A stretch of 64,000 nucleotides of DNA from an uncultured Gemmatimonadales bacterium (GTDB lineage Bacteria; Gemmatimonadota; Gemmatimonadetes; Longimicrobiales; RSA9): positions 631,850-695,849 of the forward strand of contig CAWCUS010000001.1 of assembly GCA_963798845.1 (NCBI GenBank). Reading direction: 5' to 3'. The notes under the pieces were generated by a model, which saw only the letters and a program-made list of their open reading frames with translations, made no database searches and was not told where the DNA came from. Positions 1 through 64,000 of this stretch are shown here, piece after piece. Every line of letters begins with the position of its first letter. Position 1 is the stretch's first letter. The position numbers were made by a program, and so were the translations under genes.

Positions 1-271
1 CCATCGACCCGTCCGGTACCGGTCGGGCGTTGTTCGCAATTAGTGTGGGAACCCAACGGTCCCGTTCCGCCCCCATCGTCGGAAGGGGGCGTTCCCCGCA
101 CAGGGTGGCAGGAACGCCCGTTCGGACCGATGGCGCGCGCACGTATCGGGCGTTCTCCACGCCCCCGCGACGGCCCCGGGCGAACTCACGTCGCGCGCCC
201 GATCTTGCCGGCGCCCCGTTCACTCCCCAGCTTCCGGGCGACCGGATCCGACCCTCATCCCGAGCGCGACG

Positions 272-2200
272 ATGCCCCACTCGAGCCGCTTCGCCACCGC
301 TTCCACCCTCGCGCTGCTCGCCCTCGTGGGCGTGCTTTCCGCCGCCGCAGCAGCGCCGGCCTCCGCCCAGGCGGCCGAAGGCGTGGACACCGCGTACGTG
401 CGCGCCCACTACGACAAGCGCGAGGTCACCATCCCCATGCGCGATGGTGTGCGGCTGTTCACGGCCATCTACACGCCGAAGGACACGACGCGCGGGTACC
501 CGATCCTGCTCTTCCGCACGCCGTACAGCGTGCGGCCGTACGGGGCTGGGGCATACCCGGCCTCGCTGGGCCCGAACGCCGCGTTCACGCGCGACGGCTT
601 CATCTTCGCGTACCAGGACGTGCGCGGTCGCATGATGTCGGAAGGCGACTTCCTCAACATGACGCCGCACGTGGAGGACAAGCGCACCCCCTCGGACGTG
701 GACGAGAGCAGCGACACGTACGACACGATCGAGTGGCTCCTCGCGAACGTCGGGCACCACAACGGGCGCGTGGGCCAGTGGGGGATCAGCTATCCCGGCT
801 TCTACAGCGCCGCCGGTATGATCGATGCCCACCCGGCGCTGGTGGCAGTGTCGCCGCAGGCGCCCATCGCCGACTGGTGGAACGACGATTTCCACCACAA
901 CGGCGCGTTCTGGCTGCCCCACTTCTTCGGCTTCTTCTGGTTCTTCGGCCAGCCCCGGCCGGAGCCCACCGCGCAGTTCCCTGCACCGCTCGATTACGGG
1001 ACGGTGGACGGCTACGCGTTTTACCGTGACCTGGAGCCGCTGGCCGGCGTGAACGAGGACTGGTATCACGACCGCGTCGCGTTCTGGGATTCCATGGTCG
1101 CGCACCCGGACTACGACGCGTTCTGGCAGCGTCGCAACCTGCGGCCGCACCTGAAGCACGTGGCGCCGCACGTCCTCACCGTGGGCGGCTGGTTCGACGC
1201 CGAGGACCTGTTCGGCGCCCTGGCCACGTACCGTTCCGTGGAAGCGCAGAACCCGGGCATCGACAACCGCATCGTCGAGGGGCCCTGGTTCCACGGCGGC
1301 TGGGAGCGGAGCACGGGCCAGCAGCTGGGCGACGCCTGGTTCGACCAGCCCACGTCGGAGTTCTTCCAGGACAGCATCGAGCTGCCCTGGTTCAGGCACT
1401 GGCTCAAGGACGCGCCGGATCCGGGCCTGGCGGAGGCCACCATGTTCGACACGGGCGTCAACCGCTGGCGGCGGTTCGCCGAGTGGACGCCCCCCGCCGC
1501 GGCCGAGCGTGCGCTCTACTTCGCGCCGGACGGCGTGCTGGGGTGGTCGCCTCCCGGTGAGGCGGACGCCTTCGATGAGTGGGTCAGCGATCCGGCGCAC
1601 CCGGTGCCGTTCACCCGCGAGGTGGCGCTCGGGATGACGCGCGAGTACATGACGGAGGACCAGCGCTTCGCCGCGCGCCGCCCGGACGTCGTGGTTTACC
1701 GCACGCCGCCTCTGGAAGAGGACCTGACGCTGGCGGGCCCGCTCGTCGCCGAGCTGTGGGTCTCCACCTCCGGCACGGCCTCGGACTGGATCGTGAAGCT
1801 GGTGGACGAGTTCCCCGGCGACGCCCCCGATACTCCGGCCGCGCGCTCCCGACCCGGATTCCACACCGGCGGCTACCAGATGATGGTGCGCAGCGAAGCC
1901 ATCCGCGGACGCTACCGGAACGACCCGTCGCGACCGGAGCCGTTCCGGCCGAGCGAGCCCACGCGAGTGGCGCTCCCGCTGCAGGATGTGTTGCACACGT
2001 TCAGGCAGGGGCACCGGATCATGGTGCAGGTCCAGAGCACGTGGTTCCCGCTCGTGGACCTGAACCCGCATACCTACGTGCCGAACCTCTACGCCCTGGA
2101 CGCCACCGGCCCCTTCGTGAAGGCGACGCAGCGCGTCTACCGCTCGATCGAGCACCCTTCCCGGCTGGTCCTCCACGTCCTGCCGCCGCCTCAGGACTGA
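272..2200 (+). CDS. Secreted CocE/NonD-family (peptidase S15) Xaa-Pro dipeptidyl-peptidase-like hydrolase
   Basis: 642-aa ORF with an N-terminal signal peptide (LLALVGVLSAAAAAPASAQA). Family-typical N-terminus (VTIPMRDGVRLFTAIYTPKD), GISYPG nucleophile-serine motif and a long C-terminal beta-sandwich-like region. Third codon positions are strongly G/C. Confidence 0.85.
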   Translation: MPHSSRFATASTLALLALVGVLSAAAAAPASAQAAEGVDTAYVRAHYDKREVTIPMRDGVRLFTAIYTPKDTTRGYPILLFRTPYSVRPYGAGAYPASLGPNAAFTRDGFIFAYQDVRGRMMSEGDFLNMTPHVEDKRTPSDVDESSDTYDTIEWLLANVGHHNGRVGQWGISYPGFYSAAGMIDAHPALVAVSPQAPIADWWNDDFHHNGAFWLPHFFGFFWFFGQPRPEPTAQFPAPLDYGTVDGYAFYRDLEPLAGVNEDWYHDRVAFWDSMVAHPDYDAFWQRRNLRPHLKHVAPHVLTVGGWFDAEDLFGALATYRSVEAQNPGIDNRIVEGPWFHGGWERSTGQQLGDAWFDQPTSEFFQDSIELPWFRHWLKDAPDPGLAEATMFDTGVNRWRRFAEWTPPAAAERALYFAPDGVLGWSPPGEADAFDEWVSDPAHPVPFTREVALGMTREYMTEDQRFAARRPDVVVYRTPPLEEDLTLAGPLVAELWVSTSGTASDWIVKLVDEFPGDAPDTPAARSRPGFHTGGYQMMVRSEAIRGRYRNDPSRPEPFRPSEPTRVALPLQDVLHTFRQGHRIMVQVQSTWFPLVDLNPHTYVPNLYALDATGPFVKATQRVYRSIEHPSRLVLHVLPPPQD

Positions 2201-2919
2201 TGCCGAACCGCCTGATCGAAGGCCTGGCGCGCTTCCGGCGCGAAACATTCCCGAAGTACCGTGAGCATTACCGGCGCCTCGTGGAGGAGGGGCAGCGCCC
2301 CACCACGCTCTTCATCGGCTGCGCCGACTCCCGCGTGGTTCCCGACCTGCTCGTGAGCGTCGATCCGGGCGAGCTGTTCATCGTCCGGAACATCGGCGCG
2401 TTCGTCCCGCCTTATGGCGAAAACCCCTGCTTCGACGGAACGGCCGCGGCCATCGAGTTCGCGCTCTTCGAGCTGGACGTCACCGACATCGTGGTATGCG
2501 GCCACTCCCATTGCGGGGCGATACGCGCCCTCTACCAGCCGCCCGGGAAGGAGGCGCCGCACATCCGGAAATGGCTCGAGCTGGGCGCCCGCGCGCGCAT
2601 CGGCCGCGACCCGGTGGAGCGGGACCCCGACCTCGACCAGCCGGCCGGCCGCCAGCCCGACGCCGGCGGCCCGGGCGCCGGAGGCGCCGGCGGCGCCGGC
2701 ACGGCCCGGCCACCTTCGCCGCCCTCCCGCGAGCTGCTCTTCCGCACCGAGCAGCGCTCGGTAGCGGTGCAGCTGACGAGCCTGATGACCTACCCGGCGG
2801 TGCGCGAGCGGGTGGACGCGGGCCGCCTGTCGCTGCACGGCTGGATGTACGTCATCGAGGACGGTCAGGTGCTCGCGCTGGACATGGCGACGCGCAAGTT
2901 CGCACCGCTCGCCGACTGA
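2200..2919 (+). CDS. Beta-class carbonic anhydrase with an internal Gly/Pro/Ala-rich insertion
   Basis: ATG at 2200 overlaps the upstream TGA (TGATG). Shows the beta-CA zinc-ligand context: CADSRV..., VCGHSHCGA, and C-terminal LSLHGWMYVIEDG. The longer tool ORF (1579..) is an in-frame upstream artefact. Confidence 0.85.
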   Translation: MPNRLIEGLARFRRETFPKYREHYRRLVEEGQRPTTLFIGCADSRVVPDLLVSVDPGELFIVRNIGAFVPPYGENPCFDGTAAAIEFALFELDVTDIVVCGHSHCGAIRALYQPPGKEAPHIRKWLELGARARIGRDPVERDPDLDQPAGRQPDAGGPGAGGAGGAGTARPPSPPSRELLFRTEQRSVAVQLTSLMTYPAVRERVDAGRLSLHGWMYVIEDGQVLALDMATRKFAPLAD

Positions 2920-2932
2920 CGCCGGCGCGTGG

Positions 2933-5900
2933 CTAGCCTGCCACCACCCGCACCGCCCGCAGTGCGGCGCCGCCCCCCACGACCTCTCCGCTCCCCTGGA
3001 CGTAGGCGCCGTCAGGACTGAGCTCCCACACCGCCTCATCGTGAAGGACGCCATCCAGAATGGCGCGCAGCCGCTCGCACAGCTCCGCTCTCCGTACCGG
3101 CACGCCCACCTCGACGCGACGCGACAGGTTCCGCGGCCGCCAGTCGGCGGAGCCGATGAAGTATTCGGGCTCCCCCCCATTGGAGAACTCGAAAATGCGA
3201 GCGTGCTGGAGGAGCCGTCCCAGCAGGCTGACGATCCGGATGTTCTCCGAAAGCCCCGGCACACCGGGGCGCAGCGCGCAGATTTCGCGCACCGCGAGCT
3301 CCACCTGCACGCCGGCCTGGGAGGCCTCGTACAGCTTCGAGATCATGCGACGGTCGGCAAGGCCGTTCAGCTGGCCGCGCAGGCCGGCCGGACGCCCCGC
3401 CTTCGCGTGCTCGATCTCGCGGTCGATGAGCTGGAGGAACCGCTGGCGCATGTTGAAGGGCGAGACGAGCAGCTGGTCGAAGTCGCCCGTGGCGGAATAG
3501 CCGGTGAGGATGTTGAAGACCCCCTGCAGCTCCTCGCCGATGCCCTGGTCCGCCGTGAGGAGCGCCACGTCGGTGTACGTCCTCGCCGTGGCCGCGTTCA
3601 GGTTCCCCGTGCCGATGTAGCTGTAGCGGACCAGCCGCTCCCCTTCCCTGCGCACGACCAGCCCGGCCTTCGCGTGCACCTTGTACTTGAGCGGGCTGAA
3701 GACCACGTGGATCCCCGCCGCCGACAGCGACTTGGCCCACGCGATGTTCTGCTGCTCGTCGAAGCTGGCCTTGATCTCGATCAGGGCCACGGCGTCCTTG
3801 CCCAGCTCCCTCGCCCTGGACAGCGACTGCACGATCTCGGACGATGTGTCGGTGCGGTAGAGCGTAACCTTGAGCGCGACCACGTCCGGATCCTCCGCGG
3901 CCTCCCGGATGAAGCGCTCGGCGCTCGAGTTGAAGTCGTCGTGCGGGAAGTACACCAGCCGATCCGCCTCCGCGAGCAGGTCGAACACCGGCCGCCCCGG
4001 GTCGAGCGGCTTCGACCGCTTCAAGGGCGGGAAGCGGGCCTCGCCCTCCACGTCGAGGTCGGCGATCTCCTCCAGCGCCGCCAGGTCGATGAGCCCGTCC
4101 ACGACGTACACATCCTGAGGACCGAGCCACCACGATTCGGCGGGTGACTCGTAGCGCAGCTCGTTCACGATCATCTGGCGGAGTGGACGGGGCATGCGCG
4201 CGTCCACTTCCAGGCGCACGGGGGAGCGGAACGGGCGACGCGCCACGTCCTCCTCCACCGCCTGCAGCACGTCGCCTACCAGGGTCTCTTCGAGCTGGGT
4301 GCGGGCGCTGCGCGTCACGCGGAAGAGGTGTGCGCTCTGGATGGTGAGCCCCGAGTAGAGCTCAGGCAGGCGCGCCACCAGCAGATCCTCCAGCGGCACC
4401 AGGCGGCGTCCGTCTTCGAGCGGGAGGAAACGGGGAAGCTCTCCCGGTAGCTCGACGGCCGTGAAGTGGGCCCGGTCGGACGCAGGCAGCCGCACCACCG
4501 CGCCCACGGCCGGGCGCAGGTTCCGCATGTGCGGGAACGGGTGGCTGGCATCGGCGGCCATGGGCGTGAGCACGACCTCGGCGTCGGCGGCGTACCGCTC
4601 CAGCAGGTAGGCGCGCTCGCCGTCGTCCAGCTCGCGCCAGCGCAGGATCCGCACGCCGCGCTCCGCAAGCGCAGGAAGTAGCCTTCGGCGCAGCAGCCGC
4701 TGCGCGCGGGCGGCCACCTGTCGCGACCGGACCCCGATCAGGTCGAGCTGCTCCTGCGCCGTGAGCCCGTCCATGGTCCGGCGCTGGCCTGGCGCGGCCG
4801 CCTCTTCCTTGAACCCGGCCACCCGGGTCATGAAGAAGTCGTCCTGACGCGTGCCGAACATGGACAGGAAGCGGACCCTCTCCATGAGCGGGGGCTCCTC
4901 CGACTCGGCGAACACCAGGATCCGCTCGTCGAATCCGATCCGGCTCAGCTCCGCGTTGAGAAGGTGCTCCGGCGGAACGTCCTTCCCCGGCGCATACTCG
5001 GGCAAAGGCATCGGCGGCAGCGCCAGCTCGAGCGCTTCCGGCCCCGCGTCGGCCTCTCCGAGCTCCGCCGCCTCTTCGGCGCTCCCCAGGTCCGAGCGCG
5101 CGGCCACCTCGAACGCCGCCAGGGTGCGCGGCTCCCGCAGCGCGCCGCCACCCACCGCTTCCAGCGCTTCGGCAAGCGGCACCCAGACCATCCGCTCGTC
5201 CGTGTCGTCGGGCTGAACCTCGTCCGTGAGCCACACCTCGAGCGCCGGGCGCCCGGGGCCCCCGGGATTCGTGCCGAGCAGCCGCACGCGCGCCCCCGTC
5301 CGCCCCAGCTCCCGCGACACCAGCCGGCGCGCCCCCGCCTCGCCGCTCCCATCGCCGCACGGCACCCGCAGCCCATCCGGCACCCGGCGCAGCGCGACGC
5401 GCCCCATCGCGTACGCGATCACGGCCAGCTCTCTCGCGGCACGCACCTCCCGCTCCAGCGCCTCCACCTCCGCGTCCTCGAGCAGCTCCCGCGCCCTCGT
5501 GGCCGGGTCAGACAGGGTGATGCGGACGCCGGGCTCCTTCTCCAGCGACGCGACCAGCCCGTCCACCTCCGCGTCCTCTCCCGTTGTGAGGGCGAGCTCC
5601 CACAGCGTTCCCGCGAGCTCGTTCCGGCGGACCGTGAGCGTATCGTACGAGAGCACGAGCTCCCGCCCCTCTTCCCCTTCTTCGCCGGCGGTCAGCTCGA
5701 CGTGGCGGAGGCGGCAGAGCGTCTCCACCTCGAACGCCGGCTCGAGCCGCGCCGGGTCAATGAGGCCGCGCAGGAGCTCGGCGGCTGCCGAGTCGCCGTG
5801 GAAGACGCTCTCCGGCTCGCCCGGGCCGACTTCGGACTCCTCCACCCGCGCCGGACCCTCCCCCTCGCCGGTGCTCCGGATGTCGACGCGCAGCGCGCGC

Positions 5901-6100
5901 CCGCCGTCGGCGCGGTAGCGGAGCCGCACGGCGGCGGGCTTGAGGCCCAGCTCCCCGCCCGGCGTGTCGTAGTAGACGTCTCGGAAAACCTCGATGGACC
6001 GCCTCTCGCTGCGTGCGGCCATCGCGAGCGGCGCCCGGGCCAGGCGGTCGAGGAGATCGCCGCTCGGGACCTCCAGCCGGATCGTGCGCGTGCCGCCCAT
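2933..6100 (-). CDS. ppk: Polyphosphate kinase 1 with a ~375-aa N-terminal extension (CYTH-like domain plus degenerate Nudix-like segment)
   Basis: PPK1 core is recognisable from about aa 378 (LNAELSRIGFDERILVFAESEEPPLMERVRFLSMFGTRQDDFFMTRVAGFK ... HAKAGLVVRREGERLVRYSYIGTGNLN ... IGSADWRPRNLSRRVEV). The N-terminus has CYTH-like strands (FRDVYYDTPGGELGL..VRLRYR..LRVDIRS..VEESEV). I place the start at ATG 6100, which overlaps the upstream TGA (TGATG); the tool ORF extends to 6343. Confidence 0.9.
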   Translation of the reverse strand: MGGTRTIRLEVPSGDLLDRLARAPLAMAARSERRSIEVFRDVYYDTPGGELGLKPAAVRLRYRADGGRALRVDIRSTGEGEGPARVEESEVGPGEPESVFHGDSAAAELLRGLIDPARLEPAFEVETLCRLRHVELTAGEEGEEGRELVLSYDTLTVRRNELAGTLWELALTTGEDAEVDGLVASLEKEPGVRITLSDPATRARELLEDAEVEALEREVRAARELAVIAYAMGRVALRRVPDGLRVPCGDGSGEAGARRLVSRELGRTGARVRLLGTNPGGPGRPALEVWLTDEVQPDDTDERMVWVPLAEALEAVGGGALREPRTLAAFEVAARSDLGSAEEAAELGEADAGPEALELALPPMPLPEYAPGKDVPPEHLLNAELSRIGFDERILVFAESEEPPLMERVRFLSMFGTRQDDFFMTRVAGFKEEAAAPGQRRTMDGLTAQEQLDLIGVRSRQVAARAQRLLRRRLLPALAERGVRILRWRELDDGERAYLLERYAADAEVVLTPMAADASHPFPHMRNLRPAVGAVVRLPASDRAHFTAVELPGELPRFLPLEDGRRLVPLEDLLVARLPELYSGLTIQSAHLFRVTRSARTQLEETLVGDVLQAVEEDVARRPFRSPVRLEVDARMPRPLRQMIVNELRYESPAESWWLGPQDVYVVDGLIDLAALEEIADLDVEGEARFPPLKRSKPLDPGRPVFDLLAEADRLVYFPHDDFNSSAERFIREAAEDPDVVALKVTLYRTDTSSEIVQSLSRARELGKDAVALIEIKASFDEQQNIAWAKSLSAAGIHVVFSPLKYKVHAKAGLVVRREGERLVRYSYIGTGNLNAATARTYTDVALLTADQGIGEELQGVFNILTGYSATGDFDQLLVSPFNMRQRFLQLIDREIEHAKAGRPAGLRGQLNGLADRRMISKLYEASQAGVQVELAVREICALRPGVPGLSENIRIVSLLGRLLQHARIFEFSNGGEPEYFIGSADWRPRNLSRRVEVGVPVRRAELCERLRAILDGVLHDEAVWELSPDGAYVQGSGEVVGGGAALRAVRVVAG

Positions 6101-8694
6101 CAGAACGGCATCCCCAGTCCGAGGTAGACGCGGTCCTCTTCGCCCCTCGCCCACACGGCGCTCACCGCAGTGCCGAGCGTCTCGAAATAGACCCCCGCGC
6201 CGCGGCCCAGGTGCCACCCGCCCGGAGACGCACCATCCACGTATACGCGCCCCGCATCCGCCAGGCCGATCACGCCGAGACGCCCCTTCGTCAGCCACAG
6301 GTCGGCCCGGAACAGCGGGATCCGGAGCTCCGCGCCGGCCCACGTGGCCGCCTCCCCGGCGAAGCGCTCCCAGCGATAGCCCCGTACGGTGAGCCGCCCG
6401 CCCAGCCGAGCGGCCGCGTGGAACGGGAAGTCGCCCCAGGCCCGGCTCGCGCCGCCGCGCACCGCGAGCACCGGGCTGGCTCCATCATCCAGCGCGATGG
6501 GCAGAGGCAGGTACGCCGTCGCTGCCACGTCGGCGCTCGCGTGAGGCCCGAAGCGGGGAGCGGCGGCGGGATAGGCGTCCGCATCCACGGCCACGCTGAA
6601 GCCGTGGGTCGGCACGGCCGGGTTGTCCACCCGCCGGAACGACAACCGGCTCCGGACTCCCACCTCGGTGAGCGCGCGGGGCACCGGATCGAGCCTCACG
6701 GCCGGGGCCGCGGAGCCCCCGTCGGACAGCGTGTAGCGCGCGGTGGGGCCGATGTAGGCCTCGACGGAGGGCGTCTCCACCCCGAGCGTCGCCTGGATCT
6801 CCATGCGGTCCTGTCGAACGATCCCGGATCCCGCCGATGCCGGCGCTTCGGAGCTGTTGCCGTATCCGTAGAAGCGTGTGGCCTGGAGCTCGGTCGCCTC
6901 CGCCCTCAGACGCCCGAAGGCCGGGCTGTTCTCCAGGTGCCACACGGCGTCGGCGCGCGCGCCGAAATCCCCCGACCCCATGCCGTACAGCAACCGCAGC
7001 GTGAAGCGGGAAGCGAACGGGTCCCGCCGGAAGCCGTACGTCGTCCACGTCGGGCCGCCGCCCACGACCACGCCTTCCGCCGCGCGGTAGTCCGCCTCGG
7101 GGGTGAACCACGCGACACTGCTGCCCGAGTGCCGGACACGGTCGTTCCCGGTCTCTTTCGCGAACCAGGAGCTCGTGGAAGCCGCGGGCGGGCCGTAAGG
7201 CCTCCGGTCCACGCTCGTCCGCGGGCCCGCCACCACCACGTCCTGTCCACCGGCCGCGTACAGGTACGTGGGGCCGCCGCTCCCCGCATCGTAGAGCGTA
7301 TCGGCGCCGCCCCCCGCCACGACCCGGACCGCGATCCGCTCCGCTCCCGTGCCGCGGACCACCGCCACGTCATCGCCGCCGTGCAGGTCCAGCAGAACCT
7401 CGTGGGTCTCGGCCGGGACGAACACGCGGTGGTACCACGGCACGGCGCCATGGTAGAGCGTGACCTCGAGTGCGCCGCCGTCCCGCCGCAGCAGCTCCGC
7501 ATGCTCCGGCGCATCGGTCGCGTCGATCCTCGCGGCTCCGGCGAGGGCGCGGTAGAAGCGGGCCGAGACGTCCTGGAGGTGGTCGCGGCGCCAGGCCAGG
7601 ACGTGCAGAAGCGTGTCCGCCTGCTCCCGCGGCACTTCCGGCGGCAGCCCTTCGAGCGCCCCGCGGAGCACATCGTCGGTGAGCCCGGCCTGCACGGACG
7701 CCGTGACCGCTTCCCACGCCGCGCGATCCAGCCCCGCCAGGAGTCGCTGGCTGAGCTCCCGATCGTGCCAGAGCAGCCCCTCGATGGAGTGGAACTCGTT
7801 CTTCCACACGGCCAGCTTCGGGAAGAACTCCGCATCGACGAGGCGGGCGAGCACGCCGTCCGCGCTCATCAGCGCCCAGTCCCGGTCGCGGGCGATCGGG
7901 CGCCACCGCGCGCCCCACGCCGCCGGCTCCCTCGCCCACCGCCACTGGTCCCCGCCCCGGTCCGTGTCATTCACCAGGAAATCCACCAGCCGCGACGCCA
8001 GGTACTCCCTCGCGTCCACCCGGTCGTTCGGAGTCTCCTCCAGCAGCTCGAGCAGCCGCTCCGTTCCCACGATCCGGGAGTAGCCGCGCCAGCCGGGCGT
8101 ACCACCCTCCCCCTCGTTCGGCCGCTCCACCAGCAGCCCGAGCATCCCCGCGAACGCGTCCCGGAAACGGCCGAGCCGGGGATCGTCCGGCATCACCCGA
8201 AGCACGCCGGGGACCGCCAGCAGCCCGAGCGCGGCGTTGAGCCGGGGCACCACCAGCCCGGCGAACGGGTGGAAGATGCTGACGTGGTCCTTGAGCAGTG
8301 CCTGGAACGGCGTCCCCACCAGATCCTCGGGGAGGACCTGCACGGGGAACTTGTCCGTGCTCCGGAAGATGAACTCACGGCCGTCCGCCGACTCGAGGTG
8401 GAGCGTCCGGCTCTGGTTGCCTCCCTGCTCGACGGGCACCAGTCCGCCGGCGAAGGTGTCCAGCGCCAGGACCGGTACGCTCACCGAGCGCGTCCACTCC
8501 GCCCGCCGGTTGTCCCCGTTGAAGAAGCGACGGAACGGCCCGGCCGCGTAGCCCGGTTCCGGTGCCACCACTACCGTGTCCCGCTGCGGGGAGGAGCGCG
8601 GGTCGGGCTCGAGCGCTTGCGCGCCGGCGGCAGCGGCGGCCCCGAGCGCCGCGGCCCCCGCAGCGACGGGGACGAACGGGTTCCAGCCCGTCAC
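6100..8694 (-). CDS. Outer-membrane protein with a large unassigned N-terminal domain and a C-terminal Omp85/bacterial-surface-antigen-type beta-barrel
   Basis: GTG at 8694 overlaps the upstream stop (GTGA). Signal peptide (VPVAAGAAALGAAAAAGAQA). The C-terminal ~330 aa have an alternating beta-strand pattern and end in the OMP signature ...VYLGLGMPF (terminal Phe). The tool ORF (to 10038) runs on in frame through the DUF4956 gene region and is not believed. Confidence 0.7.
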   Translation of the reverse strand: MTGWNPFVPVAAGAAALGAAAAAGAQALEPDPRSSPQRDTVVVAPEPGYAAGPFRRFFNGDNRRAEWTRSVSVPVLALDTFAGGLVPVEQGGNQSRTLHLESADGREFIFRSTDKFPVQVLPEDLVGTPFQALLKDHVSIFHPFAGLVVPRLNAALGLLAVPGVLRVMPDDPRLGRFRDAFAGMLGLLVERPNEGEGGTPGWRGYSRIVGTERLLELLEETPNDRVDAREYLASRLVDFLVNDTDRGGDQWRWAREPAAWGARWRPIARDRDWALMSADGVLARLVDAEFFPKLAVWKNEFHSIEGLLWHDRELSQRLLAGLDRAAWEAVTASVQAGLTDDVLRGALEGLPPEVPREQADTLLHVLAWRRDHLQDVSARFYRALAGAARIDATDAPEHAELLRRDGGALEVTLYHGAVPWYHRVFVPAETHEVLLDLHGGDDVAVVRGTGAERIAVRVVAGGGADTLYDAGSGGPTYLYAAGGQDVVVAGPRTSVDRRPYGPPAASTSSWFAKETGNDRVRHSGSSVAWFTPEADYRAAEGVVVGGGPTWTTYGFRRDPFASRFTLRLLYGMGSGDFGARADAVWHLENSPAFGRLRAEATELQATRFYGYGNSSEAPASAGSGIVRQDRMEIQATLGVETPSVEAYIGPTARYTLSDGGSAAPAVRLDPVPRALTEVGVRSRLSFRRVDNPAVPTHGFSVAVDADAYPAAAPRFGPHASADVAATAYLPLPIALDDGASPVLAVRGGASRAWGDFPFHAAARLGGRLTVRGYRWERFAGEAATWAGAELRIPLFRADLWLTKGRLGVIGLADAGRVYVDGASPGGWHLGRGAGVYFETLGTAVSAVWARGEEDRVYLGLGMPF

Positions 8695-9770
8695 TCGTCG
8701 TCCTCCGCGGGGTGGTACGGCACGTACTCGGCCGCGGCGACGGTGGGCGACCACCGGTCCTCCAGCTCCCCGAGAATGTCCACCGGCGTCTTCTTCTTTC
8801 GCAACCGCACCGCCGCCTCGAGCGTGTAGACGCCGTTCCGCCCGCGCGGCGGCTCGCGGAAGAGCCACTCCTTGCCGATCTCGCTCAGCACCACCTCTGC
8901 GACCTGGCGGGCGGAGCGGGGCTCCGTGGTGTGGATCAGCAGGATACCGTCCGTCTTCATCTGCTCCGCGAGCTCCTCCAACCGATGCCGCACTCGCTCC
9001 TGCCCCTGCCGCGTCTGGGCGATCATCATGCTCGTGTCGCCCACGGACAGCAGCTCCGCGTCCTCGTCCACGTACAGCTCCAGGTCGTACTTCCAGAAGA
9101 CCAGCACCATCACGGCGAAAGTGAGCGAGAGCACGAACGCGATGTCCGCCGCCTGCACTCCGCACGACAGTCCGATCGCCATCACCAGAAACACGTGCAC
9201 CGCGTCCTTCGGGTCCTTCACGGTGGTCCGGAAGCGGACGGCCGCGACGATCCCGGCAAGCCCGAACGCCAGCGCCACGCTGTTCTTCACGATCATCACC
9301 GTGCCCGTCACGACCGGCGGCAGCATGATGAGCGTGTGCACGAGCGAGCGGTCGTAGCGGAGACGACGGGCGAACGTGTAGACCCACGCGATCGGCAGCA
9401 CCAGGAGCAGCGTGGCCACGATGGCCAGCGCAGTGGTGAGCACCCGCGCCGACTCCGTCGTGGCCGGGGTCACCAGCAGGCTTCTCGGACTCACCGCCCC
9501 CGCGTCCGCCACGTTCCCGCCCAGCGGAGAAACCAGCGCTTTCTGCACGCCGGGCACGAAGTAGACGCCCAGGAGCCCGATCCCCACCAGGACGGCGTAG
9601 TAGAACAGCAGCCGGAAGATCGGGATCCTGCGGGAATGCTCGGCGTAGCGACGACGATCCTTGTGCCGCCCCCCGCGCCGGCTCCCGGGCGGCGCCACCC
9701 CGGCGCCCTCGCCGCCGTTGCGTCGATTCTCCTCCCGCTCCGCCACGCGTTCCGCTCCTGTCCGGGCCAT
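8691..9770 (-). CDS. DUF4956-family inner-membrane protein with a cytoplasmic C-terminal domain
   Basis: Several TM helices and the DUF4956-typical core (GLAGIVAAVRFRTTVKDPKDAVHVFLVMAIGLSCG). ATG at 9770 is preceded by GAGG about 9 nt upstream. An alternative start lies at 9791. Confidence 0.75.
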   Translation of the reverse strand: MARTGAERVAEREENRRNGGEGAGVAPPGSRRGGRHKDRRRYAEHSRRIPIFRLLFYYAVLVGIGLLGVYFVPGVQKALVSPLGGNVADAGAVSPRSLLVTPATTESARVLTTALAIVATLLLVLPIAWVYTFARRLRYDRSLVHTLIMLPPVVTGTVMIVKNSVALAFGLAGIVAAVRFRTTVKDPKDAVHVFLVMAIGLSCGVQAADIAFVLSLTFAVMVLVFWKYDLELYVDEDAELLSVGDTSMMIAQTRQGQERVRHRLEELAEQMKTDGILLIHTTEPRSARQVAEVVLSEIGKEWLFREPPRGRNGVYTLEAAVRLRKKKTPVDILGELEDRWSPTVAAAEYVPYHPAEDDE

Positions 9771-9896
9771 TTTCGCACCTCGAAGGGGCAAGAACCGCGC
9801 CTCTCGCGGATGCGGAACGGCCCCGCCCCGCGAGCGCGGGACGGGGCCGTCCGTGCGTCCGTCCGCGGCGGGTGCCGCGGAGCGGAACGGTTGGGG

Positions 9897-11258
9897 TCAG
9901 CTCTCGTAGCCGGGGTTCTGCGTCAGGTTCGGCGCCACGTCCAGCTCCGACACCGGGATCGGCCAGAGCCCCTTGTAGGGCGCCCACCGGCTCCCGAACG
10001 CCGCAGCACCCTCGCCCAGCCGGACCAGGTCGAACCACCGGTCCCCTTCGAACGCCAGCTCCAGCCGGCGCTCCAGGTAGATGGCGTCCAGCACATCCTG
10101 CTGGCTGTTGTTCAGGTCCGCGGCCAGGTCGTACGTCGACACGCCCGCCCGCTCGCGGATCATGTTCAGGTACTCCACCGCCGTGTCCAGGTCGTTCTGC
10201 TGCGCGGCCGCTTCGGCCACGATCAGCAGGATCTCACCATAGCGGATCACGTTGAAGTCCTCGGTCCCCGTGGTGGTCGGGAACTTCACCACCTGGATGC
10301 CGTCGGGCCGCGTGCCGCTGAAGTCAGCCGCGAAGCGCTGGTCGTTGGCCTGGTCGAAGAGGTTGTAGATCTCCTCCGTCGCCCCGATCTCGAACCGGCC
10401 CGCGTACTGGTAGTAGAAGCCGTAGTTGTTGTAGTCGACCGCCGTGAAGACGATCTTGAAGATGTCCTCGGGCGAGCCCTGGTCGGCCCAGATCGAGCCG
10501 TAGTCCGACGCCAGTCCGTAGTCACCCGAGTTCACCACGCTCATGGCGGCGGCCTGCGCCTGCGACCACTTCTGCTCGTACAGGTACGTCTTCGCGAGCA
10601 GCGCATCCGTGAAGCCCGGGGTCATGAAGGTCCGGTCGGAGTTGTCGATCCCGGCCGACATCATGAGCGATTTGGCCTGCGTCAGGTCGGACTCGACCTG
10701 GGCGTACACCTCGGCCGCCGTGGCGCGCGTCACCTGCGACGCCTCCTCCAGTGACGCGGGCGGCGTCAGCACCAGCGGCACCCCGCCGTACGCCCGCACC
10801 AGCGAGAAGTAGTTGAGCGCACGGAGCGCGTACGCCTGGCCCAGCAGCCAGTCCTGGTCGGACTGACCGATGTTGTCCAGCTCCGGCACTTTCTGAATGA
10901 GCTGGTTCACCCGGTCGATCCCGCGGTAGGCCGCGTTCCAGACCCCCTCGATGGAGTAGTTGGCCGCCGTCGTGTTCAGCAGGTCGGCCTCGCCGAAGTT
11001 GCCGAACGTGCCGGTGTGCTCGGCGTTGTCCGACATGTTCTCCGACCACAGGACGTAGTCGCCGCCGTAGTAGTCGCCGCTCTGGAGCGCGCTGTACCCG
11101 CCCATGAGCGCCGCCGTGGCGGACTCCATGTCCTTGATCGCCACTTCGGACGCGATGGCGTCCTGGGGCAGCACGTCCAGTGGCCCCTGGTCACACGCCG
11201 CGACGCCTGCCAGGATCAGCAGCGCGGGCGCCATTCGGAATAGTCTCTTCATGGTCAT
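9897..11258 (-). CDS. SusD/RagB-family nutrient-binding outer-membrane lipoprotein
   Basis: Lipobox (LILAGVAAC). SusD-like helical/TPR pattern, a C-terminal ...RRLELAFEGDRWFDLVR motif, and a position immediately downstream of a SusC gene. Confidence 0.9.
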   Translation of the reverse strand: MTMKRLFRMAPALLILAGVAACDQGPLDVLPQDAIASEVAIKDMESATAALMGGYSALQSGDYYGGDYVLWSENMSDNAEHTGTFGNFGEADLLNTTAANYSIEGVWNAAYRGIDRVNQLIQKVPELDNIGQSDQDWLLGQAYALRALNYFSLVRAYGGVPLVLTPPASLEEASQVTRATAAEVYAQVESDLTQAKSLMMSAGIDNSDRTFMTPGFTDALLAKTYLYEQKWSQAQAAAMSVVNSGDYGLASDYGSIWADQGSPEDIFKIVFTAVDYNNYGFYYQYAGRFEIGATEEIYNLFDQANDQRFAADFSGTRPDGIQVVKFPTTTGTEDFNVIRYGEILLIVAEAAAQQNDLDTAVEYLNMIRERAGVSTYDLAADLNNSQQDVLDAIYLERRLELAFEGDRWFDLVRLGEGAAAFGSRWAPYKGLWPIPVSELDVAPNLTQNPGYES

Positions 11259-11270
11259 TTCCTTTCCGCG

Positions 11271-14200
11271 CTACCAGTTCCCCTGGAACCCGATCGTGAA
11301 CGTCCGGGCCAGCGGGTAGGCGTAGAAGTCCGTGCCCAGCGCGCCGGCGCCGGCGCCCGAGCCTGCGAAGTTGTTTTCCGGAGCGTAGCCCGAGTAGTCG
11401 GTCCACGTCTTCAGGTTCTTGCCCGAGACGTAGAACCGGCCGTTGCTCGCCCGGATCAGGTTGTTGATGGCGTCGGGCACCTTCAAACCCACCGTGACCT
11501 CGCCCAGGCGCACGTACGACGCGTCCTCGAGATACCGGCTGGACTCCACCCACGCGCCCGTGGAGCCGAACCAGCTCGGGCTCGGCGCCGTGCCGTTCGG
11601 GTTGTCCGGCGTCCAGTAGTTCTCCACGTGGACCTTGAACTTGTTGTCCAGGAAGTAGCCGCCGTCGTCGGAGTACTCGCGCATGGCGTTGAAGATCTTG
11701 GCGCCCTGGCTGAAGTCGACGAACGCCATGAGATCGAACGCGCCGAACGAGAACGTGTTCCGGATCCCGCCGTAGTAGTCCGGGTGCGGGCTGCCCACGA
11801 TCATGCGGTCGTCGGAGCCCGGGAACGTGGTCCAGACGATGTCGCCGTTCGAGTCGTACTGGATGTTCCCGTCGGCGTCCAGGTCCACGTACTTCGCCAC
11901 GCCCGTGGCCGCGTCGACGCCGATGTACTTGGGCGTGAAGAACACGCCCAGGGGCTGCCCCTCTTCCACCCAGTTGACGAACCCGCCCGGCGCGTAGAAC
12001 GGCTCGTGGTCGTACAGCGCCTTCACCTTGTTCCGGTTGCGCGTGATGTTGAACTCGGTGGTCCACTCGAACCCGTTGGCGTGGGACCGGCGGATGTTCA
12101 CCGTGTTCACGCTCAGCTCCACGCCCTTGTTCTGGATGCCGCCCACGTTGGCCAGCACGGAAGTGAAGCCGCTGGTGGCGGTCACCGGCCGGTTGAGGAG
12201 CAGATCGTTCGTGTCCTTCTGGTAGAGCTCCACGACGAAGCCGAGGCGGTCACTGAAGAGGCTCAGATCCAGGCCGAGGTTCTTCTCGGTCGTGGTCTCC
12301 CACTTCAGGTCCGGGTTGGCCAGGTTGGTCGGCGCCGTGCCGGGGATCGAGCCGTAGTTGGCCGAACCGTAGAGGCCGAGGTACTGGAAGTTGCCGATGG
12401 CCTCGTTCCCGGTCTCGCCCCAGCTGGCACGCAGCTTCATGTCGCTGATGAAGCCCAGGCCCTGCATGAAGGGCTCGCTGCTCACCACCCACGCCGCCGA
12501 CGCGGCGCGGAACACGCCGAACTTGTTGTTCTCGCCGAACCGCGACGAGCCGTCCGCGCGGATGCTGGCGTTGAGCACGTAACGGTCGTTGAACACGTAG
12601 TTCGCGCGCCCGAAGAACGACATCAGGTTGTGCGACCAGCCCGTGCCATCGTAGCCGGCCACGTCCGCACCGTTCCCGGGCCAGTTCAGGTCGGGGCTGG
12701 TGAAGCCCTCCGTCCGGACGAAGCTCTCCTCGCGCTTGTCCCGCTCCGTGGAGGCGCCCGCCGTCACCGACAGCTCGTTCACGCCGAAGTACTTGCTGCC
12801 CGTCAGGTAGCCCTCGAGCAGGTACTTGTTGCCCGACGAGTTCGCCACGCGCGACACGCCGCCCACGCCCGCCCCGTACGTCAGCGGGGTCAGCGGCGAG
12901 TTCCAGCGGTGCTCGCGCAGGTTCAGGATGTCGAACCCGGCCCGCCCCGTGGCGGTCAGCCACGGCAAGAAGGCGTAGTTGGCCGTGATGTTCCCGAAGG
13001 TCCGGTTCGTCAGGGCGTTGGTGAAGTCCTCCGTGCCCACGGCCACCGGGTTGGCGTACGACGCCGCGTCCGACCACGATCCGTCCGGGTTCTTCACCGG
13101 CACCCACGGCTCGTTGGCGATGGCGTTGGTCACCGGGCTGTCGATCGAGTTGTCCGACTCGATCCGGTCGTTGCTCTCGCGGGAAAGCGACAGCGACGTG
13201 CTGAAGCTGAGCTTGTCCGACGCCTGGAAGTCCAGGTTCGCCCGACCGGATGCGCGGTTGTACCCCGATCCGATGATGATCCCCGTCTGGTCGAAGTACG
13301 TTCCGGAGATGTAGTACTTGAACGCCTCGGTCCCGCCGCTCACCGCCAGCTGCGTGTTGCTGATGGGGGCGGTCCGCATCACGGCGTCCTGCCAGTCCGT
13401 GTTGATGCTCGGGTCCACCCCGAACGAGTCCAGCTCATCCTGGACGTCCTGCTCGGTGTAGCCGTCGTAGCGCATCCCGTCCGAGAAGTACTGGATCCAC
13501 TCTGCCGTGTTGAGCATCGGGATCTTCTTCTGCGCCTTCTGCCAGCCACCCGACAGGTTCACCGTCACCTGGGGACGGCCCGCCGTCTGGACGCCCCGCT
13601 TGGTCGTGATCATGATCACGCCGTTCGAGCCGCGGGAGCCGTAGATCGCTGCCGCGGCCGCGTCCTTCAGGATGTCGATGGAATCGATGTCATCCGGGTT
13701 CAGCCCCGTGATGGACGACAGGTCCTGGCCGCCCAGCCCCAGCTGGCCGAAGTCCTCGCGGAAGATCGGCACCCCGTCCACCACGTACAGCGGCTGGTTG
13801 CCCGCCGAGATCGAAGAGCTGCCCCGCACGCGCACCGTGATGCCGTTGCCGGGATTGCCGGCGTTCTGGATCACCTGCACGCCCGCGGCCTTCCCCTGCA
13901 GCGCCGCGTCCAGGCTCGCCACCACCCGGTTCTGGACGTCCTGCGTCTGGACCGTGCTGATGGCGCTGCTCACCTCCCGGCGCGTCTGCTGTGCGTAGCC
14001 GGTGGCGACCAGCTCCTCCAGCTCGATCGCGGTCACCCCCAGCTGGAAGTCCTCGGTGGCCGTCCCGCCCGCGGGAACGGTGATCGTGCGCGCCTGGGCG
14101 GAGTACCCGATGTACTCCACGCGCACTTCCGCCCGCCCGCTCGGCACCCTCGTCAGAAGGTACCGTCCGTCGTTGTTCGTGATCGTCCCGATTCCTGTGC

Positions 14201-14366
14201 CTCGGATCATCACCTGCGCGCCGGAGATCGCCTCTCCGGTCTGCGCATCGGTGACGATGCCACGGATCGACCCGGGCTCCTGCGCCGCAAGGCTCCGTGG
14301 AGCGCCGAACGCGGTCAGCAGAAATGCTGCCGCCAGCGACGCGAAGGCTGCGCACGATGTTTTCAT
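11271..14366 (-). CDS. SusC/RagA-type TonB-dependent outer-membrane receptor
   Basis: Signal peptide, then a CarboxypepD_reg-like N-terminal domain (IRGIVTDAQTGEAISGAQVMIRGTGIGTITNNDGRYLL). Plug motifs (IDSIDILKDAAAAAIYGSRGSNGVIMITTKRG) and a long barrel ending ...FTIGFQGNW. ATG at 14366 is preceded by AGGAGG. Confidence 0.93.
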   Translation of the reverse strand: MKTSCAAFASLAAAFLLTAFGAPRSLAAQEPGSIRGIVTDAQTGEAISGAQVMIRGTGIGTITNNDGRYLLTRVPSGRAEVRVEYIGYSAQARTITVPAGGTATEDFQLGVTAIELEELVATGYAQQTRREVSSAISTVQTQDVQNRVVASLDAALQGKAAGVQVIQNAGNPGNGITVRVRGSSSISAGNQPLYVVDGVPIFREDFGQLGLGGQDLSSITGLNPDDIDSIDILKDAAAAAIYGSRGSNGVIMITTKRGVQTAGRPQVTVNLSGGWQKAQKKIPMLNTAEWIQYFSDGMRYDGYTEQDVQDELDSFGVDPSINTDWQDAVMRTAPISNTQLAVSGGTEAFKYYISGTYFDQTGIIIGSGYNRASGRANLDFQASDKLSFSTSLSLSRESNDRIESDNSIDSPVTNAIANEPWVPVKNPDGSWSDAASYANPVAVGTEDFTNALTNRTFGNITANYAFLPWLTATGRAGFDILNLREHRWNSPLTPLTYGAGVGGVSRVANSSGNKYLLEGYLTGSKYFGVNELSVTAGASTERDKREESFVRTEGFTSPDLNWPGNGADVAGYDGTGWSHNLMSFFGRANYVFNDRYVLNASIRADGSSRFGENNKFGVFRAASAAWVVSSEPFMQGLGFISDMKLRASWGETGNEAIGNFQYLGLYGSANYGSIPGTAPTNLANPDLKWETTTEKNLGLDLSLFSDRLGFVVELYQKDTNDLLLNRPVTATSGFTSVLANVGGIQNKGVELSVNTVNIRRSHANGFEWTTEFNITRNRNKVKALYDHEPFYAPGGFVNWVEEGQPLGVFFTPKYIGVDAATGVAKYVDLDADGNIQYDSNGDIVWTTFPGSDDRMIVGSPHPDYYGGIRNTFSFGAFDLMAFVDFSQGAKIFNAMREYSDDGGYFLDNKFKVHVENYWTPDNPNGTAPSPSWFGSTGAWVESSRYLEDASYVRLGEVTVGLKVPDAINNLIRASNGRFYVSGKNLKTWTDYSGYAPENNFAGSGAGAGALGTDFYAYPLARTFTIGFQGNW

Positions 14367-14429
14367 GCGGAGTGCCTCCTGGGTGGTTTTGTGGAAGATA
14401 GGGTGCGATGCGGATAGGGCATCGTCCGC

Positions 14430-14459
14430 AAGGTACTTGTACATGAGGAACGCTGTCAA
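14430..14459 (-). promoter_or_regulatory. Candidate sigma70-type promoter for SusC/SusD locus 1 (TTGACA-N18-TACCTT)
   Basis: On the minus strand, TTGACA (14459..14454), an 18-nt spacer, then TACCTT (14435..14430), about 65 nt upstream of the SusC ATG. SusC locus 2 shows the same architecture. Confidence 0.45.
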
Positions 14460-14604
14460 ATACCGACTTGTGACGCTTCCGCGCGCCACCGCGACAGGGC
14501 TGCCGGCCGGAGCCCGTCACACGATCCGCGCCGACCGCCTTGCCCCGCGGGCTCCGGCCGCCCAGCTTCCTCCCCTCCTGCGACCCTGACTCCGGTACCC
14601 CTCG

Positions 14605-15759
14605 TTGACGGTGCTCCTCTTCCTCCTCGGCCTCGTCCTCCTCGTGGCCGGCGCCGAGCTGCTGGTCCGCGGCGCTTCCGGCCTCGCCGCCGTGGCCGGC
14701 GTCGCCCCGCTCGTGGTGGGGCTCACCGTCGTCGCCTTCGGCACGAGCGCACCCGAGCTCGCCGTCACCCTCGCCGCCACCTTCCGCGGCGAGCCGGACC
14801 TCGCCCTCGGGAACGTGGTCGGGAGCAACATCGCCAACATCCTGCTGATCCTGGGGCTGTCCGCGCTGGTGGCCCCGCTGGTGGTTCAGCGCAGCCTGGT
14901 GCGGGTGGAGGTTCCGCTCATGGTCGGCGTGTCGCTGGCCACCTTCCTCATGGGTGCGAACGGCCACGTCGGCCGCATCGAAGGGCTGCTGCTCCTGCTC
15001 GCGGGCGTGACGTACACGACCGTCCTCATCCGGCAGGCCGTGGGCGCGGCGGAGCGGCCCTCGGCGAGCCGGAGCCCGGCCCGGGTAGTGGCGGGGAGTG
15101 CCATCCCCGGGTCCGGATCGGCACCCGTGGCGTCTCGCGACCCCGGCCATCCGCGCGGCATCGGACGCGGAGGGAGGCCGCCCGTCCGCCGTATGATGGC
15201 CGCGAACGTGGCCCTGGTGGTGGGCGGTCTCGGACTGCTGGTCCTCGGCTCGCACTGGCTGGTGGACAGCGCGCGCGCGTTCGCGGCGGCGCTCGGGGTC
15301 TCGGAGCTCGTCATCGGGCTCACCATCGTCGCCGTGGGCACGTCGCTCCCCGAGCTGGCGACCTCGCTGGTGGCCGCCCTCCGCGGCGCCCGCGACATCG
15401 CGGTCGGCAACATCGTGGGCAGCAACCTCTTCAACCTCCTCTTCATCCTGGGAGCGGCGGCGGCGCTGTCGCCAGCGGGGGTGCCCGTGCCGCGGGCGGC
15501 GCGCGGGTTCGACCTGCCCGTGATGGTCGTGGTGGCGCTGGCCTGCCTCCCCATCTTCTTCACGGGCCACCGGATCGGGCGACGGGAAGGGGCGCTCTTC
15601 CTCGGCTATTTCGTGGCGTACGTGGCTTACGTGCTGCTGGCCGCGCGCAGCCATGAAGCGCTGGCGCCGCTGCGCATGGCCATGATCTTCTTCGCGCTCC
15701 CGCTGACCGCGGTCACGCTCGCGCTGGTGGTGCTGCGGGAGCTGCGGTTCAGGGACTGA
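14605..15759 (+). CDS. CaCA-family cation/Ca2+ exchanger (YrbG-like)
   Basis: Two alpha-repeat motifs (GTSAPELAV.. and GTSLPELATS..) in a polytopic membrane protein, with an unusually long Pro/Arg/Gly-rich central loop. Non-ATG (TTG) start according to the track. Confidence 0.85.
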   Translation: MTVLLFLLGLVLLVAGAELLVRGASGLAAVAGVAPLVVGLTVVAFGTSAPELAVTLAATFRGEPDLALGNVVGSNIANILLILGLSALVAPLVVQRSLVRVEVPLMVGVSLATFLMGANGHVGRIEGLLLLLAGVTYTTVLIRQAVGAAERPSASRSPARVVAGSAIPGSGSAPVASRDPGHPRGIGRGGRPPVRRMMAANVALVVGGLGLLVLGSHWLVDSARAFAAALGVSELVIGLTIVAVGTSLPELATSLVAALRGARDIAVGNIVGSNLFNLLFILGAAAALSPAGVPVPRAARGFDLPVMVVVALACLPIFFTGHRIGRREGALFLGYFVAYVAYVLLAARSHEALAPLRMAMIFFALPLTAVTLALVVLRELRFRD

Positions 15760-15763
15760 TGCG

Positions 15764-16099
15764 TTATTCGGGGACCACGCGGATATGGCGGGCGAGCTCC
15801 CGGTCCAGCGCCAGCTCCGTCCGCCCGAGCCGCACCACGTAGGCGGGAAACCTCTGCACCAGGTGCAGCCGGACGCCGGGAAGGATGCCCAGCCCGGCCA
15901 GCTTCCCCGCGGCCGACGTCCACGGCTCCTCGAGGCAGCTCACGGCGCCCACGGCCCCGGGGCGCAGCGTGTCGAGGCGCACCGAGTGGCAGTCCACTCC
16001 GTGGCACCCCCCGGTCTCCGGCACCGGAGCGCCGGCGCGGCAGGCGTCCTTCCAGGGGGTGCCGCCCAGCAGCGACGTCAGGCGCTCCACGAATGTCAT
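15764..16099 (-). CDS. feoA: FeoA-domain protein with a Cys/His-containing N-terminal extension
   Basis: C-terminal FeoA/SH3-like pattern (LAGLGILPGVRLHLVQRFPAYVVRLGRTELALDRELARHIRVV). ATG at 16099 overlaps the upstream stop (ATGA). The tool ORF extends further in frame. Confidence 0.75.
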   Translation of the reverse strand: MTFVERLTSLLGGTPWKDACRAGAPVPETGGCHGVDCHSVRLDTLRPGAVGAVSCLEEPWTSAAGKLAGLGILPGVRLHLVQRFPAYVVRLGRTELALDRELARHIRVVPE

Positions 16100-16311
16100 C
16101 GATCCATCCACTTCCTGAGGGCCGCGATCCACTTCGGAGGCCGCGGGTTCTCGTATCCGCACGCCGGGCACCGCATCAGCCCGCACGCCTGCTTGATCGG
16201 GCACGCCTGGCACGTGGCCTGGCTCGGATCTTCCACGAACTCGTGGCCGCAGAAGCCGCACTTCACCACGACCGGCTCGTGCTCCTTCACGCCCGACGCC
16301 GGCGCTACCAT
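16096..16311 (-). CDS. Small Cys-rich (zinc-ribbon-like) protein encoded between feoB and feoA
   Basis: 71 aa with CxxC pairs (CGFCGH, CQAC, CPAC) plus additional Cys. Codon position 3 is coding-like G/C. The start overlaps the feoB stop (ATGGTAG) and the stop overlaps the feoA start. Confidence 0.6.
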   Translation of the reverse strand: MVAPASGVKEHEPVVVKCGFCGHEFVEDPSQATCQACPIKQACGLMRCPACGYENPRPPKWIAALRKWMDR

Positions 16312-18395
16312 CCCAGCCCCCGCAGCACCACGTTCAGCGCCGCCCCGACGCCGAACGCGAATGGGACGGTGAACGCCAGGATCGCCAGCGCCGTCTTCAC
16401 TCCGCGCTCCTTCAGCATCATGAGGAACTGCGCCACGCAGGGCACGAACAGTGTCAGCGTCACGGCCGACACCGTGAGCTGGACGGGCGAGAGCAGACCT
16501 TCCTGGTTCAGGTCGAACAGCCCCGCCGCTCCGTAGTCACGCCGGAAGAAGCCGAACAGGAACGCCTGCGCGGCCTCGTCCGGCAGCCCCAGCCACCCCA
16601 TGACCGGCCGGAGCCCGTGGACCGCCGCCTGGAGACCCCCCGTCAGGTCCCCCACCCACAGGATCACGCTGGCGAAGAGGAAGAGCGGCAGCACCTCCAT
16701 GAAGTACCACTGCATCCGGGACGCCGTCTTCGTCAGCACGTTCGAAACGGTGGGCATGCGTAGAGGGGGCAGCTCCATGTGAAACGTGGGCTGCTCCCCC
16801 GGCAGCACCTTCGACGCCAGCCAGCCCACCAGCAGGAACACGCCTCCGAGCACCAGGATCAGCACCGCGAGCGATGCGCCGTTGCCTGCGAGAATCGCGA
16901 TCAGCACGCCGAGCTGCGCGGAGCACGGGATGGCCACCGCCAGGAGGAGCGTCGCCAGCAGGCGCTCGCGGCGGGTCTCCAGCGTGCGCGTGACCATGGT
17001 CGCCATGGTGTCGCATGCGAACCCCAGCACCATCGGGATCACCGCGCGGCCGCTCAGCCCGATCTTCTTGAACAGCCGGTCCACCAGCAGCGCCAGACGC
17101 GGAAAATACCCGCTGTCCTCCAGCACGCTGAAAAAGAGGAAGAACGTGCCCACGATCGGCAGGATGATCGCGACCGCGTAGCGCACGCCGAGGGTGAGGA
17201 CGCCGTAGTCGCCGACGAACAGGTGGCGCAGCCACAGCCACGGGACCAGCACCGCGAACACCCGCTCGAGCACCGGGTTCAGACCGTGCTCGAACACCGT
17301 GGTCTCCAGCCAGTCCACGACGGTTCCCGCCCCGAACACGCCCACGAACTCGTACAGGCCGAAGTACAGCACCAGGAAGAGCACGGGCACGCCCACCAGC
17401 GGCCGGGTCAGTGCCGATCCGAGCCACTTCCGAACGCCGCCCCGGCCATCCCCGTCCGCAGGGCCGCGCACCACCCCTTCCAGAACCCGCTCCGCCGCAC
17501 GGTGACGCTCGTACGCCAGCCGGTAGACCGCCGTGTCGGCGAAGTCCGCGGTCGCCTCCTCCAGCTCCGCCACCGCCGCCTCGCCCCCATCCGGCTCCAG
17601 CGCGGCAACCCGCTCCGCCGCCTCCGCGTCCCCCTGGATCAACAGAGCCGCGAACGCCGCCGCGTCCACCGGATACACGTCGCTCAGTCGGCCCCGCACC
17701 CGCTCCAGAGCCGCGCCAACCCCGTTCTCGTACGACGGACGACCCGGGCACGGCGACGCCGGAGCCCGCAGCACCGCCGCCTCCAGGTCCTTCATCCCCC
17801 GACCCTTCACCGCCGCGATCGGCACCACCTCCACCCCCAGCCGCGCCGCCAGCAACCGGTGGTCGACTGTGAGCCCCAGCGAGTCCGCCTCGTCCATCAT
17901 GTTCACGGCCAGCACCAGCGGTCGCTCCAGCTCCAGCAGCTGCAGCGTCAGCGGCAGTGCACGCTCCAGCGTCTTCGCGTCCGCCACGTGCACCAGCACG
18001 TCCGCTTCCCCGTCCAGCACCACCCAGCGCGCCACTCGCTCCTCTTCCGTCGTCGGCATGAGCGAGTACAGACCGGGCGTGTCCACCACCTCCACCACCC
18101 GACCGCCGAACCGGCCGTGCCCCCGGTCCACCCCCACCGATGTACCGGGGTAGTTCGAAACCGTCACGTACGCGCCCGTCAGCCGGTTGAACAGCGAGCT
18201 CTTCCCGACGTTCGGCGCTCCCACCAGCGCGACCTTCAGCTCCGCTTCCCCGGCTTCCCCCCGCGAGCCGCCACCGTGGCAGCCACACCCCTCGCCGCCC
18301 GGCACCACGCCGGAGGCCGCGCCGGTGGCCGCGCCGCCCGCACCACCGGCTCGCCCGCCCCGCTTCCGATCCGTCGTGTCCGTCGGCATCAACAT
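16305..18395 (-). CDS. feoB: Ferrous iron transporter FeoB (G-domain plus polytopic membrane domain)
   Basis: G1 motif (LVGAPNVGKSSLFNRLTG), DTPG, and the membrane gate region. The N-terminus is Gly-rich and contains GCGCH. The start is ambiguous: GTG 18401, ATG 18395 or ATG 18389. Confidence 0.92.
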   Translation of the reverse strand: MLMPTDTTDRKRGGRAGGAGGAATGAASGVVPGGEGCGCHGGGSRGEAGEAELKVALVGAPNVGKSSLFNRLTGAYVTVSNYPGTSVGVDRGHGRFGGRVVEVVDTPGLYSLMPTTEEERVARWVVLDGEADVLVHVADAKTLERALPLTLQLLELERPLVLAVNMMDEADSLGLTVDHRLLAARLGVEVVPIAAVKGRGMKDLEAAVLRAPASPCPGRPSYENGVGAALERVRGRLSDVYPVDAAAFAALLIQGDAEAAERVAALEPDGGEAAVAELEEATADFADTAVYRLAYERHRAAERVLEGVVRGPADGDGRGGVRKWLGSALTRPLVGVPVLFLVLYFGLYEFVGVFGAGTVVDWLETTVFEHGLNPVLERVFAVLVPWLWLRHLFVGDYGVLTLGVRYAVAIILPIVGTFFLFFSVLEDSGYFPRLALLVDRLFKKIGLSGRAVIPMVLGFACDTMATMVTRTLETRRERLLATLLLAVAIPCSAQLGVLIAILAGNGASLAVLILVLGGVFLLVGWLASKVLPGEQPTFHMELPPLRMPTVSNVLTKTASRMQWYFMEVLPLFLFASVILWVGDLTGGLQAAVHGLRPVMGWLGLPDEAAQAFLFGFFRRDYGAAGLFDLNQEGLLSPVQLTVSAVTLTLFVPCVAQFLMMLKERGVKTALAILAFTVPFAFGVGAALNVVLRGLGW

Positions 18396-18422
18396 CCGCA
18401 CCCCGTGGCCGCACCGCTCATT

Positions 18423-18437
18423 TGAGAATCGTTCTCA
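18423..18437 (-). promoter_or_regulatory. Fur-box-like 7-1-7 palindrome upstream of feoB
   Basis: TGAGAATcGTTCTCA lies within a longer inverted repeat (tttgagaa-tcg-ttctcaaa). It matches 12 of 14 arm positions of the 7-1-7 Fur consensus TGATAATnATTATCA, about 25-30 nt upstream of the feoB start, in a locally AT-richer patch. Confidence 0.55.
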
Positions 18438-18626
18438 AAGTGCGTCCGCGGCGACCGAGCCACAATCGGGAAAGGCTTGGGCCGGGTTGTGGGGGAAAGC
18501 CCGACAGCGGACGCGACGGCCCCCCCGGCGCAGGGCCCGCGGGCGGACTGGACCCCCCGCCCGGGGCGCACGCCTGCGTCGTGCGGGGCATGCCGTTGCG
18601 CGGCGCGAGCGGGCTCGCCCGCCGTT

Positions 18627-20201
18627 TCACCACCTGTACTCCTGGAAGGAACGCATCGGCTGCTCACACTGCGGCCATGTCATCGTCTCGCCGGTGCGGG
18701 GGTTGGCGGGCATGAGGGTGCGCCGCTCCCGTCGGATGAAGTCGGGGTCGTCGGCAGCCATGTAGGCGAGCATGGCGACGAGGATCGCGTTGTCGCGGAC
18801 ATGGTCGAAGGAGAGCTTGTCGAGCGTGTCCAGGTTCGTGTGCCAGGTGTAGCGGAAGTAGTCCCAGGAGTCGGAGCCGAGGCCGAAGCTGGGTGCGCCG
18901 GAGCAGGTGAAGGCGGCGTAGTCGCTCCCGCCGCCGCCGGGGGTGCCCGGGAAGTCGATGCGGAGGTCGGCGCGGAGCTCGCGCGGCAGGGGCGTGATCC
19001 AGCGGACGAAGTGGGGCCCCGCATCGGTGAGCCCCTGCATGCTGACGCGGGTGATGCGGCCCGTGCCGTTGTCCTGGTTGAATGCGGCCTGGAGCCCGGC
19101 CACGATGTCGGGGTGGTCGGCGGCGAAGGCGCGGGAGCCGTTGAGCCCCTGCTCCTCGCTGGCCCAGTGGCCGACGATGATGGTGCGCCTCGGGCTCGGG
19201 TACGCCTTCTTCAGGAGGCGCATGGCCTCGGCCATGATGATGGTCCCGGTGCCGTTGTCGGTGGCGCCCTGTCCGCCGTCCCAGGAGTCGAGGTGGGCGG
19301 AAAGGAGCACGTACTGGTCCGGGTGCTCGGTCCCGGGGATCGTCGCGACGGTGTTGAAGACCGGGACGGTCCCCAGGTCCTTGGAGCGGGCGTCCACGCG
19401 CACGCGCGGTCGCTGCCCGTTCTCCGCCAGCCGGTAGAGCAGGCCGTAGTCCTCGCAGCCGAGGGAGATGACGGGCATGGCACCGTCGGTGTCACCGAAG
19501 ATGCGACGGGCGCCGTATCCCTCGGACCAGAGCGACGCGAACGCCCCCGCGGCCCCGGCGTCCTTCAGCCAGGCGCCGATATGGCGTTCGTTGATCCCCA
19601 GCGCCTCCATCCTCGCCCGCCACTGCGAGCGGGCCGTGTCCCTCGCCGCGACGAACGCGTCGTAGCCGTCCGGGTCGGCGAAGCCCTGCCACTCGCCCAG
19701 CGGCCGGCAGGTGGGCTCCGGCAGCGACGCCAGCACCCACTTCCCCTTCGCCTGCTTCTTCCACGCCGCCACTGCCGCCGGGTCAGCCGACGCCGGCAGC
19801 GCGATCACGTCCCCCTCCACCGGCTTCGCCGTCCCGCGGCTCCACGCCAGCATGGTGGCGTCGAGCGTGCGGACCCACGGCGCGACGAGGTCCACGTGCG
19901 TGATCCCCCGCTCCCACCCCTTCCACGTCCCGTACTGCTCGTTTTCGGCCTGGATCCCCCACTGTCGGTAGAGACCCACCAGCCAGTCGTTCGCCGCCGC
20001 GAGCTGCGGCGACCCGGTGAGGCGAGGGCCGATGGAGTCGAGGAGCGCCTGCGCGAGCGGGTAGACCTGCGAATGCTCCCGTCCCTCCTGCCAGATGGCC
20101 CGGAGCACGGGATCCTCGTTCGGGAGATCCTGCGCCCGCACGGGTGCGGCGATCAGGGGCAGCGCCAGCAGCGCCGGCGCACAACGCTTCAGCAGCGACA
20201 C
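18627..20201 (-). CDS. Secreted M28-family aminopeptidase
   Basis: M28 metal-site context (LLSAHLDSWDGGQGATDNGTGTIIMAEAMRLL, ...GHWASEEQGLNGS...). A signal peptide follows the GTG start at 20201, which is preceded by AGGAG. The tool start at 20264 (TTG) is an alternative. Confidence 0.85.
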   Translation of the reverse strand: MSLLKRCAPALLALPLIAAPVRAQDLPNEDPVLRAIWQEGREHSQVYPLAQALLDSIGPRLTGSPQLAAANDWLVGLYRQWGIQAENEQYGTWKGWERGITHVDLVAPWVRTLDATMLAWSRGTAKPVEGDVIALPASADPAAVAAWKKQAKGKWVLASLPEPTCRPLGEWQGFADPDGYDAFVAARDTARSQWRARMEALGINERHIGAWLKDAGAAGAFASLWSEGYGARRIFGDTDGAMPVISLGCEDYGLLYRLAENGQRPRVRVDARSKDLGTVPVFNTVATIPGTEHPDQYVLLSAHLDSWDGGQGATDNGTGTIIMAEAMRLLKKAYPSPRRTIIVGHWASEEQGLNGSRAFAADHPDIVAGLQAAFNQDNGTGRITRVSMQGLTDAGPHFVRWITPLPRELRADLRIDFPGTPGGGGSDYAAFTCSGAPSFGLGSDSWDYFRYTWHTNLDTLDKLSFDHVRDNAILVAMLAYMAADDPDFIRRERRTLMPANPRTGETMTWPQCEQPMRSFQEYRW

Positions 20202-20373
20202 GTGAGTCTCCTGTTGGGGTCGGTCGGAGGTCTTATCGTGCGACGGAACATCGCCGCGGTGCAATCGGGGAAGCCTCGCATCGCGGGAGGGGAAAACTCC
20301 GACCGATCGACGCGGGCCGGCGCGCCGCTGGACGCCGGGGGGCTGACGCCCGGCGCGTGCCCGAACGCCGCGC

Positions 20374-21171
20374 CTACCGGCCGCCGCTCACCCGCACCAC
20401 CTCGCCTGTGATCCAGCCAGCGAAGTCGGATGCCAGAAACAGCACGGCGTTCGCGACATCCGCGGGGGTGCCGAGGCGGCGCAGCGGGATTCCCTCGACG
20501 AGGCGGCGCTGCCCCTCGTCGCCGTAGGACTCCCATTGCCTCTCGGTGGTGGGGTTGGATCGCACGAAGCCCGGAGCGACGTTGTTCACCGTGATGCCGA
20601 AGGGGCCGAGCTCGTGGGCGAGCTGGCGCGTGAGTCCGATCTGCGCGGCCTTTGCGGCCGCGTAGCCCTGGATCCCTGTCAGGCTGACGCCGAGCCCCGC
20701 GCCGCTCGAGATGTTGACGATGCGGCCGGCGCCCGCGCGCTTCATCCCCGGGACCACCGCCTGCGAGCAGAGGAACGCGCCGGTGACGTTGACGGCGAAG
20801 AGCGCCTGCCAGTCCTCGAGCGGGACCTCCTCGATCGGGAGCCCCACCTGGCCCAGCACCCCGCCCGCGTTGTTGACCAGGATGTCGACGTGCCCGCCCA
20901 TTTCCGCATCCACGTCGCCGGCGGTACCGGCCGCTCCGGCCGCTTCCGCCTCGCCGACGAAGCGCCGCACCTGGTCGGCGCGGCTCACGTCCACCACGCG
21001 CACCCGCGCGGTGCCGCCGCACAGCCGGCGCGTCTCCTCGAGCTCGTCGACCAGGACGTCGCACGCCCAGACTGCGGCCCCGAGCTCGGCGAAGCGGCGG
21101 GCGATCTCGCGGCCGAAGCCGTGGGCCGCCCCCGTCACCATGACGGTCTTGCCGTCGAAGCGGATGTTCAC
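20374..21171 (-). CDS. Short-chain dehydrogenase/reductase (FabG-like)
   Basis: TGAAHGFG cofactor motif, NNAG, catalytic YAAAKAA (YxxxK). The GTG start overlaps the upstream stop (GTGA). Confidence 0.88.
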   Translation of the reverse strand: MNIRFDGKTVMVTGAAHGFGREIARRFAELGAAVWACDVLVDELEETRRLCGGTARVRVVDVSRADQVRRFVGEAEAAGAAGTAGDVDAEMGGHVDILVNNAGGVLGQVGLPIEEVPLEDWQALFAVNVTGAFLCSQAVVPGMKRAGAGRIVNISSGAGLGVSLTGIQGYAAAKAAQIGLTRQLAHELGPFGITVNNVAPGFVRSNPTTERQWESYGDEGQRRLVEGIPLRRLGTPADVANAVLFLASDFAGWITGEVVRVSGGR

Positions 21172-22275
21172 GACGCCTCTTCTCCGGGAGGCCGGTGCGG
21201 ACCCCCGGCGCTCGCGGCGCCCCCGGCGGAGGTCTGCTTCCCCGCCGCGCGCAGGGCCGCGAGGTTCTCCGGGGTGAGGTCGCGGCTTCCTTCTTCGATC
21301 TCGTGGATCATGGTGACCAGCGCCGCGTTCAGTGGGGTGGGGACGTCGTGGGCGCGACCGTGGCCGACCACGGCACCGAGCTGCGCGTCCACTTCGGTGC
21401 GCCGCTTCCGCACCGCCAGGTCGCGCCAGATGCCGCTGTGCTTCTTGGCCGAGCGGCGGTTGTGCGCGACGAGGCCGTCCAGCGATCGCGTCGCCTGCTC
21501 CGGCCCGGCGTCGGGCCCGAACGCCGACGGGTCGAAGCCGTCAAACGGCTCCGGCCGCACGTTGGCCGCGCGCGCCACCGCCATGACCTCGCGCGCGAGG
21601 TCGGCGTAGACGTCCCGGTGGGCGGGGCGGGCGAGGGCGTCGGCGATGGGGTCCCCCGTGGCGGCCGTGGCGAAGAGCATGGCCGCGTACGCCAGCTTCG
21701 CCCACAGGTAGCCCCACACGTTGCCGCTCAGGATCGCCTGGTCGTCGAAGTCCCGGAACATGCCGTGGACGCGCTCGATCCTCGCCGTGCGGCGCCCGTC
21801 CAGCTCCCCCACCACCACTGAGCCGCGGCCGCCGTAGTGGACCACGCCCGGCTCCATGTAGTCGGCGCCGAAGTTGACGAAGCAGCCAATGGTGCGCTCG
21901 GGCCCCACGAACCTCCGCGATCGCTTCTTCGTTCAGCCCGTTCTGCACCGAGACGATGGCGCCGTCCGGCGCGAGCAGCGGCGCGATCTGGCGCAGCGCG
22001 TCCGCCGTGTGGTGCGCCTTCACGCACAGGAGGACGGTGACGAGGGGACCGCGTGCTTTCGCCACTGCGGCCGCCTCGTCCGGCGTGGCCGCGTCCACGG
22101 CCACCCGCAGCGGCGAAACGGGGCCGGTGATCTCCAGCCCGGCCGACCGCATGGCCGCCACGTGATCCTCCGCGGCGTCCACCAGCAGCACCTCGTGCCC
22201 CGCCCACACCAGGTGCGCGCCGATCGTCCCGCCTATGGCGCCGGCGCCCCAGATGACCACCGTCGGTTCACTCAT
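21168..22275 (-). pseudogene. Ketopantoate-reductase (ApbA/PanE)-like oxidoreductase interrupted by a 1-nt frameshift near 21909
   Basis: The N-terminal Rossmann half (MSEPTVVIWGAGAIGGTIGAHL ... VSVQNGLNEEAIAEV) is in one frame. The C-terminal half (GPERTIGCFVNFGADYMEPGVVHYGGRGSVVVGE ... PTPLNAALVTMIHEIE) is in the -1 neighbouring frame. Deleting one base at about 21909 restores ..AEVVGPERTIG... This could be a true pseudogene or an assembly error. Confidence 0.7.
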
Positions 22276-22331
22276 CCCAGGGTCATGGGCAACAGGTGCA
22301 GAAGCGCCTCCATTCCGCGCAATGCCGGGGC

Positions 22332-23033
22332 TCACTCCCACGGCCCTTCCAGCACGGCCCGCGTCTCGGCCACCGCCACTTCCCACAGCGCCAGCATCTC
22401 CGCGTCCGGCCGTTCATAGCGCCCGGCGAAGTTGCCGTCGCCCAGGTACTGCCGGACCTCGGACGGCGTCATGAGCGACATCCGGGCGTGGTCGATCGGC
22501 TCCTTGCCGCCCCCGGGCATGGCCACGCCGTCCAGGCGCGTCCACGGGAAGTTCTCCATCCACGACGCGTGCGACGCCACCGGGTCGATCTCCCGGACCT
22601 TCGCCCATGTCTCCGGCGCGTTCCACCAGTTGTGGACTTTCACGCGCACGCCCGGGTGCGCCGCCATCCATTCCACCGCCCGGCTCGCCGCCGGCGCGTT
22701 CCCCCCGTGCCCGTTCACCACCAGGATGCGACGGAACCCGGCGCCCGCCAGGCTGTCCAGGATGTCGGTGACCACGGCCAGGTACGTCTCCACCCGCAGC
22801 GCGACCGTGCCCGGATAGCCGAGGAAGTAGGGCGAGATGCCGTAGGGCAGCGCGGGGAACACCGGCACCCCCAGCGGCTCCGCCGCCTCCGCCGCCACCC
22901 GCTCGGGGAGGATGGAGTCCACCATGAGGCTGAGATAGCCGTGCTGCTCGGTGCTCCCGAGCGGCACCACGCACCGGTCGTCGTGCTCCAGGTACGCCTC
23001 GACCTGCATCCAGCCGCTATCCCGGATCCGCAT
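22332..23033 (-). CDS. Creatininase-family amidohydrolase
   Basis: GSTEQHG and NGHGGN motifs. ATG at 23033 (MRIRDSGWMQVEAYLEHDD...). The long upstream extension in the tool ORF is not believed. Confidence 0.85.
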   Translation of the reverse strand: MRIRDSGWMQVEAYLEHDDRCVVPLGSTEQHGYLSLMVDSILPERVAAEAAEPLGVPVFPALPYGISPYFLGYPGTVALRVETYLAVVTDILDSLAGAGFRRILVVNGHGGNAPAASRAVEWMAAHPGVRVKVHNWWNAPETWAKVREIDPVASHASWMENFPWTRLDGVAMPGGGKEPIDHARMSLMTPSEVRQYLGDGNFAGRYERPDAEMLALWEVAVAETRAVLEGPWE

Positions 23034-23056
23034 GTCACCCCCGCGCAGATTGCCGT

Positions 23057-24538
23057 TCACCCCGATCGCCCGGGCGCCCGTGTGGGCCCGCTGGGCGTGC
23101 TCCCCTGTTGAAACGCGTCGTCGGCCAGCTCCCGGTAAAGCCGCACTACGGTCTCCGCGCCCAGCGCCAGGTGCGCCTCCGGGAACCACTCGTTCGGCGC
23201 GTGCATGTTCGCACCCGGTAGCGCGAAGCCCATGATGCATACCGGCGCGTCCAGCGCGGTGCGAAGGACCGGGGCGATGGGGAGCGTGCCGCCGTGATTG
23301 ACCAGCACGGGCGGAGTTCCGAACGCCCCCTCCAGGGCCCGGGCGGCCGACCGGTAGAGGGGAGCCTCGGGGTCGTCCCGCCACGGCGGGCTGCCCTGCA
23401 CCGCCCTGACCTCGAAGCGAACGCCCCGGGGGGCCTCGCGCCGTACGTGCGCACGCAGCAGCTCGCCCACGCGGTTTGGGTCCTGGTCGGGGACCAGGCG
23501 CGCGCTCAACTTCGCCAGCGCCCGCGACGGCAGCACCGTCTTCTTCCCCGGACCCGTGTAACCGCTCACCAGACCATTCACGTCCAGCGTCGGGCGGATC
23601 CACAGCCGCTCGATGGTGGTGTACCCCGGCTCTCCGGCCAGCGCCGCACTGCCTGCTCCGGCACGGAACGCTTCCTCGTCGAAGCGGAGCCTCGCCCAAC
23701 CCTCGCGCAGGTCGGCCGGAGCTTCTGCCACATCGTCGTAGAACCCCTCGATGGCGATGCGGCCGTTCGAGTGCATCGACGCGATCACCGCAGCCAGCGC
23801 GTTCGCCGGGTTCGGCACCGCTCCGCCGTACTGGCCGGAGTGGAGGTCGGTGGAGCCGATGGTCGCCTCGACCTCGAAGTACGCGATCCCCCGCGTCCCG
23901 AAGATCAGCGACGGCCACCCGGGCGCGAACATCATGGAGTCGGCGATGACGACGTGGTCCGTCGAGAGCTCCGCCGCGCGCTCGAGGACGAAGCGCACCA
24001 GCCCCGGCGACCCGATCTCTTCCTCGCCTTCGAACAACAGCACCAGGTTGACCGGCAGCTCGCCCGTGGCCAGCGCCGCTTCCGCCGCGATCACCTGGAG
24101 AAGAACCTGCGACTTGTCGTCGGCTGCGCCCCTTGCCCAGATGCGGCCGCCCCTCACTTCCGGCTCGAATGGCGCCGACGTCCAGGCCGCCAGCGGATCC
24201 GGGGGCTGCACGTCGTAGTGGCCGTAGACCAGGAGCGTCGGCGCGTCGTCGCCCGCGTGGTGGCGCCCCACCACCACCGGGTGCCCGGCGACATCGTTCC
24301 CGCCTCCATCGCCGCCGCCGCCGCCCGAGCGCACCGCCGGACTGCGGACGGTCTCCTCCACAGTCGCTGCAAGCCCGGCCCGGCGCACGCGGTCCGCCAG
24401 CCACCCTGCTGCGCGCCGCACATCTCCATCGTGCTCCCGCGCGGTGCTGACGCTGGGGATGCGGAGAAAATCGAAGAGCTCCGAGCGGAAACGGTCCTGC
24501 TCGCGCCGGATGTATGCGATCGTGGTGTCGATGCTCAT
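23057..24538 (-). CDS. M20-family dipeptidase/deacylase
   Basis: GHYDVQP, GAADDK and EGEEEIGS motifs. Contains a Gly-rich insertion (SGGGGGDGGGND). ATG at 24538 is preceded by GGGAG. Confidence 0.88.
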   Translation of the reverse strand: MSIDTTIAYIRREQDRFRSELFDFLRIPSVSTAREHDGDVRRAAGWLADRVRRAGLAATVEETVRSPAVRSGGGGGDGGGNDVAGHPVVVGRHHAGDDAPTLLVYGHYDVQPPDPLAAWTSAPFEPEVRGGRIWARGAADDKSQVLLQVIAAEAALATGELPVNLVLLFEGEEEIGSPGLVRFVLERAAELSTDHVVIADSMMFAPGWPSLIFGTRGIAYFEVEATIGSTDLHSGQYGGAVPNPANALAAVIASMHSNGRIAIEGFYDDVAEAPADLREGWARLRFDEEAFRAGAGSAALAGEPGYTTIERLWIRPTLDVNGLVSGYTGPGKKTVLPSRALAKLSARLVPDQDPNRVGELLRAHVRREAPRGVRFEVRAVQGSPPWRDDPEAPLYRSAARALEGAFGTPPVLVNHGGTLPIAPVLRTALDAPVCIMGFALPGANMHAPNEWFPEAHLALGAETVVRLYRELADDAFQQGSTPSGPTRAPGRSG

Positions 24539-24649
24539 GCGGCTCCCGGATGTACTTCCAAAGCGCGCTGACACGACGCGGTCAGGAAGCGCTCCGAGGG
24601 CGCAAGGTCGGAATGCGCGCGGTCGCCGGCAAGCGGTTACCTTTTGAGC

Positions 24650-25258
24650 ATGCTTCCCGCCCGAGCCCCCCTGACCACACCGCCGGCGCCGTCGGCCGCG
24701 CGCCTGACGTCGGGGCTCGCGCTCGCCGCCCTTCTGCTATCGGCCGCGCCTGGCTCCCTCGCTGCCCAGGATGAGGGGCTCGCTCCAGGCGACGTCCCCG
24801 GCGCGGCCGTGGTCCAGACCCTGGATGGCGACGCCGTGCCACTGTCCTCTCTCACGGACGGGCGTCCCGCGCTCGTGGAGTTCTGGGCGACGTGGTGCCC
24901 CATCTGTCGCGCGCTCCAGCCGCGCATGGACGCCGCGCACGCCAGGTTCGGCGACCGTGTCGCCTTCGTGGTGGTGGCCGTCGGCGTCGCCCAGACGCGC
25001 GACCAGGTCCGCGCGTTCGTCCAGCGGCGACCGCTGCCCGGCACCGTGGTGTGGGATGGCGCCGGCGAGGCAGTCCGGGCGTTCGAGGCGCCCGGGACCG
25101 GCTACATCGCCATCCTCGCGCTGGACGGCCGCGTCGCCTACGCCGGCACCGGCGCGGACCAGGACCTGAGCGCGGCCCTGGATGCTGCGCTGGCCGAGCG
25201 TGCTCCCGGGTCGGCACCGTCGGCGGGCGGAGCCGTGTCCGCCGCAACCTGCCGCTGA
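24650..25258 (+). CDS. Secreted TlpA/ResA-like thiol:disulfide oxidoreductase (thioredoxin fold)
   Basis: Signal-like N-terminus and the active site (FWATWCPICR). The tool start (TTG 24644) lies 2 codons upstream. Confidence 0.85.
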   Translation: MLPARAPLTTPPAPSAARLTSGLALAALLLSAAPGSLAAQDEGLAPGDVPGAAVVQTLDGDAVPLSSLTDGRPALVEFWATWCPICRALQPRMDAAHARFGDRVAFVVVAVGVAQTRDQVRAFVQRRPLPGTVVWDGAGEAVRAFEAPGTGYIAILALDGRVAYAGTGADQDLSAALDAALAERAPGSAPSAGGAVSAATCR

Positions 25259-25262
25259 CCGC

Positions 25263-25856
25263 CTACTGCGGCGGCGCGGCGATCCGGTCGACCGCCTCTC
25301 CCAGCGCGGTGTACGCCGCCGGATCGATCTCCCGGAACGGCGCCGACACGTAGGCGATCTTCCCGTCCGGACCGATCACGAACACGTCGCGTGCGCTTAC
25401 GTGTGTCCCGGGGCGGTCGAAGACGGCCCCGAACTCGGCCGCGGCGACGAGGCCCGTGTCGCTGGCCATGAGGAACGGGAACTCGTCGTCCCGGGCCCAT
25501 GCCGCCAGCGTGTCGACGGGGTCGACGCTGATGGCCATGAGGACCACGTTCCGGCCACCGTTGAAGAGCTGCGCGTACTGATCACGGTACGCGTGCATTT
25601 GCACAGTTCAGCCCTTGCTCCTGGCCCTGAAGAAGAAGGCCAGGACCACCGTCTTGCCGGCGTAGTCGCTCAGCGACACGGGCTCGGCCAGGACGCCATA
25701 GCGGCTCGCGCCGGGAAGGCTGAAGTCGGGGGCGGCGTCGCCTGCTTCGAGCGGCGTGGTGCCCTGGGCGGCGGCCGGGGTCGGTGTCGTGGCCGCGGTG
25801 ATGCCCAGCGCCGCTGCGAAGGCGAAACCGAAGGCGCTGGCGTGGGGTCGTCGCAT
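25263..25856 (-). CDS. Secreted AhpC/TSA (BCP-like) peroxiredoxin with an in-frame TGA (25608..25610) at the peroxidatic Cys position; candidate selenoprotein
   Basis: Two tool ORFs (25608..26087 and 25263..25604) are in the same frame, separated only by TGA. The joined sequence reads ..GKTVVLAFFFRARSKG-[TGA]-TVQMHAYRDQYAQLF..VVLMAISVD.., so the stop replaces the Cys of the Prx G-C-T motif. ATG at 25856 is preceded by AGGAG, followed by a signal peptide. Confidence 0.6.
25572..25593 (-). other. Candidate bacterial SECIS-like hairpin downstream of the in-frame UGA
   Basis: On the mRNA strand: CGCGUAC-CGUGAUCA-GUACGCG, a perfect 7-bp stem with an 8-nt loop that has G at loop position 2. The stem begins 15 nt after the UGA. 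Confidence 0.4.
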
Positions 25857-25950
25857 GAGGTGTCTCCTGTGGCGGTACGGAGACAACGTACGGGGCACGC
25901 CGCGGCTGCGCACGACGGCGGCGACCGACGGCGGCGACCGACGCCTGCCG

Positions 25951-26583
25951 CTAGCCATCCCCCGTCGCCGGGCGCTCCACGAGGGCCCGGCCGGCGGTGG
26001 CCTCGGCCACGGCACGCGCGAACGCGTCGATGCTGTCTGCCGGGACCGCGACATCCAGGCGCACGTCCACGCCGAACTCCTCGGCATCCACCTCGCCGTC
26101 CATCTCCTCGATGACGCGTCGGACCGCGTCGAGGCCGCCGTACTCGACCACCACGACGAGCGGCGTGCGCGCCACCCTTTCCATCCGGGCCAGGCCCTCC
26201 AGGGCGAGCTGGACCCCCCCGGAGTACGCCCGCTGGAGCCCGCCCGTCCCCAGCTTCACCCCGCCGTAGTAGCGGGTGACCACGGCCACGATCTCGCCCA
26301 CGCCGGAGTGCAGCAGCGCTTCCAGCATCGGGCGACCCGCGGTGCCGTGCGGCTCCCCGGCGTCGCTCATGCCGATGTCCGCCGTGGTGCCCGGCGGCCC
26401 GGCGACCCACGCCCAGCAGTTGTGGGTGGCATCGGCGAACTCGGCGCGCATCGCGCCGATGAACGCGCGGGCGGCGTCGCCATCCTCCGCGCGCGACACG
26501 GTGGTGATGAACCGGCTGCGCCGGATGGTCTGCTCCACCCGGTGCCGACCGGCGGGCACGGGATAGCGCGTCGCTTCGCTCAC
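25951..26583 (-). CDS. YigZ/IMPACT-family protein
   Basis: Family motifs (RSRFITTV, ATHNCWAW, SDAGEPHGTAGRPML, VVTRYYGGVKLGTGGL) plus the C-terminal DUF1949-like half. Confidence 0.85.
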   Translation of the reverse strand: MSEATRYPVPAGRHRVEQTIRRSRFITTVSRAEDGDAARAFIGAMRAEFADATHNCWAWVAGPPGTTADIGMSDAGEPHGTAGRPMLEALLHSGVGEIVAVVTRYYGGVKLGTGGLQRAYSGGVQLALEGLARMERVARTPLVVVVEYGGLDAVRRVIEEMDGEVDAEEFGVDVRLDVAVPADSIDAFARAVAEATAGRALVERPATGDG

Positions 26584-26644
26584 GTCCTCGTGGTCCTGGC
26601 CGTGCTCTCCGGCGCGCCCGTCGGCCGCCGGAGCGCCGCGTCCG

Positions 26645-27619
26645 CTATTCGATCCCCTCCGGCGTCGCGCCGCCGATCTCGATCCGGTCCTCGGTGAGCT
26701 CGTCGATGTCCGCGAGCTCGTCCTCCGTCAGCTGGAGGTCGCCGGCGTAGGCGGTGCCCTCGATCTGCTCCGGCGTGCGCGCCCCGACGATGGCCACGTC
26801 CACGGCGGGGTGGGCGAGGACCCAGGCGATGGCCATCTGGGCGACAGTGATCTCGCGCTCGTCCGCGTACTCCTTCAGCCGCTCCACGATGCCCAGGTTG
26901 TGTGCGAACACCTCGCCCGTGAACGCCGAGCTTTCGCTCCGCCAGTCGTCGTCGGGGAAGGTCGTGTCCTCGTCGTATTTCCCTCCCAGGAGACCATGGG
27001 CGAGGGGGCCGTAGACGAGCGTGCCGACACCGTGCGCCTCGCAGTAGGGGAGGATGTGCTTCTCGATGTCGCGGCGGAACAGGTGGTATGGCGGCTGGAG
27101 CGTGTCCAGGTCGTGGAAGCGCTCGAACGCAAGCATCTGCTTGGCGCTGAAGTTGGACACGCCCACGTACCTCGCCTTCCCCTCGGCGACGAGCTCCGCC
27201 AGCGCGTCCGCGGTCTCCTCCGGCGCCGTGTCCTCGTCCGGCCAGTGGACCTGGTAGAGGTCGACGTATTCCGTCCCCAGGTGGCGCAGGCTCTCCTCGA
27301 TCCCCTGCCGCAGCCAGTCCCGCCCCGCATCTCGCACCACGCCGGGGCCCGGTCGCAGCCCGCCCTTCGTCGCGATCACCACCTCCTCGCGACGGTTCCG
27401 GATCTCCGGCCGGAGCGCGTCCGCCAGCACCGACTCCGACTTCCCGAAGCCGTACGCCTGCGCCGTGTCGAAGAAGTTGATCCCCAGGTCGAGCGCCCGC
27501 CGGACCGCCGCCTTCGCGTCGTCCATGTCCAGGGCGCCCCACTCGCCGCCCAGCTGCCACGTGCCGAAGCAGATCCGCGACACCTCCAGCTCCGTCTCAC
27601 CCAGCCGGGTGTATTCCAT
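26645..27619 (-). CDS. Aldo/keto reductase
   Basis: MEYTRLG..LEVSRICFGTWQLGG, FFDTAQAYGFGKSE, YVDLYQVHWPD, GVSNFS. ATG at 27619 is preceded by GGAGG. The 868-aa tool ORF is an in-frame upstream artefact. Confidence 0.9.
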   Translation of the reverse strand: MEYTRLGETELEVSRICFGTWQLGGEWGALDMDDAKAAVRRALDLGINFFDTAQAYGFGKSESVLADALRPEIRNRREEVVIATKGGLRPGPGVVRDAGRDWLRQGIEESLRHLGTEYVDLYQVHWPDEDTAPEETADALAELVAEGKARYVGVSNFSAKQMLAFERFHDLDTLQPPYHLFRRDIEKHILPYCEAHGVGTLVYGPLAHGLLGGKYDEDTTFPDDDWRSESSAFTGEVFAHNLGIVERLKEYADEREITVAQMAIAWVLAHPAVDVAIVGARTPEQIEGTAYAGDLQLTEDELADIDELTEDRIEIGGATPEGIE

Positions 27620-27937
27620 CACATCCTCCCTTTCCGTTTCCGGGACCCGGAATCCGGTGAACCATCGAGCCGTCAAGCCGCTGCGCCGTGACCGCCTTCC
27701 CGCCTTCCCGCCTCTCTCGCCTCCCCGCCTCCGCGCCGCCGGCCCACGCACGCGCTGGACTGCGCCGGAGAGTGGGCTGGCGGGTCGGGCCGGGCGTTCA
27801 CGGTGCGCCGCCATGATCCTGCGTCGCGCGGGGGCTTTCCACAACCGGCACCGCAGCGGACCTGCGCCCCGTGCGCTGGCGGCGGGCGCGGCCGTAGATT
27901 CCGCCCCGACCTGACCCTGCACCCCAGGAGCGCCCCG

Positions 27938-29206
27938 ATGCGCGCACGACGCCGCCTCGCCGACCGGACCCGGCTCGCCTTGACCTGCCCCGTCGCACTC
28001 ACCTTGGCCCTCGCCGTGGCCGCCGGAGCGAAGACCGCGGCCGCGCAGGCGCCCTACACTCCGCCGCCGGGCCAGTGGGAGCACCGGGCGCCCGCGGACG
28101 TGGGGCTGGACCCGGCGCTGCTCGACTCCGCGGTCGCCTTCGCGCAGTCGCACGGGACGAGCGCGCCGGCCGACCTGCTGGAAGCCCACTACCGCACGTT
28201 CGCCCGGGAGCCTTTCGGGGAGGCCGTGGGGCCGTTCCGCGAGCGCGGGCCGCAGACGGGGCTGGTGATCCGTCACGGCTACATCGTCGCCGAGTGGGGC
28301 GATCCCCAGCGTGTCGACATGACGTTCAGCGTGAGCAAGAGCTTCCTGTCGACCACGGTGGGGCTGGCCGTGGCCGATGGCGTCATCCGCGACGTGGAAG
28401 ACCTTGTCGCGCCGTACCTCCCGCCGATCCTCCTGCCGCCCGGCGACGGCGAGCCGGGCGAGGAGGCCGGGAGCGGCTTCGGCGCGCGTCGCCCGGTGCT
28501 GCTGTTCACCTCTCCGCACAACCGGCAGATCACGTGGAGCCACCTGCTGCGCCAGACCAGTGACTGGGAGGGGACGCTGTGGGGCAAGCCCGACTGGTCG
28601 GACCGCCCGGCGAGGGACCCGGAGGAGTGGCACCGGCGGGACCGGCCGTCGCCCGGGACGCGCTGGGAGTACAACGACACGCGCGTGAACCTGCTCGCGC
28701 TGGCGCTCACGGAAGTGCTCCGCGAACCGCCGCAGGTGCTGCTGCGGGAGCGGATCATGGACCCGATCGGCGCGTCCTCCACCTGGCGCTGGCACGGCTA
28801 CGACAACTCGTGGGTGCTCGTGGACGGCCTGAACGTCCAGGTCCCCAGCGGCGGCGGCCACTGGGGCGGCGGCATGTTCATCAGCGCGTTCGACCAGGCC
28901 CGCTTCGGCCTCCTCACCCTGCGCCACTACCGCTGGGGCGACCGCCAGCTCCTGCCCGAGTCCTGGTGGAAACAGGCGACGACGCCCACGGCCTCCCAGC
29001 CGGACTACGGCTTCATGAACTTCTTCCTCAACACCGGCCGCGAGCGCTTCCCGAGCGCGCCCGGGACCGCGTGGGCGCACCTGGGAAACGGTACCAACAT
29101 GATCTACTGCGACCCCGAGAACGACCTGGTCGTCGTGGCCCGGTGGATCGACAACGGCTCGCTGGACGGATTCATCGGGCGGGTGCTGCAGGCGGTGCGG
29201 AAGTAG
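27938..29206 (+). CDS. Secreted beta-lactamase-related serine hydrolase
   Basis: Signal peptide. SxxK motif (FSVSKSF) in the family-typical context. ATG at 27938 is preceded by CAGGAG. Confidence 0.8.
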   Translation: MRARRRLADRTRLALTCPVALTLALAVAAGAKTAAAQAPYTPPPGQWEHRAPADVGLDPALLDSAVAFAQSHGTSAPADLLEAHYRTFAREPFGEAVGPFRERGPQTGLVIRHGYIVAEWGDPQRVDMTFSVSKSFLSTTVGLAVADGVIRDVEDLVAPYLPPILLPPGDGEPGEEAGSGFGARRPVLLFTSPHNRQITWSHLLRQTSDWEGTLWGKPDWSDRPARDPEEWHRRDRPSPGTRWEYNDTRVNLLALALTEVLREPPQVLLRERIMDPIGASSTWRWHGYDNSWVLVDGLNVQVPSGGGHWGGGMFISAFDQARFGLLTLRHYRWGDRQLLPESWWKQATTPTASQPDYGFMNFFLNTGRERFPSAPGTAWAHLGNGTNMIYCDPENDLVVVARWIDNGSLDGFIGRVLQAVRK

Positions 29207-29210
29207 GGGC

Positions 29211-29225
29211 GGGCGACCGTCGCCC
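29211..29225. terminator. Short GC hairpin between convergent genes (possible bidirectional terminator)
   Basis: The inverted repeat GGGCGACcGTCGCCC lies between the stop at 29206 (+) and the stop at 29265 (-). There is no U-tract. Confidence 0.3.
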
Positions 29226-29264
29226 GCGCCCAGACGCCTCGCCAGGATCACCCGCGGGCCTCCT

Positions 29265-30587
29265 TCACCGCCTCCCGCCGGCGCGCAGGTCCGCGCCCAG
29301 GTAGCTCACGCCCGCTATCCGCCCCCCCAGGAACGCCGTGAACGCGGCCGTCACGCCCACCCAGCCGACGCCCCAGCCGAGAATCACGAACAGCATGGCC
29401 ACGCCGGCCACCTCGATCGCCGTGGCGAGCGTGATCGGGCGAGTGCGTCGCTCCTGCACCAGCAGCGCGCGCTGGAAGGCGAGCAGGACCGTGAGCGCCG
29501 GCAGAGGCACGAGGACCCGCGTGGGGACCAGGGCGAACGTCGCCAGCTCGCGGGTGAGCCCGGATACGGTGACGAACCACACCTGGGCGAGGGGCGTGAA
29601 CGCGACGATCGCCATCCCGCCGGTGGCTGCGATGCCGAGGACCGTGGCGAAGCGCGCCAGCTCCGGCAAGTGCTCGTTCCGCCGCCCCAGTAGCGCGATC
29701 GCGGCTTCCTGGAAGCTGAGCCCGAGAGCCCGGAACAGGAACGACAGGGAGTAAACCACCGGGAACACCGCCAGCGACTCGATGGGCGAGGGTGCGCGGC
29801 CCATGAAGAACGTGAGCATCGGCTGGACGGTCAGCCCGATGAGGGAAGTGAGCGCCAGAGGGTAGTAAAAGCGCGCGATGTCGCCGTAAGCGAGCTCCGG
29901 CGCCGCAGGGTCCAGCCGCTCGGGGCCCGCCAGCAGCTCGACGACGGTCTTCCGGGCATAGAGGAACGCCGCCGCCGCCTCGCACGTCACCCCCGCCGAG
30001 AGCGCGCCGGCGCCCACCCAGGCACCCGGGAAATCCGTGAGGAGCGCCAGGACCACGGCCGTGCTCGCCATGGCGACGACCCGGACCACCGTCCCGTACG
30101 CCACCAGCCGCGTCCGCCCCGCCCGGATCAGCAGCCCGTGCCGGAAGCGACGCAAGCCGATGGCCGCCGGCCACGGGAGGAGAAGCCAGAGCGCGCCGTA
30201 CGTGAGGGTGCTGATCTCCGGCGGCAGCCCCAGGAGCGTGCTCATGAGGGTGTCGTAAACGGGCCGGATCAGCACGAGCACGAGCAGCGCCGTCGAGCCC
30301 ACGTTCAGCGCGTTGGCGAAGTTGCGCAGCCGGAAGTAGCTGTGCCGGTCCTCCACCAGCGCCGTGGACGCGCTCATCAGCATGATGATCGGCGACTCCG
30401 TCAGCATCGCGAACGCGAACGCCACGCCGTACGCCGCCAGGTTGAACTTCGCCTCCGCGTGACGCGCGATCACGGCGGCGAGGAACGGCCCCTCCACGCC
30501 CATCATGAGCCACGTGGCGGCCAGGGGCAGCCAGAAGAGGAGGATCGAGCGACCGGAGCGCCGCCGGACGTCCGGCGGCGTCAACAA
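29265..30587 (-). CDS. MATE/MOP-superfamily-like polytopic membrane transporter
   Basis: 440 aa with about 12 hydrophobic helices. The N-terminal region resembles MATE (LFWLPLAATWLMMGVEGPFLAAVIARHAEAKFNLAAYGVAF). The family call is by eye only. Confidence 0.55.
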   Translation of the reverse strand: MLTPPDVRRRSGRSILLFWLPLAATWLMMGVEGPFLAAVIARHAEAKFNLAAYGVAFAFAMLTESPIIMLMSASTALVEDRHSYFRLRNFANALNVGSTALLVLVLIRPVYDTLMSTLLGLPPEISTLTYGALWLLLPWPAAIGLRRFRHGLLIRAGRTRLVAYGTVVRVVAMASTAVVLALLTDFPGAWVGAGALSAGVTCEAAAAFLYARKTVVELLAGPERLDPAAPELAYGDIARFYYPLALTSLIGLTVQPMLTFFMGRAPSPIESLAVFPVVYSLSFLFRALGLSFQEAAIALLGRRNEHLPELARFATVLGIAATGGMAIVAFTPLAQVWFVTVSGLTRELATFALVPTRVLVPLPALTVLLAFQRALLVQERRTRPITLATAIEVAGVAMLFVILGWGVGWVGVTAAFTAFLGGRIAGVSYLGADLRAGGRR

Positions 30588-30839
30588 TTTTGCGGACCTG
30601 GTACCAGAATCAACATTTCGTCCGAATCCGCTATCTTACGCCCTCCGACGCACCGGCGACGCACGCAGCGCAGCTCGCTTTCGGGCGCGGGACTCACGTC
30701 CAGCCCCGCGTTCGTCGGGCCCGATATGGTGGGGTCACGGCGGAGCGTCGTGAAGATAGCAGCGTGGTCCGACGACGCACGTCTGCAGCGCGAAATGTGG
30801 AACGTGGATCCAGGTCCGGAAGCGGCCGGAAGAGGTGAT

Positions 30840-31616
30840 ATGGCCAACGCGGAGCTCTTGCCTCGCGAGCACGGTGCTTACGCGCAGCTCGCTTTCCCCC
30901 TCCTCACCGGGCTCGCGCTCGCCCGCTTCCATCCGGGCGCGATCGCATTCGCCGTCGGCGCCACGTCCGTCTTCCTGGCGCACGAGCCGGTGACGATCCT
31001 GGCGGGCGGGCGCGGCCCACGGCTGCGCGACAAGCTCGCCGGGGCGGCGCGGCGCAGGCTCCTGTTTCTCGGCGGGGCCGGACTTCTCGCCCTGGTGGCG
31101 GCGGTCGGCCTGGCGCCGGCGCGCGCCTGGCTCTTCGCGCTCGTGCCGGCGGCCATCGGCGCGCCGCTGGCGCCGTTCTTCGGCCGCCGCGAGATCAAGT
31201 CCGTGGCGGGGGAGGCCCTGGTGGCGTCGGCGCTGTCGGCGCTCGTCCTCCCCCTCGCCCTCACCGCCCCCGTCACCGTGGCGCGCGCGGTCGTCGCCGC
31301 GCTGGTGTGGCTCGCCGCCTACTTCCCGGCGGTGCTGGCCGTTCACGCGGTGAAGGCGAAGCACCTGCGGCGCGCCGAGCGTCGCTGGACGCTCCTGGCG
31401 ACGCCGGTCTCGGCCGCCCTCGTGGTCGTGGCCGCCGTCGTCGCCGCGGCCTCCCTACCGGGCCCGGCCACCCTTTCCGCGCTCGCCGTCCTGCCGCCCG
31501 CCCTGGCCGTCCTCGTCCTCGGCCTCTTCCCGCCCCACCCCCGGCACCTCAAGCGGATCGGCTGGGCCATGGTCACCGTCGACGCCCTGGCCCTCGTCCT
31601 TCTCCTCCTCCTCTGA
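30840..31616 (+). CDS. YwiC-like membrane protein
   Basis: ATG at 30840 is preceded by GAGG. N-terminal PREHGAYAQLAFPL motif typical of the YwiC-like family, with multiple TM helices. Confidence 0.65.
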   Translation: MANAELLPREHGAYAQLAFPLLTGLALARFHPGAIAFAVGATSVFLAHEPVTILAGGRGPRLRDKLAGAARRRLLFLGGAGLLALVAAVGLAPARAWLFALVPAAIGAPLAPFFGRREIKSVAGEALVASALSALVLPLALTAPVTVARAVVAALVWLAAYFPAVLAVHAVKAKHLRRAERRWTLLATPVSAALVVVAAVVAAASLPGPATLSALAVLPPALAVLVLGLFPPHPRHLKRIGWAMVTVDALALVLLLLL

Positions 31617-31657
31617 TCCTGCCGTTTCGGCTATTCGGCCGTTCGGCTGGTCAGCTG

Positions 31658-32428
31658 TCAGTGCAGACCCAGCGCGTAGATCCCGGTTTCGAAGTTGTAG
31701 TAGCTGGACACCTCCACGCGATAGCAGCCGGGATCGAGCGTGGCGGTGATCTCGGCATCGGTGGTGTTGGTCGTCGCGTCGTCATTCGAGGCCAGGAGGT
31801 TGCCGGCTTCGTCATAGAGCGCGAGGTAGGCGTCGAACTGGGACGAGGCGAGCGTCAGGTCGATGGCCTGGGACCCGGTCAGGGTGAAGTGGTAGGGGTC
31901 GAAGAAGCCGTACCCGAGCCACTCGTCGGAGGAGGTGAGTGTGCCGTTCACGTCGCTCCCGACCTGGATTTCCGGCAGGTCGGCGCACGTGTACCGCTCG
32001 TCGCCCGCGCCGGCCGGGCAGATCTCGAGCTGAGTGAGATCCGCATCCGTGCGGGTGAGGCTGACGGTGCTGCCGCTCTCTCCTATGGTCAGCTGGTCGC
32101 CGCTGGCCGTGAGCGTCACGACGAACGTGTCCGCAGCCGTCCCATCCTGGGAGCGGAGGGTGTACGTGTCCCCGTTCTGATGGACGATGTCGTAGGCGAA
32201 CCGGCCGAAGCAATACGCGGAGTCACCCTGGTACGTGACGACGGCGTCTTCCGAGATGTCGAAGTAGAGCGTGAGTCCGGCGCTCGAGCCGACCCAGGTC
32301 CCTACGATCGAGTCGCCGTCGGTGGAGGGGGACGTGCCATTGTCGCAAGCCCCCAGAGCGAGCGCGGGGAGGAGAAGGGCAGTCAGCAACAACAGGTGTC
32401 GGGGGGGCGCGGCGATCGAGGTTCTCAC
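31658..32428 (-). CDS. Lipoprotein with a C-terminal pre-peptidase (PPC)-like beta-sandwich domain
   Basis: GTG at 32428 is preceded by GGAGG. Lipobox (LPALALGAC). C-terminal pattern (GTLTSSDE..DPYHFTLTGSQAIDLTLASSQFDAYLALYDEAGNLLASNDD...LDPGCYRVEV). Confidence 0.6.
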   Translation of the reverse strand: MRTSIAAPPRHLLLLTALLLPALALGACDNGTSPSTDGDSIVGTWVGSSAGLTLYFDISEDAVVTYQGDSAYCFGRFAYDIVHQNGDTYTLRSQDGTAADTFVVTLTASGDQLTIGESGSTVSLTRTDADLTQLEICPAGAGDERYTCADLPEIQVGSDVNGTLTSSDEWLGYGFFDPYHFTLTGSQAIDLTLASSQFDAYLALYDEAGNLLASNDDATTNTTDAEITATLDPGCYRVEVSSYYNFETGIYALGLH

Positions 32429-32614
32429 GGGTCCTCCGGTGGCAGGGAGTAGAGCTCGGCTGTGGCCGGGCGGACGCAAGGTCCGGTCCCCGGCCTGAAG
32501 GCACTCGGCCGTCCTGTCAACGGTTGATGCGCCGGCCCCGTGACGCCACCTTCATGCGGAACCGCCGCACTCCGGTGGTTCCATGCCGCAGAAATCGAAG
32601 CACGAGAAGCAGAT

Positions 32615-34924
32615 ATGAAGCAGCCCATCTCCGCCCGCGTGGCGTCCGAGCTCGGTCTTTCCGCCGCGCAGGTCACGGCCACCCTCCGCCTCTTCGACGA
32701 AGGGAGCACGCTCCCCTTCATCGCCCGTTACCGCAAAGAGGCCACGGGCGGTCTCGACGAGGTGCAGCTGCGCGACGTGCGCGACCGGGCGGCGTACCTG
32801 GCGGAGCTGGAAGACCGTCGCGAGGCGATCCTCGCCTCCATCGACGAGCAGGGGAAGCTGGACGACGCGCTGCGCTCGCGCATCGATGCGGCGGAGACCA
32901 AGCAGGAGCTCGAGGACCTCTACCTGCCGTACAGGCCGAAACGCCGCACGCGCGCCACGATCGCGAGGGAGAAGGGGCTCGAGCCGCTGGCGGACGCGCT
33001 CTGGAACGGCGAGCTGGACGACGACGCTGCCGAAGCCGCCGCCGCGGGATACGTCGACCCGGAGAAGGGCGTCGAGACCGTGGCCGACGCGCTCCAGGGG
33101 GCCCGTGACATCCTGGCCGAGCGGGTGGCGGAGGACGCGGACGTGCGCGGCTGGCTGCGGGACGAGACGCGGGCGAGGGGTGTCGTCGCCAGCAAGGTGA
33201 TTCCGGGACGGGAATCCAGCACCGAGGCGGCGCGCTTCCGCGACTACTTCGACTTCAGCCAGAAGGCGACGGACATCCCGAGCCATCGCATGCTGGCGAT
33301 CCGGCGAGGCGAGGCGGAGGAGGTGCTGACGTGGTCGATCGAGGCGCCCGTGGAGGAGCTGCTGGCGGGCATCGTCGGCCGGGTGGTGCGTGACCGCCCG
33401 GCGCGCGCCCAGATGGCGCAGGTGGCGGCGGACGCGTTCAGGCGCCTGCTGACGACGTCGATCCAGACGGAGCTCCGCCTGGAGCTCAAGGACCGGGCGG
33501 ACGTCGGCGCCATCGACATCTTCGGCCGCAACCTCGAGCAGCTCCTGCTCGCGCCGCCCGCGGGCGAGCGTGCCGTCATCGGCCTCGACCCGGGCTTCCG
33601 CACCGGCGTGAAGGTGGCCGTGGTCTCCCGCACGGGCGCGCTCCTGGACACGGACACGCTGTACCTGCACCAGTCCGACCGCTTCGCCGCCGGGCTGAGG
33701 GCGCTCGTGGACAAGCACCGCCCGGATCTCATCGCCATCGGCAACGGCACGGCTTCCCGGGAGACCGACCAGGCGGTGAGAGGAGCGCTCGACGCCGTGG
33801 AACCGCGCCCGGGAATCGTGGTCGTGAACGAGTCCGGCGCCAGCGTCTATTCCGCCTCCGACATCGCCCGCGACGAGCTCCCGGACCTGGACGTCTCGCT
33901 GCGCGGCGCCGTCTCCATCGCGCGCCGCCTCCAGGACCCGCTCGCGGAGCTGGTGAAGATCGATCCGAAGTCCATTGGCGTGGGCCAGTACCAGCACGAC
34001 GTGGACCAGCCGCACCTCAGGCGTCGCCTGGACGAGGTGGTCCAGGTCTGCGTGAACCGCGTGGGCGTCGAGGTCAACACGGCGTCCCCCTCGCTGCTTT
34101 CCTACATCGCCGGCCTCGGCCCCACGCTCGCCCGCAACATCGTCGGGTTCCGCGACGCGAAGGGGGGCCTTGCCTCCCGCGAGGAGCTGCTCCAGGTCAC
34201 GCGTCTCGGGCCCAAGGCGTTCGAGCAGGCCGCCGGCTTCCTCCGCGTCCGCGGCGCCGCGAACCCCCTCGACCGCACCGCCGTCCATCCCGAGCGCTAC
34301 GACCTGGTCCAGCGCATGGCCGCGGATGTCGGCGTCGCGCTTGAAGAGCTGGTGGAAAACGAGGAGGCGGTGTCGCGCATCCGGCTCGACGACTACGTCT
34401 CCGACGACGTGGGACGCCCCACCCTCGAGGACATCCTCGACGAGCTCCGTCGTCCCGGCCGCGACCCGCGCGCGACCTTTGAAGCGCCCTCCTTCCGCGA
34501 GGACGTGAAGGAGGTGAAGCACCTGCAGAAGGGGATGAAGCTCGAAGGCGTGGTCACCAACGTGGTCGCGTTCGGCGCGTTCGTGGACGTCGGCGTACAC
34601 CAGGACGGCCTCGTCCACGTCTCACAGCTCGCCGACCGCTTCATCAACGACCCCGCCGACGTCGTCCAGGTGGGCGACCGCGTCAGGGTCGCCGTCATTT
34701 CCGTCGACCTGGAGCGGAACCGGATCGGGCTCTCCATGAAGTCCGATCCTTTCGCCGAGCCGGGCCAGCGGAAACCCCCGCGCAGCGGCCGCGGCGGGCG
34801 CAGCGGCAGCAGCGGCAGCAGCGGCGGCTCCGGCCGTGGCAGCAGCGGCGCCAGGAGCCGCGATGGAAAACCTCCCATCCCGAAACCGGGCACGGTGGCG
34901 CCGAACGGAATCCGCTTCACCTGA
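32615..34924 (+). CDS. tex: Tex-like transcription accessory protein (YqgF/HhH/S1 domains) with a Gly/Ser/Arg-rich tail
   Basis: N-terminal signature (LSAAQVTATLRLFDEGSTLPFIARYRKEATGGLDEVQLR), a YqgF-like core and a C-terminal S1 domain (GMKLEGVVTNVVAFGAFVDVGVHQDGLVHVSQL). Confidence 0.93.
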   Translation: MKQPISARVASELGLSAAQVTATLRLFDEGSTLPFIARYRKEATGGLDEVQLRDVRDRAAYLAELEDRREAILASIDEQGKLDDALRSRIDAAETKQELEDLYLPYRPKRRTRATIAREKGLEPLADALWNGELDDDAAEAAAAGYVDPEKGVETVADALQGARDILAERVAEDADVRGWLRDETRARGVVASKVIPGRESSTEAARFRDYFDFSQKATDIPSHRMLAIRRGEAEEVLTWSIEAPVEELLAGIVGRVVRDRPARAQMAQVAADAFRRLLTTSIQTELRLELKDRADVGAIDIFGRNLEQLLLAPPAGERAVIGLDPGFRTGVKVAVVSRTGALLDTDTLYLHQSDRFAAGLRALVDKHRPDLIAIGNGTASRETDQAVRGALDAVEPRPGIVVVNESGASVYSASDIARDELPDLDVSLRGAVSIARRLQDPLAELVKIDPKSIGVGQYQHDVDQPHLRRRLDEVVQVCVNRVGVEVNTASPSLLSYIAGLGPTLARNIVGFRDAKGGLASREELLQVTRLGPKAFEQAAGFLRVRGAANPLDRTAVHPERYDLVQRMAADVGVALEELVENEEAVSRIRLDDYVSDDVGRPTLEDILDELRRPGRDPRATFEAPSFREDVKEVKHLQKGMKLEGVVTNVVAFGAFVDVGVHQDGLVHVSQLADRFINDPADVVQVGDRVRVAVISVDLERNRIGLSMKSDPFAEPGQRKPPRSGRGGRSGSSGSSGGSGRGSSGARSRDGKPPIPKPGTVAPNGIRFT

Positions 34925-35021
34925 GACCATCCTCCCTCCGACCGGAGGACGCGGGATTGACCGGGTGCGCGGCCGCGCGTAGCGTGAGGGAGGCGTCCGC
35001 TCCCTCGATCCGGCTGCAACC

Positions 35022-35435
35022 ATGAACGTGCTCCGACTCACCCGCCGCCTCGGGTCTGTGGGCGTGGCCATCGCCGCGCTCCTCCTTCCCGCATGCAATC
35101 CGCTGGACCTGGGTCACGATACCGTCACCCTCGAAGTCGACAGCGAGGACGGCTCGGCCGTCCGCCTCATCACTTCGTACGACTTCACAGTCTACTTCGA
35201 GCAGGCCGGGCAGGAGCAGTTTCTCCTGCACGAGGCGGATACCACCTGGGTCGACACGCCGTTCACCGGCGACTACGACCTCTCGGACACCGGCCGCTTC
35301 TACGCCCGCGCCATCGAGGCCGAGAACCCGGAGACGAGCGTGTCGATGCGCGCGCTCGTGGACGGAGATGAGGTCTTCTTCCGGGACGTGGTGCTCACGG
35401 GTGACGGCACTCAGTTCTACTACCGGCAGCGCTGA
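35022..35435 (+). CDS. Hypothetical small lipoprotein
   Basis: 137 aa with a lipobox (ALLLPAC). Codon position 3 is coding-like. No family recognised. Confidence 0.55.
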   Translation: MNVLRLTRRLGSVGVAIAALLLPACNPLDLGHDTVTLEVDSEDGSAVRLITSYDFTVYFEQAGQEQFLLHEADTTWVDTPFTGDYDLSDTGRFYARAIEAENPETSVSMRALVDGDEVFFRDVVLTGDGTQFYYRQR

Positions 35436-35472
35436 CCGTACGCCCCATCGGACCGGGGGCGCGCCGCCTTGC

Positions 35473-35502
35473 TTGACACCCTCTCCGTGTCACTCCTATC
35501 TT
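35473..35502 (+). promoter_or_regulatory. Candidate sigma70-type promoter for SusC/SusD locus 2 (TTGACA-N18-TATCTT)
   Basis: TTGACA at 35473..35478, an 18-nt spacer, then TATCTT at 35497..35502, in the least GC-rich part of the intergenic region. This implies a leader of about 245 nt before the SusC ATG. Confidence 0.45.
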
Positions 35503-35639
35503 GGCGTTAGCCTGCCGAAATCGATAACAAAAGGGCCGGTTCACCTTCCCCGCCGACGGGCGCGAGCCAGCGGCGTGGGTGGCCCGCCCTCTTAACAGTC
35601 TCACATAGGCGCGTTCCGTTCCCTGCCAAGGAGGTCACA

Positions 35640-35666
35640 ATGCGTGGCGTACTCGTCCCGCCGTAG
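35640..35666 (+). CDS. Candidate 8-codon leader peptide (MRGVLVPP-stop) in the SusC leader
   Basis: ATG is preceded by a canonical AAGGAGG at 5-nt spacing, the strongest SD seen in the window. The ORF ends Pro-Pro-TAG. Short inverted repeats follow (CCTGC..GCAGG). Confidence 0.3.
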   Translation: MRGVLVPP

Positions 35667-35751
35667 CCGGTGTGCATCGTCACCAGACACGGATGTCCCC
35701 TGCCCGGCCCCTAGGCAGGTCCGGTACATCATCCCCCGATTGGAGGCGTTT

Positions 35752-38700
35752 ATGATCAGGAGATTTGGTTCGGTTGTGCTCCTGCTTGCGGCGCTGTTCC
35801 TGCCAGCAGGGCTTGCCGCGCAGGGTGCAGTCATCACCGGCACGGTCCACAACCAGTCGCTGGAGCCCGTGCGCGGCGCGGTGGTTTCCGTGCAGGGCAT
35901 GCGCCTGTCGACGGTGAGCAATGAGCAGGGCTTCTACCGCCTGCAGCTTCCGGAGGGCGCCCGCGGGCAGATCACGCTGGGCGTGGAAATCATCGGATAC
36001 CGCCCGGCCACCGTGGAAGTCACGGTCACGGGTGGCACGATGCGCCAGGACATCTCCCTCGTGGAGCAGGCCATCGCCCTCAATGAGATCGTGGTCACCG
36101 GGACGGCGGGAACGCAGTCCCGGCGAGCCCAGGCAGCCGTGGTCTCCACGGTGGACGCGGCCCAGGTTACGGAAGTGGCGCCCGTCTCGTCGATCACCCA
36201 GCTGCTTCAGTCCCGCGTCCCGGGCATGGACGTGCAGGTCTCGGGCGGGAATCTGGGCAGCACGCAGGTGATCCGCATGCGCGGCCAGGCTTCGCTCACG
36301 CTGTCCAACGAGCCGCTGATCTTCATCGACGGCGTGCGCGCGGACCAGCGGAACGACGCCCTCTACTACGCGGTCGGGGGTCAGCAGACCAGCCGTCTGA
36401 ACGACCTCCGTCCCGAGGACATCGCGGACATCGAAGTGATCAAGGGCCCCGCGGCAGCCGCGCTCTACGGTGCGGACGCGTCGGCGGGCGTGATCCAGAT
36501 CATCACCAAGCAGGGTCAGCAGAATTCGACGTTCACACAGACGCTCTCGGCGGAATACCAGGCGCTCGACTGGGGTTACTGGACTCCGCCGGACAACTGG
36601 GCCGCCTGCACCTCGTCCGCGGTGGCGAACGCGGACAACCCGCTGTGCTACGGCAACGCGGTGGGCACCCTGGTTCACGACAACCCGCTGCTGCGGACGG
36701 ACGCGATCCAGCAGGGGTACCGGCAGTCCCTGAACTGGTCCGGCACGGGCGGTGGCTCGAATTACGGCTACTACGTCTCGCTGGGCGGGGACAAGGGCGA
36801 GGGCGCGTTCGTGAACAACAAGCAGAACAACGTCTCGGCCCGAGGCAACTTCAACTTCCAGCCCACACCGAAGCTGCGCATCGAGATGGGGATGGGCCTG
36901 GTGCGGGCGGAGACGCAGCTGCCGCGCAACGACAACGACATCTACGGCTGGCTCGGTGGCGCCATGCTCGGCAGCCCGACCAGCCTGGGCACGACGCGCG
37001 ACGGCTGGTACGCCCCGAACCGGCAGAACGCCGCCATCGCGGCGTACGAGAACATCAACACGAACATGCGGACCACTCCGCGGCTTCAGGTCAACTACAG
37101 CCCGTTCCAGTGGATGACCAACCGGCTGACAATGGGCGGAGACCTGAGCCGCATGGAAGCGCACTACTTCTACCCCAAGAACGACAACGGGTGGTACTCG
37201 GGCGTCTACAACACCGGACAGATCGCCCAGGCGCGTCAGAACTATGACCGCTACACGGTCGACTACCTGGGCAACATCGCGAACGCGCTCACGAGCACGG
37301 TGAGCTCGGACCTGTCGCTCGGCACGCAGATCCTGTACACCCGCTACGACCGGACGAGCGCCACGGGGATCGGGCTGACCACGAACGCGGCCAACGCGAT
37401 CGACCAGGCGGCGCAGACCACGGGCGGCCAGACCTTCAACGAGGAAGCGCAGGTGGGCTTCTTCGGGCAGTGGCAGGTCGGCTTCTCGGAGCGGCTGTAC
37501 CTCCAAATGGCCGGGCGGCTGGACCAGCACTCGGCGTTCGGCGTGAACGCGGACTGGTTCTTCAGCCCGAAGATCGGCGCCTCGTGGGTGGTGTCCGACG
37601 AGCCGTTCTGGCAGGGGCACATGCCCGCGATGATCAGCACGCTGCGCGTCCGCGCCGCGTACGGGACCACGGGCCGCTCGCCCACGCAGGGCGCGCTGGC
37701 CACGTACACCGCCTCCCCGTTCGCCTTCGTCGACCGGACCGTGGGTTCGGGCGTACAGGCAGAGGATCTGGGCAACCCCGATCTCAAGCCGGAGCGCGGG
37801 ACGGAGATCGAGGCGGGATTCGAGGCCGGTCTCTTCGATGAGCGCCTGGGCCTCGAGCTGACCTACTTCAACAAGGTCGGCACGGACGTGATCCTGCGGC
37901 GGCCGCTGCCGCCCTCGGCAGGGTTCACGCAGAACCAGCTGGTCAACATCGGCGAGGTTCTGAACAGCGGCTTCGAGATCTCGGCCAATGCCCGCATGCT
38001 CACCGCGAGCAACCTGTCCTGGGATGTCCGCGTGGGAATGAACACCCTCCACAGCGAGATCAAGGACCTGGGCGGAGTCGAGCCGTACTGGACGGGCTGG
38101 GCGCAGCAGAACAAGGAAGGGTACGAGGCGCACGCGTTCTTCACCCGCCAGGTGGAGCACTTCGTCCTCGACTCGAGCGATCCGCAGGCTTCCATCTGCG
38201 GCACGGACGCCGACGGGCAGTTCGCGCAGTGCGCGATCGTGACCTCGGAGGAGACGTACAAGGGGCACTACATGCCCACGTTCGAGGGCAACCTGTCGTC
38301 CACCCTCACGTTCCTGCGCAACTTCCGCGTCTACGCGCTGCTGGACTGGAAGAACAACTTCATGATCTACAACAACACGGACCAGTTCCGTGAGCGGCAG
38401 TTCGGGCAGGGCGAGCGCTGGGTCCGTCGCAACGACCCGACGTTCAACCAGAGCGACGAGGAACGCCTCCGTCGCTTCGGGCCGTTCTACTACATGGACG
38501 AGAACGGCGCGTACCAGCCCCTGTCGGCGGGCAACGTGGACGACGCGTACGTGGAGCCGGGTGACTTCACCCGTCTGCGCGAGGTCTCGCTCCACTACAG
38601 CATTCCGGACCAGATCGCGGCCCTGGCCCACGTCTCAGGCGCCACCCTGTCGGTGGGCGGACGCAACCTGGCGCTGTGGACCAAGTACTCGGGCCCGGAC

Positions 38701-38799
38701 CCGGAGGTGTCGCTGTATCTCACCAGCGACGAGCGCTCCGACTTCCTGACGCTGCCGTCAGCGCGGAGCGGGTTCGTCAAGCTCACCTTCCGGTTCTGA
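35752..38799 (+). CDS. SusC/RagA-type TonB-dependent outer-membrane receptor
   Basis: Signal peptide, CarboxypepD_reg-like domain (ITGTVHNQSLEPVRGAVVSVQGMRLSTVSNEQGFYRL), plug (IADIEVIKGPAAAALYGADASAGVIQIITKQG), and a barrel ending ..GFVKLTFRF. ATG is preceded by GGAGG. Confidence 0.93.
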   Translation: MIRRFGSVVLLLAALFLPAGLAAQGAVITGTVHNQSLEPVRGAVVSVQGMRLSTVSNEQGFYRLQLPEGARGQITLGVEIIGYRPATVEVTVTGGTMRQDISLVEQAIALNEIVVTGTAGTQSRRAQAAVVSTVDAAQVTEVAPVSSITQLLQSRVPGMDVQVSGGNLGSTQVIRMRGQASLTLSNEPLIFIDGVRADQRNDALYYAVGGQQTSRLNDLRPEDIADIEVIKGPAAAALYGADASAGVIQIITKQGQQNSTFTQTLSAEYQALDWGYWTPPDNWAACTSSAVANADNPLCYGNAVGTLVHDNPLLRTDAIQQGYRQSLNWSGTGGGSNYGYYVSLGGDKGEGAFVNNKQNNVSARGNFNFQPTPKLRIEMGMGLVRAETQLPRNDNDIYGWLGGAMLGSPTSLGTTRDGWYAPNRQNAAIAAYENINTNMRTTPRLQVNYSPFQWMTNRLTMGGDLSRMEAHYFYPKNDNGWYSGVYNTGQIAQARQNYDRYTVDYLGNIANALTSTVSSDLSLGTQILYTRYDRTSATGIGLTTNAANAIDQAAQTTGGQTFNEEAQVGFFGQWQVGFSERLYLQMAGRLDQHSAFGVNADWFFSPKIGASWVVSDEPFWQGHMPAMISTLRVRAAYGTTGRSPTQGALATYTASPFAFVDRTVGSGVQAEDLGNPDLKPERGTEIEAGFEAGLFDERLGLELTYFNKVGTDVILRRPLPPSAGFTQNQLVNIGEVLNSGFEISANARMLTASNLSWDVRVGMNTLHSEIKDLGGVEPYWTGWAQQNKEGYEAHAFFTRQVEHFVLDSSDPQASICGTDADGQFAQCAIVTSEETYKGHYMPTFEGNLSSTLTFLRNFRVYALLDWKNNFMIYNNTDQFRERQFGQGERWVRRNDPTFNQSDEERLRRFGPFYYMDENGAYQPLSAGNVDDAYVEPGDFTRLREVSLHYSIPDQIAALAHVSGATLSVGGRNLALWTKYSGPDPEVSLYLTSDERSDFLTLPSARSGFVKLTFRF

Positions 38800-38808
38800 G
38801 GAGGAGCC

Positions 38809-40155
38809 ATGAACACGACGATCCGTAGCGGTTTCGCCGTCGCGCTCCTCGCCGCCGCCAGTCTGGCGGCCACGGCGTGCGACAACTTCCTGGATGTGAA
38901 GACGCCGTACACGATTGCGGCGAACAGCGTCGATCCGGTCAACGACGCGGTGGCGTTCTCCAACTCCTCCTGGCAGAACTACGTGGAGGCGCTGGGCGAT
39001 TTCGCGGTCTACGAGGCGTGGTTCACCAACTCGCTGCGCGTCGGGGACACGTTCCCCACGCGGAACGAGTTCGGCCGACGGTTCCTCGACGACCGGACCA
39101 ACGGCACGCTCAACACAGAGCTGTGGACCCCCATCTCCAGGGCGGTGGCATCGGCCGAGGACGGCCTCGTGCTGCTCGCGGAGCTGGATGACAGCGACAT
39201 CAACCGGACCCGCCTGTATCTGACAACGGGCTTCGCGTCGCTGACCATGGCCGAGTCGTTCTGCACGGGCGTGATCCGCGAGGGGCCGGACGCGCCATCG
39301 CCGGAGCTGACGAGGGCGCAGATGCTGGAGCACGCCATCGAGCGGTTCCAGCAGACCATCTCCTCCGGCACGGCCAACGGCACGGCCAACGGCGTCGCAA
39401 TGGCCAATGCGGCGCGCGTGGGCCTGGCCCGGGCGCACCTGTTCCACGGTGACCTGGCGTCGGTGGCGGGCAATGTGAGCGGGCTGCCCGCCGGCTTCGA
39501 GTTCAATGCCGTGTACGTGGATGACGCGGGCAACCGCGGCCGTCTGGGCAACACGGTGTTCGCGTTCTCCGGCCGCACCGCCAACCGCGAGAGCGGGGTG
39601 GTGGGACCGGAGTGGCGGGCGCTCGGTCAGGGAGTGGACGTTTCCCCCACGCAGCCGTTCGCCGGCGAGGTCGACGGCGATGCGCGCGTGAGCTGGCGTT
39701 TCGAGGGTCGCACGGCGCAGGACGGCGTGCACGCCTTCGTGTTCCAGACCACGCATGACGGCTGGGATGCCCCGCTCGTGGTGGCCAGCGAGCTCGAGGC
39801 GAAGTACCTCGTGCAGCAGGCCAGTGGCACGGACGCGACCCGGATCGATTTCATCAACGAGCGCCGGACGGCCAATGGCCTCGCCGCGCTTTCGGCCGGT
39901 GACTTCGCCGGTCCGGACGCCATCCTGGAGGAGCTGCTCTTCCAGAAGAGCCTCGACTTCTGGCTCACGGCCCGCCGCATGGCGGACTGGCGCTGGTACA
40001 CGGGTGATGGCGCCACGGCGCGCAGCACGCACTTCCGCTACGTCCTCGAGCCCACCGACGAGTACTACAAGCCGGAAGTGGGCGGGATGGGCAACCAGGT
40101 GTGCTGGCCGCTGCCCTACAACGAGTACTCGCGGAACACGGACATCAACCGGTAG
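38809..40155 (+). CDS. SusD/RagB-family outer-membrane lipoprotein
   Basis: Lipobox (AASLAATAC). Lies 9 nt downstream of SusC. SusD-like C-terminal motif (EELLFQKSLDFWLTARRMADWRW). Confidence 0.85.
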   Translation: MNTTIRSGFAVALLAAASLAATACDNFLDVKTPYTIAANSVDPVNDAVAFSNSSWQNYVEALGDFAVYEAWFTNSLRVGDTFPTRNEFGRRFLDDRTNGTLNTELWTPISRAVASAEDGLVLLAELDDSDINRTRLYLTTGFASLTMAESFCTGVIREGPDAPSPELTRAQMLEHAIERFQQTISSGTANGTANGVAMANAARVGLARAHLFHGDLASVAGNVSGLPAGFEFNAVYVDDAGNRGRLGNTVFAFSGRTANRESGVVGPEWRALGQGVDVSPTQPFAGEVDGDARVSWRFEGRTAQDGVHAFVFQTTHDGWDAPLVVASELEAKYLVQQASGTDATRIDFINERRTANGLAALSAGDFAGPDAILEELLFQKSLDFWLTARRMADWRWYTGDGATARSTHFRYVLEPTDEYYKPEVGGMGNQVCWPLPYNEYSRNTDINR

Positions 40156-40167
40156 TCACGACGACCA

Positions 40168-40193
40168 GGCGGGGCGGCGCACGCCGCCCCGCC
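40168..40193 (+). terminator. Strong GC hairpin after SusD (putative intrinsic terminator or attenuator, no U-tract)
   Basis: GGCGGGGCGGC-gcac-GCCGCCCCGCC, a perfect 11-bp stem with a 4-nt loop, 13 nt after the TAG. Confidence 0.5.
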
Positions 40194-40330
40194 GCTGCCC
40201 GTGTGCCCGGCGCGAGCATCGGCTTGTGCCGGGCACGCTGTCTTTCCAGGGCGGTTTGCGGCTGGTATCTCGTCTCACGGCCGCCGGCCGTCCAACCCGA
40301 GCTCACGTCTGCAGCGTCATGGAGGCGCCC

Positions 40331-42379
40331 ATGCACCGCGCTCCGTTGTTCGCCCTGGCCGCCGCGCTGGCGGCCACCGCCTTTCCCCGCCCCGCTGCCG
40401 CGCAGCAGCAAGACGGGCGGCTCCAGCTGGCATCCTTTCTCGAGTGGGAGACCGTTTCGGGCCCCCGGCTCTCGCCCGATGGCCGGCAGGTCCTCTTCAC
40501 CCGCCGGCACGTGGACAAGATGAACGATCGTTGGACCGGAGCGCTCTGGCTCATCAACACGGACGGTTCGAAGCTCCGGTTCCTCACCAATGGCGGCGAC
40601 GCCGAGTGGTCGCCGGACGGCACGCGCACGGCATACACCGCCAGCGGGGCACCGGACGGGACCCAGGTCTTCGTACGCTGGATGGACGCGGAGGGGGCGA
40701 CCACGCAGGTGACCCACGTCACCGAGGCTCCCTCCAACCTCGCCTGGAGCCCGGACGGGACGTGGATCGCCTTCTCGATGCTGGTGCCGAAGGCGGACAG
40801 CTGGAAGATCGCAATGCCGGCGAAGCCCGAGGGGGCGAAGTGGACGGAGACGCCCCGCATCGTCCAGAGCGTGGACTACCGCCAGGACCGCCGCGGCTTC
40901 AATGAGGAAGGGCACAGGCATATCTTCGTGGTCCCCGCCACGGGCGGGACACCGAGGCAGATCACGAGTGGCGACTGGGACCATACGAGCCCGGAATGGA
41001 CGCCCGACGGCCGCGCCATCCTCTTCTCCACCCTTCGCACCGAGGACTCCGAATACGCCTGGCGCGAGTCGGAGGTCTACCGCGTGGACGTGGAGACAGG
41101 TGAAATCTCGCAGCTCACGCACCGCCGCGGGCCCGACTACGCTCCGCGCGTCTCCCCGGACGGCCGTCGCATCGCCTACGTGGGCTACGACTGGAGCAAT
41201 GACACGTTCCAGGAGTCCATGCTTTACGTCATGGACGCCGACGGCTCCAACCCGCGGGCGCTGACCGCTTCGCTGGACCGCTCGCCGAGCGGCCACATGT
41301 GGGCGCCGGACGGGAGCGGCGTCTATTTCAACGTGAGCCGGGAAGGCGTGCGCGATCTCTACTTCGTCTCACTGGACGGGAGCGTCCGCCGGGTCACGGA
41401 GGGGAGCCACGTGCTGGACGTGGCGGACATACGAGGGCGGACAGCGGTGGGCGTGCGGGCGGAACCGCAGGCGCCGGGCGACATCGTCGCCTTCGACCTC
41501 CGTCGCCCGGCGGAGATGCGCCAGCTGACCGCAGTCAACGCCAATGTGCTACACGGCGTGGAGCTGGGCGAAGTGGAGGAGATCTGGTACCCGTCGCTGG
41601 ACGGGTTCCGGATCCAGGGCTGGGTCATCAAGCCCCCGGATTTCGACCCGACGCGCAAGTACCCGCTCATGCTCACCATCCACGGCGGTCCGCACGCCAT
41701 GTACGACGCGGGCTTCAACTTCGCCTGGCAGGAACACGCGGCCCACGGGTACGTGGTGCTCTACCTCAACCCTCGGGGCAGCTCCGGCTATGGCAGCGCG
41801 TTCGGGAACGCCATCAAGAACGACTACCCGAACAAGGACTACAACGACCTGATGACCGGCGTGGACACGGTCATCAACCGCGGCTACATCGACAGCGACA
41901 ACATGTTCGTGTACGGGTGCAGCGGCGGCGGCGTGCTCACGGCCTGGACGGTGGGTCATACCGACCGCTTCCGCGCGGCGTCGGCCAACTGCGCGGTCAT
42001 CGACTGGATCAGCTTCGTGGGGAATACGGACTCGCCCAACTGGTACCGCAACTTCGCGCACTATCCCTGGGAGGACCCGAGCGAGCATCTGCGCCGCTCG
42101 CCGCTGATGTACGCGGGCAACGTGAAGACGCCCACCATGCTCATGACGGGCGTCCTGGACCTGCGCACGCCCATCCCCCAGACCGAGGAGTTCTACGAGG
42201 CGCTCAAGGTGCTGAAGGTCCCCACGGCCATGGTCCGTTTCAACAACGAGTGGCACGGGACCAGCTCCACACCGTCGAACTTCCTGCGCACGCAGCTCTA
42301 CCTGCGCTACTGGTTCGAGAAATGGGGCACGCACGACGAGCACGCGTCCGGCCCGGTGGCCGGTCATGCCAACCATTGA
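40331..42379 (+). CDS. Secreted S9-family serine peptidase (beta-propeller plus alpha/beta-hydrolase; acylaminoacyl/prolyl oligopeptidase-like)
   Basis: Signal peptide. Repeated WSPDG propeller motifs. Catalytic domain has the GCSGGG nucleophile elbow plus downstream Asp/His regions. ATG at 40331 is preceded by GGAGG; an alternative ATG lies at 40319. Confidence 0.88.
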   Translation: MHRAPLFALAAALAATAFPRPAAAQQQDGRLQLASFLEWETVSGPRLSPDGRQVLFTRRHVDKMNDRWTGALWLINTDGSKLRFLTNGGDAEWSPDGTRTAYTASGAPDGTQVFVRWMDAEGATTQVTHVTEAPSNLAWSPDGTWIAFSMLVPKADSWKIAMPAKPEGAKWTETPRIVQSVDYRQDRRGFNEEGHRHIFVVPATGGTPRQITSGDWDHTSPEWTPDGRAILFSTLRTEDSEYAWRESEVYRVDVETGEISQLTHRRGPDYAPRVSPDGRRIAYVGYDWSNDTFQESMLYVMDADGSNPRALTASLDRSPSGHMWAPDGSGVYFNVSREGVRDLYFVSLDGSVRRVTEGSHVLDVADIRGRTAVGVRAEPQAPGDIVAFDLRRPAEMRQLTAVNANVLHGVELGEVEEIWYPSLDGFRIQGWVIKPPDFDPTRKYPLMLTIHGGPHAMYDAGFNFAWQEHAAHGYVVLYLNPRGSSGYGSAFGNAIKNDYPNKDYNDLMTGVDTVINRGYIDSDNMFVYGCSGGGVLTAWTVGHTDRFRAASANCAVIDWISFVGNTDSPNWYRNFAHYPWEDPSEHLRRSPLMYAGNVKTPTMLMTGVLDLRTPIPQTEEFYEALKVLKVPTAMVRFNNEWHGTSSTPSNFLRTQLYLRYWFEKWGTHDEHASGPVAGHANH

Positions 42380-42416
42380 GCCCGGCGCCGCACACCGGAT
42401 TCCACGAGGAGGTTCG

Positions 42417-42821
42417 ATGAAGAAGATGATGCTGGGGCTGGCCCTCGCGCTCGCGTTCACCGGCGCCTGCGCCACGGCCGGCACCTCCGGCGGACCGGCC
42501 GGGTCCTCGCGCGACACGCTGGAGCGCGACGAGATCGCGGCGGAAGGCGGGCAGATCCGCACGGCCTACGACGCAGTGGAGCAGCTCCGGCCGCAGTTCC
42601 TCCGCAACCGCCCGAACGCGACGGTGGGCGTCGGCGCGGCCACGGTGGAGCCCGTGGTGGTCTATGTGGACGGGATCCAGCGGGGCGGCGTGGCCGAGCT
42701 CAGGAACATCCCGATCGAGCGCGTGCTGCGGATCCACTACGTGCGCCCGACGGACGCCCAGACCCGCTACGGGATCGGCCACGGCAGCGGGGTCATCGAG
42801 GTGACAACCATCACCGGCTGA
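42417..42821 (+). CDS. Small lipoprotein with a TonB-receptor-plug-like segment
   Basis: Strong SD (GAGGAGG). Lipobox (LAFTGAC). The C-terminal VVYVDGIQRGGVAELRNIPIERVLRIHYV...GSGVIEVTT resembles the plug core motif. Confidence 0.6.
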   Translation: MKKMMLGLALALAFTGACATAGTSGGPAGSSRDTLERDEIAAEGGQIRTAYDAVEQLRPQFLRNRPNATVGVGAATVEPVVVYVDGIQRGGVAELRNIPIERVLRIHYVRPTDAQTRYGIGHGSGVIEVTTITG

Positions 42822-42825
42822 CCCA

Positions 42826-44442
42826 TCACGGGCCACCGCCCCGCTTCGAGTCGAGGTAGGGGCCGCGGCCACGGCTCCAGATCACGAGCGCGCCGTTCAG
42901 CGCGGCGCGCTCGCCCCACCGGAACGCGCTCATCGGCGGCAGGAACTCGATGCTCTCGATCTGCCACACCCCCATCGTGTTCAACATCTCGGCCCCGCGC
43001 ACCGTGGCCACGCCGTCGATCACGATCGCGAGCATCTCGCACCAGGGGAGCGTGGTCTCCTGCTCGGGCACGACGAACCGCTGGAGGGCACGGCTGCTCT
43101 GCACGCAGACGCCATACTCCACTCCGTCCGAAGTCTCGAACCGCCCCTCCTGCACGCGCAAGCTCGGGATCTGGCTCAGCAGCTCCGTGACCGACGCCGC
43201 CCTCAGGTCGGCGAGGCGCATGTCCGCACCCGCGACCACGTGCGGCGCCTGCGTGGCGGCGCGCGCGGACCGGGTCTCGGCTGTCGTCGCCCGCACCACG
43301 AGGGCGTCGAGGGTGATGGCGCGTGGCGCCGTCCGGAGCTCCACCACCACGCTGGCCCCGGCCGGCACGCCCACCGGTTGCGACGCGCGGTCGTAGCCCA
43401 GCCGCTCCACCTGGAACACGTACGACCCTTTCTGAAGGTCGTCGAAGCGGAAATTCCCCGCGTCGTCGGTCAGCGTTTCCCGCCCCCGCACCCGCACCAC
43501 GGCGCCCGGGACCGGTGCGTCCGTGTCGGCGTCCAGGAGCCGCCCCAGCACCGTGGAGAGCGAATCGGGTCGCATCAGCGGCGAGGACTCCACCACCCGG
43601 ACCGACGACGGCCTTCCCACCTCCAGCCCGAGGTCCATGCGCGCCAGCGCGCCGGGATGCACGCGCACGTCCGATTGCCGCGGCCCGATCCGGCCGAGCG
43701 CCGTCAGCCATACCGTCAGCGGGACATCCGCGGCAACATCGCACAGCACGAACCGGCCTGCCGCGTCGGTCCTCGCCTCCGCCTGTGTGCGCCGCCCCCC
43801 CGCCACCTCCCACTCCGCCACCACCGTGGCCGCCGGAAGACGCACCGACGTGGCCGGGTCGAACGCCACGCCCGCCAGCACTCCGCGCGACCCTGCCGCC
43901 GCGCTCCCCGGATCCTGCGTCGGCGAACCGTCCGCCCGCGGCAGCGCGCACGCGCGTGCGCGGTCGTACAGCTCCGACGGGATGGTCAGGATGAGCGGAT
44001 CCGGGGGAGCATCGGCCCCGATCACGATCGGCCCCGCCACTGAGCTGCTCGCCCCTCCGAGCCTCGCCTGCACGTGGTAGCGACCCGGCTTCAGCTGCGA
44101 AAAGGCGAAGCCCCCGTCCTCGCCCAATGCCGTCGCACCCACGACCGCCATTGCCTCGCTGAGCAGCTCGACGCTCGCCCCCGCCACCGGCTCCTGCCAT
44201 CCCGCCATGACCACCCGCCCGTGCACTGCCACCTGCCCGGCGCACCGGGAAGCGGCGACCGGGAGTGGCCCGAACAGCGCCACCAGAGCCAGCACCGTGG
44301 CCGCGGCTCCGGGGCCAGTCCGCCCTGGCCTGCCGCAGGCAATGCCGTGCCGCCAGCGAACCCGCGGAGGAAGTGGCGCACTCCAGGCGTGCGTCACACG
44401 TGGGGCGTCCGGGACGTGGGGCGGAATGGCGGGATCGGACAT
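42826..44442 (-). CDS. CarboxypepD_reg-repeat protein ending in a TonB-receptor-plug-like domain, with no beta-barrel
   Basis: Three CarboxypepD_reg-like repeats (..VHGRVVMAGWQEPVAGASVELL..GGFAFSQLKPGRYHV; ..LAGVAFDPATSVRLPAATVVAEW..GRFVLCDV; ..VLGRLLDADTDAPVPGAVVRVRGRETLTDDAGNFRFDDLQKGSYVF). A plug-like C-terminus follows (VTELLSQIPSLRV ... AIVIDGV ... IESIEFL). The start is uncertain (44442 or 44490). Confidence 0.7.
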   Translation of the reverse strand: MSDPAIPPHVPDAPRVTHAWSAPLPPRVRWRHGIACGRPGRTGPGAAATVLALVALFGPLPVAASRCAGQVAVHGRVVMAGWQEPVAGASVELLSEAMAVVGATALGEDGGFAFSQLKPGRYHVQARLGGASSSVAGPIVIGADAPPDPLILTIPSELYDRARACALPRADGSPTQDPGSAAAGSRGVLAGVAFDPATSVRLPAATVVAEWEVAGGRRTQAEARTDAAGRFVLCDVAADVPLTVWLTALGRIGPRQSDVRVHPGALARMDLGLEVGRPSSVRVVESSPLMRPDSLSTVLGRLLDADTDAPVPGAVVRVRGRETLTDDAGNFRFDDLQKGSYVFQVERLGYDRASQPVGVPAGASVVVELRTAPRAITLDALVVRATTAETRSARAATQAPHVVAGADMRLADLRAASVTELLSQIPSLRVQEGRFETSDGVEYGVCVQSSRALQRFVVPEQETTLPWCEMLAIVIDGVATVRGAEMLNTMGVWQIESIEFLPPMSAFRWGERAALNGALVIWSRGRGPYLDSKRGGGP

Positions 44443-44558
44443 GGTACCTCCGCGGGGCGTGCCGTGGCCCCGGCACGAGTCTCCTGCCAATGTACATCCG
44501 GAAGCCGCCGTGCGGCAAGGACCTCGGCGTCACGGCTTCAACGTTTTCCCCGCCGGGA

Positions 44559-47162
44559 TCAGGACGGCGGGGGGGAGCCGGCCCGCTCGGGCACCGGAAC
44601 GGAGTCCTGGAACGGCGTCGAGTCCGGCACCGAATCCGGGCCCACTGCCGAATCCGGCACCGGGGTCGAATCCGGCCCCGGGGTCGGGGCCGGCATGAGC
44701 CGGGAGTCCGGCAGTCGCACGGAATCCGGGAGAGGCAGCGAGTCGGGAGCCGGGATCGAATCCGTGACCAGCACGGTGTCGGGCTCCGGCAGCGAATCCG
44801 GGAAGGGGAAGGAGTCCACGGGGATGCCCAGCGGTGCGGTGTCGGGCGGGCTCACCCCCTGTCCCTCGCGCGGGAGACGCGGCCGTCCGAGGTAGCGCTC
44901 CTGCTGCCGCTCCCGTTCCTCCTCGCCCTGGCCGAAGAGCCCTGCGACGAAGTGCCCCAGGCGGGCGAACGCGTGACGGATCCCCTGGATGAGGCGCCCG
45001 AAGAAGCCGCGCTCGGCCTCGCCGGCGGGACAAATGGTGGCCGGCACATCGGACTTGAGGAAGAGTTCGGTGCGCGCCTTCCCCTTCTCGGGGCGACACC
45101 CGTCCGCCAGGACGAGACCGCTGCCGGGGTCGATCCGCCGTTCCACCACGGACGAGGGCCGTTCCCAGGCGTCGGGTCTGTCCCGCCTCCGGTAGGCGGC
45201 GCGGACGATCCGCCCCCAGACCGGCGCGGCCAGCTCGCCCCCGGTCGCGCCGGCGGCGATCGGCTGCGGCCTGTCGAGGCCGATCCACACGCCCCCCGCC
45301 AGGTCCGGCGTGTACCCCACGAACCACGCGTCGAAGCCCTCGTTGGTGGTCCCCGTCTTCCCCGCGGCCGGTGCGCGCACGCCGGCCTCCCGGACGGCGT
45401 GACCGGTGCCCCGGTCCACGACGTCGCGCAGCAGGCTCGTCACCAGGTAGGCGACGCCGGGCGAGAACGCCCGGTGCCGCTTCGGCCGTGCCCGCCAGAC
45501 CACCTTTCCGGTGGTGTCCTCCACGCTCGTCACCAGGCGCGGCCGCACGGCCCGGCCCTCCGCGGAGAACGCGGTGTAGGCCGCGGTCAGATCAATGAGC
45601 GGAATGCCAATGGCGCCCAGGGCCAGCGACGGCAGGATCACCATCTGCTCCTGGACCCCGGCGTCCTTCGCCGCCCGCACCACGTCGTCCAGACCCACCG
45701 CGAGGGCGAGCCGAGCGGTAGCGATGTTGACGGAGTGGACTGCCGCTTCCCGCATGGTCACGTCCCCGCCGGAGCGGCCGCTGAAGTTCTGCGGCTCCCA
45801 CACCTCGCCACCCGGGAGCTTCACCACCAGCGGCTCGTCACTCAGCCGCTGGCTGGGCGCGTAGCCGTTGCGCAGCGCGGCGGCGAAGACGAACGGCTTG
45901 AACGCGCTGCCCACCTGACGCCTCGCCTGGGTGGCGCGGTCGTACGGGGAGTCGTCGAAGTCGCGGCCACCCACCAGCGCCAGCACATCCCCGCTGTCCG
46001 ACCGCATGACCACGGCCGCCCCCTGCAGGTAGCGCGTCCCGGCCGAGTCCACCGCGTCCGCTTCCCCGTAGCGCTTCTCCCCGCGATAGCGGCCGTACGC
46101 CCCTCTCTCGATCGACGCCAGCTGCCGCCTGACCTCCCGCTCGGCCGCGCGCTGGAGCGCCGGGTCCAGCGTGGTGTGGATGCGGAGCGGGCCGGCGTAC
46201 AGCCCGTCGCCCAGCTGCCGCTCCAGCAGGCGGCGCACCGCCCGAATGAAGTAGGGAGCCGGCCCTGGCTTCTCGTCCGGCAGCGGTCGCTCACGGACGA
46301 CGCGGAGCCGCGTCGATTTCGCCTCGTCCGCCGAGTCCCCCGACACCCGCCCCTGTGCCGCCATGAGCGAAAGCACCAGGTCACGCCGCTCCTTCGCGCG
46401 ATCGGGATGCTCGCGCGGATCGTAGCTGTTGGGCGCTTTCGGCATGGCCGCCAGCGTGGCCGCCTGCGCCAGCGTCAGCTCCTCGGCCGGGCGGCCGAAG
46501 TAGGCCCTCGCTGCCCTCTCGATGCCGTAGACCGCCCCGCCGAAGTAGATGTGGTTGAGATACAGCTCCAGGATGTCGTGCTTGCTGAAGCGGTCCTCGA
46601 TCTCCCCGGCCACGCGCATCTCCAGCAGCTTTCGCGTCAGCGTCTGCTCCTGCCCCGGCAGCCGGCCCGGAAAGACGTTCCTCGCCAGCTGCATCGTGAT
46701 CGTGCTGCCGCCCTGTGCCGCGCCGCCCGCGCGCACGTCCGCCAGAAACGATCCCGCCATGCGACGCCAGTCCACCCCGCCGTGCTCGTAATATCGGCGG
46801 TCCTCCACCGCCACGAACGCTGCCGGGACGTAGCCCGGGAGCGAGTCCAGCGCCACCAGCGCGCGAGACACGGGGGCCAGTCGCGCCACCTCGTCTCCGT
46901 TGCGGTCCAGGACCACGGGCGCTCCGCCGGGCTGCAGCGCCGCCAGCCGCTCCACTGCCGGGCAGCCGCGCAGCCCGCACGTCTGCCACGTCAGCCAGGC
47001 GAACAGCACTGACACGCCCGCGGCCACCAGCACCCAGCGCAGCGGTGGCGGCCAGTGCAGACCGCCGCCGCGCCAAATGGTAGGGTCGCGCCGCCACAGC
47101 GCGCCCAGCATCCGACGCAGCCGCCCGGGAATGGTTCGTGCACTCGTTTGCATTCGACTCAT
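44559..47162 (-). CDS. Class A penicillin-binding protein (PBP1A family: GT51 transglycosylase plus transpeptidase) with a PDS-repeat C-terminal tail
   Basis: GT51 motifs (EDRRYYEHGGVD, GGSTITMQLARN). Transpeptidase motifs SAFKPF (SxxK), HSVN (SxN) and KTGTT. The start is uncertain (47162, 47189 or 47111). Confidence 0.9.
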   Translation of the reverse strand: MSRMQTSARTIPGRLRRMLGALWRRDPTIWRGGGLHWPPPLRWVLVAAGVSVLFAWLTWQTCGLRGCPAVERLAALQPGGAPVVLDRNGDEVARLAPVSRALVALDSLPGYVPAAFVAVEDRRYYEHGGVDWRRMAGSFLADVRAGGAAQGGSTITMQLARNVFPGRLPGQEQTLTRKLLEMRVAGEIEDRFSKHDILELYLNHIYFGGAVYGIERAARAYFGRPAEELTLAQAATLAAMPKAPNSYDPREHPDRAKERRDLVLSLMAAQGRVSGDSADEAKSTRLRVVRERPLPDEKPGPAPYFIRAVRRLLERQLGDGLYAGPLRIHTTLDPALQRAAEREVRRQLASIERGAYGRYRGEKRYGEADAVDSAGTRYLQGAAVVMRSDSGDVLALVGGRDFDDSPYDRATQARRQVGSAFKPFVFAAALRNGYAPSQRLSDEPLVVKLPGGEVWEPQNFSGRSGGDVTMREAAVHSVNIATARLALAVGLDDVVRAAKDAGVQEQMVILPSLALGAIGIPLIDLTAAYTAFSAEGRAVRPRLVTSVEDTTGKVVWRARPKRHRAFSPGVAYLVTSLLRDVVDRGTGHAVREAGVRAPAAGKTGTTNEGFDAWFVGYTPDLAGGVWIGLDRPQPIAAGATGGELAAPVWGRIVRAAYRRRDRPDAWERPSSVVERRIDPGSGLVLADGCRPEKGKARTELFLKSDVPATICPAGEAERGFFGRLIQGIRHAFARLGHFVAGLFGQGEEERERQQERYLGRPRLPREGQGVSPPDTAPLGIPVDSFPFPDSLPEPDTVLVTDSIPAPDSLPLPDSVRLPDSRLMPAPTPGPDSTPVPDSAVGPDSVPDSTPFQDSVPVPERAGSPPPS
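44577..44849 (-). repeat. Degenerate in-frame tandem repeat encoding the x-P-D-S tail of PBP1A
   Basis: The last ~96 codons contain 8 exact PDS tripeptides plus PDT, VDS, TDS and QDS variants. At DNA level the plus strand shows recurring GAATCCGG/GAGTCCGG units. Confidence 0.8.
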
Positions 47163-47183
47163 GCCAAACAGGGAGTCGGAAAT

Positions 47184-47555
47184 ATGCACAAACTATGCAG
47201 CGTTCGCGCCGGCACGCTCGTCGCCCTCCTCGCCGCCGTCGCCCTGAGCGCCTGCGGCATGTTCGGCGGCAGCAATCAGCCCGAGCCCGCCTTCGCCACC
47301 GTCACGATCAACAACGACAGTCCCACGACCGTCACCGCCTATGCCGTCCGCTCCAGCGGCGTGCGGTATCGCCTCGGCACCGTGCCGGGCCTGACGGAAA
47401 AGGACTTCGACCTGCGCTCCGACATGGTCGGCCCCACGGGCGAGATGCAGCTGGTTGTGGACGTTCTCGGAACTTCCCGCATCTACTCGTCCGATCAGGT
47501 CTTCATCGAGCAGGGCGACAGCGTCGAGTTCACGGTCAGCCACATGGTGCGGTAG
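47184..47555 (+). CDS. Hypothetical small lipoprotein
   Basis: MHKLCSVRAGTLVALLAAVALSAC lipobox. 123 aa. Codon position 3 is coding-like. Divergent from PBP1A. Confidence 0.6.
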   Translation: MHKLCSVRAGTLVALLAAVALSACGMFGGSNQPEPAFATVTINNDSPTTVTAYAVRSSGVRYRLGTVPGLTEKDFDLRSDMVGPTGEMQLVVDVLGTSRIYSSDQVFIEQGDSVEFTVSHMVR

Positions 47556-47916
47556 AGCCGGCCTGCCTGTCCGGCTTCCCGGCCTGCCGCTTCCATCGCT
47601 TTATTACCCCCCGTAACATATCTTCAGCGAACCGGGGGCATCCGTCTCCCGGCTCGGCCGCGGGACGCGGCAGGAGAGGCATCGTGGCTACGCAGGGAGG
47701 CCGTTTCACGCGGTCGCTTCCTGGCAAGCGGTCGCCGTGCGGCGTTGCACACCACGAGCCGGGGCATGCCCCGACCTACGGGGCGCCCCAGTTCCCTGCC
47801 CTATCCCACAGACGCGGCCGACGCGCGTTCCCAGTCCTTCGAGACCGACCTGATCCGTCTCCGGCTCGCAACCGGGGAACGCGCGCGTACCCATTCCATC
47901 CCGGGGAGAGATCGTA

Positions 47917-48534
47917 ATGCCGACGCAGACAAAGGAGCGGGATTCCACGCTGATGAAGATCCCACAGGACCTCATCGAGCGGGGCCGCGGACTCGCGGGC
48001 ATGGGGCACGACGTATGGCTTGCCGGCCTCGGCGCCTTCGCGGCGGTCGAGGAGGAGGGAAGCGCGCTGTACGACAGACTGGTGAAGCGGGGTCGGACCG
48101 TGGAGAAGAGCGGGCGCAAGCGCGTCGAGGAGATGCGCGAGGAGATGGAGGACCGGCAGCAGAAGGTGACGCACGGGCTCGAGGAGAGGGTGTACGACCC
48201 GATCATGAACGCGCTCCGCTCGTTCGGTGTGCCGACCCGTCGCGAGATCCGGGAGCTGACGGGGAAGGTGGACGCGTTGACCCGTCAGGTGCAGGTGCTG
48301 GTCAGCCAGATGCCGGGCGCCGCGCCGGGAGAGTACGAAACGTACTACGTCATGGCGCGCGAGGACACGTGGATCGTGGGGCGGGAGGGCGCCGACGAGC
48401 CGCTGTTCGTCGAGCCGACCAAGGAGCTGGCGCTGGAGCGGGCCAGGCAGGTGGTGCACAGCCAGGCGCCGAGCCGCCTGCACGTGTACCGCCGTGACGG
48501 CAGCATCCAGGACACGTTCACGTACGAAGAGTGA
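47917..48534 (+). CDS. Phasin-like (PHA-granule-associated protein family) N-terminal domain fused to a C-terminal DUF2188-like domain
   Basis: The N-terminus (HDVWLAGLGAFAAVEEEGSALYDRLVKRGRTVEKSGRKRVEEM + coiled coil) matches the PhaF/PhaI-type phasin pattern. The C-terminus (YYVMAREDTWIVGREGADEPLFVEPTKELALERARQVVHSQAPSRLHVYRRDGSIQDTFTY) matches the DUF2188 pattern. ATG is preceded by GGGGAGAG. Confidence 0.7.
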   Translation: MPTQTKERDSTLMKIPQDLIERGRGLAGMGHDVWLAGLGAFAAVEEEGSALYDRLVKRGRTVEKSGRKRVEEMREEMEDRQQKVTHGLEERVYDPIMNALRSFGVPTRREIRELTGKVDALTRQVQVLVSQMPGAAPGEYETYYVMAREDTWIVGREGADEPLFVEPTKELALERARQVVHSQAPSRLHVYRRDGSIQDTFTYEE

Positions 48535-48537
48535 CCC

Positions 48538-49785
48538 GTGGCCGCCAGCCGCGTCGGCTTGGCGTGCGCGGGCGGCGTCGTCGAGGGGGCGTTCTACGAG
48601 ATCGGGGTCCTGTGCGCCCTCGATGAGGCCGTCGAGGGGCTCGATCTGACCGCGCTCGACGTCTACGTGGGCGTCAGCGCGGGCGCCATCCTCACGGCGT
48701 GCCTGGCCAACGGGATCCCACCCCGGGACGTGGCCCGGGCGATGCTCTCGGTGGAGGCATCCCCGGACGCCCTCGCTCCCGAGGCGGTGTTCCGCCCGGC
48801 GCTGGCCACCTACGCCGCCCGCGCGGCGGGAGTGCCCGTGCGCGTCCTGGGCGCCATCGCCCGCTACGCTGCGGACCCCCGCGACATCTCGCTCTTCGGC
48901 TCGCTCCTGGAGCTGGCCACGGCGCTGCCGGTGGGGCTGTTCGACAACCGGCCGCTGGAGCAGCACCTCGCACGCGTGTTCTCCGCCGAGGGCCGCACCA
49001 ACGACTTCCGGGAGCTCCCCGCCACGCTGCGCATCGTGGCGGTCAATCTGGACACGGCGGAGCTGGTGGCCTTCGGCGACGACGCCACCGCCCACGTCCC
49101 CATCTCCCGGGCTGTCCAGGCCAGCTCCGCGCTCCCGCTGATGTATCTCCCCGTTGAAATCGACGGGGAGTATTACATCGACGGAGTGGCGAGGCGGACG
49201 CTGAACGCGAGCCAGGCGCTCCAGGCGGGCGTGGACCTGCTTCTGTGCGTGAACCCCATCGTCCCTCTGGACCTGCGCATTCCGGGCGACGACGGCGTGC
49301 GCCATCCCAGCCTCGTCCACAGCGGGCTCCCTGCCGTGCTCTCGCAGACGTTTCGGACCATGATCCATTCGCGGATGGTGACGGGGTTCCGGAACTACGC
49401 GTTTCTGTACCCCGACGCCGACGTCGTGCTGCTGGAGCCCGAGGCCGGCGACCGGACGATGTTCTTCACGAACATCTTCAGCTTCTCCCACCGCCACGAG
49501 GTGATGCACCACGGCTACGCGACGGCGCGCGGCTGGCTGCTGCGCAACGCCGGCCGTCTGGAGCCCGTGTTCCGCCGCCACGGCATGCGCCTGCGGGAGA
49601 GCGTGCTGACGGAGGACCGGCGCCTGGCGGTGGAGCGGCGACCGCTGCCCGGCGCGCGCGAGCTCGTGGGCCGCGCCAGCGCTGCGCTGGACGAGCTCTC
49701 GAGTGCCCTCGATCGGCTCCGCGCGAGGGGGGGCGGCACGAGCCGGAGGGGCGGTGCGGTCGGCTCCCCGCGGCGGCGCGGGTGA
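48538..49785 (+). CDS. Patatin-like phospholipase/lipase
   Basis: Oxyanion region (LACAGGVVEGAFYEIGVL), nucleophile elbow GVSAG, catalytic Asp in YIDGV. The GTG start lies 3 nt after the upstream stop. Confidence 0.85.
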   Translation: MAASRVGLACAGGVVEGAFYEIGVLCALDEAVEGLDLTALDVYVGVSAGAILTACLANGIPPRDVARAMLSVEASPDALAPEAVFRPALATYAARAAGVPVRVLGAIARYAADPRDISLFGSLLELATALPVGLFDNRPLEQHLARVFSAEGRTNDFRELPATLRIVAVNLDTAELVAFGDDATAHVPISRAVQASSALPLMYLPVEIDGEYYIDGVARRTLNASQALQAGVDLLLCVNPIVPLDLRIPGDDGVRHPSLVHSGLPAVLSQTFRTMIHSRMVTGFRNYAFLYPDADVVLLEPEAGDRTMFFTNIFSFSHRHEVMHHGYATARGWLLRNAGRLEPVFRRHGMRLRESVLTEDRRLAVERRPLPGARELVGRASAALDELSSALDRLRARGGGTSRRGGAVGSPRRRG

Positions 49786-49796
49786 GGAGGCGAGGC

Positions 49797-50993
49797 ATGG
49801 CATCGCGCACGCGGATCCTCCTGTTCACCGGCAAGGGCGGTGTGGGAAAGACCACGTGCGCGGCGGCCACGGCCGTTCGCGCCGCGGAGCTGGGGCACCG
49901 GACGCTGGTGCTTTCGTCGGACCCGGCGCACTCGCTGGCGGACGCGCTGGACCTGCCGCTCGGCCCGGAGCCCACGGAAGTGTTCCCGGGTCTGCACGCG
50001 CAGGAGCTCGACCTCTACTACTCCATGAACAAGCACTGGGGCAACATCCGGGAGCTGCTGCTGGTGATGTTCAAGTGGCAGGGCGTCGAGCGGGTGGCGG
50101 CCGAGGAGATGGCGGCGCTGCCCGGGATGAGCGAGGGGGCCGCGCTCCTCTGGATCGACCAGCTGCACGGCTCGGGCGACTATGACCTCATCGTCGTGGA
50201 CAGCGCGCCGACGGGCGAGACGCTCACCCTCCTCACCCTGCCCCAGGTCACGGAGTGGTGGGTGAAGCGGGCGCTCCCATTCCAGCGCTTCGCCGTGAAG
50301 ACGGCCGGCTTCGCCATGCGAAAGGCGGCGGGGATCCCGCTGGACCGTGCGTACGCGGAGCTGGAGTCGCTGGTGACCCACCTGGAAGCGGTACGGGACC
50401 TCCTGACGGACCCCGACACATCGTCGATCCGGCTGGTGCTCAACCCGGAACGGATGGTGATCCAGGAAGGGCGGCGCGCCTTCGCATACCTCCAGCTGTA
50501 CGGCTACAACATCGACGCCGCGCTGGTGAATCGGATCCTGCCGGAGGAGGGAGTCGGCGACGCGCTCCAGGGCTACCTGGACGCCCAGCGCGGCTACCTG
50601 ACCGAGATCCAGGAGGCGTTCGCGCCACTCCCGATCCTGCACGCCCCGCACCGCGGCCGGGAGGTGTTCGGGGTGGACATGCTCCGCCGCCTGGGGACGG
50701 AGCTCTACGGTGACCGCGATCCGACGTACGTCTTCTACCGCGGCGAGCCGTACCGTCTGGTGAGCGAGGACGGCGGCTACCGGCTCGACCTTCGGCTCCC
50801 CGAGAGCGCGGCCGGGCAGGTCACGGCCCGGCACGCGGGCGACGAAGTGGTCCTCCAGCTCGGAAACCAGCGCCGCAACTATTCGCTCCCCCGATTCCTC
50901 GCCTACTACACCCTGACCGGCACCCGCTTCGAGCAGGGATGGTTCCGCATCCGGTTCGAGCCCGTGGCGGGCCGCGCGAAGGAGGCAGAATGA
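49797..50993 (+). CDS. ArsA/Get3(TRC40)-family ATPase with a C-terminal HSP20-like (ArsA_HSP20) domain
   Basis: Deviant Walker A (FTGKGGVGKTT), SSDPAHSL, DSAPTGETL switch region. C-terminal alpha-crystallin-like strands (YRLDLRLPESAAGQVTARHAGDEVVLQLGNQRRNYSLPRFL...GWFRIRF). SD is GAGGAGG. Confidence 0.85.
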   Translation: MASRTRILLFTGKGGVGKTTCAAATAVRAAELGHRTLVLSSDPAHSLADALDLPLGPEPTEVFPGLHAQELDLYYSMNKHWGNIRELLLVMFKWQGVERVAAEEMAALPGMSEGAALLWIDQLHGSGDYDLIVVDSAPTGETLTLLTLPQVTEWWVKRALPFQRFAVKTAGFAMRKAAGIPLDRAYAELESLVTHLEAVRDLLTDPDTSSIRLVLNPERMVIQEGRRAFAYLQLYGYNIDAALVNRILPEEGVGDALQGYLDAQRGYLTEIQEAFAPLPILHAPHRGREVFGVDMLRRLGTELYGDRDPTYVFYRGEPYRLVSEDGGYRLDLRLPESAAGQVTARHAGDEVVLQLGNQRRNYSLPRFLAYYTLTGTRFEQGWFRIRFEPVAGRAKEAE

Positions 50994-52285
50994 CCGCGCC
51001 CACGACCACCGCCCAATCCCCAGGGACGACGCCGTCCGCCGCCGCAGCGCTGGACTCGCCGACGAGATCCCGTGCGGTGCGCCGTCCGGCCCAGGTCCCG
51101 CTGCCCCCGCCGTCGCGGCCCACGCGCATCCCGCGCGAGAACGACGACTACGGCCCCAATGCCATCGCCCGGAGGCGTGCCTTCATCGAAGCGTCGAGCG
51201 GGGTGAGGCTCGAGCACGTCTCCGCCTGCTCCTTCGACCCGCGGCTGGCGGCGGGCAACTGCGAACACTTCACCGGCGTGGCCCAGGTGCCGCTCGGGTT
51301 CGCCGGACCGCTCCTGGTGCGCGGGGAGCACGCGGACGGCGAGTACCTGATCCCGCTCGCCACGTCGGAAGGGACGCTCGTCGCCTCGTACAACCGCGGC
51401 ATCCATACCCTCAACGCCGCCGGCGGCGTGCGGACCACGATCCTCGACGACGGCATGCAGCGCGCGCCTGCGTTCGTCCTGGCCGACGCCCGGGAAGGGC
51501 GCGACTTCGCTGCCTGGGTGGCCGACAACATCCCCGGCATCCGCACGGCCGCGGAAGCCACCTCGCGGGTGGCCAGGCTGCTTCACGTGGAGCCGTTCCT
51601 GGCCAGCCGGTTCGTGTTTCTTCGATTCAGCTTCGAGACGGGCGACGCGGCGGGGCAGAACATGGTCACGCGGGCTACAGCGGCCGCGTGCCAGTGGATC
51701 GTCCAGCAGTGCGGCGGGGTGGAGCGCTTCTTCCTGGAATCGAACCTCGCCTCCGACAAGAAGACGTCGCACGTGAACATGCTGCGTGGACGGGGGAAGC
51801 GGGTGACGGCCGAGGCGGTGGTGCCGCGGACGGTGCTGGAGGAGCGGATGCGGGCGTCGCCCGACACGCTGGTCGCGCACTACCACGCCAGCTCGGTGGG
51901 CGCATTCCTGGCCGGTCCCAGCAACAACGGCCTTCACACGGCCAACGCGCTCGCGGCCATGTTCATCGCGACAGGCCAGGACGCAGCCAGCGTGGGCGAG
52001 TGCTCCGCGGGGATCATCCACGTGGAGCTCGCCGGTCCCGACCGCGAGGACCTGTATGTGTCCATCACGCTCCCCTCCCTCATCGTGGCCACCCATGGGG
52101 GCGGGACGGGGCTGCCCACCCAGCGCGAGTGCCTGGAGGTCATGGGGTGCTATGGCCGGGGGAAGGTTCGGATGCTGGCGGAGATCGTGGCCGCCGTGGT
52201 GCTGGCGGGCGAGCTGTCGCTGGCCTGCGCGATCGCCTCCAACGAGTGGGTGGAAGCCCACGAACGCATGGGGAGGAACCGATGA
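50990..52285 (+). CDS. Soluble class-I-like HMG-CoA reductase
   Basis: NCEHFTGVAQVPLGFAGPL, PLATSEGTLVASYNRG, DAAGQNM, ATHGGGTGLPTQ, and a C-terminal catalytic His region. ATG overlaps the upstream stop (ATGA) and is preceded by GGAGG. The N-terminal ~45 aa are Pro/Ala/Thr-rich. Confidence 0.88.
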   Translation: MTAPTTTAQSPGTTPSAAAALDSPTRSRAVRRPAQVPLPPPSRPTRIPRENDDYGPNAIARRRAFIEASSGVRLEHVSACSFDPRLAAGNCEHFTGVAQVPLGFAGPLLVRGEHADGEYLIPLATSEGTLVASYNRGIHTLNAAGGVRTTILDDGMQRAPAFVLADAREGRDFAAWVADNIPGIRTAAEATSRVARLLHVEPFLASRFVFLRFSFETGDAAGQNMVTRATAAACQWIVQQCGGVERFFLESNLASDKKTSHVNMLRGRGKRVTAEAVVPRTVLEERMRASPDTLVAHYHASSVGAFLAGPSNNGLHTANALAAMFIATGQDAASVGECSAGIIHVELAGPDREDLYVSITLPSLIVATHGGGTGLPTQRECLEVMGCYGRGKVRMLAEIVAAVVLAGELSLACAIASNEWVEAHERMGRNR

Positions 52286-53652
52286 CGTGGACCTCGCCGC
52301 CGCCGGGCGGCCGCCGGTTCTCCGGCGCGGACAGCTCCTGGTGGCACATGGAGGAGCCCACCAATCAGATGGCCATCACCGTGGTCCTGACGTTCGATGG
52401 CCCGATCGACGAGGACCGTCTCCACGCCGTGCTCCGCGATCGGCTCCTGCGCCACGACCGCTTCCGGCAAATGGTGGTGGAGTCTCCGCTCGGGTTCGGC
52501 CGCCCTCAATGGGTGGAGGACCCGGGGTTCTCCCTGGAGCGGCACCTGAGCCGGATCCGCCTGCACGACGGCGGCGGGAAGGCGGAGCTCCAGCGGGTCG
52601 CAGGGCTGGAGATGAGCCGCCCTCTCCACCCGGACCGCCCCCTGTGGCGCATGGTCTACGTCGACGGCTTCGAAGGCGGCTCCGCCCTCGTGATCCGCAT
52701 CCACCACTGCATCGCCGATGGCCTCGCCCTCGTACGGGTCCTCATGACCCTCGGCGATCCTACGGACGGTGCGTGCGGCGAGCGGGCGAGCCCGGCCGTC
52801 CTCGACCCCGCCACGTACGCCTCGCCTTCGGTCACGATGACGGCGGGAGAGGCGGCGGAGCGCGACTTCGTCCGAGCCCTGGCGCTGGGCACCCGCGCTG
52901 CGGGGTCGCTCGGCCGCCTCGTGGGGCTGCGCCCGGACCCGCGGACCGCGCTGCGCGGGCCGCTGTGCCGGGAGAAGCGCGCGGCGTGGTCGCGTCCAAT
53001 GTCGCTGCGGCGGCTCCGGGCCGCCTCTCGCGCCGCCGGCGCCACGCTCAACGACGTGGTGGTCGCCGCCGTGGCGGGCGGACTGGGGCGCTTCCTGGCG
53101 GAGAAGGGAGAGCAGCTCACGCGTGAAGTCCGCGCGGTGGTCCCCGTGAACCTGCGCCGCAACGGCGACGAAGAAGCGCTGGGCAACCGCTTCGGGCTGA
53201 TCTTCGCTCCGTTGCCGCTGGGCATCCCGAATCCTCTCGAGCGTCTCGGCGCGGTGCACGCTACCCTGAGCCGGCTCAAGCGCTCGCCCCAGCCGATGGT
53301 GATCTACGGCCTGCTGGAGCTCCTCGGCCGTACGCCGCGCGCCGCCCTCGACCTGGCCGTCTGGCTCCTCGGCAGCAAGGGCTCGCTGGTTCTCACGAAC
53401 GTGCCGGGTCCCCGTCGCAGGATTCGCATCTGCGACCGTGAGCTCCTGTCTGTCGTCGGCTGGGTTCCCCAGTCCGGCCGATTGGGGCTCGGTGTCAGCA
53501 TCCTCAGCTACGCGGACGAGATCCGGCTGGGCGTCGCCACGGATGCCGCGATCCTCCCGTGCCCGGACCACCTGGTGGGCGCCATCCAGGATGCTGCCGA
53601 CCAGATCCTCGACACCGTTCGCCCGCCCCGGGTGGCGGAGGTGGTGGCATGA
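52282..53652 (+). CDS. Wax ester synthase/acyl-CoA:diacylglycerol acyltransferase (WS/DGAT)
   Basis: Catalytic HHCIADG (HHxxxDG) motif, N-terminal WHMEEPTNQMAI pattern and the C-terminal WS/DGAT domain (NVPGP..). ATGA overlap with the HMGR stop. Confidence 0.88.
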   Translation: MTWTSPPPGGRRFSGADSSWWHMEEPTNQMAITVVLTFDGPIDEDRLHAVLRDRLLRHDRFRQMVVESPLGFGRPQWVEDPGFSLERHLSRIRLHDGGGKAELQRVAGLEMSRPLHPDRPLWRMVYVDGFEGGSALVIRIHHCIADGLALVRVLMTLGDPTDGACGERASPAVLDPATYASPSVTMTAGEAAERDFVRALALGTRAAGSLGRLVGLRPDPRTALRGPLCREKRAAWSRPMSLRRLRAASRAAGATLNDVVVAAVAGGLGRFLAEKGEQLTREVRAVVPVNLRRNGDEEALGNRFGLIFAPLPLGIPNPLERLGAVHATLSRLKRSPQPMVIYGLLELLGRTPRAALDLAVWLLGSKGSLVLTNVPGPRRRIRICDRELLSVVGWVPQSGRLGLGVSILSYADEIRLGVATDAAILPCPDHLVGAIQDAADQILDTVRPPRVAEVVA

Positions 53653-55553
53653 GCACCGCAGCTCGGGATCCGGACGCCCGTCCGCTCGCCCTGGTCCGCG
53701 GCGAAACGGGCAGCGACGCGCCCCCGGCACCCCCCGCGCCTCCGGCGGAGGAAGCGGCGCTGGAGGGGGCGCCAGCGGAGTCGGCGCTGGCCGGGCTCGT
53801 CCCGCGCACCGCGCCGCACCTCCACGCCACCTATCGGAGCGTCATCGGTCGCTTCTTCGGCGTGCACCGGCACGTCCTGGGTCTGCTGGTGGGGGCGAGG
53901 GTCGCGAGGGCGGACGGGCTGCCGCCGGACCAGCGCCGCCGCTTCCGGTCGCTTCCACTGCGCGCGTCCGCCGCGGTGCTGCGCCCGCTCCTGCTCCGAG
54001 AGCTGCGCCACGCTCCCTTCCCGGAGCAGCTGCGCCGTCGCCTGGAGCTGCTCGGTCCCACGTACGTGAAGCTCGGCCAGATCATGGCCATCCGTGAGGA
54101 CCTGCTCCCCGCCCCCGTCTGCCGGGCGCTCCAGGTGCTCTTCGACCACGTGCCGCCGGTGCCGTTCGAGACCGTGCGCCTGACCCTCGAGCGGGAGCTG
54201 GGCCGCCCGATACACCAGGCGTTCCGCTGGGTAGACGAGGAACCGCTCGGCTCGGCGTCCATCGCGCAGGTGCACCAGGCCGAGACCGTCACCGGCGACG
54301 CCGTGGTCGTGAAGGTCATGAAGCCCGGAATCCGCCGCTCGATCGAGACCGACCTGCGCCTGCTCCGCTGGCTCGGCGCGCTTCTCCAGCACGTGCTGCC
54401 GCGCTACCAGCCGCGCCGGATCATCGACGAGTTCGGCACCTACACGCTTCGAGAGCTCGACTTCACCGCCGAGGCGGACAACGCCGAGACGTTCGCCGCC
54501 AACTTCCACGACACCCCGGAAGTGTGCTTCCCGCGCATCTACCGCGAGCTCACCACGCCCTCGCTCCTCACCATGGAGCTGCTGCGGGGGTTCAAGCCAT
54601 CCGATCCCCGGGCACGCGCCCTCTCCGCCGACGACCGCGAGCGCCTCACCGACCTCGGCGCCGGCGCCATCATCCGCATGCTGTACCGCGACGGCTTCTT
54701 CCACGCCGATCTCCATCCGGCCAACCTCCTCATCCTCGGCCGTGAGACGGTTCGCGCCGCGGGGGCTGGAGTCGGCGGGGGGGGCGCGTGGGGCGCCGCG
54801 GGCAGCGCGGCGGCAGCCTCGAAGGCCGCCCATGCAGCCGACCACAGCGATCGCGACACGCTCCGTGTGGGCTTCGTGGACCTCGGGATGGTGGGACGCT
54901 TCGAGGACCGGATGCGCCGTCGCATGCTCTACTACTACCACGCGCTGGTCACCCGCGACGTGGAAGGGGCGGCCAAGTTCCTCGGCCAGATGGCCGAGCT
55001 CGGCCGTGGCGCCGACCCCGTCGCCTTCCGGCGCGCCGTCGTGGACCTCTCGCGTCGCTTCGTCACCCGCGCCGAGCGCGGCGAGTTCAGCATCGCCCAG
55101 CTCATCCTCGAGTCCATCGGCCTCGGCGCCCGCTACCGCGTCTACTTCCCCGTGGAGATGACGCTCATGGTCAAGGCGCTGGTCACGTTCGAGGGCGTCG
55201 GTCGCATGCTCGACCCCCACCTCGACGTCACGGCGATCTCACGCCGTCACGTCAGCCGCATCCTCCAGCGACAGTTCACGCTCGAGCGGGTCAGCCGCGA
55301 GGTGCTGCGCGAAGCCCCCGAGCTGATCGAGCTCGCCGTCGGTCTCCCCCAGCTGCTGGTCAGCGGCAGCCGCTTCCTCGAGGAGAGCTTCGACCGACGC
55401 CCTCCCCGCGACCCCGCCACGGGCCTCCGCTCCGCGGTGCTCGCCGGCGCATGCCTCATCGGCGGCGTTCTCACCCTCACCGCGGCCGGACCGCCCGCGC
55501 TCTGGATCCCCCTCTTCGGCCTCGCCGCCGTCATGGCGGTGTGGCGGGGCTAG
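53649..55553 (+). CDS. ABC1/UbiB(ADCK)-family atypical protein kinase with C-terminal TM helices
   Basis: LGPTYVKLGQ, GSASIAQVH, VVVKVMKPG, FHADLHPANLLI, VDLGMVG, and two C-terminal hydrophobic helices. ATGA overlap with the WS/DGAT stop. Contains a Gly/Ala-rich insertion between the catalytic loop and the DLG motif. Confidence 0.88.
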   Translation: MSTAARDPDARPLALVRGETGSDAPPAPPAPPAEEAALEGAPAESALAGLVPRTAPHLHATYRSVIGRFFGVHRHVLGLLVGARVARADGLPPDQRRRFRSLPLRASAAVLRPLLLRELRHAPFPEQLRRRLELLGPTYVKLGQIMAIREDLLPAPVCRALQVLFDHVPPVPFETVRLTLERELGRPIHQAFRWVDEEPLGSASIAQVHQAETVTGDAVVVKVMKPGIRRSIETDLRLLRWLGALLQHVLPRYQPRRIIDEFGTYTLRELDFTAEADNAETFAANFHDTPEVCFPRIYRELTTPSLLTMELLRGFKPSDPRARALSADDRERLTDLGAGAIIRMLYRDGFFHADLHPANLLILGRETVRAAGAGVGGGGAWGAAGSAAAASKAAHAADHSDRDTLRVGFVDLGMVGRFEDRMRRRMLYYYHALVTRDVEGAAKFLGQMAELGRGADPVAFRRAVVDLSRRFVTRAERGEFSIAQLILESIGLGARYRVYFPVEMTLMVKALVTFEGVGRMLDPHLDVTAISRRHVSRILQRQFTLERVSREVLREAPELIELAVGLPQLLVSGSRFLEESFDRRPPRDPATGLRSAVLAGACLIGGVLTLTAAGPPALWIPLFGLAAVMAVWRG

Positions 55554-55638
55554 CGACGCCCTTGCCCTGGTTGCCGGACGCGACGGGACGGCCGACACTA
55601 CGGGTAGACGCCTGCACCCTACCACCCCGACACCCGCG

Positions 55639-56190
55639 ATGATGAGTGAAATCGAGAACGACGCCTCGACCCCGCCCACGACGCCCGCCGGGCCGCCGGC
55701 GCCGCCTCCGCCCCTGGACCTTCGCGTGGCGGAGGTGACGGAAGCGGACGAGCATCCGAACGCGGACCGGCTGCTGATCCTCCGGGTCGACCTGGGAGAC
55801 GAGCGCCGCCAGCTGGTAGCGGGGCTGGCGGGGATCTACGACCCGGCGGAGCTGGTGGGGAAGCGGATCGTCGTCGTGGCGAACCTGAAGCCGGCACGTC
55901 TGCGCGGGGAGGCGAGCCAGGGAATGCTGCTCGCCGCCCACGGCGACGGGAAGGTCGGCGTGCTCCTCGCTCCGGACGCGGTGCCGGGCACGCCGCTCGA
56001 GACCGGGGCCCGCGCGGACACCGGAACCTCGCAAGCAGCCCCGCCCGCCGAAACGCCGCCGCAGATCACGATCGACGACTTCGGCCGCCACACGATCATC
56101 GCCTCGGCCGAAGGTGTGAGCCTGGACGGAACGCGGGTCGAGCGGCCCCGGCTGGTGGTCGACCGAGAAGCCTGGGGTCCGGTGAAGTAG
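55639..56190 (+). CDS. tRNA-binding-domain (CsaA/Trbp111-like) protein with Pro-rich N-terminal and extra C-terminal segments
   Basis: LDLRVAEVTEADEHPNADRLLILRVDLGDERRQLVAGLAGIYDPAELVGKRIVVVANLKPARLRGEASQGMLLAA matches the OB-fold tRNA_bind pattern. Confidence 0.8.
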   Translation: MMSEIENDASTPPTTPAGPPAPPPPLDLRVAEVTEADEHPNADRLLILRVDLGDERRQLVAGLAGIYDPAELVGKRIVVVANLKPARLRGEASQGMLLAAHGDGKVGVLLAPDAVPGTPLETGARADTGTSQAAPPAETPPQITIDDFGRHTIIASAEGVSLDGTRVERPRLVVDREAWGPVK

Positions 56191-56321
56191 GTGGGCGGGA
56201 AGGGGGCTGGCGTACCCCCCGGGCGAGCCCACCGCGCGACCCTTGCCGGCGGCGCCGTTCGTCGCCATTGAAGAGGAGCGGCGTACACACGCACGACGGG
56301 CGGCGCGCCCGGGAGGTCGGC

Positions 56322-56636
56322 ATGGCAGCAGCGACAATGGACCGGATGATCGCCTTCTGCGGGTCGGACTGCGACGCCTGCCCGATCTATCTGGCCACGC
56401 CCGATACGGGGGACACCGGCTCGGTCGCGCGGGCGATCACGGACTGCGACGGCTGCCGCGCGGGCGCTCGTCTGTTCGCGGAGTGCGAGGAGTGCGAGAT
56501 CCGGAAGTGCGCCCTGGCACGGGGGCTCGAAGGCTGCGCCCGCTGCGACGACTTCCCGTGCGACGTCCTCCGCCCCCACCTCGCCTACGATCCCTGCGCG
56601 AGAACGCAGCTGGAGTCGCTGCGCGCGCGGTCGTAG
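56322..56636 (+). CDS. DUF3795-like Cys-rich protein
   Basis: IAFCGSDCDACPIY... plus further C..C pairs (CDGC, CEECEIRKC, CARCDDFPC), typical of DUF3795. The start is uncertain (56268, 56322 or 56337). Confidence 0.6.
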   Translation: MAAATMDRMIAFCGSDCDACPIYLATPDTGDTGSVARAITDCDGCRAGARLFAECEECEIRKCALARGLEGCARCDDFPCDVLRPHLAYDPCARTQLESLRARS

Positions 56637-56649
56637 GCCAGGCGGCGGA

Positions 56650-57048
56650 TCAGGGGCCGAAGAGCGCGACCAGGGCGAAGCAGGCGGCGAGGACCAGCGT
56701 CGCCGGCGACATGACGAGCCGCTCGACCCGCGATTTCGACGCCAGGTTCCCGAAGAAGTTGACAGCGAAGAACGCCGCCGACACCCACGTGGCCGCGTGC
56801 ACCGAGGCCGGCTCCGGTCCGGGCGGCGCCAGCCCCGCGCGCGCCAGCACCACCCACCCCGCCACGGCGAGGATGAGCGCGGCCAGTGCGCTGCCGAGCC
56901 GGAGCCGGGGCGGTAGCACCGGGTAGGCGCCTCCCCACGCGGCTCGCCCGAGCGGCAACCCTGCGGCGAGCAGGAGCTGGAGGACGGCCACGGCGGCGAG
57001 CACCGACGCGGCCACGAGGGCGGCGATCCGGGAGAGCGTCATCGGCAT
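56650..57048 (-). CDS. Hypothetical small polytopic membrane protein
   Basis: The C-terminal 132 aa of a long tool ORF form about 4 hydrophobic helices with coding-like codon bias. The upstream ~375 codons of the tool ORF are Arg/Pro/Ala-rich and not believed. Confidence 0.5.
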   Translation of the reverse strand: MPMTLSRIAALVAASVLAAVAVLQLLLAAGLPLGRAAWGGAYPVLPPRLRLGSALAALILAVAGWVVLARAGLAPPGPEPASVHAATWVSAAFFAVNFFGNLASKSRVERLVMSPATLVLAACFALVALFGP

Positions 57049-57427
57049 CTGGGTTCCGGCCGGAACATAGGCTGCTCGCGGCTCCGCTGCACCCGGGCGA
57101 GCGGACGCCGCTGACCGGAGTGTACCAGGAGCGCCGACACCAAGCCGCTCCATTCGCCGGCCCGGCCGATTCGCTTGCCTTCGCCGGCTCCCCGGGGCAT
57201 TTTGTGATGGACGTGGCGGCTCTCGCCCTGCCGAACCCCCTCTGCGATTCGCCGTTCGCGTAACGGGTGCCCCCACCCGGACACAGTGACCTCCCAACAC
57301 AGCACGGACCCGACGTCGGGACGGGCCACCGCGCGCGCCGCCTGACCATGGCGTCGGGCGTCGCCGTTGGTGCGATGGCGGGTCGGTCGTGAGGAACGGG
57401 CCCAGGTCCAGGCTGAATCCTGAGGGG

Positions 57428-58075
57428 ATGAGCATGAAGGATGGCACCGGCCGACGGAGGTACCCCGGGGTCCCGGGACGGCGCCCCCGCGCGCTCCCCA
57501 TCGCCCACGCGCTGGCGTCACAGGCGGTCGGCACCGAGCGGCTGAGGGTCCGCGTCCCGTGGAGCGTTCCCGAGCTCGTCCGGTCGACGCTGGCCCTCGC
57601 CTGGCACGGTGGCGCCCCGCGCCCCGCCGCCATCGTCAGTCTCCTCTTGGTGGTATGCGCTGCGGCGGTCGCAGCGATGGTCCAGTGGGCGCGCGGAGGC
57701 TGGGACGCGGTGGATGCGCTGGCACTCGCCGTCATCGTGGTGCCGCCGCTCCTGGTGGTCTTCCTCGGCATGCCCGCGTCCGCGTTCTGGCACACGTGGC
57801 CCGTCCTGCGCCACGCCTCGGTCGCCGGCCACTGGGAAGTTCGCCTCGGCGACGGCGGATTCGCCCTCCTCGCCGCCGCCAGCGCCGCCGGGACACCCTG
57901 GCAGCGAGTGGAGCGCGTGGTGGAGACGGATGGGTTCTTCCTCTTCTTCGTGGATCGCGCCGCGCTGGCGCTCCCCCGTCCCGCGCTCACGCCGGGGGAT
58001 ACGCGCGTCCTCCGGGCGTTGCTGTGGGCGAAGCTCGGCGAACGGTTCATCCTTCGACACGGCCAGGCGGCCTGA
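57428..58075 (+). CDS. YcxB-like membrane protein
   Basis: Two TM helices followed by the YcxB-like C-terminal pattern (WQRVERVVETDGFFLFFVDRAALALPRPAL..). The start is uncertain (57389 or 57428). Confidence 0.55.
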   Translation: MSMKDGTGRRRYPGVPGRRPRALPIAHALASQAVGTERLRVRVPWSVPELVRSTLALAWHGGAPRPAAIVSLLLVVCAAAVAAMVQWARGGWDAVDALALAVIVVPPLLVVFLGMPASAFWHTWPVLRHASVAGHWEVRLGDGGFALLAAASAAGTPWQRVERVVETDGFFLFFVDRAALALPRPALTPGDTRVLRALLWAKLGERFILRHGQAA

Positions 58076-58224
58076 GGATCCTGGACGACACGCCGGCGGT
58101 GGATCCGGCCCGGCACGTTCCTTCCTCCCGGGGCCCGACCGTTCGGCAGGGCACCCCGGGCAGCGCCGGCAGGCAGCACGAGCGCGCCTTAGATTCGGCA
58201 GCGGACCCGATTCACGGAGCGGTG

Positions 58225-60414
58225 ATGTTCATGCACGCAACGTCTCCCCTTTTTCCCTGGCTGCTCGCGGCCACGGCGTTCGCCGCGGCGTCTGGAGGGT
58301 GCTCGGACGCCTCCGTGACGGCCCCGCCCGACAATGGGGGCGAGCCGCTTCCCTCGCAGGATGGGCATCGCTTCACCTACTCGCCGCCACCGCAGGCGCC
58401 TCCGATCGCCGACATCAGCGTCCGGGGGAGCTTCAACGGGTGGGAAGAGAAGCCGATGGCGAAGGGCACGAGTGGGGTCTGGCAGGTCGTCGTCGACCTC
58501 CCGGACGGGACGCATCAGTACAAGTTCTACGTGAACGGTGCGTGGGTGAACGACATGTGCTACGACCCCACGTGGGGCGATCCGGACAACGGGTATGTCG
58601 TGGACCCGGCAGCGACCGGATGCGTGTCGGACGGAAACAGCGGCGCGAACGCGGTGCTGGCGCTGGGCGCGCTGCAGCTGGACTTCCGCCACCAGCCCGG
58701 CGGGGCCGCGTACGTGTCGGAGGCCGGGGGTCGCCTGTCGGTGCGGTTCAGGGCGCGCGCCGGGGTGGTGACGACGGCCGCCGTGGCCGCCGGGGACTCG
58801 ACCTTCCCGATGCACCTGCAGCTGGTGGACGGGATCACGGAGGTGTGGCGAGCGTCGTTGCCGGACGCGACGACCGGCTACGCGATTGACGTCGCCACGG
58901 TGGACAGCACGGCGCACTTCGGGCCGTACCAGGTGCCGGCGAGCCTGTTCCGCTCGATTCGGTGGGTGGAGGACGCCGTCGGCTACCAGATCTTTCCGGA
59001 GCGCTTCTGGAACGGAGACCGTGGCAACGACCACTGGACAATGGACACGGACGAGATCCACTTCCGGGACCCGTCGCTCCCGCCGTGGGACACGGTGTTC
59101 ACCGACGACTGGAGCGGTCCGGCCACCGGATGGCTCCCCTCGCACCAGTACTTCGGCGGGGACCTCCAGGGCATCATCGACCGTCTGGGACACCTGGATT
59201 CCCTCGGGGTGAGCGCGGTCTACCTCAACCCGGTCTTCCTGGCCGGCTCCGCACACGGGTACGACACGTACGACTACCTGAAGGTGGCGCCGAACCTCGG
59301 GGACAGCACGCTGCTCCGATCGTTCCTCGACGCCGCGCACGCGCGGGGAATCCGCGTGATCTGGGATTTCGTTCCGAACCACGTGGGTATCGGCCACTGG
59401 GCGTTCCAGGATGCCCTGGCGAAGGGAGAGGCGAGCGAGTACTGGGACTGGTTCACCTTCAAGGTGCCCGCGGACTCCGTCCAGGCCGGGGACGACGATG
59501 ACTACGAGAGCTGGGGAGGTAGCGGTTCGCTTCCGGAGCTCCGGACGGACAACCCGGAGGTGATGGACCACCTCCTGGACGTCACCCGCCACTGGACGAC
59601 CTTCGGCTTTGACGGCATCCGCGTGGACGTCCCGTTCGACATCGGCAACCGCAGCACGTTCTTCCCGGCGTTCCGCGCCGCGGCGAAGGCGATCGACCCC
59701 GAGGCGTATCTCGTGGGCGAGATCTGGAACCAGGTGCCAAGCTGGCTGCGGGGGGGCGAGTTCGACGCACTCATGAACTACGCCCTCGGCCAGCGCATGG
59801 TGGAAGCGTTCGCCGACGGCGACATCAGCGGTGTAGCGGCGGCCCGACGGATGGCGTCCATGTACACCGAGTACCCGGAGGCGGCCGTGGCCATGATGTT
59901 CAACGTCATCGCGTCCCACGATACCGACCGGCTGCTCACCATGCTCGGCGGTGGCCACTACGGGGCGACCCCCGGCCCCGAACCGCTCGCCCGACAGCGG
60001 CTCGCCTCCGCGCTGCTCTATGCGCTCCCCGGCATGCCCGTCACGTTTCAGGGCGACGAGTGCGCCCAGCTCGGCGCCAAGTCGAGGAGCGACATGGAGC
60101 GTTACCCGGTGCAATGGAGCCAGTGCGACCGGGAGATGGTGGGGCACTACGTCCGGCTGGCCGGGCTGAAGCACGGGCTGGCGGCCCTCGGGTCTCCCGT
60201 GGTTCGGGCGGGTGAGGCTTCGCCGACCCTGCTCTCGTTCCACCGGGGCGAGCCGGGCCCGGGTGAGGTGCTGGCCGTGTTCAACAACGGCTCCGGTGAG
60301 GCAACGCTCGCGCTCCCGCCCGGCATCTGGAGCGACGCGGAGACCGGCGAGGCGGTGAATGGGAGCGTGGCCATGGAGGGACTCGGCTGGCGCTACCTGG
60401 TCCGGGGCGACTGA
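58225..60414 (+). CDS. GH13 alpha-amylase-family lipoprotein with an N-terminal CBM48/E-set-like domain
   Basis: Lipobox (AAASGGCS). CBM48-like segment (ISVRGSFNGWEEKPMAKGTSGVWQVVVDLPDGTHQYKFYVNGAW). GH13 regions (YQIFPERF, DFVPNHVG, GFDGIRVDV, GEIW, ASHDTDR). Confidence 0.9.
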   Translation: MFMHATSPLFPWLLAATAFAAASGGCSDASVTAPPDNGGEPLPSQDGHRFTYSPPPQAPPIADISVRGSFNGWEEKPMAKGTSGVWQVVVDLPDGTHQYKFYVNGAWVNDMCYDPTWGDPDNGYVVDPAATGCVSDGNSGANAVLALGALQLDFRHQPGGAAYVSEAGGRLSVRFRARAGVVTTAAVAAGDSTFPMHLQLVDGITEVWRASLPDATTGYAIDVATVDSTAHFGPYQVPASLFRSIRWVEDAVGYQIFPERFWNGDRGNDHWTMDTDEIHFRDPSLPPWDTVFTDDWSGPATGWLPSHQYFGGDLQGIIDRLGHLDSLGVSAVYLNPVFLAGSAHGYDTYDYLKVAPNLGDSTLLRSFLDAAHARGIRVIWDFVPNHVGIGHWAFQDALAKGEASEYWDWFTFKVPADSVQAGDDDDYESWGGSGSLPELRTDNPEVMDHLLDVTRHWTTFGFDGIRVDVPFDIGNRSTFFPAFRAAAKAIDPEAYLVGEIWNQVPSWLRGGEFDALMNYALGQRMVEAFADGDISGVAAARRMASMYTEYPEAAVAMMFNVIASHDTDRLLTMLGGGHYGATPGPEPLARQRLASALLYALPGMPVTFQGDECAQLGAKSRSDMERYPVQWSQCDREMVGHYVRLAGLKHGLAALGSPVVRAGEASPTLLSFHRGEPGPGEVLAVFNNGSGEATLALPPGIWSDAETGEAVNGSVAMEGLGWRYLVRGD

Positions 60415-60494
60415 GCCGTGGCGCGCCAGCCCATGCGCCGATCGGGCGGAGTCCGGATGCGGGCGGCGTCGGCGGCGGCCGCCGGGGCGGTCGC

Positions 60495-60926
60495 GTGGTG
60501 ATCCGGTTCGTCGTCTACGGTCTGCTCGGCTGGGCGGTGGAGATCGTGTTCACCGCGGCCAAGCGGCTGCGGGACCCCGGCCGATGGCGGCTCGAGGGGA
60601 GAACCTACGTCTGGATGTTCTTCATCTATGGCCTCATCGCCCCGCTGTACGAGCCGCTCCACGACGCCATCCGTGTCTGGCCGCTGCCGGCCCGCGCGCT
60701 GCTGTACGGCGCCGGGTTCCTGCTGGTGGAGTACCTCTCCGGTTGGGTGCTGCGGCGGCTCACGGGCGCGTGCCCATGGGACTACACGAAGCGGGCGCGC
60801 TGGCACCTGCACGGGCTCATCCGCTGGGACTACGCCCCGCTGTGGATGCTGCTCGGTCTGGCACTCGAGCCGGTTCACGATTTCCTGGTGAGGCTCACGC
60901 CCGCCATCCGCGACGCCCTCGGGTAG
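60495..60926 (+). CDS. Small membrane protein of the putative ABC-transporter type IV (CmpB-like) family
   Basis: FVVYGLLGWAVEIVFT.. and ..CPWDYT..H..GLIRWDYAPLW motifs with 4 TM helices. GTG start. Confidence 0.6.
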   Translation: MVIRFVVYGLLGWAVEIVFTAAKRLRDPGRWRLEGRTYVWMFFIYGLIAPLYEPLHDAIRVWPLPARALLYGAGFLLVEYLSGWVLRRLTGACPWDYTKRARWHLHGLIRWDYAPLWMLLGLALEPVHDFLVRLTPAIRDALG

Positions 60927-61058
60927 GCCGTCCCGCCGTCCCCGCGCGCATCGCGCACCCGCCTTGCGCGACGGGGGACGCTCGGCTTGCTCGCCGCACC
61001 GCCGAACCGCTAGCGTGCTGGGCTCACCCACGACCACAGGGGGACGGCGGGAGATGTA

Positions 61059-61676
61059 GTGGACGCGCTCACCGTACGCGGATTGACCCGGAGCTTCGGC
61101 CCGCTCCGGGTGCTGGATGCCATCGATTTCACGGTCCCGCGCGGCCGGGTGGCCGTGCTGCTGGGGCCGAACGGCGCGGGCAAGACGACGCTGCTGCGCT
61201 GCGTGGTGGGCGCGGAGCGCCCGGACGCGGGGGAGGTGGTGCTCGAGGGGCACCGCATGGACGAAACCGACCCGTGGGTCCGGGCGGCGGTCGCGGCAGT
61301 CCTGGATGACATGGATTTCTTCCCGGACCTCTCGGTCCTCGAGCACCTCCAGCTGCTCGCGCTGGCACACGGCGGGGACCCGGCAAACGTCCCGGAGGTG
61401 GTGACGGAGCTGGGGCTCGATCCCGCCCGCGACCAGCTACCGGCGACGCTTTCGAGTGGCCAGCGACGCCGGCTGGCGCTGGCTTCCTGCTTCGTCCGTC
61501 CGCGTCGTCTGCTCGTGCTGGACGAGCCCGAGCAGCGGCTGGACGTGCGAGGCCGCGCGTGGCTCGCCCGGCGGCTGAAGCGTGAGAAGGCGGACGGCAC
61601 CACCGTGCTCATGGCGTCCCACGATTCCGAGCTGGTCGACGCCGTGGCCGACCTCCGGATCGAGCTGGGCGCGTGA
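61059..61676 (+). CDS. ABC transporter ATP-binding protein (short, single NBD)
   Basis: Walker A (GPNGAGKTT), signature (LSSGQRRR), Walker B (LLVLDEP), H-loop (ASHD). GTG start. Confidence 0.88.
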   Translation: MDALTVRGLTRSFGPLRVLDAIDFTVPRGRVAVLLGPNGAGKTTLLRCVVGAERPDAGEVVLEGHRMDETDPWVRAAVAAVLDDMDFFPDLSVLEHLQLLALAHGGDPANVPEVVTELGLDPARDQLPATLSSGQRRRLALASCFVRPRRLLVLDEPEQRLDVRGRAWLARRLKREKADGTTVLMASHDSELVDAVADLRIELGA

Positions 61677-61764
61677 GCCGACGCGCCACACCCGCCACCA
61701 CCCCGTGCTGCGGCGACGCCCACCGGGTCGGGCGGGCGCACGCGGAAGGCGGGGGCGGGGCCAC

Positions 61765-63204
61765 GTGAGTGCGACGCTCGCTGCCGCGCCCCACCGCATC
61801 CCGCGCCCGTCGACGTGGCGGGGCGCGCTGAAGCGCGCGCGCCGCAGACACCACGCGCGCTCCACGGGCGATGTCCTCACCGACCTGTACATGCTGCTCT
61901 GGGTGCTGGTGGTATACGGCGGCGCACTGGTGTCCACGGTACGGGAGCACCTGCGCACGCCGCCGGGAGTGGCGGGCCTGGCGGCGGAGCGGGTTTGGAT
62001 CGCCGCCGCCGTCATCCTGGCGGGGTCGGGGCTGCTGTGGCAGGGGGTCCGGGCCGTGGGCCCCCTCGTGGCGTCGCCCGCGGAGCAGTCGTGGGGCGTC
62101 TCCTCGCCCATGGACCGGCGACGCTGGCTCCTCCCCCGCTTCGTCGCCCTCCTCCTCGCCGGACTCGTGGGCGGGGCGGCGTCCGCCGGCATGGTGGTGA
62201 TCCTCGGCCTCCGGGGGCATGGCTTCGGCGCGGCGCTGGCGGCGGGCGGGGTGTGGGGCCTTGGCGCCATGGCCGCCGCGGTGGCAGCCCAGGGCGCGCG
62301 CACGCGGCGCGGGCGGATCACCCTCCTTCCGGCCCGCATCGCCGGGCCAGCGCTCACGGCCGCCGGGACGCTCGCCGCCGCGGCGGTCGTGGCCGCCCAC
62401 TATGGCGGCCGAGGCCTCCCCCTCCCCGACGCCCCGGTTGCGAAGTGGCTGGTGGCCGGCGGCGGCGCGCTGGCGCTCGGGGCCTGCGTCCTCGCGACGC
62501 GCGCGCTGCGCCAGGTGGACCGGGCAGCGCTGGGTGCCGGAGCGGAGATCGCTGCGGCCGCGCTGAGCGCGACCGTGTGGACGGATCCCTCGCTCCTGTC
62601 CCGCGTCCTGGAAGTGCGCCGCTGGCGACGCGTCGGCCGGGTTCGGAGCCGACACTTCTTCGGCGCGGTGCCGGGCGTGTCGCCCCGGGCGTGGTCGCTC
62701 CTGCAGGGAGAGGTGCGGCGGGTGGCGCGTCGCCCGATGTCCCTGGTGGTCTGGGCTGCGCTCGGTCTGGCGCAGTACGCCATAGCCGTCGTGGCGCCCT
62801 CGGTGGCCGGCGTGGCCCACGTCATCGGCGCGTACATGGCGGCAGGGCGCCTCACGGGCGGGCTGCGCGCGATCGCCGGATCGGCGGGGCTGAGGCGCGC
62901 GGTGGGCGGCGGGGAGCTGGAGCTGCGCCTCATCCACGTCGTGGTCCCCGCCGTCGGGACCGCGCTCTGGTGGGTCCTGACGGCGCCGGCCGGGGGGCCA
63001 CCGCTGGGCTCGGGCGAGGTGTTCCTGGTGCTGGGCGTGGTGGCGGCGGCGTACCGCTCCGCCACCCGCCCACCCATGACCTACGGCGGCTCCGCCATGG
63101 ACAGTCCGGTCGGCCTATTCCCTACGGACCTCCTGCTCCAGCTGGCGCGCGGCCCGGACCTGCTGGGCGTGGTGCTGATCGTTCGCCTGATCCTGGGCCA
63201 CTGA
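61765..63204 (+). CDS. Large polytopic Ala/Gly/Leu-rich membrane protein downstream of the ABC ATPase (putative permease partner)
   Basis: Roughly 10 hydrophobic helices with coding-like codon bias, on the same strand as the ATPase. No classical permease motif was recognised by eye. The start is uncertain (GTG 61765). Confidence 0.5.
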   Translation: MSATLAAAPHRIPRPSTWRGALKRARRRHHARSTGDVLTDLYMLLWVLVVYGGALVSTVREHLRTPPGVAGLAAERVWIAAAVILAGSGLLWQGVRAVGPLVASPAEQSWGVSSPMDRRRWLLPRFVALLLAGLVGGAASAGMVVILGLRGHGFGAALAAGGVWGLGAMAAAVAAQGARTRRGRITLLPARIAGPALTAAGTLAAAAVVAAHYGGRGLPLPDAPVAKWLVAGGGALALGACVLATRALRQVDRAALGAGAEIAAAALSATVWTDPSLLSRVLEVRRWRRVGRVRSRHFFGAVPGVSPRAWSLLQGEVRRVARRPMSLVVWAALGLAQYAIAVVAPSVAGVAHVIGAYMAAGRLTGGLRAIAGSAGLRRAVGGGELELRLIHVVVPAVGTALWWVLTAPAGGPPLGSGEVFLVLGVVAAAYRSATRPPMTYGGSAMDSPVGLFPTDLLLQLARGPDLLGVVLIVRLILGH

Positions 63205-63222
63205 GGCGGTGCGGCGACGTCT

Positions 63223-63999
63223 TCAGCCGCCTCCCAGCGCCTCCAGCCGCTCCTTCGCCCGCCGGTTCTCCGGGTCCCGCTGCAGCACGGTCCGGTACGA
63301 CGCGATGGCGTCCGAGGTCCGCCCCATCCGCTCGTACACCTGCCCCAGCTCGAACGGGATGGAGGCCGACTCCGGGTGGTACTCCCCGTTCAGCTTCAGG
63401 AAGGCGACGGCCGCGTCGGTCCGCCCTTCCCCCGCCAGCCCCATCGCCGCATCCGTGAGGGCCCCCTCCCGGAAGTCGTAGGCCCCCGCCTCCATCATCG
63501 TCGTGCGCAGCTCCCGGTAGCGCGCGAGGGCAGCGTCGAGCCCGTCCTTCTCGAGAACGCGGTGCAACTCCTGGTCGAGGAGGTACGGCTTCTCCAGACC
63601 GCGGTGGCACGTCTTGCAGCGAACGGGGAGCGTCGGGCCTTCCTGGTGCGGGAGGTCGGGAAGGATCTCCGTGTTGAGCCGGTGGACCATGTGCATCATG
63701 AAGCGCGCCCGGTCCTTGGTCGGCTTGTCGTCCAGGTCGAAGCGGGCTCCGCGGAACGAGTCGTCCGGGCCCATCACGTGGCAGAACTCGCAATGGACGC
63801 CGAGGGCGTTGGCGAACCCGCGCATGGCGGCGAGAAGCTGATCGTGCGGGATGTCCGGGGGGAACACCTCGAGGTTGGTGAACGAATCCGGCACCTGCGC
63901 CGAGGCCGGTCGAGCACCAGCCGTCGCGGCGAGGATGGCGGAAACGACCAGAGCGGTCAGGACCGTGGGGGCGGTGCTGCGGATCACTCGCGTTCTCAT
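63223..63999 (-). CDS. Secreted di-haem c-type cytochrome (reaction-centre cytochrome-c-subunit-like fold) fused to C-terminal TPR repeats
   Basis: Signal peptide and two CxxCH motifs (CEFCH, CKTCH) in a context resembling the CytoC_RC family (..FMMHMVHRLN..). The C-terminal TPR-like helices end ..YRTVLQRDPENRRAKERLEAL. Confidence 0.7.
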   Translation of the reverse strand: MRTRVIRSTAPTVLTALVVSAILAATAGARPASAQVPDSFTNLEVFPPDIPHDQLLAAMRGFANALGVHCEFCHVMGPDDSFRGARFDLDDKPTKDRARFMMHMVHRLNTEILPDLPHQEGPTLPVRCKTCHRGLEKPYLLDQELHRVLEKDGLDAALARYRELRTTMMEAGAYDFREGALTDAAMGLAGEGRTDAAVAFLKLNGEYHPESASIPFELGQVYERMGRTSDAIASYRTVLQRDPENRRAKERLEALGGG

Positions 64000-64000
64000 G

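Follow-up and report, generated by a model that had tools for sequence, protein, structure and literature searches.

A little-understood gene trio of Gram-positive bacteria encodes a CotH kinase, a VTC-type polyphosphate polymerase and a DUF4956 membrane protein. On a Pseudobutyrivibrio plasmid the three genes are annotated as CotH, polyphosphate-polymerase-domain and DUF4956 genes, and Pfam confirms CotH, VTC and DUF4956; a Planococcus plasmid carries the same three genes by annotation. The trio, in which a secreted kinase is paired with a cytoplasmic polymerase, has also been described in 10.1101/768473 and PMC12345266.

The window analysed here is the whole stretch of 64,000 nucleotides from an uncultured Gemmatimonadota bacterium. 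On its minus strand three genes (g1, g2 and g3) are tightly chained by overlapping junctions. Gene g1 (8691..9770, minus strand) encodes a DUF4956 inner-membrane protein, which has 359 aa when read from the ATG at 9770; P0123, its deposited version, starts at 9746, has 351 aa and is 100% identical to it. Gene g2 (6100..8694, minus strand) encodes an exported outer-membrane protein of 864 aa that ends in ...GLGMPF, and gene g3 (2933..6100, minus strand) a CYTH–Nudix-like–PPK1 fusion of 1055 aa. The GTGA at 8694..8691 holds the GTG start of g2 and the TGA stop of g1, and the TGATG at 6102..6098 holds the stop of g2 and the ATG of g3, the open reading frames and translations confirming both overlaps that the preliminary description had read. 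No other in-frame start was found just upstream of g2, where the Val codons are GTA. The host is a soil bacterium.

These genes are a variant of the Gram-positive trio, which is already known but mechanistically unexplained. What both arrangements have in common is a homologous DUF4956 protein: hhalign aligned g1 with the DUF4956 proteins of the Firmicutes trios at 98.7% probability (E 2.5e-16), which bears out the earlier proposal of a link to the DUF4956/VTC/CotH neighbourhood. For the CotH kinase and for the VTC-type polymerase of Firmicutes, another enzyme with the same class of fold stands in here in each case. We are tempted to suggest, tentatively and for the explanation as a whole including the mechanism outlined below, that g1-g2-g3 form one conserved, translationally coupled module across the cell envelope, the diderm counterpart of a module made of an exported atypical kinase, a polyphosphate synthase and DUF4956.

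Gene g3 encodes a PPK1, with matches to all four PPK1 domains of Pfam and 625 bits against TIGR03705 (cutoff 466). Its catalytic core, composed of the N, middle, C1 and C2 domains, covers aa 381-1035 (2996..4960, minus strand). In the alignment to E. coli ppk the catalytic H435 and H592 are both kept, as H809 and H966, and the equivalent of H454 is Tyr828. The extension that precedes the core had been described as CYTH-like, which holds for its first part; judging from the sequence, it is composed of a CYTH domain plus a degenerate Nudix-like domain. The CYTH (triphosphate-tunnel) domain, at aa ~5-205 (5486..6088, minus strand), scored 28.4 bits against Pfam CYTH (cutoff 23.2), and CYTH matches were obtained in all ten of the ten orthologous PPK1 extensions. 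The CYTH profile matches the inorganic triphosphatase 5a60 (E 1.8e-4), and its similarity to the VTC-type polymerase is not significant. The N-terminal EXEXK signature is degenerate in g3, reading R8-x-E10-x-P in the alignment. The Nudix-like domain lies at aa ~210-340 (5081..5473, minus strand) and has lost the Nudix-box glutamates (…GEAGARRLVSRELG…). Profile A3 (positions 219-316) matches the ADP-ribose pyrophosphatases 1v8u and 1v8i with E values of 0.007-0.01, and Pfam NUDIX gave no match in g3 or in the orthologous extensions.

The product of g1 was recognized as a DUF4956 protein, as previously proposed, with 48.5 bits against the Pfam model (cutoff 30.6) over a core at aa 127-268 (8967..9392, minus strand). 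This core contains the near-invariant motif LAGIVAAVRFRTxxKDPKDAV, and VRFRTAIKD at its centre is also found in Firmicute and Bacteroidota DUF4956 proteins. The protein is predicted to have a basic N-terminus and about six hydrophobic helices; its soluble domain at the C-terminus, of about 130 aa, is probably cytoplasmic. DUF4956 looks MgtC-like, with MgtC matches that are weak and recurrent (10 of 24 homologues), and a Streptococcus homologue is described as combining an MgtC transmembrane domain with an ACT domain (PMC12345266). In the literature, members of the MgtC family are known as membrane regulators and not as channels (PMC12345266), and they act via protein contacts. The resemblance makes a module that is purely regulatory a rival to be taken seriously, although on balance we find it rather unlikely. 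Polyphosphate would then not be translocated at all; DUF4956 would be a membrane-embedded regulator or anchor whose cytoplasmic C-terminal domain controls PPK1 by way of the CYTH/Nudix-like extension, and the g2 product, which may be a pseudokinase, would serve as a sensor or as a scaffold that signals the status of the envelope or of phosphate across the periplasm. The degeneracy of the EXEXK signature and of the Nudix box is what would be expected of ligand-binding regulatory domains; the secreted kinase and cytoplasmic polymerase of the Gram-positive trio, however, are hard to explain by regulation alone.

In the g2 product a signal peptide is followed by an atypical kinase-fold domain, which a beta-rich spacer joins to a 16-strand Omp85 barrel with a terminal Phe; the AlphaFold2 model of the full protein reached a pLDDT of 89.5 and a pTM of 0.87. 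The predicted signal peptide (aa 1-30, ...AAAAGAQA/LEP; 8605..8694, minus strand) has an n-region without a basic residue, and the segment is modelled with pLDDT below 50; homologues of g2 have classical signal peptides, with N-termini such as MSDDRRRSTPLLLAALGAG... and MKSMKWVWGLAAALALP...

According to its model (pLDDT 86.5, pTM 0.88), the N-domain of g2, residues ~40-385 (7540..8577, minus strand), adopts an atypical protein kinase fold and is a previously unrecognised domain, which no Pfam model covers in any of 16 family members (16/16). Foldseek against the PDB gave CtkA (3akk) as best match (E 2.8e-6), further matches being HipA (4pu5), PI4KIIα (4hnd), Fam20C (4kqa) and also CotH (5jda, E 1.6e-4). 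Profile comparison of this domain with CotH or HipA found no significant similarity, and the analogy therefore does not go beyond the fold; with E. coli HipA the sole segment aligned by hhalign was the HipA catalytic loop GATDGHAKNF, in an alignment that is not statistically significant. No other part of the protein is as constrained as the kinase-fold domain (~350 aa). K115, D243, D245, R246, D270 and D272 are invariant across 46 g2 homologues. The putative catalytic loop, DxDRxxDQW (D243-T-D245-R246-G-G-D249-Q250-W251; 7942..7968, minus strand), keeps D249, Q250 and W251 in at least 90% of these sequences. The invariant D270-R-D272 (7879..7887, minus strand), within an RDRD motif that is likewise invariant, may by its position provide the metal-binding Asp equivalent to DFG. 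That these Asp and Gln residues of catalytic type are strictly invariant argues for an enzyme rather than a pseudokinase, against a purely regulatory module. Since its own N-terminal ~350 residues are an atypical kinase fold with conserved catalytic-type motifs, g2 is the counterpart of CotH.

The beta-rich spacer (aa 387-500; 7195..7536, minus strand) shows short repeated strands in the model secondary structure and takes the place that POTRA domains usually have in Omp85 proteins. Neither POTRA nor HemolysinCabind was matched by Pfam in g2, and the barrel is POTRA-less by both Pfam and the model. The family consensus IGGGGDDVLxD in the spacer resembles one RTX nonapeptide, with an RTX-like GGxGxD motif. 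The barrel (aa 525-864; 6103..7122, minus strand) carries a VRGY motif around aa 770-773; its best Foldseek matches are TamA, BamA, Sam50 and Toc75 (E 6e-10 to 1e-7). A profile match in the PDB was a Fusobacterium POTRA-domain-containing (BamA-type) chain (E 4.4e-8). Sequence scores are below the curated thresholds (16.2 bits against 24 for Pfam Omp85; 52 bits at aa 737-864 against 200 for NCBIfam Omp85_fam). Among the domains that the preliminary description listed for HMM searches, DUF4956, CYTH and the PPK domains were found, NUDIX was not and Omp85 fell short. As modelled, the scaffold is a genuine Omp85 barrel and not a polymer porin.

The preliminary description had placed the barrel protein where CotH would be, which stands, and had taken it for a simple pore, which does not. 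It proposed that PPK1 makes polyphosphate, which passes through DUF4956 and is exported or displayed via the barrel, a reading suggested by three proteins in three compartments with conserved synteny and by analogy with eukaryotic VTC, where polyphosphate synthesis is coupled to translocation. We consider it improbable, as the barrel matches protein-handling Omp85 proteins (TamA, BamA, Sam50) and has their VRGY loop, the conserved kinase-fold domain is left unaccounted for, and DUF4956 showed no relation to the VTC transmembrane domain in any test run here. Export or display is further weakened by the likeness of DUF4956 to MgtC, a regulator rather than a channel, and by the frequent g2 paralogues unlinked to PPK1 or DUF4956. 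It is unsupported, and the earlier interpretation overall is partly supported.

The passenger-plus-Omp85-barrel layout recalls PlpD and FplA (PMC4104836). With CtkA, a secreted H. pylori kinase, as best structural match and the RTX-like motif in the spacer, it could indicate a type Vd-like autotransporter, whose barrel secretes or displays its own kinase domain at the surface, the linkage to PPK1 and DUF4956 being co-regulation only. This is quite improbable: experiments have placed the enzyme domain of PlpD in the periplasm (PMC11116518), g2 lacks POTRA domains, and the tight coupling to DUF4956 even without PPK1 suggests a physical partnership in the envelope. By analogy with PlpD, the kinase-fold domain of g2 most likely faces the periplasm.

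Synteny was assessed at 85 loci where the barrel protein has a homologue, 33 of which have at least 5 kb of flank on both sides. Both partners are present in 25 of the 85 loci and DUF4956 only in nine, and among the 33 well-flanked loci 14 carry both partners and 13 are unlinked paralogues; the expected synteny in relatives was thereby found. The order DUF4956-barrel-PPK on one strand occurs in 21 of the 25 three-gene loci, the N-terminal PPK extension in 22. These loci come from many Gemmatimonadota MAGs (35-60% identity), with equally tight junctions, at which genes lie 2-25 nt apart or overlap by 1-4 nt. That the genes are functionally unrelated neighbours packed in a compact, GC-rich genome is very improbable and already disfavoured: 1-4-nt overlaps are common in compact genomes and many g2 paralogues are unlinked, but the trio order is kept across Longimicrobiales and Gemmatimonadales while flanking genes differ completely, and an independent parallel trio exists in Firmicutes. 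In loci L009 and L079 a DUF4956-barrel pair with 4-nt overlaps has no PPK1 nearby, which points to a direct link between both proteins. Many g2-family paralogues, by loci and tree, lack an adjacent PPK1 or DUF4956, so the barrel-kinase family has functions that require neither gene next to it.

In the envelope-spanning module that we tentatively favour, the cytoplasmic PPK1 would make polyphosphate at the inner membrane and DUF4956 would link this production to the extracytoplasmic side, whether by moving the chain across or by docking and regulating the synthase. The kinase-like domain of g2, tethered to the outer membrane, would be the effector in an ATP-poor compartment, taking polyphosphate as phosphoryl donor, or acting on it, to modify an envelope target. 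That polyphosphate passes the inner membrane, leaves through the barrel or donates phosphoryl groups is inferred; the parallel with the Gram-positive trio hints that phosphorylation outside the cytoplasm may draw on polyphosphate.

Lipobox-bearing Metallophos genes lie between the DUF4956 and barrel genes in at least six Longimicrobiaceae and Gemmatimonadales loci. Upstream, L002 has a lipoprotein gene of the endonuclease/exonuclease/phosphatase family (Exo_endo_phos) and L088 an Exo_endo_phos gene without obvious lipobox, and in L086 a Ppx-GppA/Metallophos fusion is divergent from DUF4956. The exported phosphoesterases of sister loci suggest an extracytoplasmic phospho-substrate, against regulation alone, and the lipoprotein ones could reverse or trim the product. 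Two-component and Hanks-type kinases in several sister loci favour the regulatory alternative.

A GC-rich hairpin with a 17-bp stem (9815..9852, minus strand) lies in the 126 nt that separate the stop of SusD from the start of g1. It has no U-tract after the stem and is absent from the consensus terminator scan output. The RNA fold of 9771-9896 (minus strand) has -82.1 kcal/mol (z = -4.98), and the hairpin may mark a transcript boundary that sets the SusCD pair apart from the three-gene operon.

The three genes are a variant of the known and unexplained trio of CotH, VTC and DUF4956 genes, and one of them belongs to a large family of predicted kinase-fold/Omp85 fusion proteins. All lie on the minus strand of the window, whose G+C content is about 71%, and are read in the order g1, g2, g3. 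The open reading frames occupy positions 8691..9770 (g1, a DUF4956 inner-membrane protein of 359 aa counted from its ATG), 6100..8694 (g2, the barrel protein, 864 aa) and 2933..6100 (g3, an extended PPK1, 1055 aa). The deposited identical protein of g1 (P0123) has 351 aa, which places the start at 9746. At the g1/g2 junction the GTG of g2 overlaps the stop of g1 in GTGA (8694..8691; ...GAC GAG TGA), and the g2/g3 junction reads TGATG (6102..6098; ...CCG TTC TGA TGG). Open reading frames and junction sequence thus confirm the chain of three overlapping genes reported in the preliminary description. The predicted signal peptide of g2, MTGWNPFVPVAAGAAALGAAAAAGAQA (8605-8694, minus strand), has an n-region without a basic residue; those of the homologues differ and have basic n-regions (MSDDRRRSTP..., MKSMKW...). 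Another g2 start giving a basic n-region was sought and rejected: the in-frame Val codons upstream are GTA, and for this reason there is no alternative in-frame start just upstream.

Upstream of g1, on the same strand, are placed a SusD-like gene (9897..11258) and then a SusC-like gene (11271..14489), and beyond this pair a divergent Na/Ca exchanger gene (14605-15759, plus strand). On the 3' side the operon faces convergent genes for a beta-carbonic anhydrase and an S15 peptidase. L001, the closest relative, has the same order of Na_Ca_ex, SusC, SusD, trio and Pro_CA, and more distant loci do not. The SusC/SusD pair was considered as part of the module and rejected, being common only to L001 and separated from g1 by a strong hairpin. 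This hairpin, found by RNA folding of the spacer (9815-9852, minus strand), has a 17-bp GC-rich stem and a 4-nt loop, lies 45 nt past the SusD stop and is preceded by a smaller one. The whole 126-nt spacer (9771-9896) folds at -82 kcal/mol (z = -4.98), and the hairpin has no following U-tract; it may act as a terminator-like boundary or belong to a repeat element. Given this structure, g1, g2 and g3 probably form a transcription unit of their own. A scan for consensus sigma-70 promoters and intrinsic terminators reported nothing for the operon, an Rfam search of the whole window gave no match, and no paralogue of g1, g2 or g3 was found elsewhere in the window.

The product of g2 ends, as had been proposed, in an Omp85-type barrel with a terminal Phe. 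The full-length AlphaFold2 model, built on 46 homologues (pLDDT 89.5, pTM 0.87), comprises a disordered signal-peptide region, an alpha/beta domain (residues 40-385), a spacer of short beta-strands (387-500) and a barrel of sixteen long strands (525-860), for which Foldseek against the PDB returned TamA, BamA, Sam50 and Toc75 (E 6e-10 to 1e-7). The sequence also carries the VRGY loop motif. Nevertheless it scores below the curated Omp85 thresholds (Pfam Omp85, 16.2 bits vs 24; ShlB, 15.9 vs 22.7; NCBIfam Omp85_fam, 52 bits vs 200), and many of the homologues have a precomputed PF01103 match. This is a typical protein-handling Omp85 barrel. Pfam found no POTRA domain in g2, and residues 387-500 of the model contain no beta-alpha-alpha-beta-beta unit. 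The spacer that replaces POTRA (window ~7195-7536, minus strand) has the family consensus IGGGGDDVLxD, which matches one RTX nonapeptide (GGXGXDXUX) and is degenerate in the window protein (AGGGADTLYD); no HemolysinCabind match was obtained with Pfam in this spacer. With its likeness to RTX, the motif hints that the spacer folds outside the cytoplasm in a calcium-dependent way.

Among Omp85 superfamily members, PlpD comes nearest to g2 in architecture. Like PlpD and FplA ('type Vd'), g2 joins a signal peptide, an enzyme-like domain and a 16-strand Omp85 barrel in one polypeptide, whereas the enzyme part has a patatin lipase fold in the former and a predicted kinase fold in g2, where the beta-rich spacer stands in the place of POTRA. 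In PlpD the Omp85 scaffold holds the enzyme at the outer membrane, and recent work places this enzyme domain in the periplasm (PMC11116518). The words 'kinase' and 'Gemmatimonadetes' are absent from the text of a 2014 survey of Omp85/TpsB proteins (PMC4104836), and searches of the literature for kinase-Omp85 fusions or for export systems linked to PPK1 yielded no relevant work.

The N-terminal domain of g2 had no Pfam match, either in the window protein or in 16 of 16 family members (E up to 5), and a sequence-profile search of the PDB gave no match to it. The assignment as a kinase therefore depends on the predicted structure and on motifs. Modelled alone (residues 31-522; pLDDT 86.5, pTM 0.88), the domain is predicted to adopt the bilobal kinase fold. 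The top 31 Foldseek matches in the PDB (E < 1e-3) were all atypical kinases of the HipA/PI4KII/CotH/Fam20 group or YihE, among them Helicobacter pylori CtkA (E 2.8e-6), HipA, PI4K type IIα, Bacillus cereus CotH (5jda, E 1.6e-4) and Fam20C, the Golgi casein kinase. Against HipA, CtkA, PI4K type II, CotH and Fam20 the Foldseek probability was 1.0 (E 2.8e-6 to 6e-4), whereas sequence similarity to all of them was not significant.

Residues invariant across the 46 g2 homologues include K115, D243, D245, R246, D270 and D272, and conservation reaches 90% or more at D249, Q250 and W251. The resulting DxDRxxDQW resembles the catalytic loops of HipA and of kinases of the PI4KII type, in its D-R-x-x-x-Q-W and in the invariant Asp pair downstream; D245 with Q250 would then be candidates for the catalytic Asp and the Asn/Gln that follows it, and D270/D272 for the metal-binding Asp. 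Where the HipA/CtkA/PI4K type II/CotH/Fam20 kinases have Asn, g2 has Gln, and it reads FRSxDK at the usual strand-3 Lys position. The hhalign comparison with E. coli HipA aligned this segment alone, to GATDGHAKNF, and was not statistically significant. Membership in the CotH family was rejected, since the N-domain profile had no significant hhalign match to CotH and PF08757 had no match in 16 of 16 members; the analogy is kept at the level of the fold. On the basis of the model we regard the domain as a new sequence family with a putative kinase fold. Fam20 and the secreted CotH-family proteins act outside the cytosol.

The size of the family was assessed by a profile search with the kinase-like domain against 1.84 billion representatives, clustered at 50% identity. 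It was matched by 3,810 clusters at E up to 1e-3, and by 1,907 at E up to 1e-30. Most of the matching clusters have 830-930 aa, and from this length the domain is taken to be fused to a barrel in them. A large family without an existing model is thereby revealed, and a predicted kinase-fold enzyme is added to the few enzymes that Omp85 barrels are known to carry.

These observations bear on the preliminary description, in which an outer-membrane barrel replaced CotH and export or surface display of polyphosphate was suggested, an interpretation that is partly supported. That an exported counterpart of CotH is present stands; it is not a plain barrel, since by Foldseek its N-terminal domain itself has a predicted kinase fold. 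Export with the barrel as a pore is less likely and we consider it improbable, because the barrel is of the typical protein-handling Omp85 type and because a pore leaves the most conserved domain of g2 without a role. Modelling points instead to the barrel protein itself as the kinase counterpart in the module, which makes the finding more interesting than first described.

The g3 protein is, as proposed, a PPK1 with a CYTH-like extension. Pfam recognizes the four PPK1 domains (PP_kinase_N, middle, C1 and C2), and the TIGR03705 equivalog is matched with 625 bits (cutoff 465.85). By alignment, H435 of E. coli PPK1, the autophosphorylated His, and H592 are kept as H809 and H966, while Tyr828 (window 3617-3619, minus strand) aligns with E. 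coli His454 (RYSYIGT vs RYAHIGT). The core is preceded by an extension of 380 aa, the first half of which matches CYTH (PF01928; 28.4 bits vs 23.2). Orthologous extensions were taken from the loci of retrieved relatives, a word-indexed homology search with the extension having given two proteins, and 10 of 10 match CYTH (E 3e-9 to 3e-3). Moreover, a profile of 19 extensions matches the inorganic triphosphatase 5a60 (E 1.8e-4). The EXEXK signature of CYTH is degenerate in g3, reading I-R-L-E-V-P (R-x-E-x-P) without the first Glu and the Lys; across the aligned extensions R8 is invariant and E10 mostly kept.

Positions 219-316 of the extension profile match Nudix ADP-ribose pyrophosphatases (E 0.007-0.01). 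The Pfam NUDIX model, whose use the preliminary description proposed, gave no match in g3 or in the orthologous extensions. The Nudix box (GX5EX7REUXEEXGU) is also degenerate, the glutamates of REUXEE being replaced in g3 (RRLVSRELG), and judged by its sequence this second domain is probably a non-catalytic Nudix-like one. The extension was also considered as a member of the VTC-type polymerases and this was rejected: g3 has no Pfam match to VTC (PF09359), and hhalign of the extension against VTC-like polymerases gave a non-significant probability of 0.2%. The likeness is retained at fold level.

Over aa 127-268 the g1 product scores 48.5 bits with the DUF4956 HMM (PF16316; cutoff 30.6), in agreement with its first assignment, and the HMM is matched by all 24 aligned homologues. 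On visual inspection of the sequence, the protein begins with a basic stretch, continues with about six hydrophobic helices and closes with a soluble domain of about 130 aa. Its core motif LAGIVAAVRFRTxxKDPKDAV shows almost no variation among the 24 homologues. Using g1 as query, tblastn gave matches to annotated DUF4956 genes on plasmids, and on Pseudobutyrivibrio pNP95 and a Planococcus plasmid these were flanked by genes annotated as 'CotH kinase family protein' and 'polyphosphate polymerase domain-containing protein'. In the Pseudobutyrivibrio trio Pfam gave 140.8 bits for CotH, 133.5 bits for VTC and 43.4 bits for DUF4956. The window DUF4956 profile aligned with that of the CotH/VTC trios with a probability of 98.7% (hhalign, E 2.5e-16, 106 columns). 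The suggested link to the neighbourhood of DUF4956, VTC and CotH genes is thus supported through the homology of DUF4956; the profile of the extension shows no significant relation to the VTC-like polymerase.

Gram-positive Pel loci include a contiguous accessory set of genes, which encode a secreted kinase like CotH, a polyphosphate polymerase like VTC and a membrane protein with DUF4956. In Firmicutes and Actinobacteria this trio is on record next to pel and to further polysaccharide loci, and neither of the two reports gives a mechanism for it (10.1101/768473; PMC12345266). The window module shares with it a homologous DUF4956, a cytoplasmic polyphosphate-making enzyme carrying a CYTH-fold domain, an exported protein with a predicted atypical-kinase fold, and tight operonic linkage. 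It differs in that the synthase is a PPK1 (PLD-like fold) with CYTH and Nudix-like domains and not a stand-alone VTC, the kinase-fold protein is not CotH and continues into an Omp85 barrel, the DUF4956 protein exceeds that of the trio by about 130 aa, and no polysaccharide genes are adjacent. Thus in the Gemmatimonadota version two parts are swapped for non-homologous enzymes of like kind, PPK1 for VTC and the Omp85-fused kinase fold for CotH, and DUF4956 is kept. Such part-swapping around a constant component is a classic comparative-genomics signature of real functional coupling, and it makes the association a testable hypothesis.

The eukaryotic VTC complex couples polyphosphate synthesis to membrane translocation. 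It is similar to the window module in that a CYTH-fold-bearing polyphosphate synthase is encoded here beside a multi-pass membrane protein, and by analogy synthesis might be coupled to a membrane step. On the other hand, the catalytic polymerase of the window is PPK1, the CYTH domain of g3 is without the Lys of the N-terminal R-x-E-x-K that bacterial VTC-like proteins keep, and DUF4956 bears a weak likeness to MgtC and is not a VTC1-type transmembrane domain.

Published work has remarked that exported kinases recur together with a polyphosphate synthase and DUF4956 and, to our knowledge, offers no explanation. ATP is scarce outside the cytoplasm, and for that reason exported bacterial kinases, such as those of the CotH family, face an energy problem. 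In the mechanism that we favour, although with less than even confidence, PPK1 would make polyphosphate at the inner membrane, DUF4956 would couple this synthesis to the extracytoplasmic side, and the kinase-fold domain, which the barrel would keep in the periplasm, would be the effector; lipoprotein phosphoesterases of sister loci (loci of other genomes with a g2 homologue) may act on the same extracytoplasmic phospho-compound. In a more specific and attractive version, which we consider rather unlikely, DUF4956 would pass polyphosphate through the inner membrane, and the outer-membrane-anchored periplasmic kinase would use it instead of ATP as phosphoryl donor. Polyphosphate as a donor would explain why, in two unrelated types of envelope, the genes for exported kinases stay next to those for a polyphosphate synthase and DUF4956. 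If this is true, the window module and the Gram-positive trio would represent a general bacterial solution for phosphorylation outside the cytoplasm. The module gives DUF4956 a concrete candidate role, and since the Gemmatimonadota include polyphosphate-accumulating organisms it may matter for phosphorus cycling.

The weakest step in this mechanism is translocation. The DUF4956 homologues show weak but recurrent matches to MgtC (PF02308) over the conserved transmembrane core (10 of 24, best E 0.024; window protein, E 2.3), and have the N-terminal transmembrane bundle and C-terminal soluble domain of MgtC/SapB proteins. MgtC-type proteins are known from the literature as regulators and not as channels, so that the main rival to the mechanism as a whole is a purely regulatory function of the module, a serious alternative that we consider less likely than the favoured mechanism. 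DUF4956 scores far below the MgtC threshold (31.4 bits) and is a separate Pfam family. A Streptococcus DUF4956 homologue has been described as an MgtC-type transmembrane domain with a cytoplasmic ACT domain (PMC12345266).

The conservation of the module was evaluated by tblastn with the three window proteins in 85 non-redundant loci, partners being scored within 10 kb. Most of the named g2 homologues belong to Gemmatimonadota (Longimicrobiales and Gemmatimonadales); Krumholzibacteria and Latescibacterota contribute a few. Both DUF4956 and PPK1 were found in 25 loci, DUF4956 only in 9, PPK1 only in 3 and neither in 48; the three PPK1-only loci are contigs with 0-3 kb of upstream flank. Among the 33 loci flanked on either side by 5 kb or more the corresponding numbers were 14, 6, 0 and 13. 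The order DUF4956, barrel, PPK1 on one strand is kept in 21 of the 25 loci having both partners, and the N-terminal PPK1 extension is present in 22 of them. A Gemmatimonas MAG (L023) shows the order barrel, DUF4956, PPK. In four independent contigs with called genes the junctions are equally tight and the flanking genes completely different, and in L009 and L079 a DUF4956-barrel pair with 4-nt overlaps was found with PPK1 absent nearby. In a neighbour-joining tree of g2 the linked copies fall into several clades interleaved with clades of unlinked paralogues, and single MAGs often carry one linked and one or two unlinked copies. These counts and the tree indicate that the three-gene module is real and old, and that the barrel-kinase family is broader than the module.

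Some of the sister loci contain additional genes. At least six have, between the DUF4956 and barrel genes, a gene of about 390-440 aa for a lipobox-bearing Metallophos (calcineurin-like phosphoesterase) protein (L034:7288-8616, L038:1614-2801, L050:2739-3956, L039:8757-9926, L082:8773-9918 and L083:8229-9437), with signals such as …LLVSAC-G and …LFSAC-K. The DUF4956 gene is preceded in L002 by a lipoprotein gene of the Exo_endo_phos (endonuclease/exonuclease/phosphatase) family, and in L088 by an Exo_endo_phos gene with no obvious lipobox. In L086 a 554-aa fusion of Ppx-GppA (exopolyphosphatase domain) and Metallophos (6240-7904, minus strand) is divergent from the DUF4956 gene, and the PPK gene downstream looks fragmented (610 aa, with small ORFs between), possibly from assembly frameshifts. 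Gemmatimonadales clusters with Hanks-type Ser/Thr kinases were also seen: those of L033 (3027-5630), L060 (4252-6852) and L080 (6253-8766) have about 840-870 aa, with weak TPR matches in L033 and L080, and that of L037 (13584-14543) is a 319-aa kinase domain alone, in a locus that also contains a second DUF4956 copy and a phytase-like beta-propeller. In L079 a hybrid histidine kinase is encoded just upstream. None of these accessory genes (phosphoesterases, Hanks-type kinases, phytase-like propellers) was found in the window.

On a Hymenobacter volaticus plasmid (NZ_CP095062.1; L092:4751-9729) a DUF4956 gene lies between a gene for a 359-aa hypothetical protein without Pfam match and a TolC-family gene, and a T9SS sorting-domain protein comes next. 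This Bacteroidota locus may represent a further diderm version of an envelope module built around DUF4956.

Elsewhere in the window, storage-granule and lipid genes with no relation to the trio were identified on the plus strand (47917-49785, 50939-52285 and 53559-55553), namely a phasin-DUF2188 gene followed directly by a patatin-like phospholipase gene, and then genes for an HMG-CoA reductase and an ABC1/UbiB atypical kinase. A second SusC-like TonB-dependent receptor gene is followed by a 448-aa ORF and an S9 peptidase gene (35644-42379, plus strand); the ORF has no Pfam match and occupies the position of the SusD-like partner. Together with the S15, M28 and M20 peptidases of the window, this second SusC-like locus suggests peptide uptake loci.

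Follow-up and report, generated by a model that had tools for sequence, protein, structure and literature searches.

A polyphosphate kinase of Gemmatimonadota with an N-terminal CYTH/Nudix-fold module, encoded beside DUF4956 and Omp85-family genes

Introduction

PPK1 is the main bacterial polyphosphate (polyP) synthase, and most descriptions give it four domains and no accessory ones. Canonical members, such as E. coli Ppk (TIGR03705), are ~690 amino acids (aa) long and start at the PP_kinase_N domain. The protein described here has all four PPK1 domains in common with them (aa 376–1036), but carries ~375 extra aa at its N-terminus, and its gene shares an operon with genes for DUF4956 and Omp85-family proteins rather than with ppx.

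Domains of the CYTH/triphosphate-tunnel (TTM) fold recur in polyP metabolism. The closest solved-structure relative of the N-terminal domain is E. coli YgiF (PDB 5a60), with which it shares the DxY and RxR motifs, the first Glu of ExE, and a layout in which a long helix connects CYTH to a second polyP-related module. In YgiF and related CYTH-CHAD proteins that partner is CHAD; here it is a Nudix fold followed by PPK1, and ExExK is missing, as is the second Glu of ExE. In eukaryotic VTC, a TTM domain itself makes polyP, while the TTM domains of Vtc2 and Vtc3 are non-catalytic. The TTM tunnel exit of VTC sits on the membrane channel, and the second TTM, that of Vtc3, lies beside the catalytic Vtc4 TTM (PMC9911596). 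In VTC as here, a polyP-synthesising system links a TTM-fold domain to a polytopic membrane protein, either by joint encoding or by fusion. Here, however, PPK1 is the polymerase and the TTM domain is without catalytic motifs; there is no SPX domain, and a sequence relation between DUF4956 and the VTC channel is not detectable. According to Vogt et al. (2021, PMC8233210), ExExK and ExE coordinate the catalytic metals, and TTM catalysis depends on their residues. The AtTTM1/2-type CYTH cluster described in the same study has lost ExExK and the ExE pair and kept xRxR and DxY, as in our protein; the likeness is one of motifs, and the plant proteins, unlike ours, carry a fused P-loop kinase domain.

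Nudix proteins are also found near ppk1, in the ppk-CHAD-Nudix operons of Streptomyces and in mycobacterial ppk1-mutT1 (Rv2985). These Nudix proteins stand alone and are catalytically competent, their Nudix box being intact, whereas the domain described here is fused in cis and lacks the box. Rv2985 is the Nudix enzyme MutT1, whose gene adjoins ppk1 in M. tuberculosis. Non-catalytic Nudix-fold domains include the effector domain of NrtR, the NUDT9H domain of TRPM2 and the C-terminal domain of MutY, which keep the fold as a binding module after losing the catalytic glutamates; our domain resembles them by fold only. Degenerate Nudix domains act as regulatory switches in NrtR regulators and in TRPM2 NUDT9H.

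Finally, Gram-positive clusters of CotH, polyphosphate-polymerase, DUF4956 and DUF4832 genes adjoin pel operons and, like the system here, pair a DUF4956 gene with one that is annotated as a polyP polymerase (PMC7112168). They occur in another phylum and are without PPK1, the Nudix fold and the Omp85 gene. Their polymerase is a VTC/TTM-fold protein.

Results

The 64,000-nucleotide stretch of DNA that we analysed (the window) encodes on its reverse strand, at 2933–6100 including the stop codon, a 1055-aa protein of CYTH / Nudix-fold / PPK1 architecture, delimited from the open reading frame and its translation. An initial annotation, made from the sequence, had assigned the N-terminal extension to nucleotides 5096–6100, which encode aa 1–335. 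This lower boundary is too short: the extension comprises ~375 aa and ends at nucleotide 4976, after which the PPK1 core begins. The peptides on which that annotation relied (IRLEVP, FRDVYYDTPGGEL, VRLRYR, LRVDIRS, VEESEV, LVLSYDTLTV, LWELALT and RELGRTGA) can each be found in the translation. The extension is translated, conserved and under purifying selection. Between the window protein and its closest relative (L001), dN/dS is 0.23 in the CYTH domain, 0.29 in the Nudix fold and 0.12 in PPK1, and the N-terminus and architecture are kept in ~30 full-length relatives of 1010–1108 aa. Its last segment, an acidic, proline-rich linker (aa ~346–375; 4976–5065, reverse strand), is variable: in the family alignment it is weakly conserved and differs in length, and the final part of the model has a low pLDDT.

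The PPK1 core itself is canonical. Its N, middle, C1 and C2 domains occupy aa ~376–1036 (2993–4975, reverse strand), with PF13089, PF02503, PF17941 and PF13090 matched in that order over aa 381–1035 (E-values from 1e-23 to 1e-57). The TIGR03705 equivalog model scores 625.3 bits on the window protein against a cut-off of 465.85, and the core contains the histidine motif KVHAK as well as QHARIF.

Profile matches show that aa ~5–195 (5516–6088, reverse strand) constitute a divergent predicted CYTH/triphosphate-tunnel domain which, family-wide, has neither the metal-binding ExExK hallmark nor the second Glu of ExE. The Pfam model PF01928 matches the window protein over aa 27–189 (E = 3e-7; 30.8–32.9 bits against a gathering score of 23.2) and 38 of 43 relatives (E ≤ 0.01). 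Aligned by hhalign, E. coli YgiF matches the domain with 92% probability (E = 6e-7), and the top PDB profile match is 5a60 (E = 6e-5). The CYTH assignment of the initial annotation is thus upheld, as is its remark that ExExK is not evident. Where that motif would be expected the window protein reads R8-x-E10-V-P12 (I-R-L-E-V-P), and strand beta-1 of the family follows the pattern R8 (88%)-x-[DE]10 (72%)-V-P12, with R8 at the first Glu of ExExK and Pro or Ala at the Lys; among 150 family representatives, none has ExExK in its first 40 aa. The first Glu of ExE is E168 (74% in the family), at a position that aligns to ELELE of YgiF, and the second position varies (T, K, E or R; A170 in the window).

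Conservation is high on the ligand side of the CYTH domain, at D41 (98%), Y43 (86%), R59 (86%), R61 (93%), R108 (93%), R129 (95%) and R132 (93%), and several acidic positions are kept: [DE]10 (72%), E124 (81%), E126 (70%), D153 (100%) and E168 (74%). The window protein retains D41xY43, R59xR61 and E168. Its CYTH domain is nonetheless the most acidic of 43, with a net charge of -14 against a median of +3, and has lost two of the conserved arginines (R108E and R129C), which weakens the argument for polyanion binding in this particular protein. The sole model that spans the CYTH domain (aa 1–200, from a 3-sequence alignment) has a pLDDT of 40, too low to support a closed eight-stranded beta-barrel.

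A long helix, aa ~199–220 (5441–5506, reverse strand; residues 14–35 of the model described next), joins CYTH to a second domain, at aa ~222–345 (5066–5437, reverse strand). Modelling shows this second domain to have a predicted Nudix fold without any of the catalytic Nudix-box glutamates, throughout the family. The AlphaFold model of aa 186–345 has a pLDDT of 92.1, and Foldseek matched it to 391 PDB chains at E ≤ 1e-3 (best E = 1.3e-7; TM 0.55–0.61 for the leading matches). The best 50 of these 391 are all Nudix enzymes (TM 0.46–0.61, probability 1.00); ADP-ribose pyrophosphatases and GDP-mannose hydrolase lead the matches, and Rv2985 stands at rank 49. In contrast, Pfam, NCBIfam and PDB profile searches gave no sequence match to the middle domain of the window protein, and PF00293 matched just one of 57 relatives (E = 0.068). 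As a Nudix-fold family, the middle domain escapes the current models of Pfam and NCBIfam.

Its conserved residues are G251 and G253 (98% each), E254 (82%), R258 (91%), G266, E288, W290 (100%), W306 (98%) and [ED]311. Of the box itself, only E254 and G266 are conserved, and at none of positions 259–267, which correspond to the REUxEE part, does the share of acidic residues exceed 32% in 57 sequences. The degenerate Nudix domain proposed earlier therefore stands at the level of the fold, given the model and the Foldseek matches, while part of the sequence likeness to the Nudix box is coincidence. The spacing is G249-x4-E254-x8-R263 and not G-x5-E as first read, and the 'RE' of RELGRTGA, taken for a remnant of the box, is particular to the window protein and unconserved in the family. 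The suggestion that the domain is catalytically dead is probably right, in keeping with the scarcity of acidic residues at the box positions and with the absence of REUxEE from all 150 family representatives.

The fusion of CYTH, Nudix and PPK1 had been called unusual and speculatively linked to priming or capping. The architecture is real, but it is no one-off: the family comprises ~309 sequence clusters, and its named members are all from Gemmatimonadota and annotated merely as "polyphosphate kinase". Two members (P0132 and P0140) are without the Nudix-fold domain and keep CYTH, with DUF4956 still upstream, which makes the CYTH-DUF4956 pairing the constant element.

The PPK1 gene is the last of three in the operon. 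First comes a gene for a polytopic DUF4956 protein of the inner membrane, whose maximal open reading frame spans 8691–9791 on the reverse strand (database call, 351 aa). Its product matches PF16316 (E = 9e-13; 48.8 bits against a gathering score of 30.6) and has a 100% identical match (P0180). The middle gene (6100–8694, reverse strand) encodes an Omp85-family outer-membrane protein with a signal-peptide-like N-terminus; NF047779 covers its C-terminal ~130 aa (E = 6e-14), and there are weak matches to the Pfam Omp85/ShlB models. It starts at a GTG that overlaps the stop codon of the DUF4956 gene (GTGA), and its TGA shares one base with the ATG of the PPK1 gene at 6100 (TGATG). The PPK1 gene is preceded by DUF4956 in the window and in all 15 further loci. 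In 14 of these (L001–L009 and L011–L015) it adjoins the PPK1 gene on the same strand, and Omp85-family orthologues sit between the two in L002, L004, L005, L013, L014 and L015. In the fifteenth (P0003/L010) DUF4956 is joined to the CYTH end in a DUF4956-CYTH-Nudix-PPK1 fusion of 1317 aa, which occurs on two contigs. A search of the DUF4956 profile against solved structures, VTC subunits included, returned no match. This operon context, absent from the initial annotation, is the most informative functional clue at the locus.

Discussion

The explanation that we favor, with moderate confidence in it as a whole, is that the gene encodes a working PPK1, predicted to be an ATP-dependent polyP synthase, behind a non-catalytic accessory module. 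The constancy of DUF4956 as an operon partner suggests that polyP synthesis may be physically coupled to the cell envelope, although adjacency of the DUF4956 and PPK1 genes alone is not proof of physical contact. We give roughly even weight to the idea that the N-terminal module is a non-hydrolytic adaptor that binds phosphate or nucleotide and couples PPK1 to DUF4956. Such a CYTH/Nudix module would hydrolyse nothing. The CYTH tunnel would bind a phosphate chain, either the end of nascent polyP or a PPi/PPPi primer, and the pseudo-Nudix domain could bind a phosphate-containing ligand or serve as a docking surface. Together they would tether PPK1 to DUF4956; polyP would then arise at the membrane and be passed to, or anchored on, the envelope component. 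This adaptor logic fits both the placement of VTC TTM domains on a transmembrane channel and the bacterial CotH / polyP-polymerase / DUF4956 clusters.

Other readings of the locus must be weighed against this one. It is very improbable that the extension is an annotation artefact, in which translation really starts near aa ~376 and the 1.1 kb upstream is untranslated or a decayed remnant of separate genes. High-GC DNA does yield long spurious open reading frames, many of which overlap in the window, and a Shine-Dalgarno sequence is not obvious 5' of the ATG. Yet ~30 independently called full-length relatives share 30–75% protein identity and a conserved N-terminus, and dN/dS in the frame of the extension is 0.23–0.29; on both counts the untranslated extension that the initial annotation had raised against itself is contradicted. 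Aa 186–345 also give a confident fold, the Pfam CYTH match exceeds its cut-off, and the ATG overlaps the upstream stop codon. Taken together, these observations effectively refute the artefact. A bifunctional enzyme appears unlikely. In that case the CYTH domain would be an active, non-canonical phosphohydrolase (a tripolyphosphatase, pyrophosphatase or exopolyphosphatase) that trims, primes or recycles polyP beside the synthase, as an in-cis counterpart of a ppk-ppx operon. Pfam and hhalign do place the domain in a family whose characterised members are mostly triphosphatases, and the acidic positions [DE]10, E124, E126, D153 and E168 remain. Against this, conserved Arg occupies the first Glu of ExExK and Pro or Ala its Lys, the second metal-binding Glu is unconserved, and the intact ExExK motif is found in none of the 150 representatives, while TTM catalysis requires the ExExK/ExE residues (PMC8233210). 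AtTTM2, which likewise lacks ExExK and ExE, has been reported with pyrophosphatase activity (PMC8233210), an observation that favors the bifunctional enzyme and runs counter to a non-hydrolytic adaptor.

Slightly less doubtful is a role in allosteric sensing, in which the pseudo-Nudix domain, possibly with CYTH, would bind a small nucleotide signal, for instance ADP-ribose, ApnA, (p)ppGpp or ADP/ATP, and switch PPK1 on or off, the link to DUF4956 being incidental or secondary. The nature of the top structural matches, ADP-ribose pyrophosphatases and GDP-mannose hydrolase, is consistent with this, as is the presence of Rv2985 among them. The G-[ST]-G-E loop, R258, W290 and W306 look like a ligand pocket retained without the catalytic residues, and the neighbours of ppk1 are recurrently Nudix genes (PMC8003754; PMC12995831). 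However, sequence allows no inference of the ligand, and one subclade without the Nudix-fold domain retains CYTH-PPK1 and the operon, which makes that domain dispensable for core function. Sensing and an adaptor role are compatible and not mutually exclusive.

A more ambitious proposal, which we advance only tentatively and regard as doubtful, is that the DUF4956, Omp85-family and CYTH/Nudix-PPK1 genes specify a synthase-dependent, trans-envelope apparatus for polyP secretion or surface deposition. The dead CYTH/Nudix module would dock PPK1 on the DUF4956 inner-membrane protein, and nascent polyP would pass DUF4956 and then the outer-membrane barrel, by analogy with eukaryotic VTC and synthase-dependent exopolysaccharide systems. 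A 2026 preprint that deals with extracellular polyP of Bacillus expressly calls the export mechanism unknown (PMC13484657). If polyP is secreted in this manner, the operon would represent the first defined bacterial route of polyP export, and the function of DUF4956 would extend to the Gram-positive CotH/polyP-polymerase/DUF4956 clusters.

The CYTH/Nudix-fold PPK1 is a phylum-wide variant in Gemmatimonadota. The type organism of this phylum was isolated as a polyphosphate accumulator. CYTH and Nudix, normally separate neighbours of ppk, appear to have been joined to it in cis with loss of catalysis. The resulting architecture unites PPK1, a TTM-fold domain and the DUF4956 membrane family, itself uncharacterised, in one system, and from it follows a concrete hypothesis, open to testing, on DUF4956 and on the possible positioning or export of bacterial polyP.

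Translation and conservation of the PPK1 extension

Because the window is about 70% G+C, long spurious ORFs run through every frame. The real gene is the minus-strand ORF that ends at 2933 and begins with an ATG at 6100, whose A doubles as the last base of the upstream stop codon TGA (TGATG). It encodes 1055 residues, of which 381-1035 comprise four Pfam PPK1 domains (E 1e-23 to 1e-57); the PPK1 equivalog model TIGR03705 scores 625 bits against a cut-off of 466. The window protein is a bona fide PPK1. All peptides quoted in the initial annotation are present in the translation, and the segment it delimited (5096-6100) corresponds to residues 1-335, although the extension continues to approximately residue 375 (nt 4976).

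We recovered the family by an exhaustive profile search of cluster representatives, 309 of which match at E <= 0.001 and 61 at E <= 1e-30. A word-indexed homologue search returned two matches with the extension as query and one with the 57-sequence profile. Approximately 30 representatives are full length (1010-1108 residues) and share the N-terminus and domain order of the window protein, and the identical architecture is found in nine genome loci, all from Gemmatimonadota MAGs. Relative to the closest relative, at locus L001, dN/dS is 0.23 for the CYTH domain, 0.29 for the Nudix fold and 0.12 for the PPK1 core; the extension is therefore constrained in the PPK1 frame, less tightly than the catalytic core. 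A mis-called start codon, the scenario raised initially in which the true start lies downstream and the extension is untranslated, is effectively excluded by the conserved N-terminus of full-length relatives, the dN/dS of the extension, and the TGATG overlap. Named members are all annotated merely as 'polyphosphate kinase (1)', and searches of the open-access literature for CYTH-PPK1 or Nudix-PPK1 fusions and for Gemmatimonas ppk1 work found no account of a CYTH-Nudix-PPK1 protein. Databases already contain the architecture implicitly.

Two domains without their catalytic motifs

The proposed CYTH domain (residues ~5-195) is borne out by several measures. PF01928 matches the window protein above its gathering score (30.8 vs 23.2 bits) and is matched independently by 38 of 43 relatives. 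The best solved relative of the family profile is the E. coli triphosphatase YgiF (5a60, E 6e-5), and hhalign to YgiF residues 35-190 gave a probability of 92%; two segments of the YgiF sequence used exactly match the PDB alignment. Structure prediction of residues 1-375 from just three sequences was unusable (pLDDT 40).

With motifs defined as in Vogt et al., 2021 (PMC8233210) and column statistics from the 43-sequence alignment, we find that the family keeps DxY (D41 98%, Y43 86%), xRxR (R59 86%, R61 93%), the first Glu of ExE (E168 74%), and further arginines at R40, R108, R111, R129 and R132. It has lost ExExK, in place of which stands R8 (88%)-x-[DE]10 (72%)-V-P12, and the second Glu of ExE, which is variable and is Ala in the window protein. 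The motif that the initial annotation called 'not obvious' is found near the N-terminus in none of 150 representatives. In triphosphate tunnel metalloenzymes (TTMs), both catalytic metals are bound by ExExK and ExE (PMC8233210), so canonical TTM hydrolysis has presumably been lost in this domain. The loss is less than certain, as AtTTM2 reportedly still has pyrophosphatase activity; the AtTTM1/2-type cluster described in PMC8233210 has the same motif pattern as the family described here.

The CYTH domain of the window protein (5516-6088, minus strand) is the most acidic of the 43, with a net charge of -14 vs a median of +3, and carries an acidic insert, TAGEEGEEGRE, together with the substitutions R108E and R129C. 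It may have degenerated further in its own lineage. An adenylyl-cyclase (CyaB/AC-IV) assignment, which would equate E-L-A in the window protein with the AC-IV ExA, was rejected: the family does not conserve this Ala, and there is no HFxxxxExExK signature.

The middle domain (residues ~222-345) had no significant match in Pfam, NCBIfam or PDB by phmmer and profile searches. PF00293 was touched by one of 57 relatives (E 0.068), and hhalign to E. coli MutT gave a probability of 1% with a sensible helix register. An AlphaFold model built from the 57-sequence alignment reached a pLDDT of 92.1, and Foldseek matched it to 391 PDB chains at E <= 0.001. Of these, the 50 matches listed are all Nudix enzymes (TM 0.46-0.61), including ADP-ribose pyrophosphatases of T. 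thermophilus and M. tuberculosis and the E. coli GDP-mannose hydrolase; Rv2985 ranks 49. The model and these matches uphold the earlier call of a degenerate Nudix fold.

The Nudix-box motif cited for that call is meaningful in part. Its spacing is G249-x4-E254-x8-R263 rather than G-x5-E, and the 'RE' of RELGRTGA in the window protein is a local coincidence. Conserved in the domain are G251 and G253 (98%), E254 (82%), R258 (91%), G266 (84%), E288 (91%), W290 (100%), W306 (98%) and [ED]311 (82%). In the helix expected to carry REUxEE, acidic residues reach at most 32% at every position, and the motif itself occurs in 0 of 150 representatives; we judge that the description of this domain as catalytically dead was right. 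The extension was tested for the hallmark motifs and lacks them, and so falls outside the catalytic CYTH and Nudix classes in the strict sense.

A constant partnership with DUF4956

The strongest functional clue lies in the gene context, beyond the interval initially annotated. PPK1 (2933-6100) is the third of three minus-strand genes in a row, behind a DUF4956 polytopic membrane protein (8691-9791; PF16316, 48.8 vs 30.6 bits) and an Omp85-family gene (6100-8694). Stop and start codons overlap at both junctions, as GTGA (8691-8694) between DUF4956 and the Omp85-family gene and TGATG (6098-6102) between the latter and PPK1, which suggests translational coupling of the three genes. Downstream, the operon is bounded at its 3' end by convergent plus-strand genes (272-2919), which encode an S15 X-Pro dipeptidyl-peptidase (272-2200) and a beta-carbonic anhydrase (within 1579-2919). 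A SusD/RagB-family gene directly upstream (9897-11258, minus strand), syntenic in loci L001, L002 and L004, is probably unrelated to polyP.

The Omp85-family protein has a signal-peptide-like N-terminus, and Omp85 models match just its last ~130 residues (NF047779, E 6e-14, on the C-terminal barrel). For the ~650 residues behind the N-terminus, Pfam, NCBIfam and PDB gave no match, yet this stretch is conserved at 41-47% identity in L002, L004 and L005; the protein as a whole has no PDB match. The DUF4956 profile matched no VTC subunit and no other relative in PDB, and DUF4956 had no match in NCBIfam. In this clade, the C-terminus of DUF4956 proteins is a conserved soluble domain of ~110 residues (residues ~250-366; window ~8691-9040, minus strand), which contains TDGILL[VI]H and AAAEY[VI]P[FY] motifs and has no family or structure match. 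The orthologues are inconsistently named at JGI, as Hfq, TusA-related or YhiD.

In each of the nine genome loci, and in three metagenome loci picked for divergence or a missing Nudix domain, a DUF4956 gene lies upstream of PPK1 and on its strand. The order DUF4956-Omp85-PPK1 recurs when the search starts from two distant DUF4956 orthologues. What separates DUF4956 from PPK1 varies: nothing, an Omp85-family gene (in the window, L002, L004, L005, L013, L014 and L015), an unknown protein of 367-385 residues, or a beta-propeller-like protein. In loci L012 (1738-2697), L011 (4463-5566) and L013 (2131-3288), this slot holds either a 319-residue SdiA-regulated/beta-propeller protein, faintly phytase-like, or a 367-385-residue protein without a family; the slot proteins look like envelope or secreted proteins. 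In L014 (13687-15212, on a 339-kb contig), PPK1 downstream of DUF4956-Omp85 is called as three short genes with the CYTH part not among them, which may reflect assembly frameshifts or a pseudogene.

In one 1317-residue protein (P0003; L010 2453-6406), found on contigs of 29 kb and 10 kb, the partners are naturally fused as DUF4956-CYTH-Nudix fold-PPK1, with DUF4956 joined directly onto the CYTH end of PPK1. This fusion seemingly lacks the ~110-residue DUF4956 C-terminal domain. A Longimicrobiaceae-type subclade (P0132, P0140 and P0143; 927-936 residues) has lost the Nudix fold and kept CYTH-PPK1, and DUF4956 is upstream in both loci checked (P0140, L011 5595-8378; P0132, L013 6001-8811). The constant pairing is thus that of CYTH with DUF4956.

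Possible roles of the extension

The fused domains described initially are real, and their interpretation is supported. Catalytic motifs are lost family-wide, ligand-side residues are still conserved, and the extension is under purifying selection, coupled in an operon to DUF4956 and in one case fused with it. We give about even chances to a non-hydrolytic binding and adaptor module, in which the CYTH tunnel would hold the phosphate chain, the pseudo-Nudix domain would supply a ligand or docking surface, and the two would jointly tether PPK1 at the inner membrane by way of DUF4956. Alternatively, the CYTH domain could be an active, non-canonical phosphohydrolase; the activity of AtTTM2 offers a precedent, and the motif losses in this domain make it doubtful. 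A nucleotide-sensing allosteric switch, consistent with the conserved ligand-side residues and compatible with an adaptor, is possible and rather unlikely.

Other systems bear on these readings. In Gram-positive clusters of DUF4956 with CotH, the polyphosphate polymerase is of the VTC/TTM type. Those DUF4956 genes adjoin the predicted polymerase and CotH, beside pel operons (PMC7112168). In yeast VTC, the catalytic TTM tunnel exit sits on the transmembrane polyP channel, and the assembly includes a second TTM domain, Vtc3 (PMC9911596). The usual ppk1 neighbours are CHAD, Nudix/MutT and PPX genes (PMC8003754; PMC12995831). More speculatively, and we think improbably, DUF4956, the Omp85-family protein and PPK1 could form a trans-envelope machine for polyP export. 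Such a machine would matter because extracellular polyP in Bacillus, described in a 2026 preprint, has no known export route (PMC13484657).

Through the pair of dead domains and their invariant partnership with DUF4956, both an uncharacterised membrane family and putative envelope-coupled polyP synthesis become accessible to specific tests.

Follow-up and report, generated by a model that had tools for sequence, protein, structure and literature searches.

Peroxiredoxin reading frame with an internal TGA

The locus studied here lies in a 64-kb stretch of DNA (the window, meaning the whole stretch that we analysed) and raises the question of whether an in-frame TGA at the active site of a peroxiredoxin gene is a stop, a mutation or a codon for selenocysteine (Sec). 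The preliminary description had joined two open reading frames across this TGA, and direct reading of the minus strand gave the same picture: one frame runs from ATG 25856..25854 to TAG 25265..25263, comprises 197 codons with the UGA counted, and has the TGA at 25610..25608 as its sole internal stop. The ribosome binding site described upstream of the ATG was found as GGAG at 25867..25864. The relevant features are the following:

25263..25856, minus strand: putative selenoprotein gene, predicted exported 1-Sec BCP/PrxQ-type peroxiredoxin (translation, Pfam, closest structures)
25864..25867, minus strand: Shine-Dalgarno-like GGAG, 7 nt 5' of the ATG (direct sequence reading)
25767..25856, minus strand: predicted export signal peptide, MRRPHASAFGFAFAAALGITAATTPTPAAA followed by QG (basic N-terminus, hydrophobic core, AxA site)
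25629..25631, minus strand: Phe codon TTC at position -7, where PxxxTxxC has Pro (aligned with the Pro of 2ywn and 2cx3)
25617..25619, minus strand: Ser codon at position -3, the Thr/Ser of TxxU (translation and family alignment)
25608..25610, minus strand: UGA, putative Sec codon at the peroxidatic position (TGA in related loci, TGC for Cys in close homologues)
25389..25391, minus strand: codon of the catalytic Arg, R156 (invariant column in alignment A4, aligned with the Arg of 2ywn and 2cx3)

The joined product matches the Pfam family AhpC-TSA (PF00578) across the TGA with E = 9.7e-27 (93.8 bits against a cutoff of 26, residues 39-169), as expected from the proposed AhpC/TSA-type peroxiredoxin, and likewise matches Redoxin (3.2e-18). 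The closest solved structures found by phmmer against the PDB (E = 3.8e-14 to 1e-6) are the BCP/PrxQ proteins 2ywn and 2cx3 and the 1-Cys AhpE. The catalytic Cys of 2ywn and 2cx3 aligns with the TGA, as does a Cys in more than 100 homologous proteins, some of them up to about 90% identical, so that the placement of the TGA on the catalytic Cys position is borne out. The AhpC/TSA domain, the site of the T/S-x-x-C motif and the catalytic Arg expected of a peroxiredoxin are all present, and at -7, where PxxxTxxC has its conserved Pro, the protein has Phe. Scores against the NCBIfam equivalogs stay below their cutoffs, both for BCP (61 bits, cutoff 140) and for PrxU (NF040737, 45.1 bits, cutoff 270); the protein is BCP/PrxQ-like and other than PrxU itself.

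The Sec position is residue 83, and a product ending at the TGA would have 82 aa. The predicted mass of the full-length product is ~21 kDa (about 17.7 kDa for the mature form), that of the truncated product ~8.5 kDa (~5.5 kDa minus the signal peptide). Cleavage of the signal peptide would occur between MRRPHASAFGFAFAAALGITAATTPTPAAA and QG. By hydropathy and AxA heuristics, a hydrophobic 12-mer was observed in 84 of 95 family N-termini, and K or R falls within the first eight residues in 79 of the 95. At position -3 the window gene has Ser (S-K-G-[TGA]), while 93% of the Sec forms have Thr. The window protein contains no Cys at all and has His at +5, the site of the resolving Cys in many BCPs.

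Conservation of the TGA codon and of both halves of the gene

The most obvious objection, already raised in the preliminary description, is that the gene is a recent pseudogene, a normal Cys peroxiredoxin disabled by a point mutation from TGC or TGT to TGA. TGA and TGC differ by only one base, Cys forms occur in the family and the gene is publicly annotated as a 111-aa fragment. However, all 131 related loci that aligned over the shared motif have TGA, and never TAA or TAG, at the catalytic codon; they span orders of Gemmatimonadota and come from 75 metagenome contigs and the genomes of about 58 species. Complete relatives with the TGA gene include CP070812.1 and CP070716.1 (L006 and L027). 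Because these loci are divergent (50–69% protein identity), they are not artefacts of one sequence. The relative L001, with 87% DNA identity, has TGA at the same codon, and between it and the window gene we observed no further stops or frameshifts at a dS of 0.6–0.8, with dN/dS values of 0.17 upstream and 0.10 downstream of the TGA. Median values over about 1300 pairs were 0.19 upstream and 0.31 downstream. Both halves of the gene are under purifying selection, with dN/dS well below 1 on either side, and the constraint at the RNA level described below is limited to TGA forms. These comparative observations refute a recent pseudogene, and we give that reading practically no weight.

A codon for Cys (TGC) was found at the catalytic position in the loci L057, L059, L060, L088, L090, L100, L103 and L160-L167. 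Orthologues with Cys codons and no conserved hairpin had been named beforehand as the outcome that would count against Sec. The alignment of orthologues gave the opposite: the relatives keep the TGA, which recurs in more than 130 independent loci together with an invariant hairpin that shows covariation at its closing pair. The locus combines a Cys/Sec pair, UGA-containing orthologues conserved on both sides of the codon and a bacterial SECIS-like element downstream, which are among the properties expected of a selenoprotein gene.

A hairpin downstream of the TGA

The hairpin with a 7-bp stem and an 8-nt loop, noted previously from the letters, is present at 25593..25572 and starts at the 15th nt after the UGA:

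25594..25607, minus strand: 14-nt spacer from the UGA to the stem (gapless alignment A3, columns 22-35)
25572..25593, minus strand: predicted SECIS hairpin CGCGUAC/CGUGAUCA/GUACGCG (RNAalifold, covariation, wobble freezing, MFE)
25593..25587, minus strand: 5' arm of the hairpin
25586..25579, minus strand: loop, CGUGAUCA
25578..25572, minus strand: 3' arm of the hairpin

Its suggested compatibility with a bacterial SECIS held on each of the four points of the published consensus model (bSECISearch; Fig. 2A, PMC13188914): the loop has 8 nt, the stem 7 bp, loop position 2 is G followed by U, and the loop lies 21 nt from the UGA, with an MFE of -9.4 kcal/mol. The isolated hairpin folds at this energy with z = -3.0; within a context of 66 nt the fold is unexceptional (z = -0.8). 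In the Cys-form genes 4–7 of the 7 stem pairs are kept, and part of the stem simply follows from encoding the peptide A-Y...Q-Y-A. For this reason the hairpin by itself is weaker evidence than the preliminary description had assumed, and we rejected it as sole proof of a SECIS.

The decisive RNA signal comes instead from wobble positions that are frozen, and from covariation, in TGA forms only. Among 124 unique Sec genes, 121–124 have GCG TAC CGT GAT CAG TAC as codons +6..+11, two of which, CGT and GAT, are non-preferred, and the synonymous entropy over these codons is about 0, compared to 1.0–1.9 bits for Ala and Arg codons elsewhere. In the control group of nine unique Cys-form genes the same sites vary between TAC (5) and TAT (4), CGC (5), CGG (3) and CGT (1), and GAC (6) and GAT (3). 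The closing pair of the hairpin is U-A in 60, C-G in 49 and G-C in 2 cases with no one-sided change. It links two synonymous sites at a distance of 21 nt and underwent at least 23 state changes on a tree. None of 500 shuffles matched this covariation, and controls slid along the alignment were paired in 0.4–57%. Alignment-wide, 99.7% of the hairpin cells are paired and RNAalifold returns exactly the 7-bp helix.

These data bear on a second alternative, namely that the UGA is a true stop, so that either only the 82-aa fragment is made or a restart yields a split, non-catalytic thioredoxin-fold protein, with the hairpin as a by-product of the peptide or as a coupling or pausing signal. Such a restart could use a conserved ATG four codons past the TGA (the Met of T-x-Q-M); the partly peptide-encoded stem of the Cys forms and the lack of Sec machinery genes within the 64-kb window also fit. 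On the other hand, a mere stop would be expected to change over time between TGA, TAA and TAG, which is never seen, and it would have to fall exactly on the catalytic residue that close homologues fill with Cys. Moreover, it is only in TGA forms that the wobble positions of the loop and the covarying closing pair are frozen, no Shine-Dalgarno-like conservation was noted 5' of the internal ATG, and the product would have no redox residue although the catalytic Arg and the Thr/Ser are kept. We consider a true stop very improbable, and the TGA is almost certainly a genuine Sec codon, as judged from its conservation and from the RNA signal.

The hairpin matched no Rfam family at either the gathering or the E-value threshold; Rfam contains no general model of bacterial SECIS elements for which a match could be expected. 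A scan for a second gene with the loop CGUGAUCA found none, and the TGA is the only convincing read-through candidate within the window. Since the loop is invariant across the family, its sequence suggests a lineage-specific SelB recognition element.

Genetic code and selenocysteine machinery

A third alternative holds that the UGA is decoded as another amino acid, by near-cognate or suppressor read-through (Trp, Cys, Gly or Arg) or after reassignment of the codon. Among publicly called proteins, W, L, V and R do occur at the Sec position. Two of these residues were traced and discarded: the W in L168 arose because the gene caller applied a wrong translation table to a TGA, and the L in L169 is a TTA on an 864-bp contig at 1.6x coverage. 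The genetic code is not reassigned, because TGA commonly serves as a normal stop codon at the end of genes in the window. Furthermore, an enzyme with Trp, Gly or Arg as its peroxidatic residue would be catalytically dead, and SelB-dependent decoding predicts just such a hairpin, specific in position and at SECIS distance. We consider decoding as a residue other than Sec very improbable as well.

We searched for the Sec machinery around the locus. No tRNA-Sec was detected by ARAGORN in the 64-kb window and 1.14 Mb of related loci, and tblastn with E. coli SelA, SelB and SelD, queries validated by NCBIfam, gave no selA, selB or selD, either in the window or across 1.46 Mb of DNA flanking related loci. 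The sel genes are unlinked to the locus, so that their absence nearby says nothing about the genome. The sole tRNA call in the window was a dubious 92-nt 'tRNA-Phe' within coding sequence.

The missing machinery genes in the window would also fit a fourth alternative, in which the family consists of true selenoproteins but the genome of the window recently lost Sec decoding and holds an untranslatable relic. Bacteria have often lost Sec decoding in the course of evolution, according to a published account (PMC1794560), which speaks for this reading. Nevertheless, neither the gene nor the SECIS nor the downstream frame shows any damage, and the dN/dS of 0.10 downstream of the TGA relative to L001, the closest relative, indicates strong purifying selection; a relic appears as improbable to us as a true stop. 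We are confident, short of certainty, that the gene encodes a Sec-containing peroxiredoxin of the BCP/PrxQ type, predicted to be exported (periplasmic), whose UGA is read as Sec by means of the SECIS. By the same sequence evidence, Gemmatimonadota very probably decode Sec and deploy it outside the cytoplasm.

Exchange of the active-site proline

The Pro of PxxxTxxC has been called 'absolutely conserved' (Fig. 4 legend, PMC3322552). In our curated set it is present in 101 of 104 Cys forms, while position -7 is Phe or Tyr in 109 of 109 unique Sec forms. By an NJ/Fitch estimate, Sec/Cys and Phe-Tyr/Pro switched jointly about 11 times, even between proteins of ~90% identity. This pattern may mean that the use of Sec is functionally coupled to a remodelling of the active site, a tentative reading which we are slightly more inclined to doubt than to accept. 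If the coupling reflects real epistasis and not shared ancestry, the near-perfect association of Sec with Phe/Tyr and of Cys with Pro would amount to a natural experiment on Sec versus Cys catalysis, and the U+F/Y and C+P forms would be a tractable natural enzyme pair for probing the role of the conserved Pro and the choice of selenium over sulphur. It would also mean that an exported selenoenzyme is in habitual use in Gemmatimonadota, one of the major phyla in soil.

Neighbouring thioredoxin-like gene and proposed mechanism

A TlpA-like gene with a WCPIC motif, convergent and 4 nt away, had been pointed out at the 3' end of the peroxiredoxin gene, and we located it as follows, the peroxiredoxin frame ending at 25263:

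24644..25258, plus strand: TlpA/ResA-like, predicted exported thioredoxin-fold protein with WCPIC, start codon uncertain (Pfam, NCBIfam, synteny)

The protein matches Pfam Redoxin (5.8e-13) and Thioredoxin (1.1e-8), and NCBIfam TlpA/ResA/StoA matches are weak. In 83 of 102 Sec loci the adjacent gene is a convergent TlpA-like one, and W-C-x-x-C occurs in nearly all of these neighbours. A CcdA gene is adjacent in about 97 loci, usually beside the TlpA-like gene, and in relatives the genes for the peroxiredoxin, the TlpA-like protein and CcdA lie side by side; in the window genome and in L001, CcdA is not adjacent to the locus. The TlpA-like WCPIC protein is the probable reductant of the Sec peroxiredoxin, as this synteny suggests.

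From these features we infer that Sec is inserted, that the protein is exported and acts as a peroxidase, and which protein reduces it. In this view the ribosome would decode the UGA at 25610..25608 as Sec, with the hairpin 14 nt downstream acting as a bacterial SECIS that recruits SelB with Sec-tRNA(Sec), in line with the standard bacterial mechanism. Sec would be the only redox-active residue of the mature enzyme, which should act as a 1-Sec peroxidase because the protein has no Cys and carries His at the usual site of the resolving Cys. The selenolate would attack the peroxide and become a selenenic acid, assisted by the Ser/Thr at -3 and by Arg156, and an external dithiol would regenerate the Sec. 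The likeliest donor is the convergently encoded TlpA-like thioredoxin, which, to go by synteny, may draw its electrons from the CcdA/DsbD-type membrane transporter encoded with it in most relatives.

Such a Sec enzyme would link the availability of selenium in soil to peroxide defence of the envelope in a dominant soil phylum. Public records (NCBI/ENA) either cut the gene into fragments, with products of 111 aa, or translate the UGA as Trp, and an abundant antioxidant enzyme of soil bacteria would thereby have been systematically missed.

Comparison with known systems

The prototype of the Sec-containing peroxiredoxins is PrxU of Eubacterium acidaminophilum. The window protein resembles this type in its AhpC/TSA fold, in the predicted Sec in place of the peroxidatic Cys within T/S-x-x-U, in the in-frame UGA followed by a SECIS-like hairpin in the coding region and in its widespread Cys homologues. 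It differs from it by Phe/Tyr in place of the Pro of the 'highly conserved PxxxTxxU', by a predicted export signal and by the lack of a second Cys. The host phylum differs as well: Gemmatimonadota go unmentioned in the searchable selenoprotein literature, and we found no report there, including the supplements of a 5200-genome survey, of Sec use in Gemmatimonadota or Gemmatimonas. With BCP/PrxQ proteins (E. coli Bcp, the archaeal 2ywn and 2cx3, the 1-Cys AhpE of M. tuberculosis) the window protein shares the domain length, the Thr/Ser, the position of the catalytic Cys and the Arg, but it has the putative Sec for Cys, Phe for Pro at -7 and His at +5 instead of a resolving Cys.

The SECIS of E. 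coli fdhF has a GGUC loop with a bulged U, to which the loop CGUGAUCA bears no resemblance, whereas the window hairpin satisfies all four constraints of the bacterial consensus model.

In Caulobacter crescentus a ScsB->TlpA->PprX pathway of peroxide reduction in the envelope was shown experimentally (PMC3322552). Our system is similar in its PrxQ-type peroxiredoxin with a predicted signal peptide, its probable TlpA-like partner, which would also be exported, and, in relatives, an adjacent gene for a DsbD-family transporter. Unlike the window protein, PprX uses Cys, keeps the Pro of PxxxTxxC and has a resolving Cys; the transporter of our relatives is of the short CcdA (DsbD_TM) type instead of ScsB, and the partnership proposed here comes from synteny, with the CcdA gene not adjacent in the window, while the Caulobacter pathway is experimental.

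Peroxiredoxins are already catalogued among selenoproteins as 'Peroxiredoxin (Prx), PF00578, TxxU' (PMC13188914). Both Sec-peroxiredoxins and TlpA-dependent peroxiredoxins of the envelope are known, and this is not a new kind of system; judged from the alignments, what departs from the known family is the variant active-site motif with Phe/Tyr in place of Pro.

Gene structure and protein family

All parts of the gene named in the preliminary description, namely a peroxiredoxin frame split by one TGA with its ATG and GGAG, a hairpin downstream of the TGA and a convergent TlpA-like WCPIC neighbour 4 nt away, were found in the window sequence:

25867..25864 (-): GGAG before the ATG, read from sequence
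25856 to 25263 (-): peroxiredoxin frame, ATG at 25856 to TAG at 25265..25263, one internal stop only
25610..25608 (-): TGA, sole interruption of this frame, read from translation
25593..25572 (-): hairpin CGCGUAC/CGUGAUCA/GUACGCG, 14 nt after the TGA
24644..25258 (+): TlpA-like WCPIC protein, convergent with the peroxiredoxin gene, 4-nt gap

The joined product, 197 residues long when a placeholder stands for the TGA, has a Pfam AhpC-TSA domain (E = 9.7e-27, residues 39-169) that bridges the in-frame TGA, and it also matches Redoxin (3.2e-18); the residues around the stop are A-F-F-F-R-A-R-S-K-G-[TGA]-T-V-Q-M-H-A-Y-R-D-Q-Y-A. Among solved structures, archaeal BCP/PrxQ enzymes (2ywn, 2cx3) and M. 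tuberculosis 1-Cys AhpE come nearest; in the alignment their catalytic Cys falls at the TGA, their Thr/Ser at Ser -3 (counted from the TGA codon) and their catalytic Arg at Arg156. Because the NCBIfam equivalog cutoffs were all missed (BCP 61 bits versus 140, PrxU 45 versus 270), we assign the predicted protein to a distinct BCP/PrxQ-like subfamily and not to PrxU. Cys is absent from the mature window protein, and in 104 of 108 full-length Cys homologues the catalytic Cys is the only one; with no second Cys the enzyme would be of the 1-Sec/1-Cys type and would require an external reductant. By heuristic criteria, the window protein and 84 of 95 relatives begin with an export-signal-like N-terminus. 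We also observed a canonical BCP on a Myxococcota contig (L074:4320) with TGA at the peroxidatic position (FYPKDSTPG-TGA-TTEAC) and the resolving Cys kept, which appears to be a conventional Sec-BCP different from the window type.

Conservation of the TGA

A protein search with the joined product found more than 100 full-length Cys homologues and two 111-residue database fragments that begin directly after the TGA: P0003, identical to the window, and P0021, 87% identical and from a different 892-kb contig. The locus of P0021 (L001) carries the same TGA, and about 45 nt after it are 100% identical between the window and L001, compared to 87% overall. When one genome per bacterial species was scanned with the joined protein, the close relatives were all Gemmatimonadota (Gemmatimonadales, Longimicrobiales, Ca. 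Kutchimonas and others), and about 58 species genomes of this phylum have TGA at exactly the same codon. In a metagenome scan we found 75 TGA loci versus 4 TGC loci, despite the Cys-form seeds. All 131 loci aligned over the shared motif have TGA as the catalytic codon, and none has TAA or TAG. Between the window and L001, dN/dS (Nei-Gojobori) is 0.17 over 38 upstream codons and 0.10 over downstream codons +13 to +36, with medians over about 1,300 pairs of 0.19 upstream and 0.31 downstream of the TGA. With dN/dS low on each side, both halves of the gene are kept as protein. A pseudogene, the alternative reading of the interrupted frame, was rejected on this invariance of the TGA and the purifying selection on both sides of it.

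The genetic code is standard, since TGA is the ordinary terminator of many window genes and no further read-through candidates were found elsewhere in the 64-kb window. At about 38797 (+) a long ORF ends in ...KLTFRF-TGA, and a lipoprotein-like N-terminus (MNTTIRSGFAVALLAAASLAATACDNF...) comes after it without a change of frame; the arrangement resembles an ordinary SusC/TonB-receptor and SusD-like gene pair rather than a read-through.

The gene calls of the family differ between databases. NCBI/ENA hold the 111-aa C-terminal fragments P0003 and P0021, and the JGI calls (P0018 = L168:548-1120, P0068) are full-length with the UGA rendered as Trp, because the metagenomic gene caller picked the code-4 preset. 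The Trp in L168 was therefore rejected as a TGA under the wrong translation table, and the Leu in L169 is a TTA on an 864-bp contig of 1.6x coverage with the hairpin intact; both cases are artefacts or trivial variants. Two singleton F/Y-type database proteins, P0105 and P0112, show Val and Arg in place of the catalytic residue; the Arg codons CGA and AGA are one base from TGA.

The hairpin as a probable SECIS element

Codons +6 to +11 read GCG TAC CGT GAT CAG TAC in 121-124 of 124 unique TGA genes, among them CGT and GAT, two codons that GC-rich genomes such as these do not prefer, while other Ala and Arg codons of the same genes show a synonymous entropy of 1.0-1.9 bits. For 113 unique sequences aligned without gaps, RNAalifold returned exactly the 7-bp helix, and 99.7% of its cells are paired. 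At the closing pair, the wobble base of a His/Asn codon meets that of an Ala codon 21 nt away; 60 sequences have U-A here, 49 have C-G and 2 have G-C, 2 are unpaired, and one-sided changes are absent. This covariation was reached by 0 of 500 shuffles, slid controls were 0.4-57% paired, and on a tree from flanking codons the pair changed state at least 23 times. Nine unique Cys-form genes with a near-identical peptide still form 4-7 of 7 stem pairs, since the DNA that encodes A-Y...Q-Y-A is inherently palindromic, so the stem by itself is weak evidence. Their wobble bases, however, have drifted (TAC 5, TAT 4; CGC 5, CGG 3, CGT 1; GAC 6, GAT 3), and the TGA-specific wobble freezing together with the covariation argues strongly for a constrained RNA element.

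The bacterial SECIS model comprises a loop of 3-9 nt, a stem of 4-16 bp, a G within loop positions 1-2, a UGA-to-loop distance of 16-37 nt and an MFE of -7.5 kcal/mol or lower (PMC13188914, Fig. 2). The window hairpin lies within all these limits (loop 8 nt, stem 7 bp, 21 nt UGA-to-loop, G at loop position 2 followed by U, MFE -9.4 kcal/mol, z = -3.0), and the SECIS compatibility proposed earlier thus holds, now with RNA-level constraint in the TGA forms. Sec-form genes, which come from genomes of ~70% GC, also have non-preferred codons beside the UGA (Arg(-4) CGA 53%, Arg(-2) CGT 66%, Gln(+3) CAA 82%):

25611..25622 and 25599..25601 (columns 7-18 and 28-30 of A3, the gapless nucleotide alignment around UGA and hairpin): UGA-flanking non-preferred codons, from codon usage

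This bias hints that the sequence around the UGA is constrained outside the hairpin as well; conserved pairing was looked for and not found.

Taken together, the invariant TGA, the low dN/dS and the TGA-specific frozen and covarying hairpin bear out the proposed Sec-containing peroxiredoxin, and comparative evidence makes it highly probable that the window gene genuinely encodes selenocysteine. The window and 1.46 Mb of related flanking sequence contained neither a tRNA-Sec nor sel genes, the latter sought with validated seeds. The comparative criteria applied here are those by which selenoproteins are called in metagenomes, where the machinery is likewise uncheckable (PMC13188914). In the window, ARAGORN reported a 92-nt 'tRNA-Phe (gaa)' at 3966..4057 (-) within apparent GC3-rich coding sequence; Rfam found no tRNA there, and the call is probably a false positive.

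Coupling of Sec to residue -7

One of the "absolutely conserved Prx residues" of PMC3322552 is the Pro of PxxxTxxC, and PMC13188914 gives the Sec-Prx motif as PxxxTxxU. In the window protein this residue (-7) is Phe. Among 213 unique sequences we observed Sec with Phe in 78, Sec with Tyr in 31, Cys with Pro in 101 and Cys with Phe/Tyr in 3. About 11 switches are needed for each character on an NJ tree with both columns masked, although this tree is fragile. Because L082 (Sec and Phe) and L162 (Cys and Pro) are about 90% identical outside the two columns, the catalytic and -7 changes appear to have happened together recently; that the aromatic residue accommodates or tunes the selenolate is speculation. 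Comparing L162:2501-3106 (P0013) with L082:3001-3507, the L162 stem is still 7/7 paired and its loop differs in one wobble base (CGC versus CGT), which suggests that one of the two genes changed between Sec and Cys very recently. One Gemmatimonadaceae MAG (L057) has tandem paralogues at 2074 and 2631, a Cys copy (TGC, FFP) and a TGA copy that retains Pro (AFFPKSRTKG-TGA-TVQM); the TGA copy, outside the set of 213, is the only Sec and Pro combination seen and possibly an evolutionary intermediate.

Proposed pathway and comparison with known systems

Of 102 TGA loci with sufficient flanking sequence, 83 have the TlpA-like gene next to the peroxiredoxin gene in convergent orientation, and nearly all these neighbours contain W-C-x-x-C. 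A CcdA/DsbD_TM gene adjoins the TlpA-like gene in most loci (L160:2616-3332 and about 97 others), Sec and Cys alike. Since no CcdA gene was found in the whole 64-kb window or adjacent in L001, this sub-lineage seems to have split the transporter from the Prx-TlpA pair. The remaining neighbours (M20 peptidase, creatininase, UPF0029/DUF1949 protein, aldo-keto reductase) look unrelated. Electrons would pass from cytoplasmic thioredoxin via CcdA and the TlpA-like protein to the Sec-Prx and on to peroxide in the periplasm.

Sec or selenoproteins tied to Gemmatimonadota were not found in the searchable literature. New are the lineage, the scale, with the Sec form dominant in Gemmatimonadota, the systematic mis-annotation and the [F/Y]xxx[T/S]xxU active-site variant with its tight coupling to Sec. 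Sec-Prx (TxxU) is already known as a family, and so is the type of pathway, an envelope TlpA-dependent Prx. The layout of Prx, TlpA-like and CcdA/DsbD_TM genes at most related loci is that of ScsB -> TlpA -> PprX, the experimentally shown envelope pathway of Caulobacter (PMC3322552).
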